Shown: positions 1 to 64,000 of the stretch, one piece after another
Position numbering within the stretch: position 1 is the stretch's first letter
How the letters are laid out: each line of letters starts with the position of its first letter
IMG/VR virus record: IMGVR_UViG_3300032163_000003
Location: 1 to 64,000 of that record
Length of the DNA: 64,000 nt
Reading direction: 5' to 3' (one strand)
Origin: a virus
The notes under the pieces: model-generated
What the model was told of the DNA's origin: nothing
The model's database searches: none
The model's input: only the letters and a program-made list of their open reading frames with translations
Translations under genes and position numbers: made by a program

Positions 1-233
1 TAGATTTATGAGTATTTTTTCCATTCTTCAATAGCAAATTTAGAATGTTTTTCAGTCCATATCCAATTATGTTTACGAAACGGAACATAATTAGTCATAA
101 TTTTTCCGTCGGCAAGTACGTAAGTTCTAACTCCGCCGTTAGCTATACTCATTGAACGACTAATAGCATCTTGAATTAGTTTCTGTTCTTCTTGCGTCAT
201 AATTTTTATTCCTCCGGGATTTTAATTTTGTTC

Positions 234-713
234 TTAAATTCGGGTACTGTATTTGTCTAGTATTTGTTGGAGATCAGTTAGTAAGTTCTTAAAAGAATCT
301 GGTTTTGAGATTGCTTGGTCTAACGACCCATAATGTTCCTCAAGGCACGAAAGAAGCAAAGTCTTAATTCTTTCTTCATCTGGTCCATACGGAAGTTTGC
401 TATTAAGATATACAGATTCCAGTTCTTTTTCTTTCTTAGAAAAGTAATCTCGAATTTCCTCTATCTTCCATTCTCCACGTCTGATAGACTTGAGCTGCTC
501 TCTGTTCCTCTCTAAGTCCAAGTCTCCTTCAGTCATTATTTGCTCAACTTCATTAAGAAGACGAACTATATGGTATGAAAATTTTAGATCAAATCCATAA
601 ATTTTTACTCCTTCTGCTCTTTTACTTCCTTCCACTACCTCTTTATACATTTTATAGTAGTGAAGTAATTCTTCATTAGACAATTTAGAAAGGTCAGACA
701 TATAACCCCCCAC
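234..713 (-). CDS. C-terminal half of a split predicted nucleotidyltransferase (Pol beta superfamily); likely start 701
   Basis: YGFDLKFSYHIVRLL...NREQLKSIRRGEW...LPYGPD is the typical C-terminal helical part of this phage family; the N-half is at 1574-2182. Confidence 0.75.
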   Translation of the reverse strand: MGGYMSDLSKLSNEELLHYYKMYKEVVEGSKRAEGVKIYGFDLKFSYHIVRLLNEVEQIMTEGDLDLERNREQLKSIRRGEWKIEEIRDYFSKKEKELESVYLNSKLPYGPDEERIKTLLLSCLEEHYGSLDQAISKPDSFKNLLTDLQQILDKYSTRI

Positions 714-1581
714 TTTCTATTAAATGAATAACTTCATCTAATTTATCAAGATGAGTTTCATTTATCCACATAAACTGAATTCCATGTTTTCTGCAATAAT
801 CTTTATACCCTAAGATTTTACACTTATTGTTATTAATAGATTCCATTCCGATTGGTTTAATCTCTAAAATTGCTTTTCTTTCATTGAACATAGTTACTAA
901 GAAGTCAATTCTAGAATATCTAGATTTCCCTTTTTCATTAACATAAGGAACATAGAATGGTTCCAGCTTAAACTCTTTTACTTTAACGTTGTTATCTAAA
1001 CTTTCGCATATCTTCTTTTCCCAAGAACTTCTACAAAACACTTTTCCTGCTTTTCTTGTTTCCACAAACTCAGATCTGTAGTTTTTATTTTTGTGAAACT
1101 TTATATCTTGAAATTTTTCACTTTCACATAATCCTTTACTTACTTTTTTTCCAAATTCGTCTCTATAATTTTCGTCCCTATTTTTCCAAAGGTCTTTACA
1201 CCTAGTTTTGTGTTCTTTTCTTTTTTGAGGATCTTTTAGGGAATTTTTAAAAGGATTTCTATCTCCAGTAATATTGGCGTGGTTCTTGGACATTAGTAAT
1301 TTAGTATCTTCATCATGGTGTTTTCCTTTAAAAGGATTTTTCTCTAGCATAAGTTTTCTCTGATTCTCTATCCAATTTTCTGAATGTTTAAATCCTTTTG
1401 GTCTTCCCGCTTTTCTTCCTTTATCCATAAGTCCTTTTGGTTTTTCTATTCCATATTTCTTAATGTAGTTAAAAACTGTTGTAACTCCGCAAGAAAAGAT
1501 CTTAGAGATTTCCCATACATTTTTTCCTTCTACTATTAGTTTCTTAAGTAAATCTACATCAATATTTTTTAGTTTACTCAC
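694..1581 (-). mobile_element. Free-standing homing-type endonuclease (HTH + NUMOD3 repeats + TnsA-like PD-(D/E)xK nuclease)
   Basis: N-terminal HTH, GFKHSE/GKHH NUMOD3-like motifs, C-terminal RSSWE...IDFLV...ILEIKP; overlaps both halves of the nucleotidyltransferase. Confidence 0.75.
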
Positions 1582-2182
1582 ATTTTATTCCTCTTCTTTC
1601 TAACTCTTGCTTAACACTCTCGAAAGTAGTTTTCTGGTCTATATTGTTAGTTTTCTCAAACGAAATTAGTTCATTAAGACCTTTATGCTCTTTATAGTTT
1701 GTTCTATGTAACATACTGTATGAGTATCCTTTGAACTTATGCCAGCACCCTTTATGTAAAAATATTTTTCGAGAATCTCTTACCATGTTTCCAACTTTTG
1801 TTATATGAAGAACACACCTATGCGGAACAAATAGTGAGTCAATCATATTAGGATTATTTTCCATAACTAGTTGAAAGTATCTTACGATATTATAGATAGA
1901 AATATCATAACTCTTTCTTGCTTCTTTGTCTTCGACATGATGTTGCTGGTATTGTTCAAATCGGTTTATTTGTTTTCCAAATCCAAGAATCTCTCCCCTC
2001 AAATGAGGAAAGATAACATCTTTAGGGGGGATGCAAAATCCATACACATCCACGTCAGACGTTCCTTCCTCGTTAACTCCATACGCCACACTCCCCATCA
2101 TAACTTCATAGTGGGTGTTATGAATTAAGAAGTGTGGCGGATTGATTAGACCTCGTTTATGCAGCCTGTCGATTAAACTCAT
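1574..2182 (-). CDS. N-terminal catalytic half of split nucleotidyltransferase
   Basis: GSVAYG-x6-SDVD motif, NNPNMIDSLF, HKFKGY. Confidence 0.8.
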   Translation of the reverse strand: MSLIDRLHKRGLINPPHFLIHNTHYEVMMGSVAYGVNEEGTSDVDVYGFCIPPKDVIFPHLRGEILGFGKQINRFEQYQQHHVEDKEARKSYDISIYNIVRYFQLVMENNPNMIDSLFVPHRCVLHITKVGNMVRDSRKIFLHKGCWHKFKGYSYSMLHRTNYKEHKGLNELISFEKTNNIDQKTTFESVKQELERRGIKCE

Positions 2183-2201
2183 TTATTACCTCTTAGTTTT
2201 C

Positions 2202-2513
2202 TTACCATGTGGTTCCTGACGTTGTATTCACCCACGAAGCAGTTAAATAACTAGAACCTGTTGAGGCAGAAACATAAAAACTAACAGTATATGCCCCAAT
2301 CGTAGATATTTGTTGTGCTGGAGATTGTCCCCATCTTTGGTCTGTAATTTGTCCTTTTCTCACCGTTCGATAATGATCATGACCACACTCTGGACAATCT
2401 AGTTTGTAATTTCCATCTTGGGACAAATCCAAATTAAAACGAACATACATGCTGCAACTGTGACAAAACAATTCTTGTATTTCTAGTTTAGACCTTCTAC
2501 CTTCACGAACCAT
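2202..2513 (-). CDS. Zinc-ribbon hypothetical protein
   Basis: CHSC...CPECGHDH. Confidence 0.55.
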   Translation of the reverse strand: MVREGRRSKLEIQELFCHSCSMYVRFNLDLSQDGNYKLDCPECGHDHYRTVRKGQITDQRWGQSPAQQISTIGAYTVSFYVSASTGSSYLTASWVNTTSGTTW

Positions 2514-2522
2514 TATTCCTCC

Positions 2523-3010
2523 TCAATGATGACTAATTGTTAAATGAGGAAACTCATCAAACGTTCCTCCATGTTCCATCTCTGACCAGAATCTCCCATC
2601 TTCATCTGAATATAAAAAGATGTAAGCCGCCTTTTCTTTATTTTCTTCAATAAACTTAATAGCTATCTTTTCAGCTATTTCTCTATTCTTTGCTTTGTAC
2701 ATATCGCTAGCTTTCATGCGAGCATCGAAGTATTCTTTCTCAGTCAGATAATCTCCTTTCTTAAGATTTTTTATATCTTCCCAATCAGAGATAAATCCAT
2801 CGAAATACCCAGATTAAGTTTGTCAACACATTCTTTAGATAGTTCTAGCTTTATAGCAGTCTGTTTCTGAATATCATCAAAGACCACTTGTGCTTTTTCA
2901 ATAAACAATATATTGTCTTTGATATCATGTAAGAAGACCACTGGTCTATCGAACGCTACTATAAAGCTAGAACTGCTTGAGTTAGTTACAAAATCCTGCT
3001 TGCTTTTCAC
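2523..3010 (-). pseudogene. Frameshifted 'DFVTNSSSSSF' family protein
   Basis: N-terminus MKSKQDFVTNSSSSSFIV (2771-3010); after ~2815 another frame reads SGYFDGFISDWED...YSDEDG...MEHGGTF...ISHH and runs into ORF 2523-2717. Confidence 0.6.
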
Positions 3011-3402
3011 TTAATCTCCTCTACGACAAAGGAACCCCCAAACGCTACTTTTCCTTTGTCAGTTTTGATTCCAATAATGTTGCTGTATCGTTCAACAAAT
3101 ACTCCTTCGAACGACTGTGAACCATCTTTTGTTTGGATTGTGACTTTTACTTTCTCCCCCTTCTCGATGTTGTTTGAAAAAGATGTTTGTTGTTTTACAA
3201 TTTTCTGACCTTCTTCTAATACTTGTTGTTTTTCAAAGTTATTTAAACATCCTTTGACCATACTAACAATTCCAAGAATGAAAATGATACAGCATGAAAC
3301 TATAACTGTAGTAACAATTAGTCTAAGCCACGATATATCATTCTCATCTCGCCAGTCTTGAAATGCTCTCCACAACTTATCAAGAAGTATGATAAGCCAC
3401 AT
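3007..3402 (-). CDS. Membrane-anchored hypothetical protein
   Basis: One TM segment; C-terminal beta domain resembles ORF 3696-3995 (VKVxxQ..G...EG..V.R....I.IKTD). Confidence 0.55.
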   Translation of the reverse strand: MWLIILLDKLWRAFQDWRDENDISWLRLIVTTVIVSCCIIFILGIVSMVKGCLNNFEKQQVLEEGQKIVKQQTSFSNNIEKGEKVKVTIQTKDGSQSFEGVFVERYSNIIGIKTDKGKVAFGGSFVVEEIK

Positions 3403-3412
3403 AGTTCCTCCT

Positions 3413-3682
3413 CTACCTTAAGAACATCATAGTGATCCATGTTACAATCGCCAGGACAATTCCAAGAATCCCAAGTTTGGGAATAAATCCAAGGAGAAAT
3501 CCGTGCCACCAGACTACTTGAGCTACTTTTCCATAATAGATCAACCAACTGTTAATTGCGTATGGCCACACAAACATTCCAATGATTCCAAAGATACAGA
3601 TGAAGAATAGTCCAACGACTAATCCTCCTCCGATCATTCCCGCTCCCAAAATAATCGTTAAAAACGTTGTTAGTACTTTCAT
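3413..3682 (-). CDS. Small multi-TM membrane protein
   Basis: Highly hydrophobic; AGGAG RBS a few bases upstream. Confidence 0.5.
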   Translation of the reverse strand: MKVLTTFLTIILGAGMIGGGLVVGLFFICIFGIIGMFVWPYAINSWLIYYGKVAQVVWWHGFLLGFIPKLGILGIVLAIVTWITMMFLR

Positions 3683-3695
3683 TTCCAACTCCTTT

Positions 3696-3995
3696 CTATC
3701 TTGATATTTGTTTTTCCACTGTATAAAATTCAGCGGCAATTGATAGGAGAGTTCTATCATTGTCTGTTTTTATTGTAACCCCGTGAGTCCGCCGCCGAAC
3801 AAGAGTTCCTTCATAAACCTTTTCTCCAGCAGGTGATTGAACTTTGACAACTATTTTATCATCATAGTATTGATTTGAAGAATTTTCTTTTGAAGTCTGA
3901 GTTTGCACTTCCTTGGGATTATCCAAACACCCAGTAAAGACAAAAGACAACATAAGAAAGATACTAATCACTACCCACGTCATAAGTTTCAACAT
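3696..3995 (-). CDS. Putative lipoprotein
   Basis: Signal peptide with FTGC lipobox; paralogous C-terminus to 3007-3402. Confidence 0.5.
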   Translation of the reverse strand: MLKLMTWVVISIFLMLSFVFTGCLDNPKEVQTQTSKENSSNQYYDDKIVVKVQSPAGEKVYEGTLVRRRTHGVTIKTDNDRTLLSIAAEFYTVEKQISR

Positions 3996-6249
3996 TATTT
4001 TTTCCTTTCTTCTTCCAGGGTTTTCTATCCCCCTTATCTTTCATGTTGTGTATTGGTTTAATTCTGTCAATAACTATAGCTGTAGGTTGAATCGCTTCCT
4101 CAATAACTTTTGGATCTTTGTAAGCATCAGGAGCTTCGTCTAATGTTGATATACCAACACTAGTTGAGAAAATTCCCTCCATCTGATCTTCAAACTCACT
4201 CAAGTTAATAGTAGCCTTCGCCTTTGACCTACTCATCAATCTTCCTGCTCCATGCGGTGCTGAGAAGTTCCATTCTGGATTTGATTTTCCTTCACATACA
4301 AGAATTCCATCTCTCATATTAAAAGGAATAATCATTTTTTCGCCAACATAAGAACGAATGGCGCCTTTCCGAATGATGAAATCTCTGAAGTCAACAAAGT
4401 TATGAACAGTCTCAATTCTGTCGAGAATCTCAAAACTACCAACCTCAATAATCTTGTCGACTATTATTTGTCTGTTGACTTCCGCATAAACTTGAGCAAA
4501 TAACATATCTAGAAGATAGTCCACTGCTCTTGAATTCTCTAGCCATTCCAACTCTTTAATACTGACTCCAATTCCGATTCCAGCTTCTCTTCTAGCCTCT
4601 TCAATTCGGATTCCAATTTCTTTACGGTTGTCTGTAGTCTTTTTAATTTCTTCAACTGCTTGGATGAAAAAGTTATTTCTTTTTTCTTTGTGGATGTTTT
4701 CCGCTTTTTCTTGCCAGTAGTCGCAGACTCTTTTACCGAAGTTTCTTGAACCCGAATGAACTGTAAGCCAGGTTTCACCGGTAGCTTCAGAAGTCCCAAG
4801 TTCAATAAAATGGTTTCCTCCGCCAAGCGACCCGATACTGCTGATTGCATATGCCACATCTACTTTTATCTCCTTACATTTTTTTTCAAACCAGTCATAA
4901 GTGTAGGTATATTCTGCATCCGTGTTAAATCTTTTAAAAAGACTAACTGCTCTTTTGTTCACACTTTCCCAAGGAAAATCATTCTTCATGTGAAAGATTC
5001 CACGAGAATGAATGTTAATTCCGAATGGGATGTTTTCTCTTATCTTGTCATCAATTTCTTGATAGTTCAAAGATTGTTTTCCAAGATTGACAGATAGCAT
5101 TCCACAGTTATGAACAAAAACACCTCCAGAAATTGCGAAATTATTAAATTCTTCGACTTGTAAACAATAAACGTCTTTCTTATAGTCTAGATTTTTAACG
5201 TACAGAACTTTATGATTTGTTTGTTTAGATTTACATGAATTTAGATGTTTTGTAAATCCTCCTTTTCCTTTAACTTGTCTTCCACATAGGTCACATGAAA
5301 AAACCATGTTGTTGATTTTTTCGTTATAAATTCTGAAGTAACTAGATCCTCTTTTTCCATTATCTTTAATTTTTTCTAACCATTTTTCTTGGTTATTTTC
5401 CATATAACTTTTAATATTTTCTGTTGCTACTTCTTGTTTCTTCTTCAGAAATTTTGGATCAAAAAAGAATCTTTTTTCTTCAAATTTTAATTCTCTTTTT
5501 TTCTTAAATTCTTTTGTAGCCATATAATTTCTAGACTTCGCTGTTAAAGAAGAATGAAGTTTCTTGTTTAGAAATTCTAAATTCGTGGGGGTATTGTTAT
5601 ACCACTTTTCATTCTTATGATGAACAACTTCATTTTTCTTTCTTTTTCCAAGAAAGAAAGAAGAAACTAATTCGTGTGTAGTAATTGTTTTCTGTCTATA
5701 TGAGTGTATAAATTCATATCCATCTCTAGAACAGTAAGATCTATAGAAAGGCATTAAACTTTCTCTCGGTTGTAAATCTTTAGCTTCTTTATATGAACCA
5801 TCAAGCAGCATAAACTTTTGATCTGGAGTACAAACTAAACGATCTCCTCCACTAATCGCGACTTCAACTAATTCAGAATTTTCTCTAGTTTTTAAAGCTC
5901 TAGCTTTTCCAGGAACTATTTTTAGATCTTCATTCATAGAATAAACATAGAATTCTCCCATATTTACTAGTTCTTTAAATGAATATTCAATCCCGTCCAG
6001 AACTGGAACTTTAGTTTCTTCAATAAAACATCCAATATCCACACCAATTACATTTGGAATTACCTTTTCTCCAAGCGGCATTGTAAATCCAATAACCGAT
6101 CCTTTTCCAAAGTGTGTATCCGGCATGATAGCTACTGGATTTGTGAACGCCGGATGGTTAATAAATTGAATGATTTGAGACATGCATGTTTGCTCAATGT
6201 TATCAATCATAATCTTTGCTGTCGTGTATTTTCCTGGTAACGTAATCAT
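3964..6249 (-). CDS. rtcB: RtcB RNA 3'-phosphate/5'-OH ligase, intein-containing
   Basis: MPDTHFG, GVDIG|CGM after intein removal, GSLGGGNHFIE, VHSGSRNFG, HNF, RKGA, SAPHGAGR, LDEAPDAYK. Confidence 0.95.
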   Translation of the reverse strand: MITLPGKYTTAKIMIDNIEQTCMSQIIQFINHPAFTNPVAIMPDTHFGKGSVIGFTMPLGEKVIPNVIGVDIGCFIEETKVPVLDGIEYSFKELVNMGEFYVYSMNEDLKIVPGKARALKTRENSELVEVAISGGDRLVCTPDQKFMLLDGSYKEAKDLQPRESLMPFYRSYCSRDGYEFIHSYRQKTITTHELVSSFFLGKRKKNEVVHHKNEKWYNNTPTNLEFLNKKLHSSLTAKSRNYMATKEFKKKRELKFEEKRFFFDPKFLKKKQEVATENIKSYMENNQEKWLEKIKDNGKRGSSYFRIYNEKINNMVFSCDLCGRQVKGKGGFTKHLNSCKSKQTNHKVLYVKNLDYKKDVYCLQVEEFNNFAISGGVFVHNCGMLSVNLGKQSLNYQEIDDKIRENIPFGINIHSRGIFHMKNDFPWESVNKRAVSLFKRFNTDAEYTYTYDWFEKKCKEIKVDVAYAISSIGSLGGGNHFIELGTSEATGETWLTVHSGSRNFGKRVCDYWQEKAENIHKEKRNNFFIQAVEEIKKTTDNRKEIGIRIEEARREAGIGIGVSIKELEWLENSRAVDYLLDMLFAQVYAEVNRQIIVDKIIEVGSFEILDRIETVHNFVDFRDFIIRKGAIRSYVGEKMIIPFNMRDGILVCEGKSNPEWNFSAPHGAGRLMSRSKAKATINLSEFEDQMEGIFSTSVGISTLDEAPDAYKDPKVIEEAIQPTAIVIDRIKPIHNMKDKGDRKPWKKKGKNNVETYDVGSD
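5107..6030 (-). mobile_element. Intein (308 aa) with HNH endonuclease and zinc finger in RtcB
   Basis: Starts CFIEETKV, block B CTPDQKF, ends GVFVHN followed by +1 Cys; internal VHHKNEKWYNNTPTNL HNH motif and CDLC...H...C finger. Confidence 0.92.
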
Positions 6250-6570
6250 TTAAATTCTCACCTCCCATCCTTCTCCACTTTTTGTTATTTTAGAAACCCA
6301 ATCTGGAACTATTGAAACTCCATATTCTAAAGTTCCTTTTGACAAAACTAGATCCAGTATTCTTAAAGAATCTTTGGTGTATATTCTACATCCATTTCCA
6401 TCATTTCCATAACATGAAAGTCTTCTAGAACACGGCTGAGAAGAATCATTCATATCAAGCTCACAGAAATAGCCATCATCGAAAGAAATAAAGACAATTG
6501 ACTCTCTAACTTGAATTATAGAGATTCTTTTTAAAGCATCTTCATACATTGTTACTATCTCCCGCTTCAA
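6250..6570 (-). CDS. Hypothetical protein
   Basis: Tightly packed ORF in operon. Confidence 0.45.
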   Translation of the reverse strand: MKREIVTMYEDALKRISIIQVRESIVFISFDDGYFCELDMNDSSQPCSRRLSCYGNDGNGCRIYTKDSLRILDLVLSKGTLEYGVSIVPDWVSKITKSGEGWEVRI

Positions 6571-6820
6571 GAACTTTTTTCAACCAGTCTAAATCCCTGA
6601 CTTTCTTTTGTAATTCTTTAACTAAAGCTTGTAATTCTATAACTTGTCTCTTTAATTCTTCTATTTCTTGTACTTGTCTTGGTCTTGGAGGTGGCGGGGG
6701 TGGAGGCCCCGAAGGTCTGGTGGTTGGTGGCGCTGGATTTCTTGTCCATCTCCAATTGTTTTTTTCTGGTTCCCAATCTGAATATATGCGTTCCCGGATT
6801 TTGTCTAAAAATTCTTCCAT
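6542..6820 (-). CDS. Proline-rich/coiled-coil protein with C-terminal KVRDLDW motif
   Basis: Poly-Pro linker, heptads; C-terminus shared with 58148-58675. Confidence 0.55.
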   Translation of the reverse strand: MEEFLDKIRERIYSDWEPEKNNWRWTRNPAPPTTRPSGPPPPPPPRPRQVQEIEELKRQVIELQALVKELQKKVRDLDWLKKVLEAGDSNNV

Positions 6821-6829
6821 TTTCTCACC

Positions 6830-7285
6830 TCATAAATCAGACTTAGCTGCGTTAACCTTCATCTTCTTTTCTTCTTTCTTTTTCTTGTATAGTTCTTCTT
6901 CTAATTCCGTAGATAAAGGAATAAACTCGTAAACAAGAGTTCCATCTAAAGTCCAGATTCCGAGTTGAACTTCAATTTTTACATTACCAACCATCCAACA
7001 ATCTCCATCCTTTAGTGGTTTGCTAGGAGTTCCATATTTCTCGGTTAAAGCAGTTGTTAAGACTTCTTTTACTTCTACTCCACCAAACTTAACCTTTCCT
7101 ATCATAAACTTTCCCTTGTAGAATCCATACCTAATTTCAGAAACTCTAACTATTCCAATTTTTAGATCTTCTAATTTGTCACACCACAAAATACCATCAG
7201 AATCAGATACAAGCGGTCTTACTTGAGTTGAGGTTTCTCCAAACTTTACGCCTCTAAATTCTATTATATCTATTTCCATTTTCAT
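6830..7285 (-). CDS. Hypothetical protein
   Basis: ORF with FRGVKFG...YGFYKGK...EKYGTP pattern. Confidence 0.5.
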   Translation of the reverse strand: MKMEIDIIEFRGVKFGETSTQVRPLVSDSDGILWCDKLEDLKIGIVRVSEIRYGFYKGKFMIGKVKFGGVEVKEVLTTALTEKYGTPSKPLKDGDCWMVGNVKIEVQLGIWTLDGTLVYEFIPLSTELEEELYKKKKEEKKMKVNAAKSDL

Positions 7286-7683
7286 TTTTTCGCTCCTTCG
7301 ATTAAAGATTTGATATAGTCATAACATTTTCTACAGACAACTTTATGTCTTTCAGATGGTTCAATATATTTTTCCCATTCTTCGTCTGAGACATGAAAAA
7401 ATCCCGGCCACAATTTCCCACAGTAAGAACACAGACTCGGCCAAAGAATGTATGAAATTCTACCTTCTTTTTCCAGAAGTTTTAACCATCTTTCTTCTTG
7501 TACTTTTGTTAATCCATGACTGTATGTCCATGTTCCAGGAGAACAGTTGATGCTCAACTTCTTATAAACACATCCACAAGTTATCAACTGTCCTCCACAC
7601 CACGGACAACTTTCCATGTCGCATCCCAAATGATGAATCTCTCCTTCTTTGCAATTACAATCGTAACATCTTTTTTCTTTCAT
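7282..7683 (-). CDS. Cys-rich zinc-binding hypothetical protein
   Basis: CYDC...HHLGCDMESCPWCGGQLITCGC...CSYC...CRKC; RBS GAGGA. Confidence 0.6.
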   Translation of the reverse strand: MKEKRCYDCNCKEGEIHHLGCDMESCPWCGGQLITCGCVYKKLSINCSPGTWTYSHGLTKVQEERWLKLLEKEGRISYILWPSLCSYCGKLWPGFFHVSDEEWEKYIEPSERHKVVCRKCYDYIKSLIEGAKK

Positions 7684-7799
7684 ATTCCTCCTTTACAATA
7701 ATTTTTATCTTATGTTCTAAACAACAGAAAACCTAGAATGTATGAATTATGTAGCGTCTGGAAAACAGAATTCTCATAAAGAGTGGAAGTGTGAACGAG

Positions 7800-8786
7800 T
7801 TAAAGACCAAGCGGACAACAAGCTGGATCTTTTGTAAGAACTTCTCTAAACTTTTTGAATGACTCTCCATTTTTCCAGACTTCTTTGATTGAGTCATTTC
7901 TAATTGAAATTCCGTACTGGTCATGATTCCCAAAAGAACACGGAATTAATTTCATATCTGAACTTACATACACACTAGCTCGGGCCGCCTCGCAAGTGTC
8001 TACGTATTGTTCCTGTTCTTTGGGGAACATATTTAGTTTCTTAATTTTATTAACAAGACAGCTGTCAAGCCCAATTTTAAACGAAGTCTTTCCAGAAGTC
8101 ATCAACGCAGCGAGTTTCTTAATCTGATACTCAGTTGGAACTTCATTTTCTAAACTTTTTCCTCTTCCTTGCGGTTTAAAAAGAAGAAAAATAACTGCGT
8201 TTAGTTTGTTTAGATCTACTTTCCCCCCCCAAACATCTTCGCCCTCAAGAACATCTACTGCTCTAAGTAATCGGCTAGTAGATAATACAAAGTGAATATT
8301 TGTTTTGATTTTTGCCTCTTGAAATTTTCTAATAGCTTCATATGTAAAGTTCTGACTATAATCACTAACTGCAACTGCTCCAGCCTGTTTAGAAATCTCA
8401 ATAGCCTCATCAGTCAACCCATTTCCACTAGTTGTATAATTAGGAATGATATTTTTCGACCTTGTATATTCGATAATCTCTTTAAAGTTTTCATGGAGGT
8501 TTGGATCTCCTTTCCCACCAAGAGCAACTTGCATTACCAATGGAAATACTGCATCAATAATCTTTTTGTAATCTTCTAGTTTCATGTTCGCACCTTTGTT
8601 CTCTCCCTGATAACAAAAAGAACAAGAGTTCAAACAATTTCCCATGATTCCAATGTCCATTAAAGATGGAAAATCTAGAATAAAAGGATCAGGGTTTCCA
8701 TTAATTCCAGACGTAACTTCCATCCCAGTTTTGGGATTAAAAATAATCGCATACTTATCTGTTCTCACTACTTTTAGCATATCCAT
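7800..8786 (-). CDS. Radical SAM protein with SPASM/twitch domain
   Basis: CLNSCSFCY (CxxxCxxC), GGKGDP, YTTSG, C-terminal CEAAR...PCSF...CCP. Confidence 0.9.
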   Translation of the reverse strand: MDMLKVVRTDKYAIIFNPKTGMEVTSGINGNPDPFILDFPSLMDIGIMGNCLNSCSFCYQGENKGANMKLEDYKKIIDAVFPLVMQVALGGKGDPNLHENFKEIIEYTRSKNIIPNYTTSGNGLTDEAIEISKQAGAVAVSDYSQNFTYEAIRKFQEAKIKTNIHFVLSTSRLLRAVDVLEGEDVWGGKVDLNKLNAVIFLLFKPQGRGKSLENEVPTEYQIKKLAALMTSGKTSFKIGLDSCLVNKIKKLNMFPKEQEQYVDTCEAARASVYVSSDMKLIPCSFGNHDQYGISIRNDSIKEVWKNGESFKKFREVLTKDPACCPLGL

Positions 8787-9021
8787 CTTTTTCCTTTCTT
8801 AGAATTTCTAAAATCTCTTCTATTACTATTTTACCTCTACCAATACCAAAAGTCATAATTTTATCTTCTTCTTCCCTCCATTTATTGAACATATCACAAA
8901 TCTCTTTTATACGGACATTTCCATTTATCAAAAAATGAGCACACGTAAGTCTAAATAAACAAGTAAAACACGGAAGACTTTTTACATGCCTTCTAAGCTC
9001 CTCCTTTTGGTCCTTTTTCAT
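8755..9021 (-). CDS. Small Cys-cluster protein (PCxxCxxxxxC family)
   Basis: LPCFTCLFRLTC. Confidence 0.5.
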   Translation of the reverse strand: MKKDQKEELRRHVKSLPCFTCLFRLTCAHFLINGNVRIKEICDMFNKWREEEDKIMTFGIGRGKIVIEEILEILRKEKDGYAKSSENR

Positions 9022-9367
9022 TTCCTCCGAATGTTTTTCATAAAGTTTTATTATTCAATCCCTCCTTCCTAGTTCAATAAAAATTTGTACTCTCTTTGCG
9101 TCTTCCTTACTAATTTCAAAAATCTTTTTTGTGTCTATAGCTATAAATCTTAGATCTTCGTACTCGTTTTCTTGAGAAACATTTTCCTTTTCTTGTTCCG
9201 ATTCTTGTCTCATAAATTCCTCCTGAAAGAGAGGGGGAAGCCCAACCTTTTGGACCAGAAACAATTTACTTTCTGGAAGGAGGCGGTCGGACTTCCCCAC
9301 CCAATCGAAAAAATATTTAGTTTCCCATCATCATAAAGTTATATATATAGTTTGGAAAGGATAAAAA

Positions 9368-9489
9368 GTTCTAACGCGCAACAATAAGAGACCTACAGTA
9401 GTGGGCACAGTCTCTCGGGCATTCCGGCTAGAATATGGGATGCCTCCCACCCACACTTCCCGGCCTTACGGCATTGTTACGCGTTAGAA
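9368..9489 (-). ncRNA. Candidate structured RNA element
   Basis: GC-rich intergenic stretch closed by a 17-bp stem (TTCTAACGCGTAACAAT/ATTGTTGCGCGTTAGAA, G-U pair only on minus strand), with an internal GCC-GTAA-GGC GNRA hairpin and AGAGAC/GTCTCT stem. Confidence 0.5.
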
Positions 9490-9493
9490 TCGT

Positions 9494-9934
9494 TCACTTT
9501 TTCTTTGGACAGAATCCGGTTGTAGGAGCGCAGCAATTATTTGGATAAACCGGACACTTAGAAAGATCGTCAGAAAAGTTACACCTTCGAAGGGTTGCTT
9601 GAATTCCCAAAAGTCTAATTGGGTCATTCAAACTTTTAACTCCAAAAGATGCATGTTTGGATCCAAAAATCCTACCAAAAGCTGCAGTAGCAATTTCATC
9701 TATAGCATTGTTAATTGCTCTTAGCACATTCTCTCTAAGGATTTCTTTTTCTTCTTTTGTTAAGATTCTTCCAACAAATACTTGATCACCATCATCTAGT
9801 CTCGACGAGAATTCATAATAGAATTCTTCTATTAGTGGAATTTTGAGCTGACCGATCTTACTTCTTTGACGAACATCAAGAGATCTCTCGATTTCCCGCC
9901 AGTCATCTTTTGTTAATTCTCTGATTTGATTCAT
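9494..9934 (-). CDS. Hypothetical protein
   Basis: Packed ORF, Cys-rich C-terminus. Confidence 0.45.
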   Translation of the reverse strand: MNQIRELTKDDWREIERSLDVRQRSKIGQLKIPLIEEFYYEFSSRLDDGDQVFVGRILTKEEKEILRENVLRAINNAIDEIATAAFGRIFGSKHASFGVKSLNDPIRLLGIQATLRRCNFSDDLSKCPVYPNNCCAPTTGFCPKKK

Positions 9935-10390
9935 TTATTTTGTTTCCTCCTTTGGATTCACGGTAGCAAAGTCGTGAGTTCGTTTGGCTTTCTTCCAGTC
10001 CATATTTTGGTCAGTGATTTGGAACATCCTACACTTTGAACATCCTTTTGGAATGTCACTTGAATATTCTTTGTATTGACAATTCGAGTAAATGCAAAGT
10101 GTTGTATTTTTGGTTACTCTTTCGTTTCGACACCAAATATGATGTTGTTTCGCAATCTTTTGGATCCCTTGGTAAATTCCCTCCTCTTCGGATAGTTTTA
10201 AAGCTTCCACTTTTGTTTTTCCTAATTGAATCCTTCTGCGAATCTGAGCGAGTGATTCAAGGAATATCGCTGTTGGAGGAATCGCTAGAAGGAATTGCCA
10301 AAGCATAGTAGCGTTCCAGTAGATTTCGACATATTTTTGAACTAGGTACGCTACTCCGAAGCCGCCTACTACTGAGATCAGTCTTAACAT
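9935..10390 (-). CDS. Membrane protein with Cys/His cluster
   Basis: Two N-terminal TM segments, HHIWC...C...C...CSKC. Confidence 0.5.
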   Translation of the reverse strand: MLRLISVVGGFGVAYLVQKYVEIYWNATMLWQFLLAIPPTAIFLESLAQIRRRIQLGKTKVEALKLSEEEGIYQGIQKIAKQHHIWCRNERVTKNTTLCIYSNCQYKEYSSDIPKGCSKCRMFQITDQNMDWKKAKRTHDFATVNPKEETK

Positions 10391-11733
10391 AAATCTTTCC
10401 TCCTAGCGATTTCTACCAACAGAGTTTCTCGCACGTTTTTGTCAGGATCGTCCAGAACAAGTTCTAATAGTTCCTTTAAGACTTTCCCAACTTGTGGACT
10501 TGGTTTGATTTTAAGGATTTCCATTACATCGAGTCCATTAACTTCCAAATCTTTTACTGTTAATGCAAGGTTCTTTGGGCGTCGTAGTTCTACCCAAAAC
10601 TTTCTGGCAAGCTCCTTCGCAGAACTAATCGACCTGTTTACATCTTCTCGAAGGTTTCCCGCTTTGTCAGCAAGTCGCAATCTTACCAAATCTTTCCAAC
10701 TGAGATTCACTTCATGAAGATCCTTAAGCAAACGTCTAGTTGCTTTTGGTCCCATACCTTTCGGCATACGCATGTGGAACTTGATAAGATTAGAAACATA
10801 ACTAATATCTTCCTTTGAAAATCTTAGGTTGCTTAATTCTTTAGATACGATCTCAGCTCCAAAATCTTCATGCTCCTTAAACCAGATTTCTCCAGTTTGA
10901 GGATTGATAGACGCAGCAGGAGCCTTTCCTACGTCATGAAGATAGCCAGTCAACTTCAAAAGGAGGTTCTTGGTTGAGATCGAATCTCCAGTCAAAATGT
11001 TATGATCCCAGATCGATTCCTGGTGCCACCTACCACCATCTACGCCCCAAGATTCTTCTAGAGATGGGAAGATATATTTTAAAGCACCGATCTCATGTAA
11101 TGTCTGAAAGAATATCCCAGTTTTGGATATTTCCATTGCTTTCAGAATTTCCAGTTGGATCCGTTCTGGAGCTACGAAAGTCTCAACTAAGTCAGCGTAT
11201 TTTACTAACGCTTCCTTGGTGTCTGGATGAAATGATCCTTCAATCTTCGCAAGAAACCTACAAGCTCGGATTATTCTATTTGGATCTTCACGAATCCGAT
11301 CTTTGGGATTTCTTACAAACTTCACAACTTTATCTTGAAGATCCTTAACTCCACCAAAGAAGTCGTGAATCTGGTGAGTGAATGGTTCAAGGTACAAGGC
11401 GTTAAATGTAAAATCTCTCCTCTCTGCGTCCTCTAACATTGTCCCTGTTGTGACCTTAACATTCTTATCAGAAAGACCAAAATATCGATCCTTCCGAAAA
11501 GTGGCCACTTCTATCCTGTTAACCAGAACAACCCCAAAACTTTTTCCTACGAGATCAAGTTTCTGGTCAGCAAACAATCTCATTATCTCATCCGGCGACG
11601 CAGATGTAGAAATATCTACGTCGTCATTTTCTTCGCCAAGAAATTTATCTCTAACATACCCTCCAACGAAGAAAGCCTCAAATCCATTATTCTGTAAACG
11701 GAATAGGATCTGAAGTGGATTCATCTGCGTCAC
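10384..11733 (-). CDS. cca: CCA-adding tRNA nucleotidyltransferase (class II) with HD domain
   Basis: VGGYVRD...DVD, EVATFR, DAERRDFTFNA, EDPNRIIRACRF, ERIQLE, LHDVGK. Confidence 0.92.
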   Translation of the reverse strand: MTQMNPLQILFRLQNNGFEAFFVGGYVRDKFLGEENDDVDISTSASPDEIMRLFADQKLDLVGKSFGVVLVNRIEVATFRKDRYFGLSDKNVKVTTGTMLEDAERRDFTFNALYLEPFTHQIHDFFGGVKDLQDKVVKFVRNPKDRIREDPNRIIRACRFLAKIEGSFHPDTKEALVKYADLVETFVAPERIQLEILKAMEISKTGIFFQTLHEIGALKYIFPSLEESWGVDGGRWHQESIWDHNILTGDSISTKNLLLKLTGYLHDVGKAPAASINPQTGEIWFKEHEDFGAEIVSKELSNLRFSKEDISYVSNLIKFHMRMPKGMGPKATRRLLKDLHEVNLSWKDLVRLRLADKAGNLREDVNRSISSAKELARKFWVELRRPKNLALTVKDLEVNGLDVMEILKIKPSPQVGKVLKELLELVLDDPDKNVRETLLVEIARRKDLC

Positions 11734-11997
11734 CTCCTTTTATTCAAAATTATTTTCCTTCATCTTATCCTTTCTTTCCGACAGTCTTCTCCACATAAAC
11801 GTACTCAGAATTCATTTCGGAAGGTCTGACGTTGCTTAATCGTTGAATTAGTTCTGAATCAAGCAATTCTTTTAAAGATGCATCAGTTTCATCATTCCAG
11901 AGATCGGGAGCATACACAAACCAACCCCTACTAACTATTTCGTTAAGTATTTCTGTCGCTTTCATTTTTTACTCCTTTCTTTAATCTTTAATTAAAC

Positions 11998-12017
11998 TCA
12001 TTAAGAAATATATATAG
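11998..12017 (-). promoter_or_regulatory. Class A (putative early) promoter motif CTATATATATTTCTTAATGA
   Basis: One of six copies (also 9331, 22994, 28578, 45713, 52619), each upstream of non-structural or unknown genes. Confidence 0.6.
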
Positions 12018-12045
12018 TTCTAACTATCCTTCTTGGAGGGAATTT

Positions 12046-12060
12046 AGAACAAATTATAAA
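12046..12060 (+). promoter_or_regulatory. Class B (putative late) promoter motif AGAACAAATTATAAA
   Basis: Recurs upstream of tail tube, terminase, tail fibre operon and ClpP-like genes. Confidence 0.6.
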
Positions 12061-12095
12061 TCATTTGTTACTACGGTTTACGTAAAGGACCAACC

Positions 12096-12614
12096 ATGAA
12101 GCCGCTTAGAAAAATACAAAGAAATAGAGAGGTTAGAACACTTGAATTGGAGTATCTGTACAGTAGTGGAAAAACATGGTCGGATAAGTATTTGAAGAAA
12201 AGAAAATTAGTTATTGAAGAAGAGATTAAACAGTTCGGATCTGATCCAAAGAGAGTTTTAGTTGATTTTGATAAAACAATACATACTTACTCTCACGGAA
12301 TCGGAGACGGAACTATTTATGACAAACCAATTGACGGAGCAAGAGAATCATTACAGCAACTTATGAACGAAGGGTATGAAGTTTGTATCTTTACAGCAAG
12401 AGTTTGTAGAGAAAATAGAAAAAGCGATCAAGAGTGGAAAGACCAAATAAGAATGGTTAAAGATTGGTTAGAAAAACATAATATTCCTTATAATAGAATT
12501 ACTGACAAAAAGTTAGCTGCAACTGCGATTATTGATGACAGAGCAGTTCATTTTACAGGTGATTGGTCCAAAGCGTTACAAGAATTAAAAGACATTGAAC
12601 ATAGTAATATTTAA
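12096..12614 (+). CDS. HAD-family phosphatase (Pnkp phosphatase/5'-nucleotidase-like)
   Basis: VDFDKTIH, IFTAR, K...IIDDRA. Confidence 0.75.
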   Translation: MKPLRKIQRNREVRTLELEYLYSSGKTWSDKYLKKRKLVIEEEIKQFGSDPKRVLVDFDKTIHTYSHGIGDGTIYDKPIDGARESLQQLMNEGYEVCIFTARVCRENRKSDQEWKDQIRMVKDWLEKHNIPYNRITDKKLAATAIIDDRAVHFTGDWSKALQELKDIEHSNI

Positions 12615-12654
12615 GAACAAATTAATATACGAGAAAGAATGGAGGTAAAAGGTA

Positions 12655-13389
12655 ATGAAAAGTTCGTTTTCCGTTTTAAACCAAAACGTTGTCACAAGAA
12701 AATTTGGTGGAACTAGAGCAGGGGCTGCTGAACCCTATGTAACTGGATATTTCTTCTCATATTTTCAGAATCTTCCGCCAGAACTAACTTCAATAGTATC
12801 AGAAATCGCTGGATATTCTCTTATGGAGACAGATATTAAAAACATTCTGGCTGCTACAACATTAAACGTAACCCCACCGGGAGGAACTCTAAATAAAGTA
12901 GATTTTACAGGTCTTGGTGGAATTAAGTGGGCAGTTCCTGGAAGCATTGACTACGGCAATGAAGTTACAGTAAGATTCTTTGAATTCCAGGGAACTCCGC
13001 TTCTACACATTCTACATGGCTGGGTAAAGTTAATTAGAGATTATAGATATGGTATTTCTGACAGATTGATTTCTGGGGAATCCACTGATGGTTATATGAA
13101 AAAGACTTACGCCGGTTCTTTATTCTTCTGGACAACTGCGCCAGATGGAGTAACTGTGCAATATTATGCTGCTTATGACGGGATATTCCCAAACAAAGAT
13201 CCTCAGGATCTATTCACCAGTGACATTGACACTGTTGGAAGACTTGACCTTGAAATCGGATTCAACGTTGACTATATATGGCATGAAGATTGGGTTAAAA
13301 AATTCTGTCAAAAGAAATCTGATGATTGGAGAGGATTAATGCACGCAGTTATTCCGGGTTACGGTCAAACAAGTACTGGAGGATTTTAA
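12655..13389 (+). CDS. Tail tube protein (T4 gp19-like)
   Basis: Tube-type pattern (VTPPGG...VPG..DYG.EVTVRF.E...W...YDGIFP...L...F.VD); precedes baseplate genes. Confidence 0.7.
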   Translation: MKSSFSVLNQNVVTRKFGGTRAGAAEPYVTGYFFSYFQNLPPELTSIVSEIAGYSLMETDIKNILAATTLNVTPPGGTLNKVDFTGLGGIKWAVPGSIDYGNEVTVRFFEFQGTPLLHILHGWVKLIRDYRYGISDRLISGESTDGYMKKTYAGSLFFWTTAPDGVTVQYYAAYDGIFPNKDPQDLFTSDIDTVGRLDLEIGFNVDYIWHEDWVKKFCQKKSDDWRGLMHAVIPGYGQTSTGGF

Positions 13390-13451
13390 CCCTAACTTTA
13401 TTTTTTGAGAATTTCTATTAACTAAACAAATCGAAGAAAGGAGATAGAAAA

Positions 13452-14240
13452 ATGTTTACTGGTTTTAATTTAAAGTACCCCGAGTATGAAGTCATAACGC
13501 CACAAACAAAAAAGTCTTTTACAATTCGGACACTAAATGTTCAAGAAGAGGAAAGACTAAAAGCAAGTTTAATAACACCAGCTAAAATTACTGAGCATCT
13601 AAACAAATGTATTTATGAAGCACTTGTTCAGAAACCTGAATCAGTTACAGAATTTTCGTCGTTCTTAAAAACAACTACTTTAAAAGATAGAGAAGCTCTT
13701 TTGTATGGGCTTTATCATATTACTTACGAAGACATTAGGAACTACGATATTAAATGCGGATCTTGTAAAAAAGATTATCCAGTTACAGTTAAAGCTTCTG
13801 ATATTTTTAATATCAATCCATATCCAGGAGACGATATACTTACTAAAAAAGTTAAAGTTTCATTACCTATGTCTCCTGGAGTATCTTGTTTAATTAGACA
13901 GCCTGTACTGCAAGATGAAATAGAGTCAATAAAAAGCTTATCTGGTACTCCTGGTTATACAATGGATCTTCTGTCGGAAACTTTGATTATTGAAAACTTT
14001 GAACAGAATATTGAAGCCCAACTAGAACTAAGTACTATAACTGACAAAGTAGACATAATTTCTGCGTATCAAAGTTTACCAGCTAAAGACAAGAGAGTTA
14101 TCTATGAAAAGTATAATGAAGAGTTTGGTCAGTACAATGTTACTTTAAAAATGAAGTCTTTCTGTAATTTTTGTGGTACTGAGGAGGTATCGACTATTGA
14201 TCTAGTCGAGAACTTTTTTCGAATGGTGTACTCTTCATAG
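13452..14240 (+). CDS. Tail/baseplate assembly chaperone (T4 gp26-like)
   Basis: YPEYEVITP...IRTLNVQEE, DREALL, CGSC and CNFCG zinc pairs, terminal NFF. Confidence 0.7.
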   Translation: MFTGFNLKYPEYEVITPQTKKSFTIRTLNVQEEERLKASLITPAKITEHLNKCIYEALVQKPESVTEFSSFLKTTTLKDREALLYGLYHITYEDIRNYDIKCGSCKKDYPVTVKASDIFNINPYPGDDILTKKVKVSLPMSPGVSCLIRQPVLQDEIESIKSLSGTPGYTMDLLSETLIIENFEQNIEAQLELSTITDKVDIISAYQSLPAKDKRVIYEKYNEEFGQYNVTLKMKSFCNFCGTEEVSTIDLVENFFRMVYSS

Positions 14241-14445
14241 TGATCAGATAGATAAATACAAGAAAATTTTACAAGAAAATGTATTTATCTGTATTGAAAC
14301 TTTAAAACAACAATACACTAGTATTATGGAAATGCCGGTTAAGAGACTACATGATTTACTAAGGTGGAAAGCTGATTTAGAAGAAGAGAAAGCTAAGTTA
14401 ATGAAAGAAAAAACTGGTATAGGAAAGAAATCGAGAGGAAAATAA
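14218..14445 (+). CDS. Frameshift extension of the chaperone (gp51/gpT-like)
   Basis: +1 frame opens just before TTTTTTC and reads FEWCTLHSDQIDKYKKILQENVFICIETLKQQYTSIMEMPVKRLHDLLRWKADLEEEKAK... to TAA 2 nt before the gp25 start. Confidence 0.65.
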   Translation, partial: FEWCTLHSDQIDKYKKILQENVFICIETLKQQYTSIMEMPVKRLHDLLRWKADLEEEKAKLMKEKTGIGKKSRGK

Positions 14446-14447
14446 AA

Positions 14448-14876
14448 GTGCCAAGTCTATTAGACAAGTTCATAAGAACCACAGTTGGGTCCAAGCATCA
14501 AGACACAGACTATAAGTCTGTGATCAGTCCTTCTGGAGACTTTACAAAGACTATTGGTTTAGAAACTATTCTAAATTCTTGGAATACAATTCTTCAAATT
14601 CCTACAAGAACTTACTTCTTTGATCCTCCTTTTGGTTGTGATATTTTTAAACGAATATTTGATCCTGTTGATCAAATTACTTTAGATTTAATTAAAGATG
14701 AGATTGAGAATCAACTTTTTGGGAATGATGATAGGGCTAGAATAGAAAGCGTTGATGTTAAGTTCTTAAGAAATAAAAAAGGATACACCGTGAATGTTTA
14801 TGTTGTTTACAAAGGAGAAAGGGGAAACGTTAAAGCAACAATTGACGAGACAACATATCTCAATGTGTTAGGATAA
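14448..14876 (+). CDS. Baseplate wedge subunit gp25-like
   Basis: ILNSWNTIL..P..T.FFDPPFGCDI...IFDP...DDRARIESVDV. Confidence 0.85.
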   Translation: MPSLLDKFIRTTVGSKHQDTDYKSVISPSGDFTKTIGLETILNSWNTILQIPTRTYFFDPPFGCDIFKRIFDPVDQITLDLIKDEIENQLFGNDDRARIESVDVKFLRNKKGYTVNVYVVYKGERGNVKATIDETTYLNVLG

Positions 14877-14879
14877 ACT

Positions 14880-15857
14880 ATGCCAGCTTCATACATATAT
14901 TACAATGTTCTTAAGATGTATAAAGGGACTTTAAAGAAGACATACAAAGGGAATACGCATCTTCTTATAGTTCCAATTACTCCAAGGAAATACTTATACT
15001 TAGCTGTAATTGGACAATTAATTGACCAACATGGTTCGTATGCTTGTCATTTAGTTGTTTCTATTCCTTCAAGATTAGTAGATAGTATTATTTCTGGTGA
15101 AGAGGAACATTTTGGTGACAGATACGTAATAGTTGAGAAACTAAAGTGCGAACCACAAATAATTGGAGAAAGTCATTATAATATTGCTTTGGAAAATCCA
15201 GAGAAAGCAAAAAATATTAAGTCTGATTTAACTATTGAATATCATCCAGAGTTTAACCTTGGATCTAAAAAGATTTATGTAGTTACTGGAGAGTTAAAAT
15301 TCGAAACTGAAGAGATTTCTTCGAAAGGTGAAATGGGAATGACCGCAGCTAAGCAGTCAGCTCTTATGGGAAAGAAATCTAGATTTGAGGAACCAGAAAC
15401 TAAACAAGATATTAAAGAGGGACAATATATGGAAAACTCAGATAAACTAAAAGTTGCATTGATGGGGAACATCCAAGAAAGTAATTTACCAAAAAAAGGA
15501 AAACTATTACTTTTAGATCTAGTTTTTGAGAATGAAGATTTAGGACAAACTTTGGAAGTTTTGGAATCATTCGCAGTTATTGATGAGAAAACTAAAGAAA
15601 AGTTAATTAATGAAGTTTGGGCTGACTTCTGGTCAGGAGGAATTTATCGTTTGGCGGGGAGAGGGCTTAGATCTATATTTGACAAGTGCGTTAAAGAATG
15701 TGGATATACAAAAGGGATTTCGTCAAACATTGAAGCAACTGGTAGAAAAATGTGTATCGCAAAATGTAAAGGTCAACTAGAGAAACTAGCAAAAATAGAA
15801 ACTTCTAAAAGAGGAAAAGAGGCAAAAAGAAGAGGGTTAGAAGGGCCCGAAGAATAA
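14880..15857 (+). CDS. Hypothetical virion-associated protein with C-terminal CxxxC pairs
   Basis: In structural operon; LINE followed by Gly-rich helix and CVKEC...CIAKC. Confidence 0.5.
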   Translation: MPASYIYYNVLKMYKGTLKKTYKGNTHLLIVPITPRKYLYLAVIGQLIDQHGSYACHLVVSIPSRLVDSIISGEEEHFGDRYVIVEKLKCEPQIIGESHYNIALENPEKAKNIKSDLTIEYHPEFNLGSKKIYVVTGELKFETEEISSKGEMGMTAAKQSALMGKKSRFEEPETKQDIKEGQYMENSDKLKVALMGNIQESNLPKKGKLLLLDLVFENEDLGQTLEVLESFAVIDEKTKEKLINEVWADFWSGGIYRLAGRGLRSIFDKCVKECGYTKGISSNIEATGRKMCIAKCKGQLEKLAKIETSKRGKEAKRRGLEGPEE

Positions 15858-15888
15858 TATCCAAAGTATTGGATCTGGAGGGATACAG

Positions 15889-16425
15889 ATGGCTTTAGAA
15901 GAAAAATATGTTAAAGAAGCTTGTAGGCTTTTCTTAAAAGAAGCTGCAATTGTTAGTCCAAACTTTAAACGACTTACAGAAGATGACTGGCGAAGACTTA
16001 AAGGATTTATTAATAAACTTACTACAGAAGAAATGGTTAGTTTAGTTTTTGGACCAGAAGCTCTTCAAGAAAAAGAATGGGCAAAATACGCTGGATTGGC
16101 AGTAGCTGGTGGGTTGGCTGGTAGGCATTTAGCTGGTGGTAAAAAAAGATCTGGCCTTTTAGGTGCAGCGGCTGCGACTGGTGCTTATTACTTGTATAAG
16201 AGGTATATTGACCGATGCGCTAGAGGTAATACCCCCCAAGAAGAAGCAAGTTGTCGCGCTTCTAGTGCTCAAAGGGTTATTACCCAATTAAAACAAAATA
16301 TGAAAGATTGTAATGCTTCTGCAACTCCTGAGAACTGCGCTCTAAGACTTCAGGGACAATTGGACAAGTGGCAGAAAATCTATAGCGACCAATCAGTAAA
16401 AGCTCATGGGGTGGGTAGGAAGTAG
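15889..16425 (+). CDS. Hypothetical virion protein with Gly/Ala hydrophobic helices and four Cys
   Basis: RBS GGAGG; ALQE then AGLAVAGGLAG...GAAAATGAY, C...C...C...C. Confidence 0.55.
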   Translation: MALEEKYVKEACRLFLKEAAIVSPNFKRLTEDDWRRLKGFINKLTTEEMVSLVFGPEALQEKEWAKYAGLAVAGGLAGRHLAGGKKRSGLLGAAAATGAYYLYKRYIDRCARGNTPQEEASCRASSAQRVITQLKQNMKDCNASATPENCALRLQGQLDKWQKIYSDQSVKAHGVGRK

Positions 16426-16426
16426 T

Positions 16427-17077
16427 ATGCAGAACTACAAAAGACTTTATGATTACATGGGTGATTATTGGAAGTTACTCTACGACATTTATCCGAAATT
16501 TGGGATTGCATATCTTTGCACATATTATAACATTAACAAAGATAAGACTACTTGGGATGATGAATTCTTAATGGGAGGTTACTACGAAAAGTTTGGAAAT
16601 CTTTCAGGAATAAAGTTTGATAAGTATCTTATACTACCTGTTTATTTTACAGAAGAAACTACAACCGACTGGGATGCTCAAATGGAAGGTTATATCAATG
16701 AAGGTCAATCTTCAATCACACTGCCCTGGAACTATGGAATTACACCGTATGCGAACGACCAGGTATTCTTTGATCAAAAACCTTTAATTACGCCAAGCGA
16801 TCCAAACATCAACCCCCTTTTTGGAGTAACAGGACTACAAAAAATTGCTCACCAAGAAAAAACATTTTGGAAGTTAAAACTAAATATAGAGCAAAGCATG
16901 ACTACCAATCATATAGATGACCAAGTAGCAAATACTTATGTTTTCTTTGACTATACAAAGAAAATTTATAATGTTCCTCAATCCCAGACATTAACTAGGA
17001 TGTTAGTAAAAAATGAAACTATCCGCAGAGTTCTTAAAAATAGATACGACGACAACAGCGGATTTTATTTCTTATAA
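16427..17077 (+). CDS. Putative virion structural protein
   Basis: Between structural genes; aromatic-rich beta-type sequence. Confidence 0.5.
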   Translation: MQNYKRLYDYMGDYWKLLYDIYPKFGIAYLCTYYNINKDKTTWDDEFLMGGYYEKFGNLSGIKFDKYLILPVYFTEETTTDWDAQMEGYINEGQSSITLPWNYGITPYANDQVFFDQKPLITPSDPNINPLFGVTGLQKIAHQEKTFWKLKLNIEQSMTTNHIDDQVANTYVFFDYTKKIYNVPQSQTLTRMLVKNETIRRVLKNRYDDNSGFYFL

Positions 17078-17091
17078 GGGAGTAAAAGACC

Positions 17092-19572
17092 TTGGCTGAG
17101 ACTACGCTTTCAAATCAAATCTTTCTTTCTAGAGATCAGACAAGACTTCAGATAATTGAATACTTAAAAACATATCTGGAGGTTGAGAATGTTGATCTTG
17201 CAAAGAGTTCCTTCCTGTCATTCATTGTAAATGTCTTATCCACTTTGACTTCTAACTTGCTTTTTTACGAAACATCTGTTTATAAAGAATTCTTTTTAAC
17301 TACTGCGCAACTGCCAGATTCTATTCTAAATCTTTCTAGTTTCTTAGGATACAGTTCTACTAACGCTACTTACGCAGAAACAGATTTGTTAATAAGAGTT
17401 CCTTTAAAGTTTACAGACAGCCACATAAGATTTGTTATCCCAAAAAACTTTAATTTCTACGCTGGAAATATTCAGTTTACAACTTACTATAGAACAGAAG
17501 TCACTGTCCTAAACAATAATAGCGCTACTGTTGTGATACAAGAAGAAGATAGAATCTATAACATTCCTGTAAATGTAGATACTACAGCGAATATGGACTT
17601 TTCGTTCCTTCTTCCTGTGAGACAGTATAAACAAACAACTCAAGAGTTCCAGGTAGACTCAGATCTAAAAGCATTCCAGTTCTTTACTATTGATGTTCCT
17701 ATTAAAGGAAAAGTTCAATCTTTAATCGTATCTGTTAGAGATCCCGGAGGAACAGAAGACAAGATCTATAAACAGTTTAGTAGTCTTTACTTGATGTCAT
17801 CTACTGACTACGGTTATGTTTCTAGAAAGACAGCAAAAGGTAGAAGGCTATTCTTTGGAAACGGTCTCATTGGTGTTCAGCCTCTACCAGGATCCGCAGT
17901 AACAGTCCTAATAAATGAGACAGAAGGTTTAGGAGGGAATGTTATTGCAGGTTCACTGAAACGAGGAGACAGAATCTATTACACACCTTCAACATCCCTT
18001 CAAACAAAAATTATAGAATATACAGTAAACAACCCAAGTGGTGCTACTGGAGGAACAGACGAAGAAGACTTAGAAGAAACAAGAAGTAATTCAATCATTA
18101 GTCTAACAGCTTTAAATAGACTTGTGTCGGAACTAGATTACAAAAACGCAAACTATATTGTTCCATTCTCAGCAATGGCGTTAAATCCAATTGCCGTGTT
18201 AAAAAGATCAGATGTCAAAACAAATGAAATTCAACTATATATGCCTCTGGTTTATAATGATTCGTTAGTTCCTACAAGAAACGAAAAAATTTCAGTTCCT
18301 TATGGAACAACTTTCCTTCCAAGAGGAACAGTTATTACAGATTCAGTTCTGATGGAATACATAACACTATTTGATATTACTCTCGACTATATCAATAGTG
18401 TCGCAAACTTTCACTACATAATGTACAAGATAAATCAAACTCTCACTTTAGTAAGTAGTTATGGATCATCTTACGTTATGTCAGCGGGTGAAGTTAATAT
18501 CTCAAAATCTGGATTAACAGCTACTTTTGAAGTTCCATACTTTACAACAGAAATAGACTATACGACAACAACTTGTATAATGGAATTCTTAGAAACAGAC
18601 GAAACATTTACAATGACAAACGATACAATAAATAAAAAATTTATTTATACATTCACAGACTACACAAACATTCCAGAAGGAGACTTAACACTATTATTTA
18701 CAATTAGTCATATTTCAAATCAAGTAGCGACTTACTCATCTACTGTAGTTTTCAGAAAAGATTTAAAAGATATAATGATGTCAAATGTTAAGATTGATTC
18801 AACAAGCGCAATTATTTTTGACATACCAGTGGTCGAAAAAAGTTATTACAATATGGTAGACAAGCAAGAATTTGAGTCCTATGTTCTGCAGAATATGATG
18901 GTAGGTATGGAAACATATCGATATAGGATGCTTACGGATTTCACAAATGTTAAGTTTGTTAATACCTACGGACAAATGCAGAACATGAAATATAATAAGG
19001 TCACCAAACCTTCGGTGAAAGATATTAGAAACGATCCGCCTTCTAGTCCAAGTTTGGGCGATAGATATATTGTCGGAGAAACTTCTAGTATAGAATGGAT
19101 GGGACAAAAAAATAACATTGCGCAACTATCAGATACTACTTCTAACATTTGGACATTCTTTGAACCAAAGACTGACGAAACTATATTTGTAGTTTCATAC
19201 AATGATAAGTATCTATTTACTGGGCAGAGTTGGGTTCTTCCTAGATTTACTTGTCCACTTCAGATAAAAGCAGAAGTCTTTAAAAAAGAGACATTTATTG
19301 GATCTGATACGGAACTAACTGCGAAAATTAAAAATGCTCTTGTGCAAGTATTTAGACCAAAGTTTGGACCTAACGCAGCAATTTATAGATCTCAAATTAT
19401 CAGAGTAGTGCAGAGTATCGAGGGTGTAGACCACTGTCAACTTATCTTTCCAACATCTGACGTTTTCTTTAACTTTGACATTATGACAGATTTAACTCAA
19501 GAACAATTACTTGAATTCTCTCCCGAGTATGTATACTTTACAATTACAGATATTAGTTTAAAGATTATTTAA
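17092..19572 (+). CDS. Baseplate wedge subunit (gp6/J-like) with DUF2793-like insert
   Basis: EFFLTTAQLPDSI...LGY, LFFGNGLIGVQP, GLGGNV, ATGGTDEE, NRLVSELDY; PPSSPSLGDRYIVG. Confidence 0.85.
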   Translation: MAETTLSNQIFLSRDQTRLQIIEYLKTYLEVENVDLAKSSFLSFIVNVLSTLTSNLLFYETSVYKEFFLTTAQLPDSILNLSSFLGYSSTNATYAETDLLIRVPLKFTDSHIRFVIPKNFNFYAGNIQFTTYYRTEVTVLNNNSATVVIQEEDRIYNIPVNVDTTANMDFSFLLPVRQYKQTTQEFQVDSDLKAFQFFTIDVPIKGKVQSLIVSVRDPGGTEDKIYKQFSSLYLMSSTDYGYVSRKTAKGRRLFFGNGLIGVQPLPGSAVTVLINETEGLGGNVIAGSLKRGDRIYYTPSTSLQTKIIEYTVNNPSGATGGTDEEDLEETRSNSIISLTALNRLVSELDYKNANYIVPFSAMALNPIAVLKRSDVKTNEIQLYMPLVYNDSLVPTRNEKISVPYGTTFLPRGTVITDSVLMEYITLFDITLDYINSVANFHYIMYKINQTLTLVSSYGSSYVMSAGEVNISKSGLTATFEVPYFTTEIDYTTTTCIMEFLETDETFTMTNDTINKKFIYTFTDYTNIPEGDLTLLFTISHISNQVATYSSTVVFRKDLKDIMMSNVKIDSTSAIIFDIPVVEKSYYNMVDKQEFESYVLQNMMVGMETYRYRMLTDFTNVKFVNTYGQMQNMKYNKVTKPSVKDIRNDPPSSPSLGDRYIVGETSSIEWMGQKNNIAQLSDTTSNIWTFFEPKTDETIFVVSYNDKYLFTGQSWVLPRFTCPLQIKAEVFKKETFIGSDTELTAKIKNALVQVFRPKFGPNAAIYRSQIIRVVQSIEGVDHCQLIFPTSDVFFNFDIMTDLTQEQLLEFSPEYVYFTITDISLKII

Positions 19573-19582
19573 GGAAATCGAA

Positions 19583-20326
19583 ATGAAATTATGTGAATGT
19601 GGGTGTGGTCAAGAAGTAAAAAAAGAAAAAAATAGATTTATTAGTGGGCATAATCGAAAAGGAACAAAACAATCTAATTTTCAAAAACAAAGAGTTTCAG
19701 AGTCTAACAAAGGAAAGAAAAAAGAAAAGGCAGTCAAAGTCAGTAATAAAAAGTTGCTTTGTAACTATGGGTGTGGACAAGAAGTCAAATTCCAATTTAA
19801 GAATGAAAAATATTGCTGTAATGACAATGTTTCAAAATGTTTGAATATTTCAGAAAGAATTAGAAAAAAAATTAAAGGAAGAAAACAAAGCAAAGAAAGT
19901 ATAGAAAAAAGGTCAAACAAAGGGAAAAAGATTCATAGTAAAAAACATAAAGAAGAATTAAGTCTTTGGATGAAAGAAAATTATAGTTATATACACAAAT
20001 TTATTAAAAAAGTTTCTTCTGGAGAACTCAAACTTAGAGAAATAGTTAAAATTTTATATCCAGCATCAGAACACACACATAGAATTCTTAATTATGATAT
20101 AGATATTACTATTCCTGAATGTAAAATTGCTATCGAATATGATGGGTGGTATCATTTTGATACAGAAGGACATAAAGAATATCATAAGAAGAGACAACAA
20201 GAAATCGAAGAAGAAGAAGGATGGAAGTTCTTAAGATATAATATTTTTCAGAAGTTTCCAACAAAAGAACAAGTTAACGAAGATATTTTAAAATTGCTTG
20301 GAGATAAAAATCATGAAAGCTTTTAG
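19583..20326 (+). mobile_element. Free-standing endonuclease (CxCGCG zinc modules + NUMOD3 + DUF559/Vsr-like domain)
   Basis: MKLCECGCG, FISGHN, YDID...IAIEYDGWYH...GWKFLR. Confidence 0.75.
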
Positions 20327-20585
20327 TTTCTACCAACTACTAGAAAAACTAGATAAAGAATTAGAACAGATAAACCTCCAACCTTATAAAGCTGGTATGT
20401 TTACACCAGCAGAAGATGAAGAAGATGAAAATATGGAAGAGATGGCTGCTCCAGGTTGGGAAGGTTCAGTTAAGAAAATGAAAAAACACAAAGATATTAC
20501 AAATCCTTGGGCGTTGTCCTGGTTTATGAAGAAACAAGGTGCTCATCCACATTATACAAAAAGTGGCAAAAAGAAAGACGAATAA
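20313..20585 (+). CDS. FSFY-leader family protein
   Basis: MKAFSFYQLLEKLD; GGAG RBS; payload APGWEGSVKKMKKH...NPWALSW. Confidence 0.65.
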   Translation: MKAFSFYQLLEKLDKELEQINLQPYKAGMFTPAEDEEDENMEEMAAPGWEGSVKKMKKHKDITNPWALSWFMKKQGAHPHYTKSGKKKDE

Positions 20586-21376
20586 TGAAATCTACTCTTA
20601 ATGACATAGAATCTTTCTACGACAAACTTCTGAATGTTTGTAAGGAAAAGGATTTCTCTGTTAAAACATTAGGAAAAGTTGGAAAAAAATATCCATATCC
20701 AATTTACTTTGTAGATAGAGATGTTCGAATAGGACCAAAGATTTTAGTTTCATCCGGGTTTCACGGGAACGAGCCCGCTGGACCTTGGAGTATTATTTCT
20801 TTCTTAACGAATCTAGATTTAAACTTTATTTCTGGTGTTGATGTTTCTTTTCTTCCACTAGTAAATCCAACCGGGTTCGTAAACAATATAAGAGAAAATG
20901 AAGAAGGGTTGGATTCCAACAGGGGATATATGATTCCGGAGAATAGAGTCGATCTTCTTAAACCTCTAACCAAAGAAGGAAAGATCTTAAAAGATCATGA
21001 AGACTTATTAGCTGGTTCTTCTAAAGATGGACTTATTTGCTTACATGAAGCTCCAGTAATGCAAGAAACGTTTTTTGTTTATGGGTATGAAAACTCTAGT
21101 AAATCAGGCGAATTCACAAAACTATTTAGAGACATTGAATTAAAATACTTTAAGCCTTATCCTGATGGGTTAACAAGAAGAGGACTTACAACTAAAGAAG
21201 GAATAATTCTTCACAATTATGATGGAGGATTTCAAGATTGGCTTTTTAGAGAAAAAAGAATAGAACAAGCAATAGTTACAGAAACTCCTTCAAATAACCA
21301 ACCATTTAATTACAGGTTAGAAGTAAACGTAAAACTAATAGAAACATTTATAAACTACTTTAAGGAAAAAGTTTAA
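20585..21376 (+). CDS. M14-family zinc carboxypeptidase/succinylglutamate desuccinylase-like
   Basis: GFHGNEPAG, PLVNPTG, DSNR, LHE, TETP. Confidence 0.85.
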   Translation: MKSTLNDIESFYDKLLNVCKEKDFSVKTLGKVGKKYPYPIYFVDRDVRIGPKILVSSGFHGNEPAGPWSIISFLTNLDLNFISGVDVSFLPLVNPTGFVNNIRENEEGLDSNRGYMIPENRVDLLKPLTKEGKILKDHEDLLAGSSKDGLICLHEAPVMQETFFVYGYENSSKSGEFTKLFRDIELKYFKPYPDGLTRRGLTTKEGIILHNYDGGFQDWLFREKRIEQAIVTETPSNNQPFNYRLEVNVKLIETFINYFKEKV

Positions 21377-21384
21377 CAAATGCT

Positions 21385-22509
21385 ATGGAAGAACTTCTTA
21401 AGATTGCAAAGCCAGACTTTCCAAAACTAAGCAAAATTATACGTCACATTGCTGGTATTCATTTATCTAACCTTTCAGAACCATGCTATTTTCCAGATCA
21501 TAAAGTCTATTACTTTGAGTTTCTAAATGCACTAACTTTGACAGACCAAGATGTTAAACAATGGATCAAATACTTCTGGAAAGGGATGCCTCAAGCGAAA
21601 GCTGGAATTCAAACAAGAACAACTCCAATGCTTCTAGCATTTCTTATGTGGTTGTTCTTAAAAGAGAAAAATCAACTTTCTTACGAATCTACTATGATAT
21701 TCTTTACTGAAGTAATGTATGCTAATTCGATGCAAGGATCATTTCCAAAGTTTTGTAATATAGATGTTTTCAGGTATACATTAGACCATTTAGCAAAAAC
21801 ACATCTTTTTGTTCGAGAAAAAACTATCTCGGGTGCTATTTTTCACCTTTCCAAAGAAATGATGAAGAAACATACAGAGACTATAAGAAATGTAGATAAA
21901 TTAAGAATAAGTATGTTTATGCAAGAATTAAGAACTAGAATAAATCAAAGCGTTTGGAGTTTTGCTGAACAATACTATATCAACGCTGAAGAAGGGAAAA
22001 AATACACAACTCCGTGGGAAACAGAGGAAGGTAAAGGAGAAGCAGTAGCTCCTGCTGTAGAAAATGTGGAAAGGATTGCTACTGAAATTGCTCGAAGGAT
22101 CACAATTTATGGTGAGATCAACCCTCAAAATTTGGAAACTGCTCAGAAATTGACCAAGATTTCAGGCACTTTTGCTGCCGACATTGCGAAACAAGTATCT
22201 ATACCAGAACACAAAGAAGATGTCAAATTAATTATAGAACTGTTCTTGAGAGAGTTAAGAAGTGTAAAACAAATTTGCGGTAGAGACTTCTTTGGGATGG
22301 TAACAAGTCTTCTTTCAATTAAAAGAACTACTAGACAAGTTTATTTTAAGAAGGAAGTAACATCTTTGCTTCTTAAGGTTCTTAGACAAAGTAAACAAGA
22401 AAAAAAGTTTTTGGGACTTACTAGACAAACTCAATTTAGTGCTATCACATTCCTGTCTCTATACATAATGTTATTTGCTAGACAAACATTATGCCCAGAA
22501 GCAAAGTAA
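21385..22509 (+). CDS. Hypothetical all-helical protein
   Basis: 374-aa ORF at end of operon; no motif recognised. Confidence 0.55.
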   Translation: MEELLKIAKPDFPKLSKIIRHIAGIHLSNLSEPCYFPDHKVYYFEFLNALTLTDQDVKQWIKYFWKGMPQAKAGIQTRTTPMLLAFLMWLFLKEKNQLSYESTMIFFTEVMYANSMQGSFPKFCNIDVFRYTLDHLAKTHLFVREKTISGAIFHLSKEMMKKHTETIRNVDKLRISMFMQELRTRINQSVWSFAEQYYINAEEGKKYTTPWETEEGKGEAVAPAVENVERIATEIARRITIYGEINPQNLETAQKLTKISGTFAADIAKQVSIPEHKEDVKLIIELFLRELRSVKQICGRDFFGMVTSLLSIKRTTRQVYFKKEVTSLLLKVLRQSKQEKKFLGLTRQTQFSAITFLSLYIMLFARQTLCPEAK

Positions 22510-22552
22510 AAAAGAGTCCGGAACTATACAACTGTTCCGGACTCTTTTTTTA
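22508..22552. terminator. Bidirectional intrinsic terminator
   Basis: AAAAAAGAGTCCGGAAC-loop-GTTCCGGACTCTTTTTT between convergent genes. Confidence 0.85.
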
Positions 22553-22951
22553 ATTCCAAATTCCGCCAGGGTTTTCAAAGTTTAGAGGGTCTACTGGTTT
22601 TTTCCCCATGTGCGCCAATATTTCCTTTCCCATCGAACAATTCGCGCAGTCTCCATCACAATCTTCTTTCTCGGACTTTGTGGTTGGACGATCAAATTTT
22701 GTCCATAGAAAAGCCACAACCCATTTAGCGTCTTCTGGCGAATCCGTAATGATTTCTCTCGAAAGAAGCTCATCTCTGAATTCCTTGTTAATTATAAAAA
22801 ACGGATTTTGGGTTGCATCAAAGGGATTCCATTTCTCTCTTGGTCCTTTTTCTAAACCCTTCCAGAAAGTTTCTAACTTCTCACTAAACTTTAATTCTCT
22901 CCATACTTGTTTCGCTGCCATAAAAAACTTCAACCTCTTCTCAAAACTCAT
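22550..22951 (-). CDS. Hypothetical protein with its own class A promoter
   Basis: AGGAGG RBS; CDGDCANC motif. Confidence 0.6.
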   Translation of the reverse strand: MSFEKRLKFFMAAKQVWRELKFSEKLETFWKGLEKGPREKWNPFDATQNPFFIINKEFRDELLSREIITDSPEDAKWVVAFLWTKFDRPTTKSEKEDCDGDCANCSMGKEILAHMGKKPVDPLNFENPGGIWN

Positions 22952-23026
22952 ACTTCCTCCTTTTAGTAATTGAAATAAAATAATCTTTCCTATCTAGTAA
23001 GTAATATATATATAGAAGATCAACGT

Positions 23027-23067
23027 AAAAAAGAGTCCAGAACTAAAAAAGAAATTCTGGACTCTTA
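23027..23067 (-). terminator. Intrinsic terminator, sequence-related to 22508
   Basis: AAAAAAGAGTCCAGAA...TTCTGGACTCTT. Confidence 0.7.
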
Positions 23068-23076
23068 AATTTACTT

Positions 23077-23622
23077 TTATGTTTCCGCTCTTACAGGTGT
23101 ACTCACAACATGTTTCTGACTAGAAGCTGCTTTAATCTGAGCTAACCTTTGTTGTCCTGTTTTTCTCAAAACTTTTTGAGTAAAAGGTTTGTCCCCAATT
23201 TTTGCTGCTGCTATCCTTTTCTGAACCCACGGCGGTTGAGGTCTATCTTTAGTTAAATAATTTTTAACACCTTGCCAGTTTATCTCTTGCAATTCTGAGT
23301 CTTGTACATAAGTTAAGTACGCTTCAATTAACTCTGCTTCTTTAAGATGTTTCTTTTTCTTCTTGGTTCCAATTGTAGCAGTAAAGAACCCACTACCGTC
23401 TGGAAGTCTTACCACTCCAGATTTTGTCTTGGTTACTATTCCTTCTTTAACTTCTTCTGGTTCTTCTAACCTCTGCATCATCTCACCACACTTTGGACAG
23501 GAGTAATGCTGACAAGGAACACCTATGTGATGAACAGATTCAAATCCACATTTAGGACATTTGCATTCCGAATATACAACATCCAGATTTTGTTCTAAAA
23601 CTAAAGGAACCCACGATTTCAT
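23077..23622 (-). CDS. Modular hypothetical protein (zinc ribbon + LPDGSGFF module)
   Basis: CKCPKCG...CPKCG; several LxE sites. Confidence 0.55.
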   Translation of the reverse strand: MKSWVPLVLEQNLDVVYSECKCPKCGFESVHHIGVPCQHYSCPKCGEMMQRLEEPEEVKEGIVTKTKSGVVRLPDGSGFFTATIGTKKKKKHLKEAELIEAYLTYVQDSELQEINWQGVKNYLTKDRPQPPWVQKRIAAAKIGDKPFTQKVLRKTGQQRLAQIKAASSQKHVVSTPVRAET

Positions 23623-23691
23623 TTTATATCTCCTATTTAAAATATAATACAATTTATTTTAATATTGGTATTTGCTGTTTTGGATTTTGTT

Positions 23692-24090
23692 TCACACTTC
23701 GTCAACAATAAACTTCTCCAGAACACTCATCGCTACTGCAGGTAATTTCAGGTCTCCGAATTGATCCAGACTAAATTTATAAACGTCGATCTCAATTTCT
23801 TCCTTACCAAGCTCGGCGAATACTTTTTCAAATTCAATCCTTTTCTCTGGTTCAAATTCATACTGAGTTTTTTCGACATTGAGTTTCATCTCACCTTTTT
23901 CGTCCGTAATAACATACCTCTCGATGAGCTTTTTCCTAGCTTCCTCAAATTCCAGAAATTCTTTGTTTACACCTTTCAAAACCCGATTTAACCAGTACGC
24001 AGTTTTTACTGGTAATGGATTCTGGGCTAGAAAAATAAGCACTTGATGAATTCCTGATAACTCTTCCAATTTGATCTTTTCTTTTTGCAT
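23692..24090 (-). CDS. DUF1617-like phage protein
   Basis: LPVKTAYWLNR...FEEARKKLIERY pattern, downstream of tail fibre. Confidence 0.6.
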   Translation of the reverse strand: MQKEKIKLEELSGIHQVLIFLAQNPLPVKTAYWLNRVLKGVNKEFLEFEEARKKLIERYVITDEKGEMKLNVEKTQYEFEPEKRIEFEKVFAELGKEEIEIDVYKFSLDQFGDLKLPAVAMSVLEKFIVDEV

Positions 24091-24176
24091 ATTATTCTCC
24101 TTCTCTTTTTGTTCTTACGATGACATTATCAAACCATGAGTTTTTGCACAACGCATCCTAAATAATTGCCTTTTGT

Positions 24177-24770
24177 TTATTCTGAAGTCATGTAAAGCAC
24201 CAAAAACGTAATCGATCCAGTATCTACAAGAGTTGTTACATCTAAATATGCTCCTGTTGCTGCGTCTCTAAATTGAAGATACAATCCACCACTCAAAGAT
24301 TGATGAATAGAAAGCGCCGTTCCACAGTTATTTCGCACCATAGTAGCAGCAAGATTTGCCACTACATTACCCGTTATGCCTGCATCTAAAAATCTCAAAA
24401 CAGAGCCAGAGGCATCTAAAGACCAGAAACCATCTGGAGATGTCTCACCTGCGGCGAATTCATCTGACTGTGCATGTTCATCACCATTCCATGCCTGTTC
24501 GGCGGTACATTTTATGTGTGCGGCGATCGCGCCAATGGCCAGGACCCAGAAAAGGAGACTAAGTTTGGTTCCCTGGATAGCGTCGGCCAAGCTTTTCTTT
24601 TGTTCACTCTTCTTCATTTCATCGATCTTGGCCAACACATCGCCATGGCCTTTATCAATTTTTTCCTCGATGCGTTGATTCTACTCGCTCATGTTTTTTT
24701 GTCCGGTTTCGAGACTTCCCAGACATCTCATGACTTCAGAATGTTCAGGGCAAAAAAGTTCAGGCGCCAT
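24177..24770 (-). pseudogene. Chimeric remnant: holin-like ORF with in-frame TAG fused to a tail-fibre-like C-terminal fragment
   Basis: MAPELFCPEHS...MSE*(TAG 24681-24683)NQRIEEKID...TM helix, then abruptly IKCTAEQAWNGD...LVDTGSITFLVLY. Confidence 0.5.
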
Positions 24771-24924
24771 CAGAGGAATCCTTTTGGGGAAATTCCTCTT
24801 TCACTGTACCTTGAAGAATTTGTTGCTTGAACCCATAAAGCTCGTCCAGAGATTTTCCTGGAATGGTTACGCTGTTAAGAAGCTCCAAAATAATGGTCCG
24901 TTCCTTTTCCGTATCGAATATCAT
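24760..24924 (-). CDS. Small fibre-associated protein (54 aa)
   Basis: GGGGG RBS; MIFDTEKERTIILELLNSVTIPG...; overlaps next start. Confidence 0.5.
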   Translation of the reverse strand: MIFDTEKERTIILELLNSVTIPGKSLDELYGFKQQILQGTVKEEFPQKDSSDGA

Positions 24925-24941
24925 ATTCCCCCCTTTTATTT

Positions 24942-27900
24942 TTATGCGCTGGCCAACAATCCGTGGGCTTCAAGTCGAGTTAAAAGCGTGTTGAATTGTG
25001 CAACTATTGTCCCCGCATCTGCATCGACAACATGCGCGCCTTGGTTTGAAACCACCTGCACGTCGTCTACTTTTAGAACGCCTGTGCAGTTAATGTTGCC
25101 TGTTACATCAAGTTTTTCGCCTGGGGCGGTGTCCCCGATGCCGACGTTGCCTGCGTCATCTATATAAATTCTCTGATTCCCACTTCCATCTGCGATGATG
25201 ATTGTATTAGACAACCCAGCAGCCAACCCCGTCACATTCGCCCCGATGATGGTGTTGTTGATCCCCGTCACGATTCCTTTACCTGTATTATACCCAACAG
25301 CGGTGTTGTTCCCTGATCCATCATCTGCGGTTATGTTTAGGTCCCACAGAGCATTGCAGCCAATCCCTACATTGCTATAACCTGTCGTGTTCTTGAATAG
25401 CGCCTGTCCTCCAATGCCCGTATTGTAGCTACCAGTAGTGTTGTAAGCTGAAGCGTACTGGCCAATCCCGACATTATAGCTACCAGTAGTGTTGTAAGCT
25501 GAAGCGGCCTGGCCAATCCCGACATTATAGCTACCAGTAGTGTTGTAGTATAAGCACTGCATGCCAAGCGCAATATTATAATTACCGGAGATATTATAAT
25601 ACAAAGCACCGTAGCCAAGTGCTTGGTTACCGGCCCCTACGGTGTTATTTTGTAAAGCACCATAGCCGATTGCCGCGGCGGCACTACCAGTAGTGTTCAT
25701 TTGTAGGGCGCTCGCTCCGGCTGCAAGGTTGCTGATTCCGGTGGTAGTGTACAGCCCGGCGTTTAATCCTATAAAAGTGTTGTTTACCCCACCACTGACT
25801 CTTAGCTCCATCCCCACTGTTCCATTGGAGAAAGCATAGGATGACAGAGCGGTTGTTCCGGCTGTGATGGCTTTGATGGAGATGAATATAGTCCCGTCAA
25901 AAGTGGAGGTAGGTGTTATGGTTAAATTAGCCGTTGAAGTGGTCGTCGGACCAAATGTGCTTGTCCCATTGGTTGTCCGGGACTGTCCTCCGAAATCTAT
26001 TGTAAAACTGCCCGCTGTCCTACCTGTCACCGTGTAAGTGATCTGATATTTGGTCGCGTTGACGGCCGCGGTCGATTGGGACAAAACTGAAGTGTTGCCC
26101 GTCGTGTGAGTCCAACCAGCACCCCAGCTGCCAGTCCAATCGGTGGATGTCCAGTCACTTTCAGATAGGAACTCGGCTCCATAAGTGGGTAAGTCAGTAG
26201 CCGTTGTGCCTTGTACAGAAAGCCTGGAAGGTGGAGTCAGTGTTCCGATGCCGACGTTGCAATTCATAAAACTAATAAAATCCGTTGCCGCGTCGGTGAA
26301 TTGGATTGTGCCCTTGCCAGATCCAAGACCGATTGTGCCTGCGTCTGGGACGATGGTAGCCGCTGGTAGAGCGATGGTGGTATCAAAAACTACTGTATGC
26401 GCCCCAACATGTTCTCCGATGTGATCCGCGAGAATAGTGGTGGTGTGGAGGGTTGTGAAGTTGCCTTGATTAAATGTCGGACTATCATCTGTCTCCAGCC
26501 CAAGATTCTTCCGAAAGGAAGTCGCACCGGTGTAGGCAAGGCTGGCCAAAACTTTATCTGCGTTTGTTACAACTGGAAGAGAAGCAGTTAGGGCACCAAA
26601 TCTGGAAGCACCTGCTTGCACATCAACGGCATAATTTTTAACTCCCAAAGTAGGTGCGTTTAAAATTATGAGTGTTGCTGCCTCAGTAATTGAAGCACCC
26701 GAAGCAGCAATAATCTCTGGAGCCATAAGATACAGAGTTGCAAATTCTGGATGAGTTTGGTTGGCCACCATTTTAAGAGTGCCTTGAATATAAGCTTCAT
26801 AAGCACCATACGCTCCAACTGCGGGAGTTAAGGTAGAATCGAGAAAAAGTCCAAAAGCATTAGAAGTACTTACAAAACTTCCGCCAAAATGGTACTGCAG
26901 ATGAGAATACAGGGTTCCGCCAATGGCGTGTGGTCCCGCATAACTGGTCACTATTGGCGTGGCTCCCAACCCTGCAAGAGTTGGATTCAATGTTGCAGGA
27001 AAATCAGCGTCTACCAAAGCTCTGAAAGTCGGAGCCGCAACCGCACCAGAGACTGGACCAAAAAAGCCAAGATTTGCGGCTTGGTTGTCAAGTCCCAAGG
27101 CTTGAGTTGAAAGTGATAATAATGTATCAGCGTTTGTGTCGAGAGTTATAGCGTTGTGATGATCGTTCGCTCCAATGCTTCCAAGGTCAGAGTGTACGGC
27201 GCTTCCCCCTATGACGCCAGCAGTCGCCTTAAGAACTCCTGCAAGAGCACCAACTGTCAGGCCAGCCAAGGTTGGACTATCGTCTGTCTCCAACCCCAAA
27301 TTCTTTCTAAATGAAGTCGCACCAGTATAAGCAAGACTGGCCAGAACCTTATCTGAATTTGTTACGATTGGAAGTGAGGCAGTCAGGGCACCAAACCTGG
27401 AAGCGCCCGTCAAGACATTAACCGCATAATTGCTGACTCCAGCAGTGGGGGCTCCAGCAACCAAAAGGGTAGTCGCCTCAGTTACTGAAGCTCCTGATGC
27501 TGGAAAAATAATTGGGGGGCCAACCCATATTGATGCAACTAAAGGATGAACTTGGTTTGCTACTATCCTAAAACCTGGATAAACAAAAGCTCCATAACCC
27601 CCTCTATTCGTTCCTCCAGGAGTTAATACACTTCCACAGCGCATCCCGATAACATCACCCGTACTTACAAACTCCCCCTTTACATAAAATTGAACAGTTG
27701 TGACAACATCCCCACCAATAGCATGAGGCCCCGCATAACTGGTCACTATTGGAGTAGCACCAAGACCAGCGAAGGTTGGAGATGACGAAGTCTTAACAGC
27801 CTGATCAAACCAATTCTCTAAAGCTACACTATCTGCTAACGTAGTAGCAGACGTAGCTTTTGGTAAGTAACCGCTAGTAAGACCTGTAAGTCCAATTCCA

Positions 27901-28115
27901 GAATAACCGCTTGTACCTACTATTCCAGAGTATCCAGAAATACCTGAATATCCAGAAGTTCCAACTAGTCCTGAATACCCTGAGTATCCGCTTATTCCGC
28001 TAATTCCAGAATAGCCTGAAATACCACTTCCTGAAATAGACGATGAACCATCCGAATTAATATAAGCTTTTTTAGTTTCACCCTCATATAACTCTATATT
28101 TCCAAATATTTTCAT
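24942..28115 (-). CDS. Mosaic tail fibre/receptor-binding protein
   Basis: GxSGYS repeats, ~165-aa internal duplication, GNVGIG motifs, 17-aa NTTG beta-roll repeats, terminal LEAHGLL. Confidence 0.85.
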   Translation of the reverse strand: MKIFGNIELYEGETKKAYINSDGSSSISGSGISGYSGISGISGYSGYSGLVGTSGYSGISGYSGIVGTSGYSGIGLTGLTSGYLPKATSATTLADSVALENWFDQAVKTSSSPTFAGLGATPIVTSYAGPHAIGGDVVTTVQFYVKGEFVSTGDVIGMRCGSVLTPGGTNRGGYGAFVYPGFRIVANQVHPLVASIWVGPPIIFPASGASVTEATTLLVAGAPTAGVSNYAVNVLTGASRFGALTASLPIVTNSDKVLASLAYTGATSFRKNLGLETDDSPTLAGLTVGALAGVLKATAGVIGGSAVHSDLGSIGANDHHNAITLDTNADTLLSLSTQALGLDNQAANLGFFGPVSGAVAAPTFRALVDADFPATLNPTLAGLGATPIVTSYAGPHAIGGTLYSHLQYHFGGSFVSTSNAFGLFLDSTLTPAVGAYGAYEAYIQGTLKMVANQTHPEFATLYLMAPEIIAASGASITEAATLIILNAPTLGVKNYAVDVQAGASRFGALTASLPVVTNADKVLASLAYTGATSFRKNLGLETDDSPTFNQGNFTTLHTTTILADHIGEHVGAHTVVFDTTIALPAATIVPDAGTIGLGSGKGTIQFTDAATDFISFMNCNVGIGTLTPPSRLSVQGTTATDLPTYGAEFLSESDWTSTDWTGSWGAGWTHTTGNTSVLSQSTAAVNATKYQITYTVTGRTAGSFTIDFGGQSRTTNGTSTFGPTTTSTANLTITPTSTFDGTIFISIKAITAGTTALSSYAFSNGTVGMELRVSGGVNNTFIGLNAGLYTTTGISNLAAGASALQMNTTGSAAAAIGYGALQNNTVGAGNQALGYGALYYNISGNYNIALGMQCLYYNTTGSYNVGIGQAASAYNTTGSYNVGIGQYASAYNTTGSYNTGIGGQALFKNTTGYSNVGIGCNALWDLNITADDGSGNNTAVGYNTGKGIVTGINNTIIGANVTGLAAGLSNTIIIADGSGNQRIYIDDAGNVGIGDTAPGEKLDVTGNINCTGVLKVDDVQVVSNQGAHVVDADAGTIVAQFNTLLTRLEAHGLLASA
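25426..25547. repeat. 51-bp near-perfect tandem repeats in tail fibre
   Basis: TAGCTACCAGTAGTGTTGTA units start at 25426, 25477 and 25528. Confidence 0.85.
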
Positions 28116-28132
28116 TGATGTTCCTTAATATT

Positions 28133-28486
28133 TTATGGACAAGTACAACCAGTACCTGAGTAAGTTCTAAATGGACCATGATACCAACCAAGATACTTAA
28201 GTAAAGATTCATTCCAATAAAATCTAAACAAATAGTAATCACCTACGCCAGGAAAGTAGGTTAAAGGTCCGTTGTGTTCTCCAAATTTTTCCCACAGGAT
28301 GTTAGTTGGCCAACCTACGCTATGTCCTCCACCAGCTGTATCAAAGATCTCTAATGTAAGAATAGCTGTACTATCAATAGGTGGTATAAATCTAATACAA
28401 GCTTTCGTAGTTAAAGTAAAGAACTGTTCACAATCAACGTTCCAATAAACTGTTATATTTCCCCCTGATCCAAGATCATACGACAT
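28133..28486 (-). CDS. Tail-fibre-associated small protein
   Basis: AGGAG RBS before MSYDL; GGHSVGWPTNILW pattern; class B motif upstream. Confidence 0.55.
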   Translation of the reverse strand: MSYDLGSGGNITVYWNVDCEQFFTLTTKACIRFIPPIDSTAILTLEIFDTAGGGHSVGWPTNILWEKFGEHNGPLTYFPGVGDYYLFRFYWNESLLKYLGWYHGPFRTYSGTGCTCP

Positions 28487-28634
28487 GACAAAAACTCCTT
28501 TTATATTTAAGATCAGATCCTCAACTTTTACAACTCTAAAGAATTTATTATTTGTTCTGAAATATATAGTCCTACAGTTATATATATTTCTAATTGAAAG
28601 GATAGAAACTAATTTATTTTTTAAGGAGGAAAGA

Positions 28635-29093
28635 ATGAAAGAAGATGATGTTTTGGTTAACGAGGAAAATGCTATGTGGAACAATGTGTTGGGATTCTTG
28701 AGTTTGGAACTGTTTGGACCTGAGATCACAGAATCGATAGGACATCACATTTTCAAGGGATTCCCAATACAGAAAGAGGAAACAGTAATAGATGTAAAAC
28801 TGGCTAATTGGGAAAAGCGGTTATTTATCATGACTGACGCTGCACTGGAGTATGGACAGAACAACCAGGATGATCTTCCAGTCTACAAAGCCAAAGCAAC
28901 ATTACGGATAGCTGATGCTTTGCGTGAGATCTTCTGGGCGAACCTCTCTCTCAGACATAAAGAAGTAAGAAACAAGGGCTTTGGTGTAAGAGAGGGACTC
29001 AAAGTAGTCGAGATTCCTAAGACTCAAGAGCCCGAAGGGAATCCATTAGAGAGACTACTCAAAACATTCCCATTTCCACCACCCAGAAAGTAA
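28635..29093 (+). CDS. Hypothetical protein (class A promoter)
   Basis: AAGGAGG RBS, promoter motif at 28578, terminator at 29108. Confidence 0.6.
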   Translation: MKEDDVLVNEENAMWNNVLGFLSLELFGPEITESIGHHIFKGFPIQKEETVIDVKLANWEKRLFIMTDAALEYGQNNQDDLPVYKAKATLRIADALREIFWANLSLRHKEVRNKGFGVREGLKVVEIPKTQEPEGNPLERLLKTFPFPPPRK

Positions 29094-29107
29094 ATCAAAA
29101 TCCAAAT

Positions 29108-29148
29108 GATAAACTCCAGTTGAGAAATCTTCTGGAGTTTATTTTTTA
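29108..29148 (+). terminator. Intrinsic terminator
   Basis: ATAAACTCCAG...CTGGAGTTTAT followed by a T-tract. Confidence 0.7.
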
Positions 29149-29289
29149 AAAGGAGAAAAAAAATAAAAAGGAGGGTAAATAATTGAGATTGGTTCAAACT
29201 TATCATTTTGTGAAATTTGCTATAGAAGCTCTTGCGTGGTGCATAGTAGTAGTTCTCATTTATTATATACTAAGGTAAGACATCGGCAG

Positions 29290-29334
29290 AATAAACTCTT
29301 AGATACTAGAACAGATCTAAGAGTTTATTTTTTT
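29290..29334. terminator. Intrinsic terminator
   Basis: ATAAACTCTTAGAT...ATCTAAGAGTTTAT followed by a T-tract. Confidence 0.7.
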
Positions 29335-29340
29335 GTCAAT

Positions 29341-29808
29341 TTAGCAACAAGCTTCTTCTAAACTAGGCCCACAACAAGAAGAACATTCAGTCTCTTTAAC
29401 TTCTTCATGACCTTCTTTTCCTAAAATATAAGGAGAGATCGGAACTAATTCATGCCACAATATATCATCTTTAATTCCTTCCCAAGTAGATCTAGATAAC
29501 TTACCATCCTTAAGATCTCTTCCTCTATTCCAATCTTCACCAGGTTTTTTCATTCTAGAAGTACAAGTACATCCTAAGTAAGACTTATACTTATCATTAG
29601 TAGTTTCTTGTACGGCAACTATATGGTACTCAAACAATCTAGTATAGAATGTAAACCTAAAAGTAAAGTTAGATCTACCACTAGAATCACAATCACCAGA
29701 ATCTTCAGTAATGTTAAGATATTCCTTAGAGTTGTATCCAACTCTAACCAATTCTGTCATCCACTGCTTTACGTTGTTAATACTAGCTACGATTTCCACG
29801 TCTTCCAT
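29341..29808 (-). CDS. Conserved phage hypothetical protein
   Basis: YLGC...R.KKPGEDWNRGRDL.DG.LS..TW..I motif. Confidence 0.6.
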   Translation of the reverse strand: MEDVEIVASINNVKQWMTELVRVGYNSKEYLNITEDSGDCDSSGRSNFTFRFTFYTRLFEYHIVAVQETTNDKYKSYLGCTCTSRMKKPGEDWNRGRDLKDGKLSRSTWEGIKDDILWHELVPISPYILGKEGHEEVKETECSSCCGPSLEEACC

Positions 29809-29842
29809 ATTCTATGTTCTCCTCTTAAGATTAGTTCTAGTC

Positions 29843-30550
29843 TTACTTCTCTTTCTCGATTTTTGTGAATGTACCAAATCTTTTAACTGTATCAGCGAAT
29901 CCATACTTTACAGCTTCATCTGCATCAAGCCACAATTCTTTCTTTTTAATCTTTTCGTTTAACTCTTGTTTAGTAATTTTACTATGCATTATAATGTAAT
30001 CGTTAACTTTATCTTGGATCTTTCTCATGATCTTAGCTTCTTCTTCCTTATCTGCTGGTGTTTCAATAGCAAAGAACTTAAACTGCCAAAACTCATGAAA
30101 CATGATCATTGACCATTCATCAAGGTATCTATAACCCGGATTCCCTGAAATTAAAATCAATAAACCAGCACTCGCAATTAAACCACGTCCTCGAATTTCT
30201 ATAATCTTACCTGTAGACTGTTGTTCTTTGAAAATAGAGATAATACCCATAGCATCAAATAGACTTCCACCAGAGGTAAGTAAATCTATAACTACAACCT
30301 TATAGCTAATACTCTTTAAAGAAAGAAAAACATCTCTTATATTATTAAAGTCTATGTATCGAATAGACATGTAAATAGTATCTCCATATTTAGATACACC
30401 TTCTGGAAGTATATTATCTGCTGTAAGTTTACCCTTAGCATCTGCACTATATCCTTCTCTTATAGAAAATCCAAAGACAAGGCAACTAATTAAGACTAGT
30501 ATAACTACTATTAAATTTAAACGTTTCATTGTTTGTTCCTTTTTCCTCAA
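29843..30550 (-). CDS. ClpP-like serine protease with N-terminal signal/TM segment
   Basis: TSGGSLFDAMGI, GLIASAG, MIMFH, WLDADEAVKYGFAD. Confidence 0.8.
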   Translation of the reverse strand: MRKKEQTMKRLNLIVVILVLISCLVFGFSIREGYSADAKGKLTADNILPEGVSKYGDTIYMSIRYIDFNNIRDVFLSLKSISYKVVVIDLLTSGGSLFDAMGIISIFKEQQSTGKIIEIRGRGLIASAGLLILISGNPGYRYLDEWSMIMFHEFWQFKFFAIETPADKEEEAKIMRKIQDKVNDYIIMHSKITKQELNEKIKKKELWLDADEAVKYGFADTVKRFGTFTKIEKEK

Positions 30551-31024
30551 TTTTTTACTTCCATAATCATCAATTTATCCTATTCTTACATCAGAAGTAT
30601 TTATATTTTGTTCTAAATACTATATGTTTAATGAGTAAATTACAGATAATATCTAATTGTAAGTTAATGGATCGGATCTCATCTATCTATTTAGAGTTAA
30701 GGGTTCAGAGTCCTGGAAAATGTGAGTGTTGTGCGTGAACTTGTAGTGCTCACATAGTGGTACTGAGAATTATTCAGGTTTCTTGGTAGTAACACTGAGC
30801 GGAACTCTGTGAGGAACTGTTCTTAGTACAGGGTAGAAACCAGAATACGATTGTACCAAATTTGTACCTACATTTTATTGCTCACAGTCCAACTAACAGC
30901 GTATCTTACGCACAATTAGCACTTTCCAAACCCACGCACTAGCAGTTCCCCACACAATCCAACTAACATGATTCTTCACTAATTAATTAGATCATGAAAG
31001 CCCCATAGAAAAGACATAGTCTAA

Positions 31025-33199
31025 TTAAATGTATTTGTTTTCTATAGTGGCTAGACTATTTTCATGAGCAACTTTTATTCCATTTAACCCACGATTATAA
31101 GTATTAATGGTGGCTTCATATTGTTCTTTAGTCATACCACCTGAATTGTATAGATTAGTAGTCTTCTGAATACCAGTATTAAGTACTTGAACACCACTTG
31201 TATATTTTTGATTCTCTCCTGCTATTGCTGAGCTTCTTGCTTGCATTTTTTCTTGACTTGCTGCTACTGTTGGTTCTACTTGTGCTTTCACAGTCTCCTC
31301 TGCTGTAGTTGGGAATGTGTCTGCTTTCTTAACTTCTTCTACTGTTGGTTTGGGTGTTATTGTTGTTTTAATACTTTGTCCTAAATCCTTAACTGTACCA
31401 GTAGCTTTTGTTATACTTTCAGATAATTGTTTAGCTTTAGAACTTGCTCCATCTATTACTGACGTTGCTATCTTAGTTCCTGCTGCATAGACTGCTGTTC
31501 CTGTTGCAGTTAACTTACTTGATACTCCACCCCAGAACGAATCTGATTGTCCAGGAGCTTTACCTCCTTCAGGTAATTCTTTAGGTACATTCTTAGAGTC
31601 TCCTGGTACAGCGCCATATTCATCTTGTATATATGCACTATCTTCTGGGACTGCTGCCATAGCCTCTGCTGCGTCTATCATCTGATCTCTACTTGCTCCT
31701 GGAGTCAGTCCTGCTACTTGAGTTGCTTGTGTTTCTGGTCTCACTCCTTCATAGTACTGTGCTGCTTCTAGTTGATCTTGTAACTTTTTATCTTGTAGAG
31801 CTTTCTGTTCTGCGTTCTGTCCCGCATAGTCTTCCATTTCTTGTGTCTGTTTAGCTTGATCTAACTTAGATGCTTCTAGTTCCTTATCTCTTCCTGCTAC
31901 AATTCTAGCTTCTCTATCTACTTCACCCGGAGCGGTAGCAGCATCTGCTTCTTTCTTTTTAAGATATGCAGCATCTGCTTCATCATCTGACATTACTCTT
32001 GGAGACGGATTCTGGTACGCAGTAGGATCAACAGTACTGGTTGGTGTTCCTGGTGCTGTAACAATATCTTCGTCTGAAGGTATTCCTCTAGATGTTGAAG
32101 TTACATTTGGTGCTCCTGGTTGGGGGCCATACATTTTTGGCGCTACAGTTCTTTCTCCCAACTGGTCTATATAGTCTCCAACTGATGGAACACTGGTAGA
32201 GGTCCTCCGTCCCAACATAACAGAATGCAGCGGTTGGAACTCTAATCTGACATCAATCATGCTAGGTCTATTATTCCATGACATTTGGTTTTCGGGACCA
32301 GGTTGTACTGTGATCCCTATGCATGATGCCATCTTCCACTTAAACAGTCCGGGACTCCAAATTTGATGAATATAAGGCCAACGATATAGATTATCTTGGT
32401 CAGATAGTGGTGCTCCAAGCATTAAAAGTACAGTTAATGGTTCAATGATGTACTTATTGTAACATACATCACTAGCCTGATTTGGGTTATATAACCTTAC
32501 CGGAATTGAGACCGGACCAGAGAATCCACTACCCATCCACACTTTAGGGAAATCAACTCTAGCACCAGTTAACATTTGACCTACTACACTTAACCCAGTA
32601 CTGACCATGTTTCTTACACCTTGTTGTGTATTAGTTGGTAATTTATCTATTGCTTTTTCACCAAGACCTGCTATTCCTTTTATCAAATCGCCAATTTTTC
32701 CGCTTGCCCATTCTCCTGCTCCTTTTCCCCTTTGTCCGGCAACCGCTCCCCCCAACTGTCCTGGGAGTTTTTGTGCTAAGCTTCCAAGACTAGTAGAACC
32801 TGACATTTGGGCTAACTGTCCAAGTAGAGGTCCTCCAACTGATGTAATACTCTCTAAGAAACTAGCACCATAATCATTAGATAACTGAATGCCTGGAATA
32901 GCTTCAGGAAGGAATGCAATAGGAATAGCATTAGAGTCTGTTTTTAACAAAATATCATAATCATTCATTAACATATCTTGAAATTCACCTAGTTTATCAT
33001 CAAAATGAAAAACATCTAAACCAGCAACAAATTGTCCTTGACCAGGTATAAGATACATAAGGGGAATGGATCCCTTTAAAACTTCATTAGAGAAATACAG
33101 TTCAACAGGAGGAAACCCAATTGGTAATCTAGTTGCTGTACTCTCTCCGGAAGATAGTGGATATCCCGGGGTTTTTGCTGCTTTAGCTGGATCTGCCAT
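31025..33199 (-). CDS. Baseplate/tail-tube-initiator-like protein with long low-complexity C-terminus
   Basis: FPKVWMGS...RLYNP...RPSMIDVRLEF tube-like pattern; Ala/Thr/Gln-rich tail. Confidence 0.5.
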   Translation of the reverse strand: MADPAKAAKTPGYPLSSGESTATRLPIGFPPVELYFSNEVLKGSIPLMYLIPGQGQFVAGLDVFHFDDKLGEFQDMLMNDYDILLKTDSNAIPIAFLPEAIPGIQLSNDYGASFLESITSVGGPLLGQLAQMSGSTSLGSLAQKLPGQLGGAVAGQRGKGAGEWASGKIGDLIKGIAGLGEKAIDKLPTNTQQGVRNMVSTGLSVVGQMLTGARVDFPKVWMGSGFSGPVSIPVRLYNPNQASDVCYNKYIIEPLTVLLMLGAPLSDQDNLYRWPYIHQIWSPGLFKWKMASCIGITVQPGPENQMSWNNRPSMIDVRLEFQPLHSVMLGRRTSTSVPSVGDYIDQLGERTVAPKMYGPQPGAPNVTSTSRGIPSDEDIVTAPGTPTSTVDPTAYQNPSPRVMSDDEADAAYLKKKEADAATAPGEVDREARIVAGRDKELEASKLDQAKQTQEMEDYAGQNAEQKALQDKKLQDQLEAAQYYEGVRPETQATQVAGLTPGASRDQMIDAAEAMAAVPEDSAYIQDEYGAVPGDSKNVPKELPEGGKAPGQSDSFWGGVSSKLTATGTAVYAAGTKIATSVIDGASSKAKQLSESITKATGTVKDLGQSIKTTITPKPTVEEVKKADTFPTTAEETVKAQVEPTVAASQEKMQARSSAIAGENQKYTSGVQVLNTGIQKTTNLYNSGGMTKEQYEATINTYNRGLNGIKVAHENSLATIENKYI

Positions 33200-33472
33200 T
33201 TATGTCTCCTTACTTAAAATTGCTCTAAAGTGAATTTTGTTTGTTTAAGCCTTAAAATCACTATGAATGGATTTGTGTTTGAACCCCAGTTCCGTGGACT
33301 TTGAAAATACACGATTGTGCGTGTATCCGGTTATGTGACCGGTCATGTGAAGGTACTAGTAGCACCGTTGTCCTGACAGTCTGACAAAACTGTCCTTTTG
33401 GTACGGTGGTGGTGTTTTTTACTTCGCCATCCCCGATCGTCCGATACCGAGATTTTTTACAAAAAAAATTTT

Positions 33473-33729
33473 TCAGTTTGAAACTGTTTCTTTTAACTTC
33501 GTTATTTCATCTCTAGCAGTAGATATCTCGTCATCCCAATGTCTCCGACAACTTTTTAAATCTGAATACTCATGCCCCCATTCTTTACCTTGTTTTACAA
33601 GTCTTGGACAATTCTTCTTTGCAATCTCACATTTCTTTATAAACCCTGTAAACGCTGAATCCGTTCTTTAGGGTCAGACTTGAAAAAGCCTTCTGTAAGT
33701 CCCTCTACTAGTCTATAAAATGAGAACAT
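33473..33729 (-). CDS. FSFY-leader family protein with -1 frameshift
   Basis: MFSFYRLVEGLTE...QGL* (30 aa); G GGT TTA heptamer at 33646-33640; -1 frame continues IKKCEIAKKNC...C...SN*. Confidence 0.55.
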
Positions 33730-33732
33730 ATC

Positions 33733-34233
33733 TTATTCCTCTGTCTTAGCTGCTTTCTGGACCTTTTGTCTTTGTAATGCAAGGACTCTAATTGTTCTAA
33801 AAAAATTCTTCTTTGTTACTGGATCTTTAATTTCTGTTCCTGATTTTGCTAATCGTTTTATTGATGGACGTAAACTGGGATCTAGATAAAATTCGTCTAA
33901 TTGATCTGTTCTTTTTAATCCTTCTACTTTAGCTGCTTGCTGCGCAGCTGCTTTATTCTTTTGTGCTACCTCTCTAGAAGCTCTATATACTCCTGATAAA
34001 AAAGACGAAGCTCGTTTGCCACTAAGGGGGGTTGATCCTTTGAATACTTCTTTAACTCTCCCTGGATCTCGCATTCTAGCTCTAGCTTCCCATGACCTCT
34101 TTGTTTCTTTTTTGGCTTTTCTTAATGGAAAAAATACACTGGGTTTAAGTTTAGTCATTGTACTTATACCTTTTTCCCATTTGTATTCATTTAACTGATC
34201 TAACGTTTCTACTAGTCTATAGAATGAAAACAT
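33733..34233 (-). CDS. FSFY-leader family protein
   Basis: MFSFYRLVETLDQLNE; basic payload. Confidence 0.7.
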   Translation of the reverse strand: MFSFYRLVETLDQLNEYKWEKGISTMTKLKPSVFFPLRKAKKETKRSWEARARMRDPGRVKEVFKGSTPLSGKRASSFLSGVYRASREVAQKNKAAAQQAAKVEGLKRTDQLDEFYLDPSLRPSIKRLAKSGTEIKDPVTKKNFFRTIRVLALQRQKVQKAAKTEE

Positions 34234-34235
34234 GA

Positions 34236-34451
34236 TTATGTCTCCTTACTTGATTTCATATGTGAATAATCTTTTAAGTATCTTGGATCTTTCCACATGC
34301 AAGTATCACAAACTATTATCTCACCAGAATTTGCATAGTTACCCCAGGGTTCACCAGTTGGCCCAACTGCATAAAATCCGGCCGTGGCTGTTTCGGTTCT
34401 AATTCCATCTATCATTTTTCCACATCGGTCGCACTTGACGGTTACTTTCAT
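34236..34451 (-). CDS. Small zinc-finger protein
   Basis: CDRC...CDTC. Confidence 0.55.
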   Translation of the reverse strand: MKVTVKCDRCGKMIDGIRTETATAGFYAVGPTGEPWGNYANSGEIIVCDTCMWKDPRYLKDYSHMKSSKET

Positions 34452-34693
34452 TAGAGTCTATTCCTTCTTCTATCATTACATATTATACCAGTTGAACTAA
34501 CATTAATATCTATATTAATAACTTTACCAAATAATCTTTCTAACCAGTCTAACTTTCCGTTTCCACCACATACATGACATAAATAGGGAATTTTTAATTC
34601 CCCGGTAAATTCGGTTCCTATCCCTTCACACTTTGGACATATGATGTCGGTCTTTTGGAGGTCTTCTTTTTGAACTCCAAGTTTACCGTTCAT
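34451..34693 (-). CDS. DnaJ-like zinc finger/DW family protein
   Basis: CPKCEGIG...CHVCGGNGKLDWLERLFG. Confidence 0.6.
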   Translation of the reverse strand: MNGKLGVQKEDLQKTDIICPKCEGIGTEFTGELKIPYLCHVCGGNGKLDWLERLFGKVINIDINVSSTGIICNDRRRNRL

Positions 34694-34914
34694 TCTTCTA
34701 CTGGTCCTGCTAAATTCTTTTCTGCAGGTTCAGGTTCTGGCTCTTTAGTCTTTACTAGAGATAGTATTTTCTTCTTCCCTGGATTTTCTGGAGGATTGAT
34801 AGCTCCCGCTGCTGAAACTCCACTACTTGTTGGAAGTCCAGCAACTCCTGCGTCCCCTCCTGCGTCTTCATATAGTTTACCTAACGCTTCTACTAGTCTA
34901 TAAAATGAAAACAT
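34690..34914 (-). CDS. FSFY-leader family protein
   Basis: MFSFYRLVEALGKLYED; Gly/Ala/Pro payload. Confidence 0.7.
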   Translation of the reverse strand: MFSFYRLVEALGKLYEDAGGDAGVAGLPTSSGVSAAGAINPPENPGKKKILSLVKTKEPEPEPAEKNLAGPVEE

Positions 34915-34942
34915 ATCTTAATCTCCAATTGTTTTGTCTATG

Positions 34943-35335
34943 TTAAAATTTTAGAAGTGGGCCAGTCTTTATCTGTATGTCTGGTACTATGTTAACTAAA
35001 GTAGCAACTAAATATCTTGTGCTCTTGGTTCGTTCAGAGTTTTCCATCAGAATGGTACCTTCTAGTATTTTAAATTCGGATCCTTTGAAACTAAGAAGTC
35101 CCATGCTAAAACTTGTAACGTCATTTTTGTTTTCGTCTGTTAGCGTTACGACAAGATTTCCCTTTATGGGAATGTCAGTTTCATTCTGTATAGTTACTTT
35201 CCATTCTAATATACATCCGTCAGAACTACATGCAGCAGATAGTACTGCTGGAGTTATACTTACTTGACCATGTACTGCTGGAGCTATGAGTAATAGACTT
35301 AAGACTATTAACAATACTGCTAAGAATTTTTTCAT
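34943..35335 (-). CDS. Secreted/membrane Ig-like beta protein
   Basis: Signal peptide MKKFLAVLLIVLSLLLIAPAVHG. Confidence 0.55.
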   Translation of the reverse strand: MKKFLAVLLIVLSLLLIAPAVHGQVSITPAVLSAACSSDGCILEWKVTIQNETDIPIKGNLVVTLTDENKNDVTSFSMGLLSFKGSEFKILEGTILMENSERTKSTRYLVATLVNIVPDIQIKTGPLLKF

Positions 35336-35346
35336 TTATATCTCCT

Positions 35347-35568
35347 CTATACTTCTGCTTCGTCTTTCTTCTCTACATAGCAAGGACAATTATGTTGCCT
35401 ATTTTTCTCGTTATTAAAATAGACACATCTACCAGCTTCTGAGACTCCTGCTTGTTTACACCCCGGAATACATAAGTTATCTTTCTTTTTCCATTTGGAA
35501 CAGACCTTACCATTTCCACAATAATCTTCTTGTTCTAATACTTCAAGTAATTTATAGAATGAAAACAT
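35347..35568 (-). CDS. FSFY-leader family protein, Cys-rich payload
   Basis: MFSFYKLLEVLEQED + seven Cys. Confidence 0.7.
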   Translation of the reverse strand: MFSFYKLLEVLEQEDYCGNGKVCSKWKKKDNLCIPGCKQAGVSEAGRCVYFNNEKNRQHNCPCYVEKKDEAEV

Positions 35569-35794
35569 GAGATTTAATCTCCTTTATTTATCACACTCTT
35601 TGCAATCTAACTCACTAGCGCCGATACCTGTAGTTCTGAATTCTTCTATGTGTCCACACTCAAGAGTTGTTTCTACTATGTGATATATTGTATGATGAAC
35701 TTCATTGCTTAGATAACCCGAACATCCCTGTGGGTCTGTCCATGTTCTATCTGTATGTTTATAAGATATAACTTTTCTAATCATTATTTTATTT

Positions 35795-36064
35795 CTATTC
35801 CTCTTCTGCTGGTTCCGCTTGCATTTTAAATCTTGACATTGCGGAAGATACTTTTTGTTTAGCATGTTGCGCTGCTTTGAAAGCGTTTACATATAATTGT
35901 TTATCTAGAGGAACTTTTGATTTCATATATGCTTTTCTACGTACTATCGCTGTTGCTATCTTATCTTTCCATGAAGAAAGAGATGGATTGTTTGAGCTTA
36001 AATTTCGATTCCATACCGCTTCTAGTAATTCTAGTTCTTCTATTAATTGGTAGAAACTAAACAT
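35795..36064 (-). CDS. FSFY-leader family protein
   Basis: MFSFYQLIEELELLEA. Confidence 0.7.
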   Translation of the reverse strand: MFSFYQLIEELELLEAVWNRNLSSNNPSLSSWKDKIATAIVRRKAYMKSKVPLDKQLYVNAFKAAQHAKQKVSSAMSRFKMQAEPAEEE

Positions 36065-36357
36065 TACTTTCTATCTCCTTACATGCCCTACATTTAAGTC
36101 CTGGAATTACGCACCTTTTGAAAGTAATTCCTAAAATGAAGTCTAGTAAACAATATGTTATACCTAGATAGATTAGAATTTCCATTTTCTTAGATCTCCT
36201 ATGTGAACGTGAACCTACGGTGCTTGCGATCCTGCTTTAAAGATAATACACTTACCTACAATCTAGTCCACACCCACATGAACCAGCCCGAGTGAAAATC
36301 CTTAAAAGGATTTTCTTTATCCACACTTTTAGTTTAACAAAAAATACTTTCATATTT

Positions 36358-36897
36358 TTATTTCCGTATCTTTGAACCTTTATATTTTTCCGACGTTAAC
36401 TCTCTATATCTTTCTCTTAGTTCTAGAATTTTTTCCTCTGATGTGTCTACACAGTTCTGTCTGAGGAAAGCGCGTTCTTTACTAATTTTTGTATAACAAT
36501 TCTGAATTCGTTTTCTTAGAAGTCCTATTTGTACTTCTATTGCTTGCAACTTTAGTTTCTTTCTACATTCAAATCCTTCTACTCCTGTTTTAGAAAAACA
36601 TGTTTCTTTTTCTTTAGCTTCGAAATGAGCAGCTACCGCTCCTATAATAGCAGCAATTGTTATAATTCCTAACACTCCTAATGTACTTACTTTTTGTTTT
36701 TTCTTTCCTTCTAAAACATATGGAATAAAAGTTTCTTCAACTTCTTCGGGGTTTTCCGATTGTAGAATCATAGGTTCCTTATCTTTAGACTGTAGTATCG
36801 GTGCATTCGGAGCTATCTTAACTATTTTTGGATCTCTAACTTGTGGAGCTTCAGTTCTATCTAACTCAATAAGTTTTATAATTCTACTTATTCTCAT
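36358..36897 (-). CDS. Hypothetical protein, hydrophobic helix + four Cys
   Basis: C-terminus parallels 15889-16425. Confidence 0.55.
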   Translation of the reverse strand: MRISRIIKLIELDRTEAPQVRDPKIVKIAPNAPILQSKDKEPMILQSENPEEVEETFIPYVLEGKKKQKVSTLGVLGIITIAAIIGAVAAHFEAKEKETCFSKTGVEGFECRKKLKLQAIEVQIGLLRKRIQNCYTKISKERAFLRQNCVDTSEEKILELRERYRELTSEKYKGSKIRK

Positions 36898-36898
36898 T

Positions 36899-37336
36899 CT
36901 ACTGTCCTCCGACAACACTTACTTGTGACTTTTCTTTAACTTTTCTTGGGCTGCTCCACGGGGAAGTATTGATTATACCTTTTAGCTTATCTGACGCTAA
37001 AGTCTTTCCCGAGGAGTTTGGGGTTTTATCTCCCATATTGAATGAGTTTACGTTCTGAACTTCAGACACCTTCTTTTTCTTTGTTGCTTTATACGAATGC
37101 TGCATTATTGTAGCTTTTCGATTAAAACAATCGACCACGCATTTTTCCCACTCTTTTCTATCCAAGATACGAGAACACTCTGATTTACAAAACATCATCG
37201 CGTCACGTTCTTTCCCTTTTTTTATGAGATGACGTAATCCTAAAACACCAGCGATAGCTGCAATAGTTGGAGTAGCAAATAGTTCCTGCAGTTCTTGTTC
37301 TTCCAAATATTCTATTAATTGATAGAATGAAAACAT
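36899..37336 (-). CDS. FSFY-leader family protein
   Basis: Internal ATG at 37336: MFSFYQLIEYLEEQELQELFA; CKSEC...CVVDC. Confidence 0.7.
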   Translation of the reverse strand: MFSFYQLIEYLEEQELQELFATPTIAAIAGVLGLRHLIKKGKERDAMMFCKSECSRILDRKEWEKCVVDCFNRKATIMQHSYKATKKKKVSEVQNVNSFNMGDKTPNSSGKTLASDKLKGIINTSPWSSPRKVKEKSQVSVVGGQ

Positions 37337-37340
37337 GAAG

Positions 37341-37823
37341 TTATTCCTTATGTTGTTTCCAGGATTTAATTCCTGGTCCACCCAAGTTCTTAGTTGGTGC
37401 TCTGAATTTACCAGACCATTTATTCTTAATCCAATTATAACCTCTTGCTGCAATATTCGCGGCGTTTAACTTTTCATCCAACGACTGGAGATATTCGTCT
37501 AGTTGTGTAGTTTTTAGGAATTCTTGTTTATTTGTTTTTGAACTTTCTTCTACATTTTCTTCGTCTTTATCTTCTCTCTCGTAAGGCCTGAATGGATATC
37601 TTACCGCATTAACTGCGCCTTTTGCCACACCCTTAACTGCTCTGTATGCTCCGTATAATCCACCCGCTGCTAAGCCAGCAGTTCCTAAAGCACCAAGTCC
37701 TGCCACTTTTGCAGTTTTTTTAGCCGCGCTTTTTATTGCGGGAGCTGGTGGAACATATATTCCTTCCTCTTTCAGTAATAAGTCAAGGTCTCCTAAGAAC
37801 TGATAAAAGCTAAATCGTTTCAT
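37341..37823 (-). CDS. FSFY-leader family protein
   Basis: MKRFSFYQFLGDLD; AGGAGG RBS; Gly/Ala hydrophobic helix. Confidence 0.7.
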   Translation of the reverse strand: MKRFSFYQFLGDLDLLLKEEGIYVPPAPAIKSAAKKTAKVAGLGALGTAGLAAGGLYGAYRAVKGVAKGAVNAVRYPFRPYEREDKDEENVEESSKTNKQEFLKTTQLDEYLQSLDEKLNAANIAARGYNWIKNKWSGKFRAPTKNLGGPGIKSWKQHKE

Positions 37824-38458
37824 ATATTTCCTCCTAGAATAACTTTTTGAATATCTCTTTTTACTTGATCTTTAGTTGGAAACTTATCGAACATTGTATA
37901 TCTTATAAATTTCCACCCATCTTCTTCAATTTCTTTTTGTCTTTTCTTGTGGTGTTCTTTGTGTTTCTCTGTATCAAAATGATACCAACCGTCAAATTCT
38001 ATAACTATTTTATGTTTAGACAAAGCGTTGTCAACTTCATAATCTTTATTTTCTAAAACTTTGTATGTATGTTCTGAAATTGGAAATAATTCTTTTACAA
38101 TTCCTCTAAGTTTAAGTTCTTGTTTTGATGGATTTTTGATTTGTTTTCTAGCTTTTCTAAGATTTTCTTTAACTTTCTCATTTCCTTTCATTTTTACTGA
38201 AACTTTTTCTGCTGCTCTTCTTCGCCCTTCATCATTCTCTTTAGTTCTACCGGTTATTTTTTCCGCTGCTCTTTCTCGAACCTTTTCAGTTTGAAAACTA
38301 AGAGCGTGAACTGCTCCTCCGTTTCTCATGTATTCTGCTTGTCTTTTAACGCTTTCATCATTCTCTTTTGTTTTTCCTCTTCTATTATGTCCAAGTATAA
38401 ATTTATTTCCTTCTTTAGTCACTTCTAATTCACATACTCCACAAGCACATAATTTCAT
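37820..38458 (-). mobile_element. Free-standing endonuclease, close paralogue of 19583-20326
   Basis: MKLCACGVC, FILGHN, IEFDGWYHFDTEKHKEHHKKRQKEIEEDGWKFIR. Confidence 0.75.
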
Positions 38459-38474
38459 TGATAATCTTCCTTCT

Positions 38475-38837
38475 TCATTCATAATTTGATTTAACCCTCC
38501 CAGTTCCTGAAACTGATTTAGACTGGTTCTCCCAGTTAGATCTGTTCATTCTAAATGTTTTAAAGTCACCAAACTTTTTATTTAACTTAACTATTTCTTT
38601 AGTCTTTCCTGAAAATCTTGGAGATTGTTCTTTACCTATTGTCGAAGGAAGTGGACGAATAGGACTTGCAGATTCACTTTCAACTGCGTCTCCAGTTTGT
38701 AATCTATTTGATCTTTCTGAATCAACATTTGACATAAACTTATTTAGTTTTAATTGCGCGCCAACTTTCTTCTTTCCGCTTAGATAGACCTCGTATTCAT
38801 CAAGTCTAGTAATTCTTAAGAACTGTTCCTTTGTCAT
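38475..38837 (-). CDS. Hypothetical protein
   Basis: Class B motif directly upstream of MTKEQF; RLDEY motif. Confidence 0.5.
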   Translation of the reverse strand: MTKEQFLRITRLDEYEVYLSGKKKVGAQLKLNKFMSNVDSERSNRLQTGDAVESESASPIRPLPSTIGKEQSPRFSGKTKEIVKLNKKFGDFKTFRMNRSNWENQSKSVSGTGRVKSNYE

Positions 38838-38871
38838 ATATAATTTGTTCCGTTTTGTGACAAGATCTGAT

Positions 38872-41800
38872 TTAAATATTACCACTTAAAATTGCAGCGA
38901 TTTCAGGATCAAAAGATCCTTGTCCGCTTTGTCTTCCACCCCCACCGCCCTGTTGATTGCTTTGCATATTTGTGATTACGTTAGAGTTAGAAATTATCGC
39001 TGCGTTTACTCCTTTGAGACCTTTATCTATAGCTCCAACCATTGGGTTCATTGCTTTACTCATTCCATTGATTCCCATCATAGCATTTTCTACTTCTCCA
39101 TCAATCAAGTCTTTTCTTTTGTAAGGAACATTGAATTGTTTAGGATCTCCAACTTGTGGTTTCATTTGCAAATGCCATGGCTCATTTCCCATTGGCTGAT
39201 AAAATCCATACTTCTCCATCAGACCTTCTTTTTTCAAACCATAAGCATCTCCACTATTAATGTCTAACGCCAATCCTTTTCCGTGAGGAGATTTTCCTGG
39301 AGGAGCAGCGTATGGGTTAGTTTTGTACAACTCAGCTTGTTTTGCTGGAGACCTGTAGGCGGAGTTTAATTGAATCTCTTTTCCTGTTCCTTTCTTATAT
39401 TCTTCTGCCATCAAAGAGAAGTTTTTCCAAATTGGTTCTTGAACTCCACTTATATCAACATCAGGCATTTTCTTGATTCCAACTAAAGATCCAAGTCGTT
39501 CCCCAATCGTAGTAGCTCCAGAAACTATAGATTTTCCTATATCTGTTATTCCTACTTTTTCAGCTACTCTTTGAGCAAATCCAGTAGCTCCAGTTGCTGC
39601 TTGACCAATAGCCCCAGCGGCTTTTCCTAGTAAACTTTCTTTTTGATATTCTAGTTGGATTATTTTTCCTACGTCTGCGAAACCCTCTTTAATCGCTTCT
39701 CGAATAGTAATAGCTAAGTGAGATTCACTGCTTGCTGATTTACCAACACCATCCCCTACTTCTTTTATTTGACCATACTTTCTTGGTCCATATCCCGGAT
39801 CTCCAACTCCTCCCATTTGCATATATTTTTCATATTCCGCTTGCCCAGCACCAGGAGTAGTTTCTGGAGCTTTTTCCGGTCCACCTGTAACTTTCTCAAC
39901 AGCCCATCCAATCGCTTTTACAAGAGGATTCTTTTTAACTAAATCAACTATCCAATCTTTTGCTTTAACTGCTAAGTCCCACATAAAGTCAACTGGATAT
40001 AGAACCAAATCTTTTATCGCTATAGCCTTTTCTTTAACATAACCAACTACAGAATCTATAGATTTCGAAATTGTTTTACTAGCAGATTCAACTATATCAA
40101 AAACTAAGTCTCCGAGCCATCCAGGTCCTTTATATTTTCCTCCTGAAATCCACTCACCAAACATTCCAAATAATTCACCAACAAGAGTTTTTTCCCCTCG
40201 AAAAGCTTGTATCATTTCATAAACACCAAACGCAGCTGCTCCTACTGCAGCTCCCATTGGTAACATTCTTAATAAAGCACCACCCGCTTTACCCAGTCCT
40301 TTTAGCCCCAACCCACCAAGGGCTTTTAAGTATCTTAGAGGATTTAACTTTGTCATAAGACTCTTTACCCAACCACCGATTGCTCCAACAGTCATCAGCA
40401 AGTAGTCAGATATACTTTTAGTTCCTTTTTTAAGTATGTCTATAATTTTAGCTGTATCCTCTTTAATTGTTGCTACTATCTTTGAGGTAGGTTTTGCGAT
40501 ACCTATTATTTGTTTAGTTTGGTCTTTTGAAAGCTTTCCAAAATATCTTGAAATAAATCTAGCTGCTTTTCCTGATATTTCGGAAATAATTATCTTAGTT
40601 TCTAACTCCTTTTTTTCTCCTTCTTTGACTCCCATTCCAGCTTTTGCTGCTGCAAAAGGAATCTTGTAGTCTTTATAAGTCTTATCTTCTTTTACTTTAC
40701 CATGTTTTCCACCAAACAAAATTCTTTTTATGTTTTTTGGTCTTAAAGCTCCTAATCCTCCAACACCTCCAGCTTCCACTTCTCCAGCTCCAACCCCAGC
40801 GAAACCTAACATTGTTTCCCACGCTTTTTGAACTATGTCAGAAAAGAATCCACCACCCATTCCACCAACGGTAACTTTCTCTCTCTTCTTTTTAGCAGCT
40901 TTTTGACTAGGCGATTCCCAACCACCTTCTTCTGGAGCACCACCAAAACCAAGCATTCTTTTTATCTTATCAAACATTCCTTCTTCTTTTTTACCTGCCG
41001 GTTTCCACCAACGCTTGACTCCTCTAGCTCCAAGTCTTATTTTTTGAATTCCGGTTGCTTCCATCTTTTCTCTTGGTTCTCTAAATCGTTCCTGTTTTAT
41101 ATCAAGACCCATTCCAATAGCTTTTAGAGAAGAAAGTATGTGATCATATTTATGCATGAAGTCAGCATAAATCATTCCCAATGTAGTAGCAATATTTCCT
41201 AGAACGTTTGGACCTTTTGGAACTTTAGCTTTGTATTTGCTTTGAGTAGAGAATAACCACTTTAAAGGTTTAGCCATCCAATCGCTAATTTTTATAAATG
41301 TTTTGAACATAGGGATTTCTTTAAACATATCCCGTATCATGCCATATATTCCCCCCGGTTCTCCTTCCACATTCGGTTCAGAAATCGTTGTTAATTGTTC
41401 TCGAATTGCTCCTAACTCAGTCGTTACTGGTTTAATTGACCGTTTAAACATTAGGTTAAATTCTCTAAACAATTTTTGAGAAGGAACTACAACTTCTGCT
41501 GCATGCACTTGAGCTAGTCCTGTCTTTGCTACATATCCGCCTTTCTGTAGTTTTGGAATTCTTGTGTTTTCTCTAGCAGATTGACCAGCTCTAAACATTG
41601 ACTTAAACTTAGATCCAACCACACTAGCGGCGTCACTAAGTTTATTTTTAATTGCGTCACTAAATTTTCTGAAAACACCAGTTTCCATGAATTTAGCGGC
41701 GAAGTATCCAAATATAGGAGTAGCTCGACTCAGCGCCATTGCGACGGTATTTGGCGCGCTGATATTTAATTCTCTTTGTAAAATGTTTTTATAATTTTGG

Positions 41801-42132
41801 AGTGTTTCTTTTGTGATGGAAGATATCTTGACAACGCCTCTTCCCATTATGTCAAACACGTATCCAACTCTATTTAAGATACCAGAAACCGACTTTTCTA
41901 TTTCTCTAATTCCTTCAGTTCCAGCCATTCTTTCTACTTTAAGTCTTCTAGCTTTTTCTGTAATTCTTCTAATATCATTTCTAGCTCCGCCAAGTTCTTT
42001 TTGAAAGTCATCGTTATTTCTTTCTATAAAATTCGAAACAGCATTGATCCCTTTAGCTCGTTGGTTTCCTTCTGCCGTTGCTTCTCTTTCATTCTGACTC
42101 ATCATTCGTCTAATGTCTCGGTCATTAGCCAT
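38872..42132 (-). CDS. Tape-measure-like tail protein with C-terminal M15 (VanY-like) peptidoglycan peptidase
   Basis: Long helical Gly/Ala-rich body; NSAYRS...SPHGKGLALDI...EPWH. Confidence 0.8.
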   Translation of the reverse strand: MANDRDIRRMMSQNEREATAEGNQRAKGINAVSNFIERNNDDFQKELGGARNDIRRITEKARRLKVERMAGTEGIREIEKSVSGILNRVGYVFDIMGRGVVKISSITKETLQNYKNILQRELNISAPNTVAMALSRATPIFGYFAAKFMETGVFRKFSDAIKNKLSDAASVVGSKFKSMFRAGQSARENTRIPKLQKGGYVAKTGLAQVHAAEVVVPSQKLFREFNLMFKRSIKPVTTELGAIREQLTTISEPNVEGEPGGIYGMIRDMFKEIPMFKTFIKISDWMAKPLKWLFSTQSKYKAKVPKGPNVLGNIATTLGMIYADFMHKYDHILSSLKAIGMGLDIKQERFREPREKMEATGIQKIRLGARGVKRWWKPAGKKEEGMFDKIKRMLGFGGAPEEGGWESPSQKAAKKKREKVTVGGMGGGFFSDIVQKAWETMLGFAGVGAGEVEAGGVGGLGALRPKNIKRILFGGKHGKVKEDKTYKDYKIPFAAAKAGMGVKEGEKKELETKIIISEISGKAARFISRYFGKLSKDQTKQIIGIAKPTSKIVATIKEDTAKIIDILKKGTKSISDYLLMTVGAIGGWVKSLMTKLNPLRYLKALGGLGLKGLGKAGGALLRMLPMGAAVGAAAFGVYEMIQAFRGEKTLVGELFGMFGEWISGGKYKGPGWLGDLVFDIVESASKTISKSIDSVVGYVKEKAIAIKDLVLYPVDFMWDLAVKAKDWIVDLVKKNPLVKAIGWAVEKVTGGPEKAPETTPGAGQAEYEKYMQMGGVGDPGYGPRKYGQIKEVGDGVGKSASSESHLAITIREAIKEGFADVGKIIQLEYQKESLLGKAAGAIGQAATGATGFAQRVAEKVGITDIGKSIVSGATTIGERLGSLVGIKKMPDVDISGVQEPIWKNFSLMAEEYKKGTGKEIQLNSAYRSPAKQAELYKTNPYAAPPGKSPHGKGLALDINSGDAYGLKKEGLMEKYGFYQPMGNEPWHLQMKPQVGDPKQFNVPYKRKDLIDGEVENAMMGINGMSKAMNPMVGAIDKGLKGVNAAIISNSNVITNMQSNQQGGGGGRQSGQGSFDPEIAAILSGNI

Positions 42133-42135
42133 TTT

Positions 42136-43008
42136 TTACTTTCCTTCTACAAATTTTCTTATTTTATTTTCTACTTTTTCCATATCTTTTAGCTCATTTT
42201 CCCAAATTACTAAAGTCTTATACCCAAACTTTGCAAATATTTTCTTTCTTTCTTCTGGATCTTCTCCTTGATGATAATAATTTCCAAAATGTTCAATCAG
42301 TAACTTCTTACCATTGATACAAGTAAAGTCAGGATTTTTACCATTAATTAAGAAACTAAAATCTCCTGTATATTTCCATTCGTTGGGGTAAAACTTATTT
42401 AGAACATTCAAAATTTTAACTTCACATTTGTTTGGTCTAAGGTCTCGTGCTTCTTTTTGTTTTTGTTGATATTCTGGATCTTTCCAGTTTTCTAGTTGTT
42501 TTTCTGCCATTCTTTTAACACCTTTATTATTCTCTTTAGTTCTTCCCTTCTTTTTTTCTGCTCCTTTTCTACGTCCTTCTTCAGTTACAAAACTAGCTGC
42601 ATAAGTTGCTCCACCACTTTTCATTCGTTTCGATCGTTTTTTTATTTGTATTCTTTTACCTTCTTCGGTTACACAACTATTCATATAAGATGCATGACCA
42701 TTTTTCATTCTTATTCTTGTTTGTGATCTTTCCTCTTCTGTTACATCTCGAAAGTTTTTTATACCTTTATTCCACGGGATTTTTCCGAACATATGATTAT
42801 TCTCTCCTGTTATTTTTTCTGCCCCCTTTTTAACTCTCTCATCTGTTTCTTTTGTTAAATCTTTATTCCACGGAATTCTTCCTTTAAGATTTTCGCTATT
42901 TTTCTTTGAGACTTTTGGGCATTTCATAACATTTAAACTACAACACCATTTTTCGTTCTTGAATTGATATTTCGCTTCTTGACCACAACCATAATCACAT
43001 AATTTCAT
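42136..43008 (-). mobile_element. Free-standing endonuclease (CxxGCG + NUMOD3-like + Vsr-like)
   Basis: MKLCDYGCG, PWNK repeats, PDF...IEHFGNYYH...LVIWENE. Confidence 0.75.
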
Positions 43009-43021
43009 TAATAAATTCTCC

Positions 43022-43909
43022 TTACGTTAAACTTTTCATCATCGTTATAAACTTATCTTTTAGAATCTTTTTTTCCACATGTAAAGCTATAACTTCCTCT
43101 GGTCTCCATAACTCTTGAAAACATACATTCCCATACGTCGGCACGTCCAAAGCGTCATACGTTCGGTACATCGGAGATAAAATATGCATGTACCCGTTAT
43201 ATAAAATGTCTTGCGCTTTTCCGCCATACACAGTTACAAGTTTAATGCATTGTTTCATATCTTCTACATTCTTGTCAAACTTATCCGGATCTTTTGAATA
43301 CTTCTTTAGCGGTAACATAACTTTTGAATACTTGCTTATAACAGCTGCGATTGAAACCTCGGCCCCAAATTCGGTATGCATCTGAACAACTATCTTCCAA
43401 ACCTCATCGTCAATTTTTTGTCCTTTCAGAATCTTAAAAATATCTTTGAAAAATAGAATGTAGTAGTCTTTGATATAGTCTTTGAAAATTGTTAAGAACT
43501 TATTTGGTTCTCTATCAGTACAGTAATGGACTAGTTCATGACTAGTAACTCTAGCAAGAACTTTATTTGGATATGATAAGAACCAGTTGATGTAGTTATC
43601 AAGAACTATAAAGATCTTTCTTTGATTTGGTTCGTAAAAAGCTGCAAATCCCGGTCCTTCTATTGACTGTAGTATTTTCTTTGTGATAAACTTTATTGCA
43701 CTGCTTTCTTGCCAACATGGAACTATTGCTTGCTTTTTTCTAACAAGATTATCTATCTCTCGGATCACATCTGAAAAATAATCCGACTTCGCCAAAGCTT
43801 TTACAAATCTTTCTTGAATTCTTTCCGAAGTATAAAAAGGCACACCTTCAAGTTTCACAGCGATCCTTCCATTTTCCGGTAGTGCGAACAGTTCTTGAAC
43901 TTGTTCCAT
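43022..43909 (-). CDS. Putative zinc metallopeptidase-like protein
   Basis: AAFY...SHELVH (HExxH)...QELWRPEE. Confidence 0.55.
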   Translation of the reverse strand: MEQVQELFALPENGRIAVKLEGVPFYTSERIQERFVKALAKSDYFSDVIREIDNLVRKKQAIVPCWQESSAIKFITKKILQSIEGPGFAAFYEPNQRKIFIVLDNYINWFLSYPNKVLARVTSHELVHYCTDREPNKFLTIFKDYIKDYYILFFKDIFKILKGQKIDDEVWKIVVQMHTEFGAEVSIAAVISKYSKVMLPLKKYSKDPDKFDKNVEDMKQCIKLVTVYGGKAQDILYNGYMHILSPMYRTYDALDVPTYGNVCFQELWRPEEVIALHVEKKILKDKFITMMKSLT

Positions 43910-43915
43910 GTATCG

Positions 43916-45646
43916 TTATCCTTTTTCTATTCCGATAAACTTTCCTAGTTCTTCCTCTTCCTCTTCGTCCTTTGGGAGCAGATCTATGGCTTTTCTAGAT
44001 TCGATCTTGTATCCAGGAGCTGCTCTGCTTAGTTGAGTTGTGCCATCATAGAAAGAAAGAGTATTTAAAAACCCTTGGTTTGCAGATATGTTATCTTTTA
44101 CGAACTGCATAATGTCTTCATTAGTTAGATTAGATCTTTGGTTGTCGTTCATTTTCATTACATCATTAAACATTGTGTCAGATAAGAACTTACTAGATTC
44201 TACCCCCATTGGTGGGTCATACTTGCGGACGTAAAATGCGCAAGCAGTTGCGAGAGACAAGTCATCTCTACAACCTACATCTCCTTCAACTTTTCCAGCT
44301 TTAGTAATTAATCCAATTAGTTCTAATGAAAGTCTTTTTGATTTAACTAATTCTGGGAATTCAGTAATATAGGAATATAACGAATCTATAATTAAAGGTC
44401 TAGTTTTAGAGTTATTCGATAGTCCGGCAACTACTTTATTATCACCTTTTTTCTCTTTGTACAGCATGTTTGATAAATCGGATCTATCAATCTCTTCACA
44501 TACTTGGTTTCCATATCCTCCAGTATTTTCAACAACTAGAAGACCAGGATATTTAGTACAAGCTAACCTAACTACTTTACTAAACTCGGTAACAGCAAGT
44601 TTTCCTTCGTACTCCCAAACTTGTTCTAAAGTTACATAGTCCCAAACTGTAATTGCAGAATTGTCTACGCCGTGTTCTGCAGCGGTATCCACTCCAATCA
44701 AATAGTATCTTCCCTTCTCGGGCTTCTTAAACATCCACGATTCCCCACCAAATATCCTTACAATTTCTATTGGTTCAGATTTATCTCTTTGTAACTTCTC
44801 GCAAGTAATTTCATCAAAGAACGATCCTTTTGTAGGTAAAAAGATTAAATCTAGTTCTTGCTTGATCGACCTTTGGTCATTTGCAAACATTTCACATTGT
44901 GTTTTATACCAAGTAGGATCTCCCGCAAGTTCTGGAATTTGTTTCCAGTGAATTTCCATATATTTAAAAATATCATCACCGCTCATTGATCGTTGATATC
45001 TTTTATAAAACCACGCACCTAAACCAGTAGTTTTATTAGGAGTTGATAATATTAAAGTTCCATATGGAACATTTGCTTCTCTTGCGTGCTTTTGATTAGT
45101 TGATAAAGCTGGAACCATTCCAACCCATGCATCTTCAATGTGTGGAATGAACGCTGCTTCGTCAATTACTAAGAATGTTATTGCTTTACCACGGAGAGTT
45201 CTTTCTGGGTGGTTTGGGTTTACTGGAGTAGCATAACATTTGCACCCGTTGTCAAGAATAAATTGTTGTTCTGTTCTTTTCTTGAACTTTGGAGACAACC
45301 AAATAGGAAGTTTATCTATCATTGACATTATCGCTCTAGCAAAGTCAGTAGCTTCTTTTCCATCTTTGGAGATAATTCCGATAACTGCGTTCTTAAAGAA
45401 ACAAACCAACCATCCAATATATGCTTGAACTACTGTAGAAATTCCAATTTGTCTAGATTTTAGAACTAACATGTTATGAATGGTGTGAATTAAGTTAATT
45501 AATTCAGCCTGTTTCTGATAAGGTTTTATCAGACGATCTCCCCCAACTAGTTCAAGTTTGATATACTTTCTGCAAAAATACTCGAATGAACTCTTACACT
45601 TAAAGTATTCTTGGAGCCTATACTGCCTTTCTTTTTCGTCAGTCAT
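43916..45646 (-). CDS. terL: Terminase large subunit
   Basis: YQKQ, KSRQIGIST Walker A, LVIDEAAF Walker B, STPN, IGVDTA...DNSA...DDL nuclease. Confidence 0.92.
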   Translation of the reverse strand: MTDEKERQYRLQEYFKCKSSFEYFCRKYIKLELVGGDRLIKPYQKQAELINLIHTIHNMLVLKSRQIGISTVVQAYIGWLVCFFKNAVIGIISKDGKEATDFARAIMSMIDKLPIWLSPKFKKRTEQQFILDNGCKCYATPVNPNHPERTLRGKAITFLVIDEAAFIPHIEDAWVGMVPALSTNQKHAREANVPYGTLILSTPNKTTGLGAWFYKRYQRSMSGDDIFKYMEIHWKQIPELAGDPTWYKTQCEMFANDQRSIKQELDLIFLPTKGSFFDEITCEKLQRDKSEPIEIVRIFGGESWMFKKPEKGRYYLIGVDTAAEHGVDNSAITVWDYVTLEQVWEYEGKLAVTEFSKVVRLACTKYPGLLVVENTGGYGNQVCEEIDRSDLSNMLYKEKKGDNKVVAGLSNNSKTRPLIIDSLYSYITEFPELVKSKRLSLELIGLITKAGKVEGDVGCRDDLSLATACAFYVRKYDPPMGVESSKFLSDTMFNDVMKMNDNQRSNLTNEDIMQFVKDNISANQGFLNTLSFYDGTTQLSRAAPGYKIESRKAIDLLPKDEEEEEELGKFIGIEKG

Positions 45647-45776
45647 TTGTTGTATTACCCTCGCACCGTAAGATTCTCTATAGTTTGTTCTATTATTTAA
45701 CTAAGTTCTCAACTATATATATCTCTTATTGAAGTATTTAATGCGAAGATTGGATACTAAAAAAGGAGGTAAGAAA

Positions 45777-46073
45777 GTGGCAAAGTTTTCAATCTCAAGA
45801 GTGAGTGAAAGTCAGTCGTTGCTTCAAGTCACGATGTCTTTCATGATTCAATCTAACATGGAGTCCCTTTTAAAAAAGTCTCCAATTGTTTCCAAACTAT
45901 CAAAAGTTTTAACTTCAGATGGAATCCTAACTGGTCCGATATCTTCCAATATCAAGAAAGTCGAACCACTGGATATTAAGATTCCAAACGAGAGAAGAAA
46001 TCCGATGGCTCCAAGAAGTAAAGGTCGTAGTTTGAGAAAAGACTTTGATAACATGTTTGGAGAGGACTTGTAG
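45777..46073 (+). CDS. Hypothetical protein (class A promoter)
   Basis: AGGAGGT RBS before GTG. Confidence 0.55.
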   Translation: MAKFSISRVSESQSLLQVTMSFMIQSNMESLLKKSPIVSKLSKVLTSDGILTGPISSNIKKVEPLDIKIPNERRNPMAPRSKGRSLRKDFDNMFGEDL

Positions 46074-46086
46074 AAAGAATTTCGAC

Positions 46087-46131
46087 AAAAAAATTTACTT
46101 GGGAATTTTAATATCCAAGTAAATTTTTTTG
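46087..46131. terminator. Bidirectional intrinsic terminator
   Basis: AAAAAAATTTACTTGG...CCAAGTAAATTTTTTT between convergent genes. Confidence 0.8.
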
Positions 46132-47376
46132 CTAAATTGTATTATTGCTGCGGAATAAGTCTAGTTTGCAAGTTGGAAACCACTCTCCAGCTTTTGTAAA
46201 AATGATATCACTGTTTTTGAGAATATATTTTCCCGCTAGATTTGTATACTGAAGATTCTTCGTTAACAATTTTACTGGTTCACCTACATTTAGAAGATTT
46301 AAGATTTTCAAGTTCTTTTCTATCTCAACTGAAATAGTAGTTATGTTGGATAGGTATTTTGATAACCTTGAATTTATAAAAGTTTCATTCTCTTGATATC
46401 CAAGATGATCTGTGTAATACTTGGTTCGGTCTGTTATTGGATCAGTAGATACTTTATCATACTTATAAACTACTCCATAATCAGAAGTAACTTCATCTAG
46501 ATCTTTATTAATTATATTATATAATGCATCTTTTGGTTTAACTAAGTGCTTTGTTTGTTTTGCTAAAAAAGAAAACTTTGTATTTCCAGAGAAGTCACTT
46601 TTTATCGGGGCGTATGTGTAGAAATTTTTTCCTTCTTCACATCGTTTAAAAATTTCATCCATTTCCTCTTTTGTAATATCTAAAGGAACTTGAAAAATTC
46701 CAAAAGTCTGATCTTTGTTTATTTCTTTTGATAGATTGTGTACACGAAACTCATTACTTAAGTTACAGTGTACTTCTAACATTCCATCAAAAATTCCAAA
46801 TGTTTCATCTAAATACAGAATTGCTTTGTATAAAGTGGTTGGAGGAATAACTACTTGATCTATCGTTTCTGTATTTGCACCAGTATTTGTAAAATTCAAA
46901 GTAGCATCTGTTTTTCCAGTTAGTGCTTGAACTATATCTTTTACTGTTTGACCAATAAAAACATCGTTGACTAAAGTAGTAATGGTTTTGAATGGTTTTC
47001 TTGGAACAGTAATTATTCTAAACAGAGATCTATCTCTTTGAGAAGTAGCTGAAATTCGAACTTGTGGAGCAGCGGCATAACTGGTTTTAAGATACATCAA
47101 ATCTAAATCTATTCGTTCTAAAGTTGCTTTCTCGGTTCCTCTTCCTTCTAGTTTAATACTTAGTTTTAGAGGATCTTTTGAAAAAACATTTTCTTTGAGA
47201 ACTTGTTCTGGATCAATTAGAATATCTAAAGTGATTATCTGGTAAGGCGCAAATATTGAAGATGTAATTCTCACAGAAAGTAATTCTGGCGTATAATCAT
47301 AATCCTTGATGATTAATTGCAGATCGTACCCTCTAGCGAGTACGTAACTTCTTGGGTCTTTTACTTGATCAGCCAT
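46132..47376 (-). CDS. Putative baseplate hub/tail protein
   Basis: Beta-rich; DQVVIPP..LYKAILYL and GKYILK C-terminal pattern of gp27/gpD-like hubs. Confidence 0.5.
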   Translation of the reverse strand: MADQVKDPRSYVLARGYDLQLIIKDYDYTPELLSVRITSSIFAPYQIITLDILIDPEQVLKENVFSKDPLKLSIKLEGRGTEKATLERIDLDLMYLKTSYAAAPQVRISATSQRDRSLFRIITVPRKPFKTITTLVNDVFIGQTVKDIVQALTGKTDATLNFTNTGANTETIDQVVIPPTTLYKAILYLDETFGIFDGMLEVHCNLSNEFRVHNLSKEINKDQTFGIFQVPLDITKEEMDEIFKRCEEGKNFYTYAPIKSDFSGNTKFSFLAKQTKHLVKPKDALYNIINKDLDEVTSDYGVVYKYDKVSTDPITDRTKYYTDHLGYQENETFINSRLSKYLSNITTISVEIEKNLKILNLLNVGEPVKLLTKNLQYTNLAGKYILKNSDIIFTKAGEWFPTCKLDLFRSNNTI

Positions 47377-48161
47377 TACTTTGTTTCCTCAAACAATCTA
47401 AAAAGTTGTTCTTTTGTTATCCAACTTTTGTTTTTCTTTTTATCATTTTCATCCCAAGGAATAAGTTGAAGATTACATTTGTGACCGATTATGTATGGAG
47501 GAATATTACTTAAAAATCCGTCCTTAATACTAAAGGTATGATCTGCTTGAAAAGAATCTTTTACTCCACACCGGCCGGTTTTAGACAACTCTTCTGCCGA
47601 GAATTTGTCTTTTATTGATTTTTGTGTAAAGAAATAAACTTTTCTACGATATAAGTTAAAAAGTGATATTTTTTCATCTGGAAGCCATGTCCCATTTTTT
47701 ATTTTTGTTTCTCTCCCTTTCCTAATTACTTTTTCCTTTATCTCTGGGACAAGCATATTATGTGAAACACCATAATTTTTTAAGAAAGTTTTTACTTGTT
47801 TTTCTGTTATAAATTTGATTTCTTCTTCTGTCTTGTTCTTTTTGGTTTGTTTTATTTTTTCAGAAATCCAAGGAACTTGACTTATATTTTTTACACCGTA
47901 TTTTTCTAAAGTTTTTTGAATGTATATTTTTGTAGTCCCATATTTCTTTAAAATGGATTCTTTTCTTTTCTTAAAGATTTCTTTCTTTTCTTCTTCTGAT
48001 TTTCTTTTCCATTTTTCTCTTACTTTGGTTCTCCAGTTTTCTTTTTCTTTCTCATTTCTGGATAGTAACGTTTCGCTGCATTTTCCTCTGTTGTTGTAAA
48101 ACTCATTTCCATACTTTTCTAAACATGTATTTCTAGCTTTTTCTCTGTTTGTTTTACTCAC
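47376..48161 (-). mobile_element. Homing-endonuclease-like protein (LEKYG repeats + HNH-like end)
   Basis: TCLEKYG/KKYG/KNYG repeats; ADH.FSIKDGF...NLQLIPW.EN..K. Confidence 0.7.
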
Positions 48162-48571
48162 TTCTTCTTTGCCTCAGATTCCATTTTCTTTAATAAATCA
48201 TAATAATTCCCTATTTCAGCAAGGTGGTCCTTTGCAATTTCTTTCGCTAGTTCTGGATCATCCGTATGCTCTTTTTCTACTTCGACTCCCATATTCAACT
48301 GCTCAGCATCAAACTGCTCATCTCCAATATCTCTATGTCTTCCAACTTGAAGAAGATTTGAGAGAAGACCATACGCAATAGTTTCAAGTCTATCAACTGG
48401 CATTCCAATTTTATCTGAAAATTCATGCACGTCTTTATCGCTTGGTTCTGGGTGTTCTATAAAGAAATTCTTTACAATTTCAATCGTATGGGGATCTTCT
48501 AGAGTCTGTTCTACAACTCTATATCTTCGTAATTGTTTTTTTAACTGTTCAAAATAATACATATCTTCCAT
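48158..48571 (-). CDS. DUF5661-like protein
   Basis: QLNMGVEVEKEHTDD...IAKDHLAE..NYY. Confidence 0.7.
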   Translation of the reverse strand: MEDMYYFEQLKKQLRRYRVVEQTLEDPHTIEIVKNFFIEHPEPSDKDVHEFSDKIGMPVDRLETIAYGLLSNLLQVGRHRDIGDEQFDAEQLNMGVEVEKEHTDDPELAKEIAKDHLAEIGNYYDLLKKMESEAKKK

Positions 48572-48613
48572 AACGTTCCCTCCATTATAATTTGTTCCCA
48601 AAAATGTACAAGA

Positions 48614-48643
48614 AAAGTGGGGGGTCATCCCCACCCACTTTTT
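48614..48643 (-). terminator. Intrinsic terminator
   Basis: AAAAGTGGG...CCCACTTTT. Confidence 0.6.
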
Positions 48644-49514
48644 AGAAGGTTGATCCTCGGAGAGCTCTAATCATGCGCGTTGGTACAACTAACAATCTTT
48701 CTGCTATGTCATCCAACATCAGCTTTGCGTTCAAGTTTCCCTCCTTTGAGCTGAATTTTGCAATGGCTAAAAACAGATTCCAGTTTGTTATTTGGCTTCC
48801 TGCGCAGAGCTCGGAAAGAAAGGCAGATATACTATTCCGTCTATTCTTACCGGCTTTTTCTTCTATCATCGCAAGGGACTTTAAGATTTCTTCATCAGTA
48901 AGTATTTTAGAACTTGTCTCCGAAATTATGTCGACAATATTCTCATTGAAGATCTCAAAGAACGATCCGATGACACCACTTAAAACTGTTTTACTTTTTG
49001 ATGTGTGAATCTGATGGTAGGAACCCATCTTTTGTTTAAAGGTTACACGATACTCCCCCATTATGGAGAATCCAAAAGATACTCTTGCAACACCTGTGCC
49101 ATCATAGCTATTTTGCACAGTCAATTGTGGGACAACATCTCCGTCTCTTGGGGTAGTAACAACGTTTTCAATTTCAATTTCATGCCAAAAATGAGTAAAC
49201 CGAGGAGCGTTTAAAAAAGTTCTTTCTCTTAAAATTGGTTTTCCAGTTCCAACAATTGACTCTTTGATCATGCATACTACAATGTCATTACCAATGAACT
49301 TATAATCTTCTGATACAAATCCACCCATTCTTCCGAACGTTTGAGAAGTTGGTGAAGCAAAAACAGTGAAGTAGGGGATGGCTGTAAACTTGTCTGCGTC
49401 TTCAATGTATGACCCAATGTATCGAACTGCGCCATACTTGTCCTCATACAAAAAGGTTCTGTTGTTGATTTTCTTTAATCCATCTCTCACAGCTCGTTGT
49501 TCAAATGTTTCCAT
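48642..49514 (-). CDS. DUF932-like protein
   Basis: VSEDYKFIGN...VQNSYDG...HT...WNLFLAI. Confidence 0.6.
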   Translation of the reverse strand: METFEQRAVRDGLKKINNRTFLYEDKYGAVRYIGSYIEDADKFTAIPYFTVFASPTSQTFGRMGGFVSEDYKFIGNDIVVCMIKESIVGTGKPILRERTFLNAPRFTHFWHEIEIENVVTTPRDGDVVPQLTVQNSYDGTGVARVSFGFSIMGEYRVTFKQKMGSYHQIHTSKSKTVLSGVIGSFFEIFNENIVDIISETSSKILTDEEILKSLAMIEEKAGKNRRNSISAFLSELCAGSQITNWNLFLAIAKFSSKEGNLNAKLMLDDIAERLLVVPTRMIRALRGSTF

Positions 49515-49885
49515 TCTTCCTCCGTTAATCATTGTTGTTGCTTCCGGAATCTGAACTTCCACTACTGGAATCAGATTCTAGGATTGATTCTTGTTCATGT
49601 AGATCACATGACTCACACTTCTTGTCGCAGTCATCAAAAGATCCACTTGCACCACCTCCGCCGCTTTCTCCACCTTTTCCAGAGAAAGCCTCTTCTGCTA
49701 AAAGATCTCCTGCGTTCGGTGGAACTTCATGAAGCATCTCCATCATTGAGAACATTAGTAAAAGAGATGATTCATTTAAAGACTCAATTCTTTCAACTTC
49801 TTGAATCTTCGCTCTTACCAACTGGGGATGCATTACTCGGAGATGCGCCCGAAAGTCTTTCATAAAAATTTCCTTCTTACAAAAT

Positions 49886-50275
49886 CTACACTTTACCTTT
49901 CTGTCCATTCCATAACTCCTTTGAATGATTTTGGTGTAACTTAAAATACATGCTTAGAAGATTTTCACAATCTTTGGAACAGTTTATTATTATAATACAA
50001 TCTTTACAAATCTCTTTTTTTGCTACTTTCCATATGATTACTTCTTGTGTTAAGTCTATCAACCGAACGTTTGTAAGATCTCCCTGGTATTTGTGTTCAA
50101 ATTTCCAAGAACAACGTTTGTCAACTTTTTCAACATGTGCTATATTCTCCTTGAAGAATTTGAAAAGAATCTTCCGGAAACCCAGTTGCTCCTTAGATGT
50201 CTTAGTAAGGGCTTCAGATATCTTTAAAGCAGTTTCATCTTTTATGGAAGGTAATTTTTCTTTACTCGATTTCAT
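49886..50275 (-). CDS. Small Cys-cluster family protein
   Basis: ICKDCIIIINCSKDC. Confidence 0.5.
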   Translation of the reverse strand: MKSSKEKLPSIKDETALKISEALTKTSKEQLGFRKILFKFFKENIAHVEKVDKRCSWKFEHKYQGDLTNVRLIDLTQEVIIWKVAKKEICKDCIIIINCSKDCENLLSMYFKLHQNHSKELWNGQKGKV

Positions 50276-50476
50276 GAACTCGACCTCCCATCGCCTTTAC
50301 CCACGAAACCTGATCAGGAGTAGCCTCTTGAATGTAGGAACTCATAATAGTTCCAAACAATCTTAAAGCGTAAGTCTTTGCAAATTGTTTGGAACTAGAT
50401 CTCACAATGGAACAATTTCCTCCATCCAGGGTCACATAATAGTCCTTCTTCCTGAGTAATGATAATTCTTCTTTCA

Positions 50477-51634
50477 TTATCTATGTTTCTCCTTTTCTTT
50501 AATTAGTCCGGCTTGCTTCAAAACTATTGTTCCTACCTTGGACATCATACCTTTGGGAAAGTAATTGCTCATGAACCGCATTGTTTGGTTTTTGTCCTTT
50601 GTTACATCAAATCCCTCAGCCTTTGCTTTAACCCAAACTTCGTTAACATTCTTTACTAGAAGCATGTGCTCATTCGCCCAATCCCAAATCTTTTTGATCT
50701 TTAGTCGAGACTTATTTATTATGTCTTGAGCAAACTCTTCCAGAAGAAGGGTTTCTAAATCATCAACAGTTGGATCTTCTTTGTCCTCAAAAACATTCAA
50801 GGCAGTATTTTTTAGAATCAGGATCGGAATAGAACCAGAAGCAGCCCAGTGAATCTTCTCAATCTCTTCTGGTTTACATTTGAACATTCTCCAAGAAGGT
50901 TCTCCAACATGGGCATATAAAACCATTCCTTCGACAAATAGATCTTCATTATTTATTGCTGACATAACTTCACGCAATTGGTTATATCCTTCTGTAAGTT
51001 TTTCCCTTGTAGGATTAACCATTTCTCCACCCTTTGTTGGAAGTTTTGCTCCATCTATAAGATTAACAAGATTTGGAGGTTTAATTGCTCCGTCTTTTCT
51101 TCTGACGCCAAACAAGAAGTTTACTTCTAGCGGAACTTGATACTTGATGGTTATTGGATTTCTGGAACCAAATAGTTCAAAAGAAAGATTGAAGTCTGGA
51201 TTTGCTTTAATCAATTCTTTAATCCACTTGTTCTCACTCATATATTCTATCCACATGGACTTAAAGGAGACCAAAGTTGAGTCTTTAACAATTTGAGTCA
51301 ACCTTGTTTTGTATGTAATGAATTCTTGTTCTTTGTAAGAATATCTATATTCGAGAATGTTAGTTCCGTCAAGTTTATCCCAGACTCTTACTTCCTGAAT
51401 ATCTGGCCAGTTATAAGTTCCTTGCTTATCAAATGGATAGTGAAGCTTTGGTGTTCCAAATATTACTTGCTCACAAGGTTCATCGTTGACTTGAAAAATA
51501 ACCAAAGCTCCATATCTATGGTCTGGCTTTACGCACATAAATCCAGACAGTTTGTTGTTATTGTTGAATGAATCCTCAGATTCGAATGGACTAATTTCTT
51601 TTGTATCAAGTATTTCAATCGCTCTTTCTTTCAT
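50477..51634 (-). CDS. ATP-dependent RNA ligase (Rnl family)
   Basis: Motif I DKLDGTN, KTR, FELFG, motif IV EGMVL, motif V FKCK. Confidence 0.8.
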   Translation of the reverse strand: MKERAIEILDTKEISPFESEDSFNNNNKLSGFMCVKPDHRYGALVIFQVNDEPCEQVIFGTPKLHYPFDKQGTYNWPDIQEVRVWDKLDGTNILEYRYSYKEQEFITYKTRLTQIVKDSTLVSFKSMWIEYMSENKWIKELIKANPDFNLSFELFGSRNPITIKYQVPLEVNFLFGVRRKDGAIKPPNLVNLIDGAKLPTKGGEMVNPTREKLTEGYNQLREVMSAINNEDLFVEGMVLYAHVGEPSWRMFKCKPEEIEKIHWAASGSIPILILKNTALNVFEDKEDPTVDDLETLLLEEFAQDIINKSRLKIKKIWDWANEHMLLVKNVNEVWVKAKAEGFDVTKDKNQTMRFMSNYFPKGMMSKVGTIVLKQAGLIKEKEKHR

Positions 51635-51644
51635 TATAAAACCC

Positions 51645-52148
51645 CTATAACAACTCGTTTAATTTTTCGATCATATTATCTTTTATCTTCTGAAACAACC
51701 TAGATCTTTTAGTTGGTTTGGGTTCAGGTATAGAAACATTAGTAACTGGAGGCGAATACTGTGGAATACTAATACTCGGTGGATGAATTATAGGAACTCC
51801 GTGTTGTATAGACGGTGGAGGACTAGGTCCAGACTGGAAAATATAAGATGAAAATCCACTAGTACCCTGATATCCGCTTACACCAGTATGTCCAGAAACG
51901 CCCTGATATCCGCTTACACCAGTATGTCCAGAAACGCCCTGATATCCGCTTACTCCAAAGATACCATACATTGGTTTATAATCTTTAGATCCAGTTATAT
52001 TTGAAACCCAGTCTGTCTTTCCTTTTCCCCAACAACGCGGACACATTATGTCTGAGTCACCTACAGAAATTATTCCTTCTCCCTTGCACTTACTACACTG
52101 AACTAGAGCTTCCTCCGGACATTGCTGGTCCTGATTCGACATTATCAT
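51645..52148 (-). CDS. DnaJ-like zinc finger/DW family protein with GxSGYQ repeats
   Basis: CSKCKGEG...CPRCWGKGKTDWVSNITG; GVSGYQGVSGHT repeats. Confidence 0.6.
   Translation of the reverse strand: MIMSNQDQQCPEEALVQCSKCKGEGIISVGDSDIMCPRCWGKGKTDWVSNITGSKDYKPMYGIFGVSGYQGVSGHTGVSGYQGVSGHTGVSGYQGTSGFSSYIFQSGPSPPPSIQHGVPIIHPPSISIPQYSPPVTNVSIPEPKPTKRSRLFQKIKDNMIEKLNELL
51865..51953. repeat. 36-bp perfect tandem repeat (about 2.5 copies)
   Basis: CCCTGATATCCGCTTACACCAGTATGTCCAGAAACG. Confidence 0.9.
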
Positions 52149-52587
52149 TGCTAAATCCCTTTGATCCTCCCACTACGTTTTGGATCCAGTCGACATATCC
52201 ACGGCCTCTACACCTCACACATGTTCCAGATGTATGATTTCTTTTGTGAATTCGAAGAAACCAATATCTACTAGATTTTGGAGTCCAACCATTTCCGTTA
52301 CAAGTTTTACATATAATGTTACCTTGTTTTTTGATTCTTCTTTTGATTAAAAAATCTCTGAAATATGATTCTACGATTTCAAGAGTAATTTCACATATGA
52401 TTCCAAGTGAAATAATTAGTATTGTTTTGAATGGAATTGTAAGGGAAATAAACTTTCCATTCAAATCAAAATTAACACTCATACCAATTATCAAAGCGAC
52501 TAGTCCCCATCTTATAACTGCGGTGGTAATTCTTTCTCTTCTTGAAGGTATTCGGAAAGGTCTCATGTTGGCCCATTCAATTGGCAT
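52093..52587 (-). CDS. Membrane-anchored DnaJ-like zinc finger/DW family protein
   Basis: Two TM segments then CKTCNGNG...CVRCRGRGYVDWIQNVVG. Confidence 0.6.
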   Translation of the reverse strand: MPIEWANMRPFRIPSRRERITTAVIRWGLVALIIGMSVNFDLNGKFISLTIPFKTILIISLGIICEITLEIVESYFRDFLIKRRIKKQGNIICKTCNGNGWTPKSSRYWFLRIHKRNHTSGTCVRCRGRGYVDWIQNVVGGSKGFSNDNVESGPAMSGGSSSSV

Positions 52588-52643
52588 ATTTTTCTCCTAA
52601 TAAAAATTATTTATCTTTTCAATTAGAAATATATATATAGAAT

Positions 52644-52952
52644 TTACAATCCATACCTTACGAACTTAAAATCTTCTTTTAAAATTTCTACCATCTGGTC
52701 ATAGTCGCCAAATTTATAGAAATCTTTTACAACTGGATCCTTGATTCCACCGTATGACAACATATAGTCTGCGTCAAGAACAGTTTCAATTACTTCGTCT
52801 TTTTTCATGACTACTTTGTTAATATTTTTTCCCTCTGCTTCAGCAGTACATTGAAGACAATCATACGCAATTGTTTGCCACGTTGCTTGTGCTGCTCTTT
52901 GAAATTCTTTTATTTGTTTTGGTGTAAGATTAAACCTTTTTCTTTCTTTCAT
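52644..52952 (-). CDS. Hypothetical protein
   Basis: AGGAG RBS, packed ORF. Confidence 0.5.
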   Translation of the reverse strand: MKERKRFNLTPKQIKEFQRAAQATWQTIAYDCLQCTAEAEGKNINKVVMKKDEVIETVLDADYMLSYGGIKDPVVKDFYKFGDYDQMVEILKEDFKFVRYGL

Positions 52953-53316
52953 TTTTCTCCTTTATACTTTTTAAGTCTTTAAGAGTTTCTTCAACAACAG
53001 TAATAATTTTACTTGGTCTAGTTTTTATAACTCTTCCTTTGACTTTACATTCTTTGACTTGATCCCAAAGGTGACTTCCAATAATACCAAGATCTTTCGC
53101 AGTTCCTTTTGCAACTTCTTTATACTTTCCTTTTTTAATCCGTAAACTTACAGTCCATACGTTTTCAGCGTTAATATTCCAGTCACCTTTTTCCAAAAAC
53201 GCGCAGTATCCATTTCTCATTTTTCGTTTACCTTTTCGAATGGACCAGTATGGACAATTACCTTTGTCACTATAACAATAGGATCCGCGGGGTATCAGTC
53301 TCTTATCTTTTTTCAT
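52930..53316 (-). CDS. Cys-containing phage hypothetical protein
   Basis: IPRGSYCY...CPYW...GYC...LWDQVKEC. Confidence 0.55.
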   Translation of the reverse strand: MKKDKRLIPRGSYCYSDKGNCPYWSIRKGKRKMRNGYCAFLEKGDWNINAENVWTVSLRIKKGKYKEVAKGTAKDLGIIGSHLWDQVKECKVKGRVIKTRPSKIITVVEETLKDLKSIKEKNERKKKV

Positions 53317-53330
53317 TTTTTGATTTCCTT

Positions 53331-53966
53331 TTATAAATACCTGTAGCGGTATTTTCTCATAAATTTTCTGCCGTTTCCAGAGTTTTTAAACCTATAGTTT
53401 TTTGTTAGTGAGTGACAGTTTGGACAAACTAGTTCTAAATTTTCAGGACGATTGTGTTTCCAGATTCCATCTTTGTGATGTAACTCAATAGGAATTGTTT
53501 TATAATATGGATTTTCTTTATTCCATCCACATTTCATACATTTGTTTCCATAAGTTTCAATAAAGTATCGTTTTATATGACTAGACGCTCCACCCTTCTT
53601 AGTTCCAGTTATCTTACCTTCAAACCACTGTTTAATAAAAACTTTGTATTTATAATCGTTAAAACAGTGAAGATTACAAAATTTCTTTTTACATGAGAGT
53701 TGTTTTCCACAAGATAAACAGTTTAAGAACTTTCTTTTTATTACGCCAGAACCGCCCAACGATTTACTTATTTTTACTCTAGTTTCTCTTTTATGTTTTC
53801 TTCCTGGTGTATTGAATTTTGCAGCGCAAATTCTACTGCAGAACTTTGGATTTTTTGTTTCTTTTTTGCATAACAAACATTTTCTGGTAGAGGTGCTTGG
53901 GCTCGAACCAAGAACCTGTTTCTTATAAGGAAACTGCTCTACCACCGTTGAGCTACACCTCCTCAT
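53331..53966 (-). mobile_element. HNH endonuclease; ORF begins upstream of and reads through the tRNA-Ile gene
   Basis: CMKCGW...IELHHKDG...NRPENLELVCPNCHS; RBS GGGAG before ATG 53966. Confidence 0.8.
53885..53962 (-). tRNA. tRNA-Ile (anticodon UAU), CCA encoded
   Basis: GGAGGTG/CACCTCT acceptor, GCTC/GAGC D-stem, GTTTC-CTTATAA-GAAAC anticodon arm, CTTGG-TTCGAGC-CCAAG T-arm, ACCA. Confidence 0.9.
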
Positions 53967-53990
53967 TTTAGATCTCCCTTCTAATAGTCT

Positions 53991-54341
53991 TTAACCAAGG
54001 TTGTTTACATCTACGGCAAGTTTTTTGTTTGGAAGAACAACAGCTCTCATGTCATCTACGAATAATGTTCCGTGAACAATTTGTGCTATTTTTATTGTTT
54101 TTCTTTTTAGCTTCCTAAGATCTTCAAACTTTATATCTATTCCATCTAGACTTTGCCAAAAGTATTTTAATAGTTCTCCTTTTGACACTCCATATTCTCC
54201 TTCTGCATCAAAATATGGATCGTCCTCAAATATCCAATTTATAACTTTCGTTCCATTTTTGACGATAGCAAGAGATTTGTAACATGGCTCAGAACAAATA
54301 GATTTTATTATACAGTTGTTACATATTTTAAGGTATTTCAT
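53991..54341 (-). CDS. Small Cys-cluster family protein
   Basis: ICNNCIIKSICSEPC. Confidence 0.5.
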   Translation of the reverse strand: MKYLKICNNCIIKSICSEPCYKSLAIVKNGTKVINWIFEDDPYFDAEGEYGVSKGELLKYFWQSLDGIDIKFEDLRKLKRKTIKIAQIVHGTLFVDDMRAVVLPNKKLAVDVNNLG

Positions 54342-54531
54342 CTTCCGGAATCTCCTTCTGAAATATCTCTTCTATCCAAATGATTTTCCCCTCTCCTTGA
54401 CATCTTGGACAATCACATCCTTCACAGCCAACACAACCCAAAGCCTCGGTTTTTGGCCTTAACTTTCCAGTACCTTTGCACATAGGGCAATCAATCATTC
54501 CTTCTTGTTTTTCAGTCATAAAAATCTCCAA
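54328..54531 (-). CDS. DnaJ-like zinc finger/DW family protein
   Basis: CPMCKGTG...CPRCQGEGKIIWIEEIF. Confidence 0.55.
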   Translation of the reverse strand: MEIFMTEKQEGMIDCPMCKGTGKLRPKTEALGCVGCEGCDCPRCQGEGKIIWIEEIFQKEIPEDEIP

Positions 54532-54797
54532 TCCATATAATCACTCGGTTCTTCAATTCTAACATTAAAAAAATTTCTATCGTAATATAGTTTTAATGTT
54601 TTTGGAATTATCATTGATTTTTTAACTCCAACTACTTTTTCAACCCAGTCAATTTCTTGATGTCCACGACATTGTTTGCATAATATAATTTCTAAATCCA
54701 CTTCATTAAGAATCCTAAATCCTCGTCCATTACATCTATTACACTTTTCCTTTATTCTCAATTTCTTCATCGGTTCCTCGATTAGAAAGTATATCAT
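54516..54797 (-). CDS. DnaJ-like zinc finger/DW family protein
   Basis: CNRCNGRG...CKQCRGHQEIDWVEKVVG. Confidence 0.55.
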   Translation of the reverse strand: MIYFLIEEPMKKLRIKEKCNRCNGRGFRILNEVDLEIILCKQCRGHQEIDWVEKVVGVKKSMIIPKTLKLYYDRNFFNVRIEEPSDYMDWRFL

Positions 54798-55091
54798 AAT
54801 CTCTCTTGGTTACAAAATATCTCCTAGCACTTTTGTATGCTATAATCTTTTTGGGATATAACTTTCCGTGTTTGATCACAGCGATATATACTTCTACTTC
54901 TTTGTAAGATTTCAAATTACTTTCTTCTGTCTCGGTATTGAAATCACTTGCTAACCAGAAAAGTTTTTCTAACTCAGCAGCGGGATAACCCAGTTTAACT
55001 TCCATGCTGGCTATCCCAGACCACCAACTATTCGCCTCTCTTTCCAGAACGTCATGTCCTCTTTCAATTGTAGAAATTAAGATTTTCATTT

Positions 55092-55316
55092 TCATCCATC
55101 TTTCTTAACAAAGGTTTTTCCTTCTTTTACATAGTACTGACCTAGTCCCATACCAAGTCCGACACCATGAGTCTTAAAACATTTTTTACATAATATTCCC
55201 CACCGCCACCACTTTCTACACGGATCCATTTTGGTTTTAGCGTCGTAGAATTGATGCAAATCTTTTCTACCACATTCGTTGCATTTTGGGTCACTTCCTG
55301 ACCATATTTTTGGCAT
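55092..55316 (-). CDS. Small zinc-finger phage protein
   Basis: CNEC...FYDAKT...WGILCKKC...GVGLGMGLGQ. Confidence 0.55.
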   Translation of the reverse strand: MPKIWSGSDPKCNECGRKDLHQFYDAKTKMDPCRKWWRWGILCKKCFKTHGVGLGMGLGQYYVKEGKTFVKKDG

Positions 55317-55501
55317 TCTTTATTTCCTTCTTTCACACTTTATAGCCTCTCGTAAAACTTGTAATCCATATGGAAATCTCTCTTTATCGTTAATATCTAA
55401 AAGAATTGTTCTGTCCAGATTACCTATTACTGGAAAAGTTTTTCCTACTAAATCCTTAAAGTCCAAGCTTATATACTTTTCATTAACTATGGTTGCTTGT
55501 T

Positions 55502-55933
55502 TCATAGAGGTTCTTCTCCAGGATATTTCTTGAACATTTTTTTGTTTTGATTTCTTTTAGTTGGGATTGCATCTTCTGGATATACCTCGTCTCGATAGTA
55601 ATTGTCAAAAACTGCCTCTAGTTTATCAATAGCTTTAAGTATTCTATTATAATCAGATTTTTTATTAGTTTCACACTTTCTATGAAATTTCGCGAACTTA
55701 CAAATTTTGCAATCTCCATCAGTGTCAATGCAAAAGTAGCACGTATCTCCGTATAATGGAAATATTTCATGCGCTAATTTTAAAAGAAGATCTTTTTTAT
55801 GTTCCATTACTGACTCTACTGTTTTGCATTCTGAAATTTGTTCAATGTAAAAATCGAAAGTATTTTGCGCACACTCTTTACAATATTCAAGACCTCTTAC
55901 CATTTGCTTAAGAACGTTTTTCTTTACTTCCAT
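55502..55933 (-). CDS. Cys-cluster hypothetical protein
   Basis: AAGGAG RBS just after the tRNA; CYFC...CKIC...HRKC. Confidence 0.55.
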   Translation of the reverse strand: MEVKKNVLKQMVRGLEYCKECAQNTFDFYIEQISECKTVESVMEHKKDLLLKLAHEIFPLYGDTCYFCIDTDGDCKICKFAKFHRKCETNKKSDYNRILKAIDKLEAVFDNYYRDEVYPEDAIPTKRNQNKKMFKKYPGEEPL

Positions 55934-55950
55934 TTCTTCTCCTTTTGCGG

Positions 55951-56022
55951 AAGCGGGGAAGGGACTCGAACCCTCGACTTCGTGGTTATGAGCCACGCGT
56001 TCTACCTCTGAACTACCCCGCA
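55951..56022 (-). tRNA. tRNA with CAU anticodon (Met or Ile2), no encoded CCA
   Basis: TGCGGGG/CCCCGCT acceptor (1:72 mismatch), GTTC/GAAC D-stem, CGTGG-CTCATAA-CCACG, GAGGG-TTCGAGT-CCCTT; followed by T-CCG. Confidence 0.85.
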
Positions 56023-56027
56023 CATTT

Positions 56028-56390
56028 TTATTTCCTCTTCGCTAATTTTTTCTGACACACTTTACAATTGTCTGGACTATTGTCATTACCCTCTTCTAAA
56101 TCTGGATTTCCAATAATCATCCACTTTTCACAGAGAGATATTTTCTTAACAAAGTAATGCCACTTTCTCGTATTAACTAACCAAGTCCATCCTTCTCTTA
56201 CATTATTAGGCATGGGATATAAACAACCTCCTGCTGCGGTTTTTCTATGTTTAAATCTAGTTAGTATTTTGATATGCTTTGCTAGAAGTTTCAAATGATT
56301 GTTAAAGAAGGGACAGTTCATTCGTTTATTACAAATCATACCAACAATACAAGTCTTACATGGTTTAGTTGGATATTTTGAAGTTTTCAT
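56028..56390 (-). CDS. Small Cys-cluster family protein
   Basis: PCKTCIVGMIC; C-terminal KWHYF...SLC...CKVC. Confidence 0.5.
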   Translation of the reverse strand: MKTSKYPTKPCKTCIVGMICNKRMNCPFFNNHLKLLAKHIKILTRFKHRKTAAGGCLYPMPNNVREGWTWLVNTRKWHYFVKKISLCEKWMIIGNPDLEEGNDNSPDNCKVCQKKLAKRK

Positions 56391-56863
56391 TTTTTCTTCT
56401 TTTTTGACTTAAGTATCTTCATCTCGTTATAGTTTTTTTCGTCTCTGATTTTTCTTTCTTCATGCATCTTATCGATTTCTTTTTGATGTTGTCTTTCTTT
56501 GAAGATTTTGTTATCTAACATTTTATCTCGCTCGTCTTCTGTAAAGTCATCAGAAAGAAACAATTGTACAAAATAAGAAAGTTCTTTTGAATCTTGCGGT
56601 AACTCTGGAAATATGTTCGCGCCACATTTTTTACATTTATATTTTATGTTTAGAACTGCGTATGAACTACAGGCACAATCGCCCTCCAACTCGGCGTCGA
56701 TGTTAACTTCTATATCTCCATCGCATTCAACCATGTCTGGTTCTGGAGTAAACCTACCTAGTGATATATAGTACCTCGGATAAATCTTTACTGCTTTTTG
56801 ATAGGGCGCTCCAGATCCTTTTTTTCTGGCGGGAATAAATTTTACAAATGATTTACATTTCAT
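56387..56863 (-). CDS. Hypothetical zinc-binding protein
   Basis: C...C...CKKCG. Confidence 0.45.
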   Translation of the reverse strand: MKCKSFVKFIPARKKGSGAPYQKAVKIYPRYYISLGRFTPEPDMVECDGDIEVNIDAELEGDCACSSYAVLNIKYKCKKCGANIFPELPQDSKELSYFVQLFLSDDFTEDERDKMLDNKIFKERQHQKEIDKMHEERKIRDEKNYNEMKILKSKKKKK

Positions 56864-57082
56864 ATTACTTCCTCTTTTTCTTCTTGTCTTCTATAATTCC
56901 CCCATCTTTGATTTTTACGACTCTATCTTCCTTTAAAACTAAATGATCTTTTTTAACTTTGACACTATTAATAAAACAAGCTTCATCCCAACCTGAAGAT
57001 AGATCTGTTCCTCTATAACGATCTTCGGATGTTTTTCCGCAAGCTAAACATACCCAGATAGTTTTCATAAAACTTTCTCCTT

Positions 57083-57271
57083 TTATTTTAATATGTTACT
57101 AGCGTATATTAGAAACAAGGTCGCGAATATGCCAACTATTTGAAAAAAAGCTTTTATATTATTTTTAACATTCTTTTTTCTTTCTAACTTAAAATAGAAC
57201 TTAGTATAATCATTACAATCCTTACTACAAATCTTTTGAATTAAGCAAGTATTACAAGGATTTATTATCAT
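57083..57271 (-). CDS. Small Cys-cluster family protein with C-terminal TM
   Basis: NPCNTCLIQKICSKDC. Confidence 0.5.
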   Translation of the reverse strand: MIINPCNTCLIQKICSKDCNDYTKFYFKLERKKNVKNNIKAFFQIVGIFATLFLIYASNILK

Positions 57272-57503
57272 AAGACTTTTTCCTCTTTAATTGTAAAGTA
57301 ATAAGGACCGGAGTCCCACTCAAGTATTTTTATCCCGTTCCATTTATCTGCTTTTCGTTTAGCGTACTTCTCGGCGTATGTTTTGGCTTTGTCTCTATCG
57401 CTAAATAGTTTAACCCACATAAAGTCAGTATGTTCGGAACCCATAGGACCGCCGAGAGAACCAGCGTTTTCACAGATTAGTAGATAGATTTTGTTCATTT
57501 CTT

Positions 57504-58127
57504 TCACCATGTTAAAGATTGTTCTTTCCGTTCTAATTTTCTTCCTAAGAAGAAGTTTGTAAATTCTAACATTGGATGCATTTTTATGAAGTTAATTTCA
57601 TAATTCCATTCATCTGTAATTAATTGTTTATTCTTTGATGTTCCTTTTGGTGTTCCTGGGGGTGTTGGTTTTCCTCTAACTCTTTTATATTCCTCTTCTG
57701 TTAACCAACCAAATAATTCAATTACTTTGTAGTCATCATAACATCCACCAAAAATCCAATAGTTTGGTTTCTGATCATATCCCCTTAGAGGTATTAAAAT
57801 ACTCCAATCTAACTGCTGGGAATAATAACCTCTTACTTTTTTCGAAAGAATATTTTTAGTTTTAACTTCAGTTTTAAATCCTTGAGTTATTACATCACAA
57901 TCGTAATCCACTCGATCTTCGATAAAATCACAATGTCTAATTCCCATCTTTCTTACCCAGTCTTCGAATCCAGTACATACATATGCATGTCTTTTGCTTT
58001 CACCAACTGGATCTTTTAAACCTTCTTTATTGAGAATGTTTTTTTGATACCGTCTTTCCGATATTTCTTGAATTTCTTTTGTAGTTGGGAAACGAATCAT
58101 TTGGTTCACGGATTGTATGTAGGACAC
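57504..58127 (-). CDS. Putative PD-(D/E)xK nuclease
   Basis: FE...YDCDV...TEVKTK...YWIFG...GW. Confidence 0.55.
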   Translation of the reverse strand: MSYIQSVNQMIRFPTTKEIQEISERRYQKNILNKEGLKDPVGESKRHAYVCTGFEDWVRKMGIRHCDFIEDRVDYDCDVITQGFKTEVKTKNILSKKVRGYYSQQLDWSILIPLRGYDQKPNYWIFGGCYDDYKVIELFGWLTEEEYKRVRGKPTPPGTPKGTSKNKQLITDEWNYEINFIKMHPMLEFTNFFLGRKLERKEQSLTW

Positions 58128-58147
58128 CTATTCTCCTTTCAAAGTTG

Positions 58148-58675
58148 TTAAAACGTCTGAATTCTATCCGCAGGCTCTAAAATCGAAGTCTTCAAACTTC
58201 CCGCTTCAGTTGCTTTTTTAACCCAGTCTAGATCCCGAACTTTTGCTTTTAACTCTGAGACATCATTTTCCAATTTATCAGTTGTGTCTTCTAAGTCGGT
58301 TGTTCTTGAATCTAGATCTTCTTCAACCGTTTCTCTATCATCTGCCGATCCTTCTAGTTTATCTACTTTTTCCTTGATCTCGTCTCCGTTACATTCCAGT
58401 TTATCTGTTTTTGATTCTAGATCATCTAGTCTGGAATCAAGGCTTTGAGTTGTTGTCTCAAGTTCTTCTACTTTACTTTCAGCATCGTCTAATCCAGATT
58501 CCAGATCATCTAATCTGGTTTCTGAGTTTTCCGATGTTGGTTGAACTTCATCTAAGGTTGACTCTAAGTCACTTACTTTTGACTCAGCATCATCTACTCT
58601 AGATTCCATATCTTCAATTCTTTTTTCCAAAGTGTCGATTCTTTGGAATAGTTCTGTTTTTTCTTCGTCTGTCAT
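58148..58675 (-). CDS. Acidic coiled-coil heptad-repeat protein
   Basis: Repeated (R/K)xDDLES heptads; C-terminal KVRDLDWVKK. Confidence 0.65.
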   Translation of the reverse strand: MTDEEKTELFQRIDTLEKRIEDMESRVDDAESKVSDLESTLDEVQPTSENSETRLDDLESGLDDAESKVEELETTTQSLDSRLDDLESKTDKLECNGDEIKEKVDKLEGSADDRETVEEDLDSRTTDLEDTTDKLENDVSELKAKVRDLDWVKKATEAGSLKTSILEPADRIQTF

Positions 58676-58878
58676 TGTTTCTCCTCAATCTTCTTGACCA
58701 GCTCTTCTGCTGTCAGCATATTTTACTGTTCCATGTTTTAAAGAAACTCGATATCCTCTCCATCTTAGTTCTTCAGCTACTTTTCTTGTGAAGTTTGGGG
58801 ATAGACTTGTTTCAATTGGCGCAATAAGTTTCTTTAATTTTCTTGATTTCATTCTAGGAATACTTTGTTCTAAATTGT

Positions 58879-59001
58879 TCATTGTTTCTCCTTCTTCGGA
58901 TACAGTATGGTTACCCAGTCGGAATATGCTTTGTTGAATCCAACCAGGTAACCGTACCAGTACCCGAATAGTGCGATTACAAGTAGTAGGATAGGTAGCA
59001 T
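58879..59001 (-). CDS. Unannotated 40-aa membrane peptide
   Basis: MLPILLLVIALFGYWYGYLVGFNKAYSDWVTILYPKKEKQ; stop overlaps next ATG (ATGA). Confidence 0.5.
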   Translation of the reverse strand: MLPILLLVIALFGYWYGYLVGFNKAYSDWVTILYPKKEKQ

Positions 59002-59363
59002 ATCAATTATTTTCTTGCTCTTCGAATATCAGTAAGAGAAAGCCCATCTAATTCAGTAAGATTTAATCTTTTGTTTATGTTAATTAAAGGTTCAATATTT
59101 GGATAATATGCAGCATTTTTTATCAACTGCTCAAGGAAGAACTTAGACTTGATTGGATCTGAAAGTCTAAAATTATCGACTGCGTCTTGAGTTCTTTGGT
59201 CTAAGTTTCCTTCTTTATTAGAGTCTCTAAATTCTCTATAAGTAGTTTCTAAAAATTCTTGTCTAAGTTTTTGAATATCCAGTCGAGGTGTTAAAAGGTC
59301 CTCTAAAAACTGACTAATTCTTTCCAGCTCTTTCTCTATTTTTTCACTCATTCTTCTTTCCTT

Positions 59364-61883
59364 TCATTTTAAGAATCCAAACTTATAAACTCCCTCTCTT
59401 AATCGTTCACTAAACTTTTTATATAACTCATTAAACGTTTTTAACTCTTCTGGATAAATCTTCTTTAACATTGGTTTTAACTGAGCCCATCCAGAATCCC
59501 ACGCATTTAGGTGACACTCTTTATATTCTTCATGAAATGTTTGTCTTACAGACATAGACTTTCTAATTAACTCTTTTGCGTATTCTAAAATTCTTTTTGC
59601 GTCATCTGAAATATGAACTGTTTCTAGAAGTTTATATACATACCTATCTTCTGGGAATTGTTTGGAATCTTGATACATTTCATTAAATCCGCATTTATTC
59701 GCTAATTCTGACATCTCTTTGTTTGACATAAAAAAGAACTGGTTAAAGACTTTCCATAAATTATTTCTGTATGAAATATTTCTTAAACTAGATTGTTGGC
59801 TAGCACTTTCAAAAAGAGAGTAAATTATACAATCTAAATTCCATTGTTGATAATCTTTGTGATTGACATTTGGTTTTAAATATTCGTCATTAGAATTCGA
59901 CCAGTTATAGTAGAATGTTGATAACTTTCTTGCTGAGAATGCCGCTACAGTTTTTAGAAAATTTTCTTCGGTAATTGGGAATCCATTATATTCAACTGAG
60001 CCGGTTGCTGTAAGCATTGAAACTCGTAAAATACTTTCATACATTACATTCCCTGAATAATATAAAAATCCCAACTGATTTGGAAGACTTTTTCCTTTTC
60101 TTCCATCATCTGAAATAACTAAAGCACTTTTTAATCTTAAACCATCAGAAAACTTAAGACCTTTTATTTCTTCTCTAACCCAGTCAGCACAATTTTCTAG
60201 GGCATCAACATTGTATAAGATTTTCTTTCCTACGGTTTCTATTTCTCCAAATTTTGAAACGTCTTTTAGTTCAACCTCAAAAACGTTTTTTTCTTCACTA
60301 TTTCCTGATTCCCATACTGAAAACATTAATCCCCAATTTCCAGACACGTCGGCAAAATGGGAAGCATTGAATACCATTCCCCCTAAAAATTTAAACTTAC
60401 TTAAAAACTTACTTCTAAAATCTTTAAATGATCTGGTTGTTAGAAACGACGTTGGAGAAAAGAAAGCTATTTTTATATTTTCATTTTTGTACTGTTCTGG
60501 TAACTGTAGAATTCTGTATAAGAATTGAGCATATAGTTGAGAAGATGGAAGACCAAGTTTTTCTCTTAACATGCATTCATTTATTTTGTTTCTTGATATT
60601 CCAGATCTAGATTTTTTACTAATATTTTTACTTTTTAGCTCTCCGGCGGTTCCATACGGCGGATTCATTATTACTATAACAGATTTATTATCTTCTAAAT
60701 TTTTAACTAAACTTCCTGCAAATTTTCTCAACTTTTCTTCTTCAAATGTTGGTCTACCTTGATCCCAAACATCATCGTTTAAAAAGTCGTATTGAAAAGC
60801 TGGGGTTTTTTTATAATATCCCATATCATTAATTGTATCTACATCTCCATGCTCAAGAGTACATAGAAATAAATTTTCAATTGGATAATCTTTAGAAAGA
60901 TTTGCTGTTCCGCATCCAGGATAAAACCAAGTAAGATCGGTATAACAAGTTGATCCAAAAATTTTTGAAATCATTTTATGAATTTCATCTGCCCAGATCT
61001 TAGGTGTAAAGAAAGCTCCAGTTCGACGTCTATACAACTCTTCTAAAACTCTATCTTTACAAGAAGTTAGAATTCTCAACTCTTCAGATGTATAATCTTG
61101 TTTGAACTGAGAAAAGAAAGAAACAAACAGATTTGCGTTTACTTTAAATGAATCTCCTCTACAGATTAATGTATTCGCCTTTTTTGGATGCAAGAATACA
61201 TTATCTTTATCTGTTAAACAACTAAAGAAAATATCAACCAATCTACTTATTCTTTTATTTTCTTTAATCTCAGTTGGTGCTTTTCTTTCTGTAATAACGT
61301 TATCCTTAAAGTATGTGAAAATTGGGACAATATTAGTTGGGCTAATACTAATAGAAAACGTTTCACCAGAATAGATTGCTTTCATTTTTTCTACCACCTG
61401 AGAGAAATCAAAATTTTTATCAATATCATAAATAAATGGTTGAATTTCAATGTCCGTAGAAAGTTCTTTTACTAGATCTGGATACTTACCTGGAGCTTTT
61501 GATGGTGCTATGTTCCAATCTAAGTTTCTAGACAAATACTTAAAAATGGACTTGACTGAATTACAAAAACAACCGAACATATCACCTGCAAAAACTGAAG
61601 ATGGAAATCCAGTACCTTTCTCTTCTAGTTTCTTTAAGTAAAACAGAAGTTGAACAAGAATTTCTGCTTGGTTGATTTTTTCTTTTAAGTTAAATTTGTG
61701 TTTAAATTCCATTAAAAATACATAAGGCTCGGATTCGAGAAGTCCATCAACTTTATTTGGGGATGATATTGTTGATGGAAAGTAATGACTAAATGCTTGT
61801 CTATAAGCATTTTCTACATCTTTTTCACTCTTAGCTATTGACAAAGACTTAGCTAAATTTTTGTTCATACTTTTCTTTGTCAT
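59364..61883 (-). CDS. Type IIG-like restriction-modification fusion (nuclease + amino-methyltransferase)
   Basis: N-terminal E...VDGLL...MEFK; GAFFTP, YPGCGTANL (motif I), NPPY (motif IV), LYAQF. Confidence 0.8.
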   Translation of the reverse strand: MTKKSMNKNLAKSLSIAKSEKDVENAYRQAFSHYFPSTISSPNKVDGLLESEPYVFLMEFKHKFNLKEKINQAEILVQLLFYLKKLEEKGTGFPSSVFAGDMFGCFCNSVKSIFKYLSRNLDWNIAPSKAPGKYPDLVKELSTDIEIQPFIYDIDKNFDFSQVVEKMKAIYSGETFSISISPTNIVPIFTYFKDNVITERKAPTEIKENKRISRLVDIFFSCLTDKDNVFLHPKKANTLICRGDSFKVNANLFVSFFSQFKQDYTSEELRILTSCKDRVLEELYRRRTGAFFTPKIWADEIHKMISKIFGSTCYTDLTWFYPGCGTANLSKDYPIENLFLCTLEHGDVDTINDMGYYKKTPAFQYDFLNDDVWDQGRPTFEEEKLRKFAGSLVKNLEDNKSVIVIMNPPYGTAGELKSKNISKKSRSGISRNKINECMLREKLGLPSSQLYAQFLYRILQLPEQYKNENIKIAFFSPTSFLTTRSFKDFRSKFLSKFKFLGGMVFNASHFADVSGNWGLMFSVWESGNSEEKNVFEVELKDVSKFGEIETVGKKILYNVDALENCADWVREEIKGLKFSDGLRLKSALVISDDGRKGKSLPNQLGFLYYSGNVMYESILRVSMLTATGSVEYNGFPITEENFLKTVAAFSARKLSTFYYNWSNSNDEYLKPNVNHKDYQQWNLDCIIYSLFESASQQSSLRNISYRNNLWKVFNQFFFMSNKEMSELANKCGFNEMYQDSKQFPEDRYVYKLLETVHISDDAKRILEYAKELIRKSMSVRQTFHEEYKECHLNAWDSGWAQLKPMLKKIYPEELKTFNELYKKFSERLREGVYKFGFLK

Positions 61884-61914
61884 TTCTCCTCCTTTGTGGT
61901 AAGATTATTTCTTA

Positions 61915-62637
61915 TCAAATGAATTCCTTGACTATACTCTTCGCAAATCCCTCAAAGTAAAACTTCCAATAATGGTCACGATCTATATCGCCAGCATCCA
62001 TCACTCTCGCCATCGTCTTAGAGATCCTCGTGGGTCCATATCCTTTTAACATCACAGATCCTTCTTTGTCATCCTCCGGTACATAGTACAATAGAGAATT
62101 TTTAGAAGTAAAAACCTCTTCTCGGATCTTCTGTAATGACTCAAATACCGCCCACTTACTCAGAAAGTTTATTTTAAGAATTTTGGCAAAAATTTCATCA
62201 ATCATTTCATACCTTTGGGGTACCCCTTTTATGGAGATCTCACTGTTCTGGTAAAGTGCCAAGAACTTATCTCGGTTAAAGGACGACAGAAAAGTTTGAA
62301 TGATTCCCCGCAGTTCCAAAGGTAAAAATTCGTCAGTTCCAACCATCGGTTTCGACACGATTATACCATCATACTGTCTTAAGATCACCGACGATTCATC
62401 AATATTATTTCTCGTCAGATACTCGTTTATTGTTGATTCCGTTATTGTCCTCAGCATGGATGTTAGATTTGGATTGTCTCGCATTAGTAGCCCGATTCGA
62501 ATATTTCTTTGCTCTTTATTATTCGGGTCAAGACCAGATAAGTCTACTCCAAGTCCTTTTAGAATATTGTAGTGACAAGATGATACGTCGTATAGAAATA
62601 AATCTCTTAAGAAAAGTTTCTCACTATTTATTTTCAT
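61915..62637 (-). CDS. Divergent family-B DNA polymerase palm-like subunit
   Basis: LYDVSSCHYNIL (motif A-like), RQYDGII (motif C-like), IKGV, terminal ID..HY. Confidence 0.55.
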   Translation of the reverse strand: MKINSEKLFLRDLFLYDVSSCHYNILKGLGVDLSGLDPNNKEQRNIRIGLLMRDNPNLTSMLRTITESTINEYLTRNNIDESSVILRQYDGIIVSKPMVGTDEFLPLELRGIIQTFLSSFNRDKFLALYQNSEISIKGVPQRYEMIDEIFAKILKINFLSKWAVFESLQKIREEVFTSKNSLLYYVPEDDKEGSVMLKGYGPTRISKTMARVMDAGDIDRDHYWKFYFEGFAKSIVKEFI

Positions 62638-62834
62638 TTCGGTTTTGGATCCAGTGTTCTTGCAAATTCTGGTGTATGACCATACCAATTTTCTCGACGA
62701 CTTACTGCTACATCAAAGGATTTTAAGCAACCCGTTAAAAATTGAGCAAGAATAAAATCTGGAGTGTCTGATCCATTTTCCTTGCTATATCTATTAATTA
62801 AAAACTCCAGTTCCTTTTTAAACGTTACTTTCAT
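62634..62834 (-). CDS. Conserved small phage protein
   Basis: LINRYSKENGSDTPDFILAQFL. Confidence 0.55.
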   Translation of the reverse strand: MKVTFKKELEFLINRYSKENGSDTPDFILAQFLTGCLKSFDVAVSRRENWYGHTPEFARTLDPKPK

Positions 62835-63189
62835 TTTTCTTGTCCTCTATTCGTCTCAAAAGTTTCCTACGTTTTTGTTCCATCACAATTCCATCTGTTC
62901 CAAAAATATTACCTTCTGTGATTAATTTTCGAACTAGTTCTGTTAGTTGTCCTAGAAATGGAAGATCACAACCAGCAGGTCGAGAACCGGTAATTCTACT
63001 TACCCAGTCTATCTTTCCTGTTCCTTTACATTTTGGGCATAGAAGGTAGTAGTATTCTTTCTTTTCTTTCTCTTTTTTTCTGCTGTCCCAACCTAGTACA
63101 GTCATTCGTCCAGGACCACATCCTTCCCCAGAACATAGATTACATTCTTCAGTATTGATTTTCATATGGTTCACCAAATGCCCAGTCAT
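62818..63189 (-). CDS. DnaJ-like zinc finger/DW family protein
   Basis: INTEECNLCSGEG...CPKCKGTGKIDWVSRITG. Confidence 0.6.
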   Translation of the reverse strand: MTGHLVNHMKINTEECNLCSGEGCGPGRMTVLGWDSRKKEKEKKEYYYLLCPKCKGTGKIDWVSRITGSRPAGCDLPFLGQLTELVRKLITEGNIFGTDGIVMEQKRRKLLRRIEDKKNESNV

Positions 63190-63415
63190 TTCCTGTACTC
63201 ATAATGAAAAAACCATACCCAGTTTCCTTTTCCCACCTTTTAACTAATGTTGTCATAAACGGAACTTCTCTTGGATCAAAAGATCTGGTAACTTTCTTTA
63301 CCCAATCTATTTCACCAAAACCACAGCAACTCTTACATCTATAGATTGTACGTTCTTTTTTGAATACATATCCTCTGCCGTTACATTCTTTACAATCTTC
63401 AGTATTTATTTCCAT
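63149..63415 (-). CDS. DnaJ-like zinc finger/DW family protein
   Basis: INTEDCKECNGRG...CKSCCGFGEIDWVKKVT. Confidence 0.6.
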   Translation of the reverse strand: MEINTEDCKECNGRGYVFKKERTIYRCKSCCGFGEIDWVKKVTRSFDPREVPFMTTLVKRWEKETGYGFFIMSTGNDWAFGEPYENQY

Positions 63416-63642
63416 TTTGTTTTCTTCCAGTCGTAAAGCGTTATTGTATTAGTTTCATAATACCTATCAAGTAACTGAGAATCGGATGGAAATCTTCTTT
63501 CTCTATTTGGTCCAACAACATTTTCTAACCAATCTAATCCTCCGCAGCCAAGACATTTTGGACATCTTCGAAGAACTTTCTTGCGACTTAACAAATACCC
63601 TTTTCCGTTACATTTTTCACAGTCTTCAGTGTTTATTTTCAT
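63406..63642 (-). CDS. DnaJ-like zinc finger/DW family protein
   Basis: INTEDCEKCNGKG...CPKCLGCGGLDWLENVVG. Confidence 0.6.
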   Translation of the reverse strand: MKINTEDCEKCNGKGYLLSRKKVLRRCPKCLGCGGLDWLENVVGPNRERRFPSDSQLLDRYYETNTITLYDWKKTKWK

Positions 63643-63645
63643 TTC

Positions 63646-63906
63646 TCACTCATATTTACTTACTCGGTAAGTAACTACTTTTCTAAGGAACTTTTCTTCT
63701 CCACCATTGTCTATTTCATATAGTCTAATTAACTGATCCGAACTTGGTATTCTTCCGGTTCTTTTTGGTCCAACAACTACTTCTACCCAATCCAGCTCTC
63801 TCTTTCCATAACATTTTGAACAACGAGTAATAGTATTTTCTTTAACTATTAAATATCCTTTTCCGTTGCATTTTCTACACTTTTCTCTTTCTTCGTAATT
63901 TTTCAT
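63646..63906 (-). CDS. DnaJ-like zinc finger/DW family protein
   Basis: CRKCNGKG...CSKCYGKRELDWVEVVVG. Confidence 0.6.
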   Translation of the reverse strand: MKNYEEREKCRKCNGKGYLIVKENTITRCSKCYGKRELDWVEVVVGPKRTGRIPSSDQLIRLYEIDNGGEEKFLRKVVTYRVSKYE

Positions 63907-64000
63907 ATCTTCTCCAAAAGTGGACGTCCAGATTTCTCCAGACGCCCAACTCGGTTATTGTTTTGTCAACATAAAGATAATTACTGAATCTATCATAACA

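Follow-up and report, generated by a model that had tools for sequence, protein, structure and literature searches.

Two nuclease genes of a large tailed phage, each situated directly upstream of an FSFY gene (one whose product starts with an FSFY-containing leader), probably encode ordinary free-standing homing endonucleases, the FSFY cargo being separate from them, found at the same permissive junctions and subject to passive hitch-hiking. The neighbors of this nuclease family, both along the record and at the loci of its homologues elsewhere, suggest that it colonizes gene junctions in general, neither carrying nor targeting the tag.

The window here analyzed covers the initial 64 kb of an IMG/VR virus record of 110,069 bp, with a CheckV completeness of 35% and a GC content of 35%. 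A baseplate module, a large terminase, tRNA-repair enzymes and SbcCD-like genes are encoded in the record, and the phage is of jumbo type and heavily infested with endonucleases, HNH-type enzymes also being present. Megablast of positions 15000-24000 of the window against 50,697 phage records gave no match, and neither did the nuclease as tblastn query in the collection of known phage records. In addition, an RtcB-like tRNA ligase open reading frame (3964-6249, - strand, 761 aa) contains at residues 173-261 an HNH endonuclease segment that looks like an intein or an in-frame endonuclease insertion.

Identity of the Nucleases

The products of H19583 (19583..20326, + strand) and H37820 (37820..38482, - strand) are paralogues with 43% identity over 244 columns (E 5e-54), so that the paralogy claimed in an earlier note on this DNA, and the existence of both open reading frames, are borne out. 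The start at 38458 assigned there to H37820 also stands, Met9 at that position being the likely true start. The description of the nuclease domains as nearly identical applies to a core motif of ~48 residues but not to the whole nuclease domain, with ~62% identity, a value not above those of other paralogue pairs (44% to 66%).

Both proteins pass the cut-off of 20.6 bits for Pfam DUF559, a Vsr-like PD-(D/E)xK domain (23.3 bits for H19583 and 27.2 for H37820), and they match PHROG 3339 (homing endonuclease) and PHROG 559/3339, respectively. A profile of 27 family members matches, over residues 24-97, the catalytic domain of I-Bth0305I (PDB 3r3p_A, E 8.1e-6), the enzyme that typifies the 'EDxHD' homing endonucleases (PMC3239194). 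The motif VD...IE[YF]DGWYHFD is present in both nucleases, D151 and E162 being invariant and D164 nearly so among 27 sequences, and by this conservation they are candidate counterparts of the Vsr catalytic residues. The N-terminal parts are made up of Cys fingers and GRTKEN-type repeats, with Pfam NUMOD3 in homologues. Indeed, the 77 database homologues mostly show a NUMOD3+DUF559+MTES_1575 build, and a relative has this N-terminal module fused to an HNH domain, a modularity typical of homing endonucleases. On sequence grounds, H19583 and H37820 belong with the Vsr-like 'EDxHD' homing endonucleases, as free-standing members with predicted homing activity.

Six paralogues are encoded in the 110-kb record, at 19583(+), 37820(-), 42136(-), 67564(-), 68612(-) and 107254(-), and four of them adjoin non-FSFY genes, such as those for SbcC and a tape-measure-like protein. 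The third copy within the window (42136..43008, - strand; phmmer E 1e-14, Pfam DUF559 23.7 bits) immediately precedes the tape-measure-like gene, with no adjoining FSFY gene, and a homologue occupies the same junction in the relative G002. The copy at 107254 lies just upstream of the SbcC-like gene, a 202-aa open reading frame separating it from the SbcD-like gene. The sequences upstream of the six nuclease genes have nothing in common except ribosome-binding sites, giving no sign of a shared target half-site or terminal repeat.

The N-terminus of H19583 (encoded at 19583-19850) displays two tandem Cys fingers of differing type, CxCGCG..GHN, as in H37820 and H107254, and CxYGCG..CC..C, as in H42136 and H68612. 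As it combines both types, the paralogues appear to recombine with one another. A decayed copy was also observed in a related phage, where 4001-4216 of locus L009, between DNA polymerase and QueE genes, retains the last 69 nuclease codons only and no start codon.

Insertion Sites in Related Phages

The virion backbone of this phage recurs in two relatives, G001 with 95.7 kb and G002 with 23 kb, at 25-69% protein identity. Upstream of H19583 lies a gp6-like baseplate wedge gene (17092..19572, + strand; PHROG 219/6, E 1e-25 for PHROG 219) that shares 50-53% identity with its homologues at 38 IMG/VR loci; 29 of these also contain a homologue of the conserved backbone gene at 21385..22509 (+ strand; homologues ~40% identical). 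An empty site after the gp6-like gene, which the earlier note had suggested looking for, is indeed present in 25 of the 29 loci, the 21385-22509 homologue following within ~135 nt or less. Positions 19573-21384 are thus a 1.8-kb insertion (insertion A) flanked on the left by the gp6-like gene and on the right by the backbone gene. It consists of the nuclease, the FSFY gene F20313 (20313..20585, + strand) and, as third gene, an M14/AstE-AspA-like zinc peptidase (20585..21376, + strand; PF24827 27.5 bits, Peptidase_M14 23.4, PHROG 4722), for which no homologue was detected in G001 and which, as query for related loci, retrieved no relative.

The other four gp6 junctions are occupied by GIY-YIG-type (L165/L166 and L183) or HNH_3 (L169) endonucleases devoid of cargo, which indicates an endonuclease hot spot independent of the FSFY tag. 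This occupancy matches the description of cognate sites by Barth et al. (PMC10448857), according to which endonucleases belonging to quite distinct classes may be found at such a site. Some relatives also bear endonucleases at the g16406|gp6 junction, and homologues of the nuclease itself occur in relatives at the neighboring junctions g16406|gp6, terminase|g43022 and g43022|tape-measure.

H37820 lies in another region. The tape-measure-like virion protein encoded at 38872..42132 (- strand), with a C-terminal cell-wall hydrolase region (PHROG 13118, endolysin; PHROG 16823/15478, tape measure), has homologues in relatives, and in 13 related loci its gene adjoins within 0-23 nt the homologue of the conserved virion structural gene at 31025..33199 (- strand; PHROG 20401), whose product is 33% identical to its G001 homologue. 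Positions 33200-38871 are therefore regarded as insertion B. The nuclease is not at its edge, since it is preceded by ORF136 (38475..38885, - strand), also part of the insertion and with no homologue in G001. No endonuclease was found at the tape-measure|g31025 junction in any of the 13 loci. Finally, 22510-31024 constitutes insertion C, the largest of the three, in which no endonuclease of this family is present.

FSFY Genes and Their Leader

A six-frame scan of the 110-kb record retrieved exactly eight FSFY[QKR] starts, all within the window, of which seven make up an array on the minus strand (33637-37823) and the eighth is at 20313(+). As the earlier note had described, the latter is on the opposite strand, 13 kb off the cluster and directly after the gp6-like baseplate wedge gene, and the MKx prefix is confined to the two nuclease-adjacent genes, at 20313 (MKAFSFYQ) and 37823 (MKRFSFYQ). 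In F20313 the leader MKAFSFYQLLE is followed by a small basic payload (PGWEG..KKHKDITNPWAL). F37823 (37341..37823, - strand; MKRFSFYQFLGDLD...) has no L-x-E at the usual leader position, where FLG is found instead, L-K-E appearing further on; it also contains an internal K-Q-E-F-L..T-Q-L-D-E-Y motif, and a homologue search with it detected none. The six remaining genes (33637..37336, - strand; starts at 37336, 36064, 35568, 34914, 34233 and 33729) encode leaders of the form MFSFY[QKR]L[ILV]E and are interspersed with leaderless small genes.

The eight FSFY proteins have the leader alone in common, their payloads showing no mutual similarity by BLAST. A Shine-Dalgarno-like site precedes each start by 7-10 nt, and L-[ILV]-E is found in seven of the eight leaders, at residues 7-9 (9-11 in F20313). 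In T4, gp21 cuts after L/I-x-E, and the first 10 residues of IPIII suffice for head targeting (PMC9026906, PMC3012670). An orthologue of F20313 that is 81% identical and starts with MKPFSFYY is encoded on a 520-nt contig. No second FSFY phage was found with four degenerate leader patterns (TCN, AGY and MKx types scanned over IMG/VR, plus a short one applied to four related records), which gave only chance matches inside other genes or in non-coding frames. A function as RiPP-type leader peptide was considered and rejected, the leader having only ~10 residues and the payloads 60-150, mostly basic, and one payload being a head-associated domain.

Further features were observed around the array. 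The motif K-[QE]-[EQ]-F-L-x-x-T-x-L-D-E-[YF] recurs at the likely start of ORF136 (38790-38840), within F37823 (37490-37540) and within F34233 (33890-33915); it includes L-D-E, a possible protease site, and F37823 may thus hold two cargo modules in one chain. The last FSFY open reading frame (33637-33729) has just 30 codons and is followed by ~440 nt without an open reading frame before the 724-aa virion gene; 33200-33729 may be a decayed cargo gene or the site of an RNA or regulatory element. G001 has no FSFY genes, and four genes starting M..K.DF[VI]TNSS.TSF are found in it at 44-49 kb (L156); in another phage a gene of this type directly follows a nuclease homologue (L037/L129, ~4540).

The payload domain of F20313, its C-terminal 45 residues, is present in 202 IMG/VR contigs, in proteins of 56 to 1360 residues, with the consensus PGWEGTVKAMKKHKDIxNPWALAWxMKxKG and no Pfam family covering it. 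Glu-[VK]-[AS]-P stands immediately before it in every case, the Glu looking like a protease cut site. In the shortest of these proteins, the whole N-terminus is a 10-residue T4-like leader (for instance MISFKKYITE or MRSFKQYLNE), and longer ones begin with MKTLKQYIEE, MKTYKEIAEA or MKTFLQFIEN. The frequent occurrence of this domain behind T4-like leaders in other phages supports the FSFY leader as a capsid-tag variant. From its sequence, this leader is most readily taken for a lineage-specific form of the T4-type capsid-targeting sequence, with putative head loading. Upstream neighbors of the payload-domain genes elsewhere include T4-like portal and ClpP protease genes; an endonuclease domain was found in none of 44 such neighbors, and the search for endonucleases near these genes gave one weak match in 80 loci. 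The ClpP-family protease encoded at 29843..30550 (- strand; Pfam CLP_protease E 2e-16, PHROG head maturation protease families), located in the 8.5-kb insertion C that G001 and G002 lack, could be the head maturation protease that removes the FSFY leaders. PF03420 and PF07068 (gp21/Peptidase_S77 and gp23) had no match in this 35%-complete record, control genomes likewise giving none. Separately, the M14-like peptidase starts with MKSTLNDIESFYDKLL (20585-20650), which resembles the MKSLNDF-type leaders of payload-domain proteins and contains SFY..LL, and it might itself be head-targeted.

Nuclease Genes in Relation to Leader DNA

Homologues of the nuclease were located at 133 further loci, 53 from IMG/VR and 80 from metagenomes, and no FSFY-type start occurs anywhere in their ~730 kb. 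The genes downstream encode terminase, QueE, clamp loader, GTP cyclohydrolase, gp6-like or tape-measure-like proteins, and commonly overlap the nuclease stop. The proposals of the earlier note that the nuclease inserts beside leader-coding DNA, and that its subfamily might be enriched next to FSFY genes in relatives, are not supported by these figures, as four of the six paralogues adjoin other genes and none of the 133 homologue loci has an FSFY-type neighbor. The comparison is an indirect one, no leader-bearing phage having been found besides this one. A more specific version, in which the nuclease recognizes leader DNA and the adjacent leaders are cleavage-immune alleles by virtue of their MKx prefix, AGY serine codons and altered downstream residues, is considered highly improbable. 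It would fit the observations that the two adjacent leaders depart most from the consensus DNA ATGTTYTCATTYTAT and that H37820 lies within the cargo array, in which no sequence but the leader is repeated, but the gp6 junction draws other endonuclease classes in the absence of any leader, the same AGT codon is found in the 36064 leader, which has no nuclease, and the six unprotected leaders of the same genome would be self-targets.

At both loci the nuclease gene overlaps the FSFY start, as had been noted, H19583 by 14 nt with the ATG at 20313 and H37820 by 4 nt (ATGA) with that at 37823. Upon nucleotide alignment of the two junctions, the FSFY ATG lies almost equally far from where the nuclease domain ends (36 vs 37 nt, with a single 1-nt indel) and both leaders begin with ATGAAA; identity is only 57/75 over the last 75 nt of the nuclease domain and 22/36 between the leaders. 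Over those 75 nt H19583 is closest to H68612 (64/75), whose tail KLLEDKE is paralleled by its own KLLGDKN, and H37820 is closest to H107254 (62/75), both of the latter ending in the ATGA that starts the next gene (F37823 and SbcC, respectively). The leader DNA of F20313, in turn, is nearest to the nuclease-free 36064 leader (30/36, identical TTTAGTTTCTACCAA included). In the nuclease-domain tree H19583 and H37820 are not sisters, and each has closer kin in other metagenomes (76% and 71% identity). Forcing their sisterhood costs 18 log-likelihood units without formal rejection by the AU test (p 0.096), and the tree is poorly resolved, which is why the nucleotide comparison of the 3' ends carries more of the argument. 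Members of the nuclease family frequently show start/stop overlaps, of -3 to -22 nt, and ~20% of the genes here start with MK.

Taken together, the tree, the 3'-end and leader matches, the family-wide overlaps and the frequency of MK starts make a common nuclease-leader block unlikely, as far as sequence comparison can tell. A duplication in which the nuclease 3' end and an ATGAAAnnn-FSFYQ leader were copied between the cluster and the baseplate operon, a different payload following, appears correspondingly improbable, even though the restriction of the MKx prefix to these two leaders, the near-equal spacing, the use of AGY for Ser in both and the borderline AU test would all be expected from it. 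Thus, the earlier idea that nuclease and leader moved as a unit is not sustained, and neither is the capture of a new payload, that of F20313 being a widespread phage domain without endonuclease association elsewhere. The data suggest rather an incidental origin of the MKx prefix, from close, overlapping insertion of the nuclease, which would have supplied or displaced the start codon.

Origin of the Adjacency

The reading favored here, that of ordinary homing, can be outlined as follows. The nuclease family would have colonized many gene junctions in this phage lineage, each enzyme, with a putative DNA-binding N-terminal part of zinc-finger/NUMOD type and a C-terminal Vsr-like 'EDxHD' nuclease, cutting a nuclease-free relative near the junction (intron-less homing), after which repair would copy the nuclease gene and the intervening DNA up to the next common backbone gene. 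The FSFY genes would encode head-internal cargo proteins, with a ~10-residue leader that is a form of the T4 capsid-targeting sequence and that the head protease probably cuts off at L-x-E. Nuclease and cargo genes alike, as accessory DNA, would gather at shared permissive sites where conserved virion genes meet, so that two of the six nucleases come to lie directly before FSFY genes. The nuclease, F20313 and the M14-like peptidase (19573-21384) would then be inherited together by passive co-conversion, without the nuclease recognizing or carrying the tag.

Some observations count against ordinary homing. Each FSFY-bearing region has a nuclease directly before an FSFY gene, and the naive chance of at least two of six nucleases being so placed is ~0.03 (8 FSFY genes among ~172 genes), a value that is suggestive, not decisive. 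Since the tape-measure|g31025 junction is never occupied by an endonuclease in relatives, a backbone hot spot fails to explain the 37820 copy. The similar spacing, common ATGAAA and AU test described above point the same way. In view of that chance value and that junction, the readings with a causal link between nuclease and leader keep some weight but are unlikely in total, and a functional link in particular, the endonuclease either cutting leader DNA or traveling as a block of 3' end, start codon and leader, is improbable.

The nuclease could also have caused cargo to accumulate without any link to the tag, double-strand breaks at occupied junctions being mended by illegitimate or short-homology repair that recruits accessory genes, following the logic of homing endonuclease gene (HEG) islands. 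Such non-specific capture agrees with the compact, nuclease-led layout of insertion A, whose three genes are packed between the flanking ones with a 10-nt gap, a 14-nt overlap, a 1-nt overlap and an 8-nt gap, and mobilization of HEG-flanked cargo has been proposed (PMC10448857). It is rather improbable here, however, as insertion C, the largest, has no endonuclease of the family, the endonuclease-occupied junctions of four related loci are without cargo, no second flanking endonuclease is present, and no high-identity cassette copies were found in other phages.

Were the tag spread by homing, new tag sites would be seeded in virion operons and any downstream open reading frame would become injectable cargo, that is, a selfish element would drive the diversification of the phage's injected proteome, suggesting a route for loading chosen proteins into phage heads. 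The evidence favors the ordinary case, in which selfish nucleases and tagged cargo accumulate at the same virion-gene junctions, the gp6 junction being a clean natural example of one site with three different endonuclease classes. As by-products, the analysis provides sequence-level support for FSFY as a divergent T4-type capsid-targeting sequence and brings to light the widespread, unnamed small head-associated domain of F20313, always preceded by Glu.

Comparison with Known Systems

The arrangement resembles that of the free-standing HEGs of T4- and ICP1-type phages and of HEG islands (PMC10448857) in that the insertions are tight against essential or virion genes, their presence varies among relatives, one junction can receive different endonuclease classes, and co-conversion of adjacent DNA is expected. 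It differs from HEG islands (Barth et al. 2023) in that the cargo, made up of a small tagged protein and a peptidase, is accessory where theirs is an essential operon, and in that a single endonuclease stands on one side, the cargo not being bracketed. Moreover, no near-identical copy of the kind that HEG islands show between otherwise diverged phages was retrieved by megablast from 50,697 phage records, and no cargo was found in the relatives searched.

With I-Bth0305I the nucleases share the C-terminal Vsr-like nuclease domain, a bipartite build with an N-terminal DNA-binding part, and occurrence in phages and metagenomes. Unlike that enzyme, which is intron-encoded in recA, they are free-standing between genes, a condition also noted for members of the EDxHD family (PMC3239194); besides, their N-terminus consists of one or two Cys fingers and NUMOD3-like repeats, and six paralogues are found in 110 kb.

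Regarding the cargo, the FSFY proteins are comparable to T4 IPI, IPII and IPIII, which also have a common N-terminal leader of ~10 residues ending in L-x-E on unrelated, mostly basic small proteins, and whose genes are likewise clustered and hypervariable. They differ in the sequence of the leader, MFSFYQLIE, so far seen only in this phage and the 520-nt contig; moreover, a gp21-type protease and gp23 were not found in this 35%-complete fragment, a ClpP-type protease being present instead. Altogether, a known family gains new members in these nucleases, their arrangement being also of a known kind, with free-standing endonucleases and hitch-hiking neighbors at virion-gene junctions, and the FSFY leader adds a new sequence variant to what appears to be a known tagging system.

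Follow-up and report, generated by a model that had tools for sequence, protein, structure and literature searches.

The capsid targeting sequence (CTS) of bacteriophage T4 comprises ten residues, of which residues 4 and 7 are needed for targeting and residues 8 and 10 for processing, the prohead protease gp21 cleaving after L/I-x-E (PMC9026906). In giant phages, many head-internal proteins are likewise trimmed after Glu and the propeptides are thought to target the prohead: in phiKZ, 201phi2-1 and SPN3US, gp21-like proteases cut head and ejection propeptides after (S/A/G)-x-E or A-x-E, and an SPN3US ejection protein carries a membrane helix immediately behind its propeptide (PMC5694885).

The window analysed here (64,000 nucleotides, positions 1 to 64,000 of the IMG/VR record IMGVR_UViG_3300032163_000003, from a large uncultured phage) encodes, in small late genes, eight proteins that share an N-terminal leader of ~16 residues, near-identical on all eight members. 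The existence of this FSFY tag was confirmed; it is under selection as protein sequence and is carried on unrelated, exchangeable payloads encoded only in virion operons. Its location in those operons, the T4-type terminase of the phage and the presence of L/I-x-E at residues 7–9 make a capsid-targeting, protease-trimmed leader the best reading of the tag, albeit one that we regard as evenly balanced.

The FSFY leader and the genes that carry it

A first-pass annotation had claimed eight open reading frames (ORFs) with a common FSFY start, and all eight were confirmed: they begin M(Kx)-F-S-F-Y-[RKQ]-[LIF]-[VLI]-[E/G]-x-L and continue into an acidic stretch, and the starts lie at 20313 on the plus strand, and at 33729, 34233, 34914, 35568, 36064, 37336 and 37823 on the minus strand. 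The whole-genome leader scan that it had proposed, conducted with a 20-position profile in six frames of the 110,069-bp record, returned exactly these eight places (E = 2e-11 to 2.5e-8); further FSFY words in the whole record all lay in short or non-start frames, with no ninth leader gene detected. The DNA start reported as common to five of the genes, ATGTTYTCATTYTAT, was seen five times as against 0.14 expected, and none of 100 shuffles reached five. These genes and their neighbours are as follows.

20313..20585, plus strand: 90-aa FSFY gene of the MKA-FSFY variant, immediately after a homing endonuclease in the baseplate operon
29843..30550, minus strand: ClpP-like serine protease with an N-terminal hydrophobic membrane anchor, ~3 kb beyond the cluster on the side of the 724-aa gene
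31025..33199, minus strand: 724-aa virion structural protein, directly downstream of the FSFY cluster
33729-33637, minus strand: FSFY ORF, 30 aa, ending on the slippery heptamer G_GGT_TTA (33646-33640)
33733..34233, minus strand: FSFY gene, 166 aa, strongly basic payload (+23) with a C-terminal module from T-D-Q-LDEF
34690..34914, minus strand: FSFY gene, 74 aa, Gly/Pro-rich acidic payload, orthologues having additional C-terminal modules
35347..35568, minus strand: FSFY gene, 73 aa, seven-Cys payload, orthologues P0004, P0009, P0010, L116 and L057
35795..36064, minus strand: FSFY gene, 89 aa, basic payload, missing from the relative L116
36899..37336, minus strand: FSFY gene, 145 aa from ATG 37336, with the leader, an invariant ELQELF and then a membrane-type helix
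37341..37823, minus strand: FSFY gene, 160 aa, MKR-FSFY variant, payload combining a hydrophobic helix rich in Gly and Ala with an acidic patch and an internal T-x-LDEY
37820..38482, minus strand: homing endonuclease, its stop overlapping the start of the MKR-FSFY gene
38475..38885, minus strand: small gene, likely start ATG 38837, with the N-terminal second motif F-L-R-I-T-R-LDEY
38839..38850, minus strand: promoter-like motif GAACAWAWTAWA heading the transcription unit that holds the FSFY cluster
38872..42132, minus strand: virion protein of 1086 aa whose C-terminal part is a VanY-type cell-wall peptidase, upstream of the cluster
43916..45646, minus strand: T4-type large terminase

Comparison of 28 distinct leaders from this phage and its metagenomic relatives demonstrated that S3, F4 and Y5 were invariant, that position 7 was Leu or Ile in 25 and position 8 Val, Leu or Ile in every one, and that position 9 was Glu in 26, being replaced once by Gly and once by Asp. 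Residues 7–9 fit the L/I-x-E rule of the T4 prohead protease (PMC9026906), although acidic helices readily give rise to L-x-E, a weak motif. The leader, whose net charge lies between 0 and −4 and which has no hydrophobic core, was rejected as a Sec or Tat signal peptide. AlphaFold2 placed a low-confidence helix at residues 4–19 and 4–17 in members of two families, the models being too poor for fold searches (pLDDT 52.8 and 47.7), and a clearly amphipathic leader helix was confined to about half of the set.

That the tag is constrained as protein and not as DNA follows from three observations: the leader Ser codons of the eight genes switch between codon families (TCA in five, AGT in two, AGC in one), with synonymous codons also in use for Phe, Tyr and Leu; the DNA upstream of the genes is unrelated except for the Shine-Dalgarno sequence, conservation ending at the ATG; and 3–4 of the 16 leader codons differ synonymously between orthologues.

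Payloads, relatives and genomic setting

Beyond approximately residues 16–18, the payloads exhibited no significant pairwise BLASTP similarity (best E 0.026, over a 10-residue acidic patch), so that their reported unrelatedness stood, and the ordinary full-length paralogy which the annotation had set against its own proposal was not observed. Their kinds comprised a seven-Cys protein, a membrane helix plus twin CxxxC, a Gly/Pro-rich sequence and strongly basic sequences. Payload lengths were 57–150 aa, and five of the eight were devoid of Cys; six were basic once the tag was removed, and two had hydrophobic helices. Most were soluble and apparently disordered, several being of low complexity, and all FSFY payloads were small (≤274 aa), with no recognisable enzyme among them. 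Searches of the FSFY proteins against Pfam, PHROGs and NCBIfam assigned a family to none, and comparison with the protein Atlas gave scores of ≤0.84 on low-confidence models and no confident fold.

In the 145-aa protein the C-terminal part of the payload is a twin CxxxC helical hairpin followed by a disordered basic tail. The 30-aa ORF at 33729 is continued by a −1 frame, open to ~33473 and lacking its own start codon, that would yield an 85-aa readthrough product; only by this frameshifted reading does it acquire Cys. A second short motif, T-x-LDE[FY], occurs in two payloads and in one neighbouring gene, and the C-terminal module that it opens in the 166-aa protein was absent from the orthologues P0002, P0015 and P0016.

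The relatives of this lineage were short metagenome contigs only, no cultured relative being found. As had been anticipated, they retained the leader while payload modules were exchanged, extended or lost: L094 carried the leader at the same site beside the 724-aa gene with a different payload attached, L116 had two cluster genes missing, and P0021, P0023 and L116 possessed additional C-terminal modules. Within each payload family, orthologues were 75–90% identical. A profile search of 1.84 billion proteins returned matches from the FSFY lineage only, with no T4-type protein among them, and a leader-DNA-pattern scan of JGI data gave at least 119 stretches, of which true leader genes were confined to six loci (L024, L036, L057, L065, L094 and L116). 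The F34233 family had no match in a scan of the JGI metagenomes, and megablast with the FSFY region found none among 50,697 phage records; in IMG/VR, two leader DNA patterns, the 724-aa protein and P0002 yielded only chance matches within other genes or antisense, and both matches from a GTDB genome scan were also due to chance. The terminase scan identified one 9-kb relative that ends short of the cluster, and no genuine leader emerged when the profile was run on Flavobacterium phage immuto, Microcystis phage Mel-JY01 and LR756511, a 595-kb record. To judge from these sequences, the leader is restricted to one narrow lineage.

All eight FSFY genes lie in virion operons, and the claim that they alternate with unrelated small genes was borne out: two zinc-finger ORFs of the DnaJ type, a signal-peptide protein and a 93-aa Cys protein lie between them, and a 42-aa membrane ORF and a 186-aa membrane/Cys protein are also interleaved. 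The 1086-aa protein upstream has the appearance of a tape-measure or ejection protein, and residues 190–330 of the 724-aa protein downstream form a domain resembling jumbo-phage virion proteins; these large flanking genes may code for tail rather than head components. In the leader-profile scan, the tag was absent from every recognisable virion protein of the fragment. The homing endonuclease at the upstream end of the cluster is a paralogue of that at 19583-20326 (plus strand), which precedes the MKA-FSFY gene. The motif GAACAWAWTAWA, present in four exact copies as against 0.32 expected, also stands before the baseplate operon (12047, plus strand) and the ClpP-like gene (30602, minus strand); a sigma-70 promoter scan revealed no enrichment, and the 440-nt gap below the cluster yielded neither a tRNA nor any Rfam family.

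The eight tagged genes were counted in a fragment rated by CheckV as only ~35% complete, and neither a gp21-type protease (Peptidase_S77) nor gp23, gp20 or a gp22 homologue was found in that 110-kb record. The only protease near the cluster is the ClpP-like protein, which scored 57.5 bits against the NCBIfam head-maturation protease model, below the cut-off of 120, and is a candidate, if atypical, head-maturation protease.

Proposed explanations of the leader

The capsid-loading cassette envisaged by the annotation is upheld as regards a protein-level tag, non-paralogous exchangeable payloads, virion operons and a T4-like grammar, whereas no gp21-type protease, gp23 or gp20 was found in the ~35%-complete fragment. 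As a portable N-terminal address tag for small proteins, the FSFY peptide would consist of a short helix bearing three invariant aromatics (F2, F4 and Y5), behind which come one or two [L/I/V]-x-E sites, at residues 7–9 and ~14–16. It would dock unrelated small proteins onto the assembling virion, most likely at the prohead scaffold core, whereupon a head-maturation protease would remove it by cutting after Glu, leaving mostly basic and partly membrane-active small proteins in the particle to be delivered along with the DNA. Loading into the virion, cleavage at L-x-E, ejection and the roles of the payloads are all steps that we infer. In an unlikely elaboration, head loading would follow a two-motif code in which FSFY addresses a protein to the prohead and T-x-LDE[FY] marks the junction at which a second module is fused: mosaic mini-polyproteins would be loaded whole and then cut into separate ejection peptides, partly membrane-active and Cys-stapled.

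It is also possible, though we consider it somewhat unlikely, that FSFY docks or sorts its bearers for a process other than entry into the capsid and that these proteins exert their action within the infected cell at a late stage, the candidate partners being a phage or host chaperone, the membrane-anchored ClpP-like protease, a membrane-insertion route or some other hub protein. The two membrane-type payloads, the several neighbouring genes for membrane or exported proteins, the anchor on the nearby ClpP-like protease, the DnaJ-type zinc-finger genes interspersed in the cluster and the lack of head genes in the fragment are all consistent with such a role. However, the acidic, core-less tag is of neither Sec nor Tat type, most payloads are soluble, basic and apparently disordered, and neither the virion-operon location nor the aromatic-plus-L-x-E grammar is explained. 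Descent from a single old paralogous family, in which an N-terminal helix (for oligomerisation, for example) was kept while disordered tails diverged with no sorting role, would suit small, clustered genes with several low-complexity payloads, and would accommodate the weak acidic patch common to F20313 and F37823, each of which lies behind a paralogous endonuclease; yet it is improbable, given that the payloads differ in kind as well as in sequence, that the orthologue identity within families argues against free drift, and that modules have visibly been exchanged between genes.

The leader/core alternative raised by the annotation, in which FSFY would be bound by a modifying enzyme and the payloads would be modified and released as the cores of RiPP-like precursors, was weakened to the point of being highly improbable. 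A radical-SAM/SPASM gene is present in the window (7800-8786), three payloads are Cys-rich, and the acidic leader is broadly similar to RiPP leaders, but that gene is 25 kb distant and has only 46 residues ahead of its radical-SAM core, which is not enough to accommodate a recognition domain, and the majority of the payloads run to 60–150 aa and are devoid of Cys. The same phage has three genes with another tag, DFVTNSSS, and this reading is the weaker because the enzyme probably serves that second family. Scarcely credible is the proposition that the conserved start is a nucleic-acid element (a translation-initiation signal, repressor site or homing-endonuclease target) with the peptide as a by-product: the 15-nt word common to five genes and the paralogous endonucleases abutting two FSFY genes would agree with it, but it is largely refuted by the codon pattern, with TCN/AGY switching at Ser and synonymous codons at all invariant residues, and is further opposed by conservation that does not extend upstream of the ATG and by endonuclease DNA similarity that ends ahead of the FSFY start.

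Significance and comparison with known systems

Were the tag to load the capsid, it would constitute an independent second case of the T4 address-and-trim principle, achieved with a different sequence, and would suggest that the principle is general in large T4-related phages rather than a T-even peculiarity. It would also point to fast-changing injected proteins, likely anti-defence weapons of the first minutes or membrane-active helpers of DNA entry, and would provide a short tag for packaging foreign proteins; a two-motif code, if true, would be a plug-in route for injected cargo, evolvable and open to transplantation as a means of filling the heads of large phages with foreign proteins. 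The presence of two N-terminal tag families, FSFY and DFVTNSSS, in one phage is a useful case for the study of protein sorting by short terminal peptides.

Like RiPP precursors, the FSFY proteins join a conserved N-terminal leader to hypervariable C-terminal parts, but the adjacent maturase or recognition domain of systems in which one maturase serves many cores (radical-SAM/SPASM, for example) is absent, and the payloads, unlike RiPP cores, are long and mostly lack modifiable Cys. The giant phages with trimmed propeptides are, like this one, large, and in both a membrane helix may lie behind the N-terminal peptide; their propeptides, however, are mostly longer than 100 residues with no single shared sequence, whereas the FSFY tag has 16 residues and is near-identical across members. 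The closest correspondence is with the T4 CTS of IPI, IPII, IPIII and Alt: in each case proteins that are mostly small, basic and otherwise unrelated carry a common short N-terminal peptide, L/I-x-E comes after aromatic residues and inside the first 9–11 positions, and the tagged gene set differs among related phages (PMC9026906, PMC3012670), the terminase of the FSFY phage also being of the T4 type. The resemblance is nevertheless one of grammar only, with no sequence similarity between the two tags: the FSFY tag, known from sequence alone, exceeds the T4 tag in length and has a second acidic turn as well as an invariant L11, and its payloads, unlike the T4 internal proteins, include membrane helices and Cys hairpins.

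A shared FSFY leader constrained as a peptide

All eight open reading frames (ORFs) that the first-pass annotation had grouped by a common FSFY start were recovered, seven of them on the minus strand within 33637-37823 and one on the plus strand at 20313, and each conformed to the consensus M(Kx)-FSFY-[RKQ]-[LF]-[VLI]-[E/G]-x-L with an acidic stretch after it. The proposed scan with a leader profile, built here from the first 20 residues, matched these eight places and no others when all six frames of the 110,069-bp record were searched (E 2e-11 to 2.5e-8), and the DNA start said to be common to five genes was confirmed as a 15-nt word occurring 5 times against 0.14 expected. A Shine-Dalgarno sequence precedes every ORF, little space separates each from its neighbours, and other metagenomes contain orthologues of four payload families (the payload being the protein beyond the ~16-residue leader) that are 75-90% identical; these ORFs are therefore real genes. 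Among 28 distinct leaders, S3, F4 and Y5 were invariant and F2 was present in 27; position 7 was L or I in 25, position 8 was V, L or I in all 28, position 9 was E in 26 (D once, G once), L11 was present in 26, and position 12 was D or E in 24.

The possibility that the motif is a DNA or RNA element was ruled out by its codon usage and surroundings. Five genes encode the invariant Ser by TCA, two by AGT and one by AGC, with synonymous codons used also for the leader Phe, Tyr and Leu11; the 60 nt upstream of the starts had only the ribosome-binding site in common; and between orthologues 3-4 of 16 leader codons differed synonymously while the residues were unchanged. Taken together, these data indicate that the constraint acts on the peptide.

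Among 1.84 billion representative proteins, a profile search matched only the phage's own proteins and three orthologues; ten more (88-274 aa), all of the same payload families, came from a word-seeded search of 5.8 billion. The leader DNA pattern identified six true metagenome loci (L024, L036, L057, L065, L094 and L116) among more than 100 chance matches; nothing real was found in IMG/VR, GTDB genomes or the nearest cultured phages. At L065, L024 and L036 the leader gene carries a new Cys payload on contigs of 42% G+C otherwise dissimilar to this phage, and the small ORF just 5' of it ends in the leader-like SFYKLVEELE, possibly a decayed leader copy; L024 has, in addition, a gene for a single-domain response regulator.

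Genomic setting of the leader genes

The whole record (34.6% G+C), of which the window covers the first 64 kb, was estimated by CheckV to be ~35% complete, and is therefore a fragment of a far bigger phage. It encodes several free-standing homing endonucleases together with the following virion, packaging and promoter-like features.

43916-45646, minus: T4-type large terminase (Terminase_6N)
29843-30550, minus: ClpP-like protease
plus strand: baseplate operon with hub, gp25-like and gp6-like wedge genes
1057-aa protein: tail-fibre or spike-like
12047 (plus), 30602 (minus), 38839 (minus) and 48586 (minus): copies of the promoter-like motif GAACAWAWTAWA

The best cultured relatives of the terminase, in Flavobacterium phage immuto, Microcystis phage Mel-JY01 and T4-like cyanophages, are ~30% identical to it, as is its counterpart in a 595-kb uncultured phage. 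On the minus strand it is followed in order by a 295-aa ORF, a homing endonuclease, a 1086-aa protein combining a VanY-type cell-wall peptidase with tape-measure-like stretches, a small gene with an LDEY-type N-terminus (likely ATG 38837), a further homing endonuclease, the FSFY cluster, a 724-aa virion structural protein sharing a domain with virion proteins of Yersinia phage phiR1-37 and phiKZ-type phages, the ClpP-like protease, two small ORFs and the fibre-like protein. The motif GAACAWAWTAWA occurs in four exact copies against 0.32 expected, ahead of virion or packaging units: just 5' of the baseplate operon, of the ClpP-like gene and of the LDEY gene heading the FSFY unit, with the fourth near 48586. 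This gene order and motif placement put all eight FSFY genes in units shared with virion protein genes, and we infer that those units are expressed late.

The copy at 38839 ends 1 nt ahead of ATG 38837, such that a transcript from there would be nearly leaderless. A non-coding block of ~130-150 nt (window 33347-33494; L094:1443-1589), situated between the cluster and the 724-aa gene, shows higher conservation between this phage and L094 than do the genes on either side; it matched no tRNA or Rfam family, and its hairpin at 33375-33394 is not conserved. Elsewhere, the family match of a 761-aa RtcB-type RNA ligase (3964-6249, minus) is split in two by an HNH endonuclease domain at residues ~173-261, which looks like an intein or other inserted element.

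Payload diversity and module exchange

As had been claimed, the payloads are unrelated beyond the leader: with the first 18 residues removed, no significant pairwise BLASTP match was obtained, and none matched Pfam or PHROGs. Atlas and AlphaFold2 payload models had low confidence, a result consistent with disorder. The tag itself is acidic; with it removed, six of the eight payloads are basic (net +4 to +23), one being neutral and one acidic. Two contain hydrophobic helices and one has seven conserved Cys; in the gene starting at 37336 (F37336) a membrane-type helix precedes a twin CxxxC helical hairpin, the hairpin alone being modelled above pLDDT 70. The combination of a Gly/Ala-rich membrane helix with a twin CxxxC helical hairpin recurs as a module, with and without the FSFY tag:

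36899-37336, minus: membrane helix and twin CxxxC module
36358-36918, minus: membrane helix and twin CxxxC module
metagenomic orthologue P0021: membrane helix and twin CxxxC module

The 30-aa FSFY ORF ends ...CAG GGT TTA TAA, a canonical -1 slippery heptamer (G_GGT_TTA; 33640-33646, minus) abutting the stop; the -1 frame stays open for 55 more codons to ~33473 and has no start of its own, giving a product of 85 aa with Cys. Programmed frameshifting, a 1-nt indel or an error in the assembly could each explain this arrangement.

The expectation that relatives would keep the leader while varying the payload was borne out by two metagenome loci and two orthologous proteins. L094 has the leader in the equivalent position beside its orthologue of the 724-aa gene but a different payload after it, similarity to this phage returning only at the conserved non-coding block; L116 lacks F36064 and a 93-aa gene, and its seven-Cys gene bears an extra C-terminal module found again in another ORF of L094. 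P0021 joins an F34233-type payload to the membrane helix and twin CxxxC module, and P0023 an F34914-type payload to a module beginning T-K-LDEF. At L057 the order of seven-Cys, signal-peptide, Gly/Pro and zinc-finger genes is retained.

A second motif, [FL]-L-[KR]-x-T-x-LDE-[FY], is present in P0023; the 110-kb record has only three copies of it, each within or beside the cluster:

33903, minus: where the extra module of F34233 begins
37505, minus: inside F37823
38807, minus: N-terminus of the small gene at 38837

By its placement this motif, in which L-x-E is again present, marks module borders, and it may serve as an additional site of cleavage or docking. Two paralogous homing endonucleases (19583-20326, plus; 37820-38482, minus), 72% identical in DNA over the nuclease domain, are each followed by an MKx-FSFY gene, on whose start codon they end; endonuclease and cargo gene may move together.

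Candidate roles and comparison with T4

In T4, the first 10 residues of internal protein IPIII are enough for incorporation into the head; targeting by this capsid targeting sequence (CTS) depends on residues 4 and 7 and processing on 8 and 10, Asp at position 10 blocking cutting while leaving targeting intact; the prohead protease gp21 cleaves after L/I-x-E; and in T4-related phages different basic proteins bear CTS-like starts (PMC9026906; PMC3012670). Like the CTS, the FSFY tag comprises invariant aromatics followed by L/I-x-E at positions 7-9, often with a second site of this type near residues 14-16; as in T4, the payloads are exchangeable and mostly basic, and the packaging enzyme is T4-type. 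On the strength of this shared grammar, payload character and packaging enzyme, the reading ranked first, at around even chances, is that the tag would direct proteins to the capsid or virion and would be trimmed off by proteolysis.

Several points weaken this targeting reading: the 110-kb fragment (~35% complete) contains no gp21-type protease, gp23 (capsid) or gp20 (portal); the ClpP-like protease scored 57.5 bits against a cut-off of 120 with a ClpP-related head-maturation model, and has an N-terminal hydrophobic anchor or signal (residues ~11-29) that would be unusual for a prohead protease; the large genes flanking the cluster could be tail genes; and L-x-E is a low-information motif. Ranked second, and rather doubtful, is a docking tag for another late process. 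Descent as a decayed paralogous family is disfavoured by payloads that are well conserved, different in kind and visibly shuffled. The case for RiPP precursors is weak: the phage has a radical-SAM/SPASM gene (7800-8786, minus), but this lies far from the cluster and has no recognition domain, and three other genes of the same phage carry a different N-terminal tag. This takes the form M-K-x-K-x-DFVTNSSS and is found at:

window ~2770-3010, minus: DFVTNSSS-tagged gene
genome 65073, minus: DFVTNSSS-tagged gene
genome 65456, minus: DFVTNSSS-tagged gene

The principle of address and trim is familiar from decades of work on T4, and a literature search found no paper describing such leader arrays in metagenomic phages. 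The novelty lies in the FSFY tag, in the further motif at module junctions, in payloads with membrane helices and Cys hairpins, and in one phage having an unrelated tag family (DFVTNSSS) alongside FSFY.
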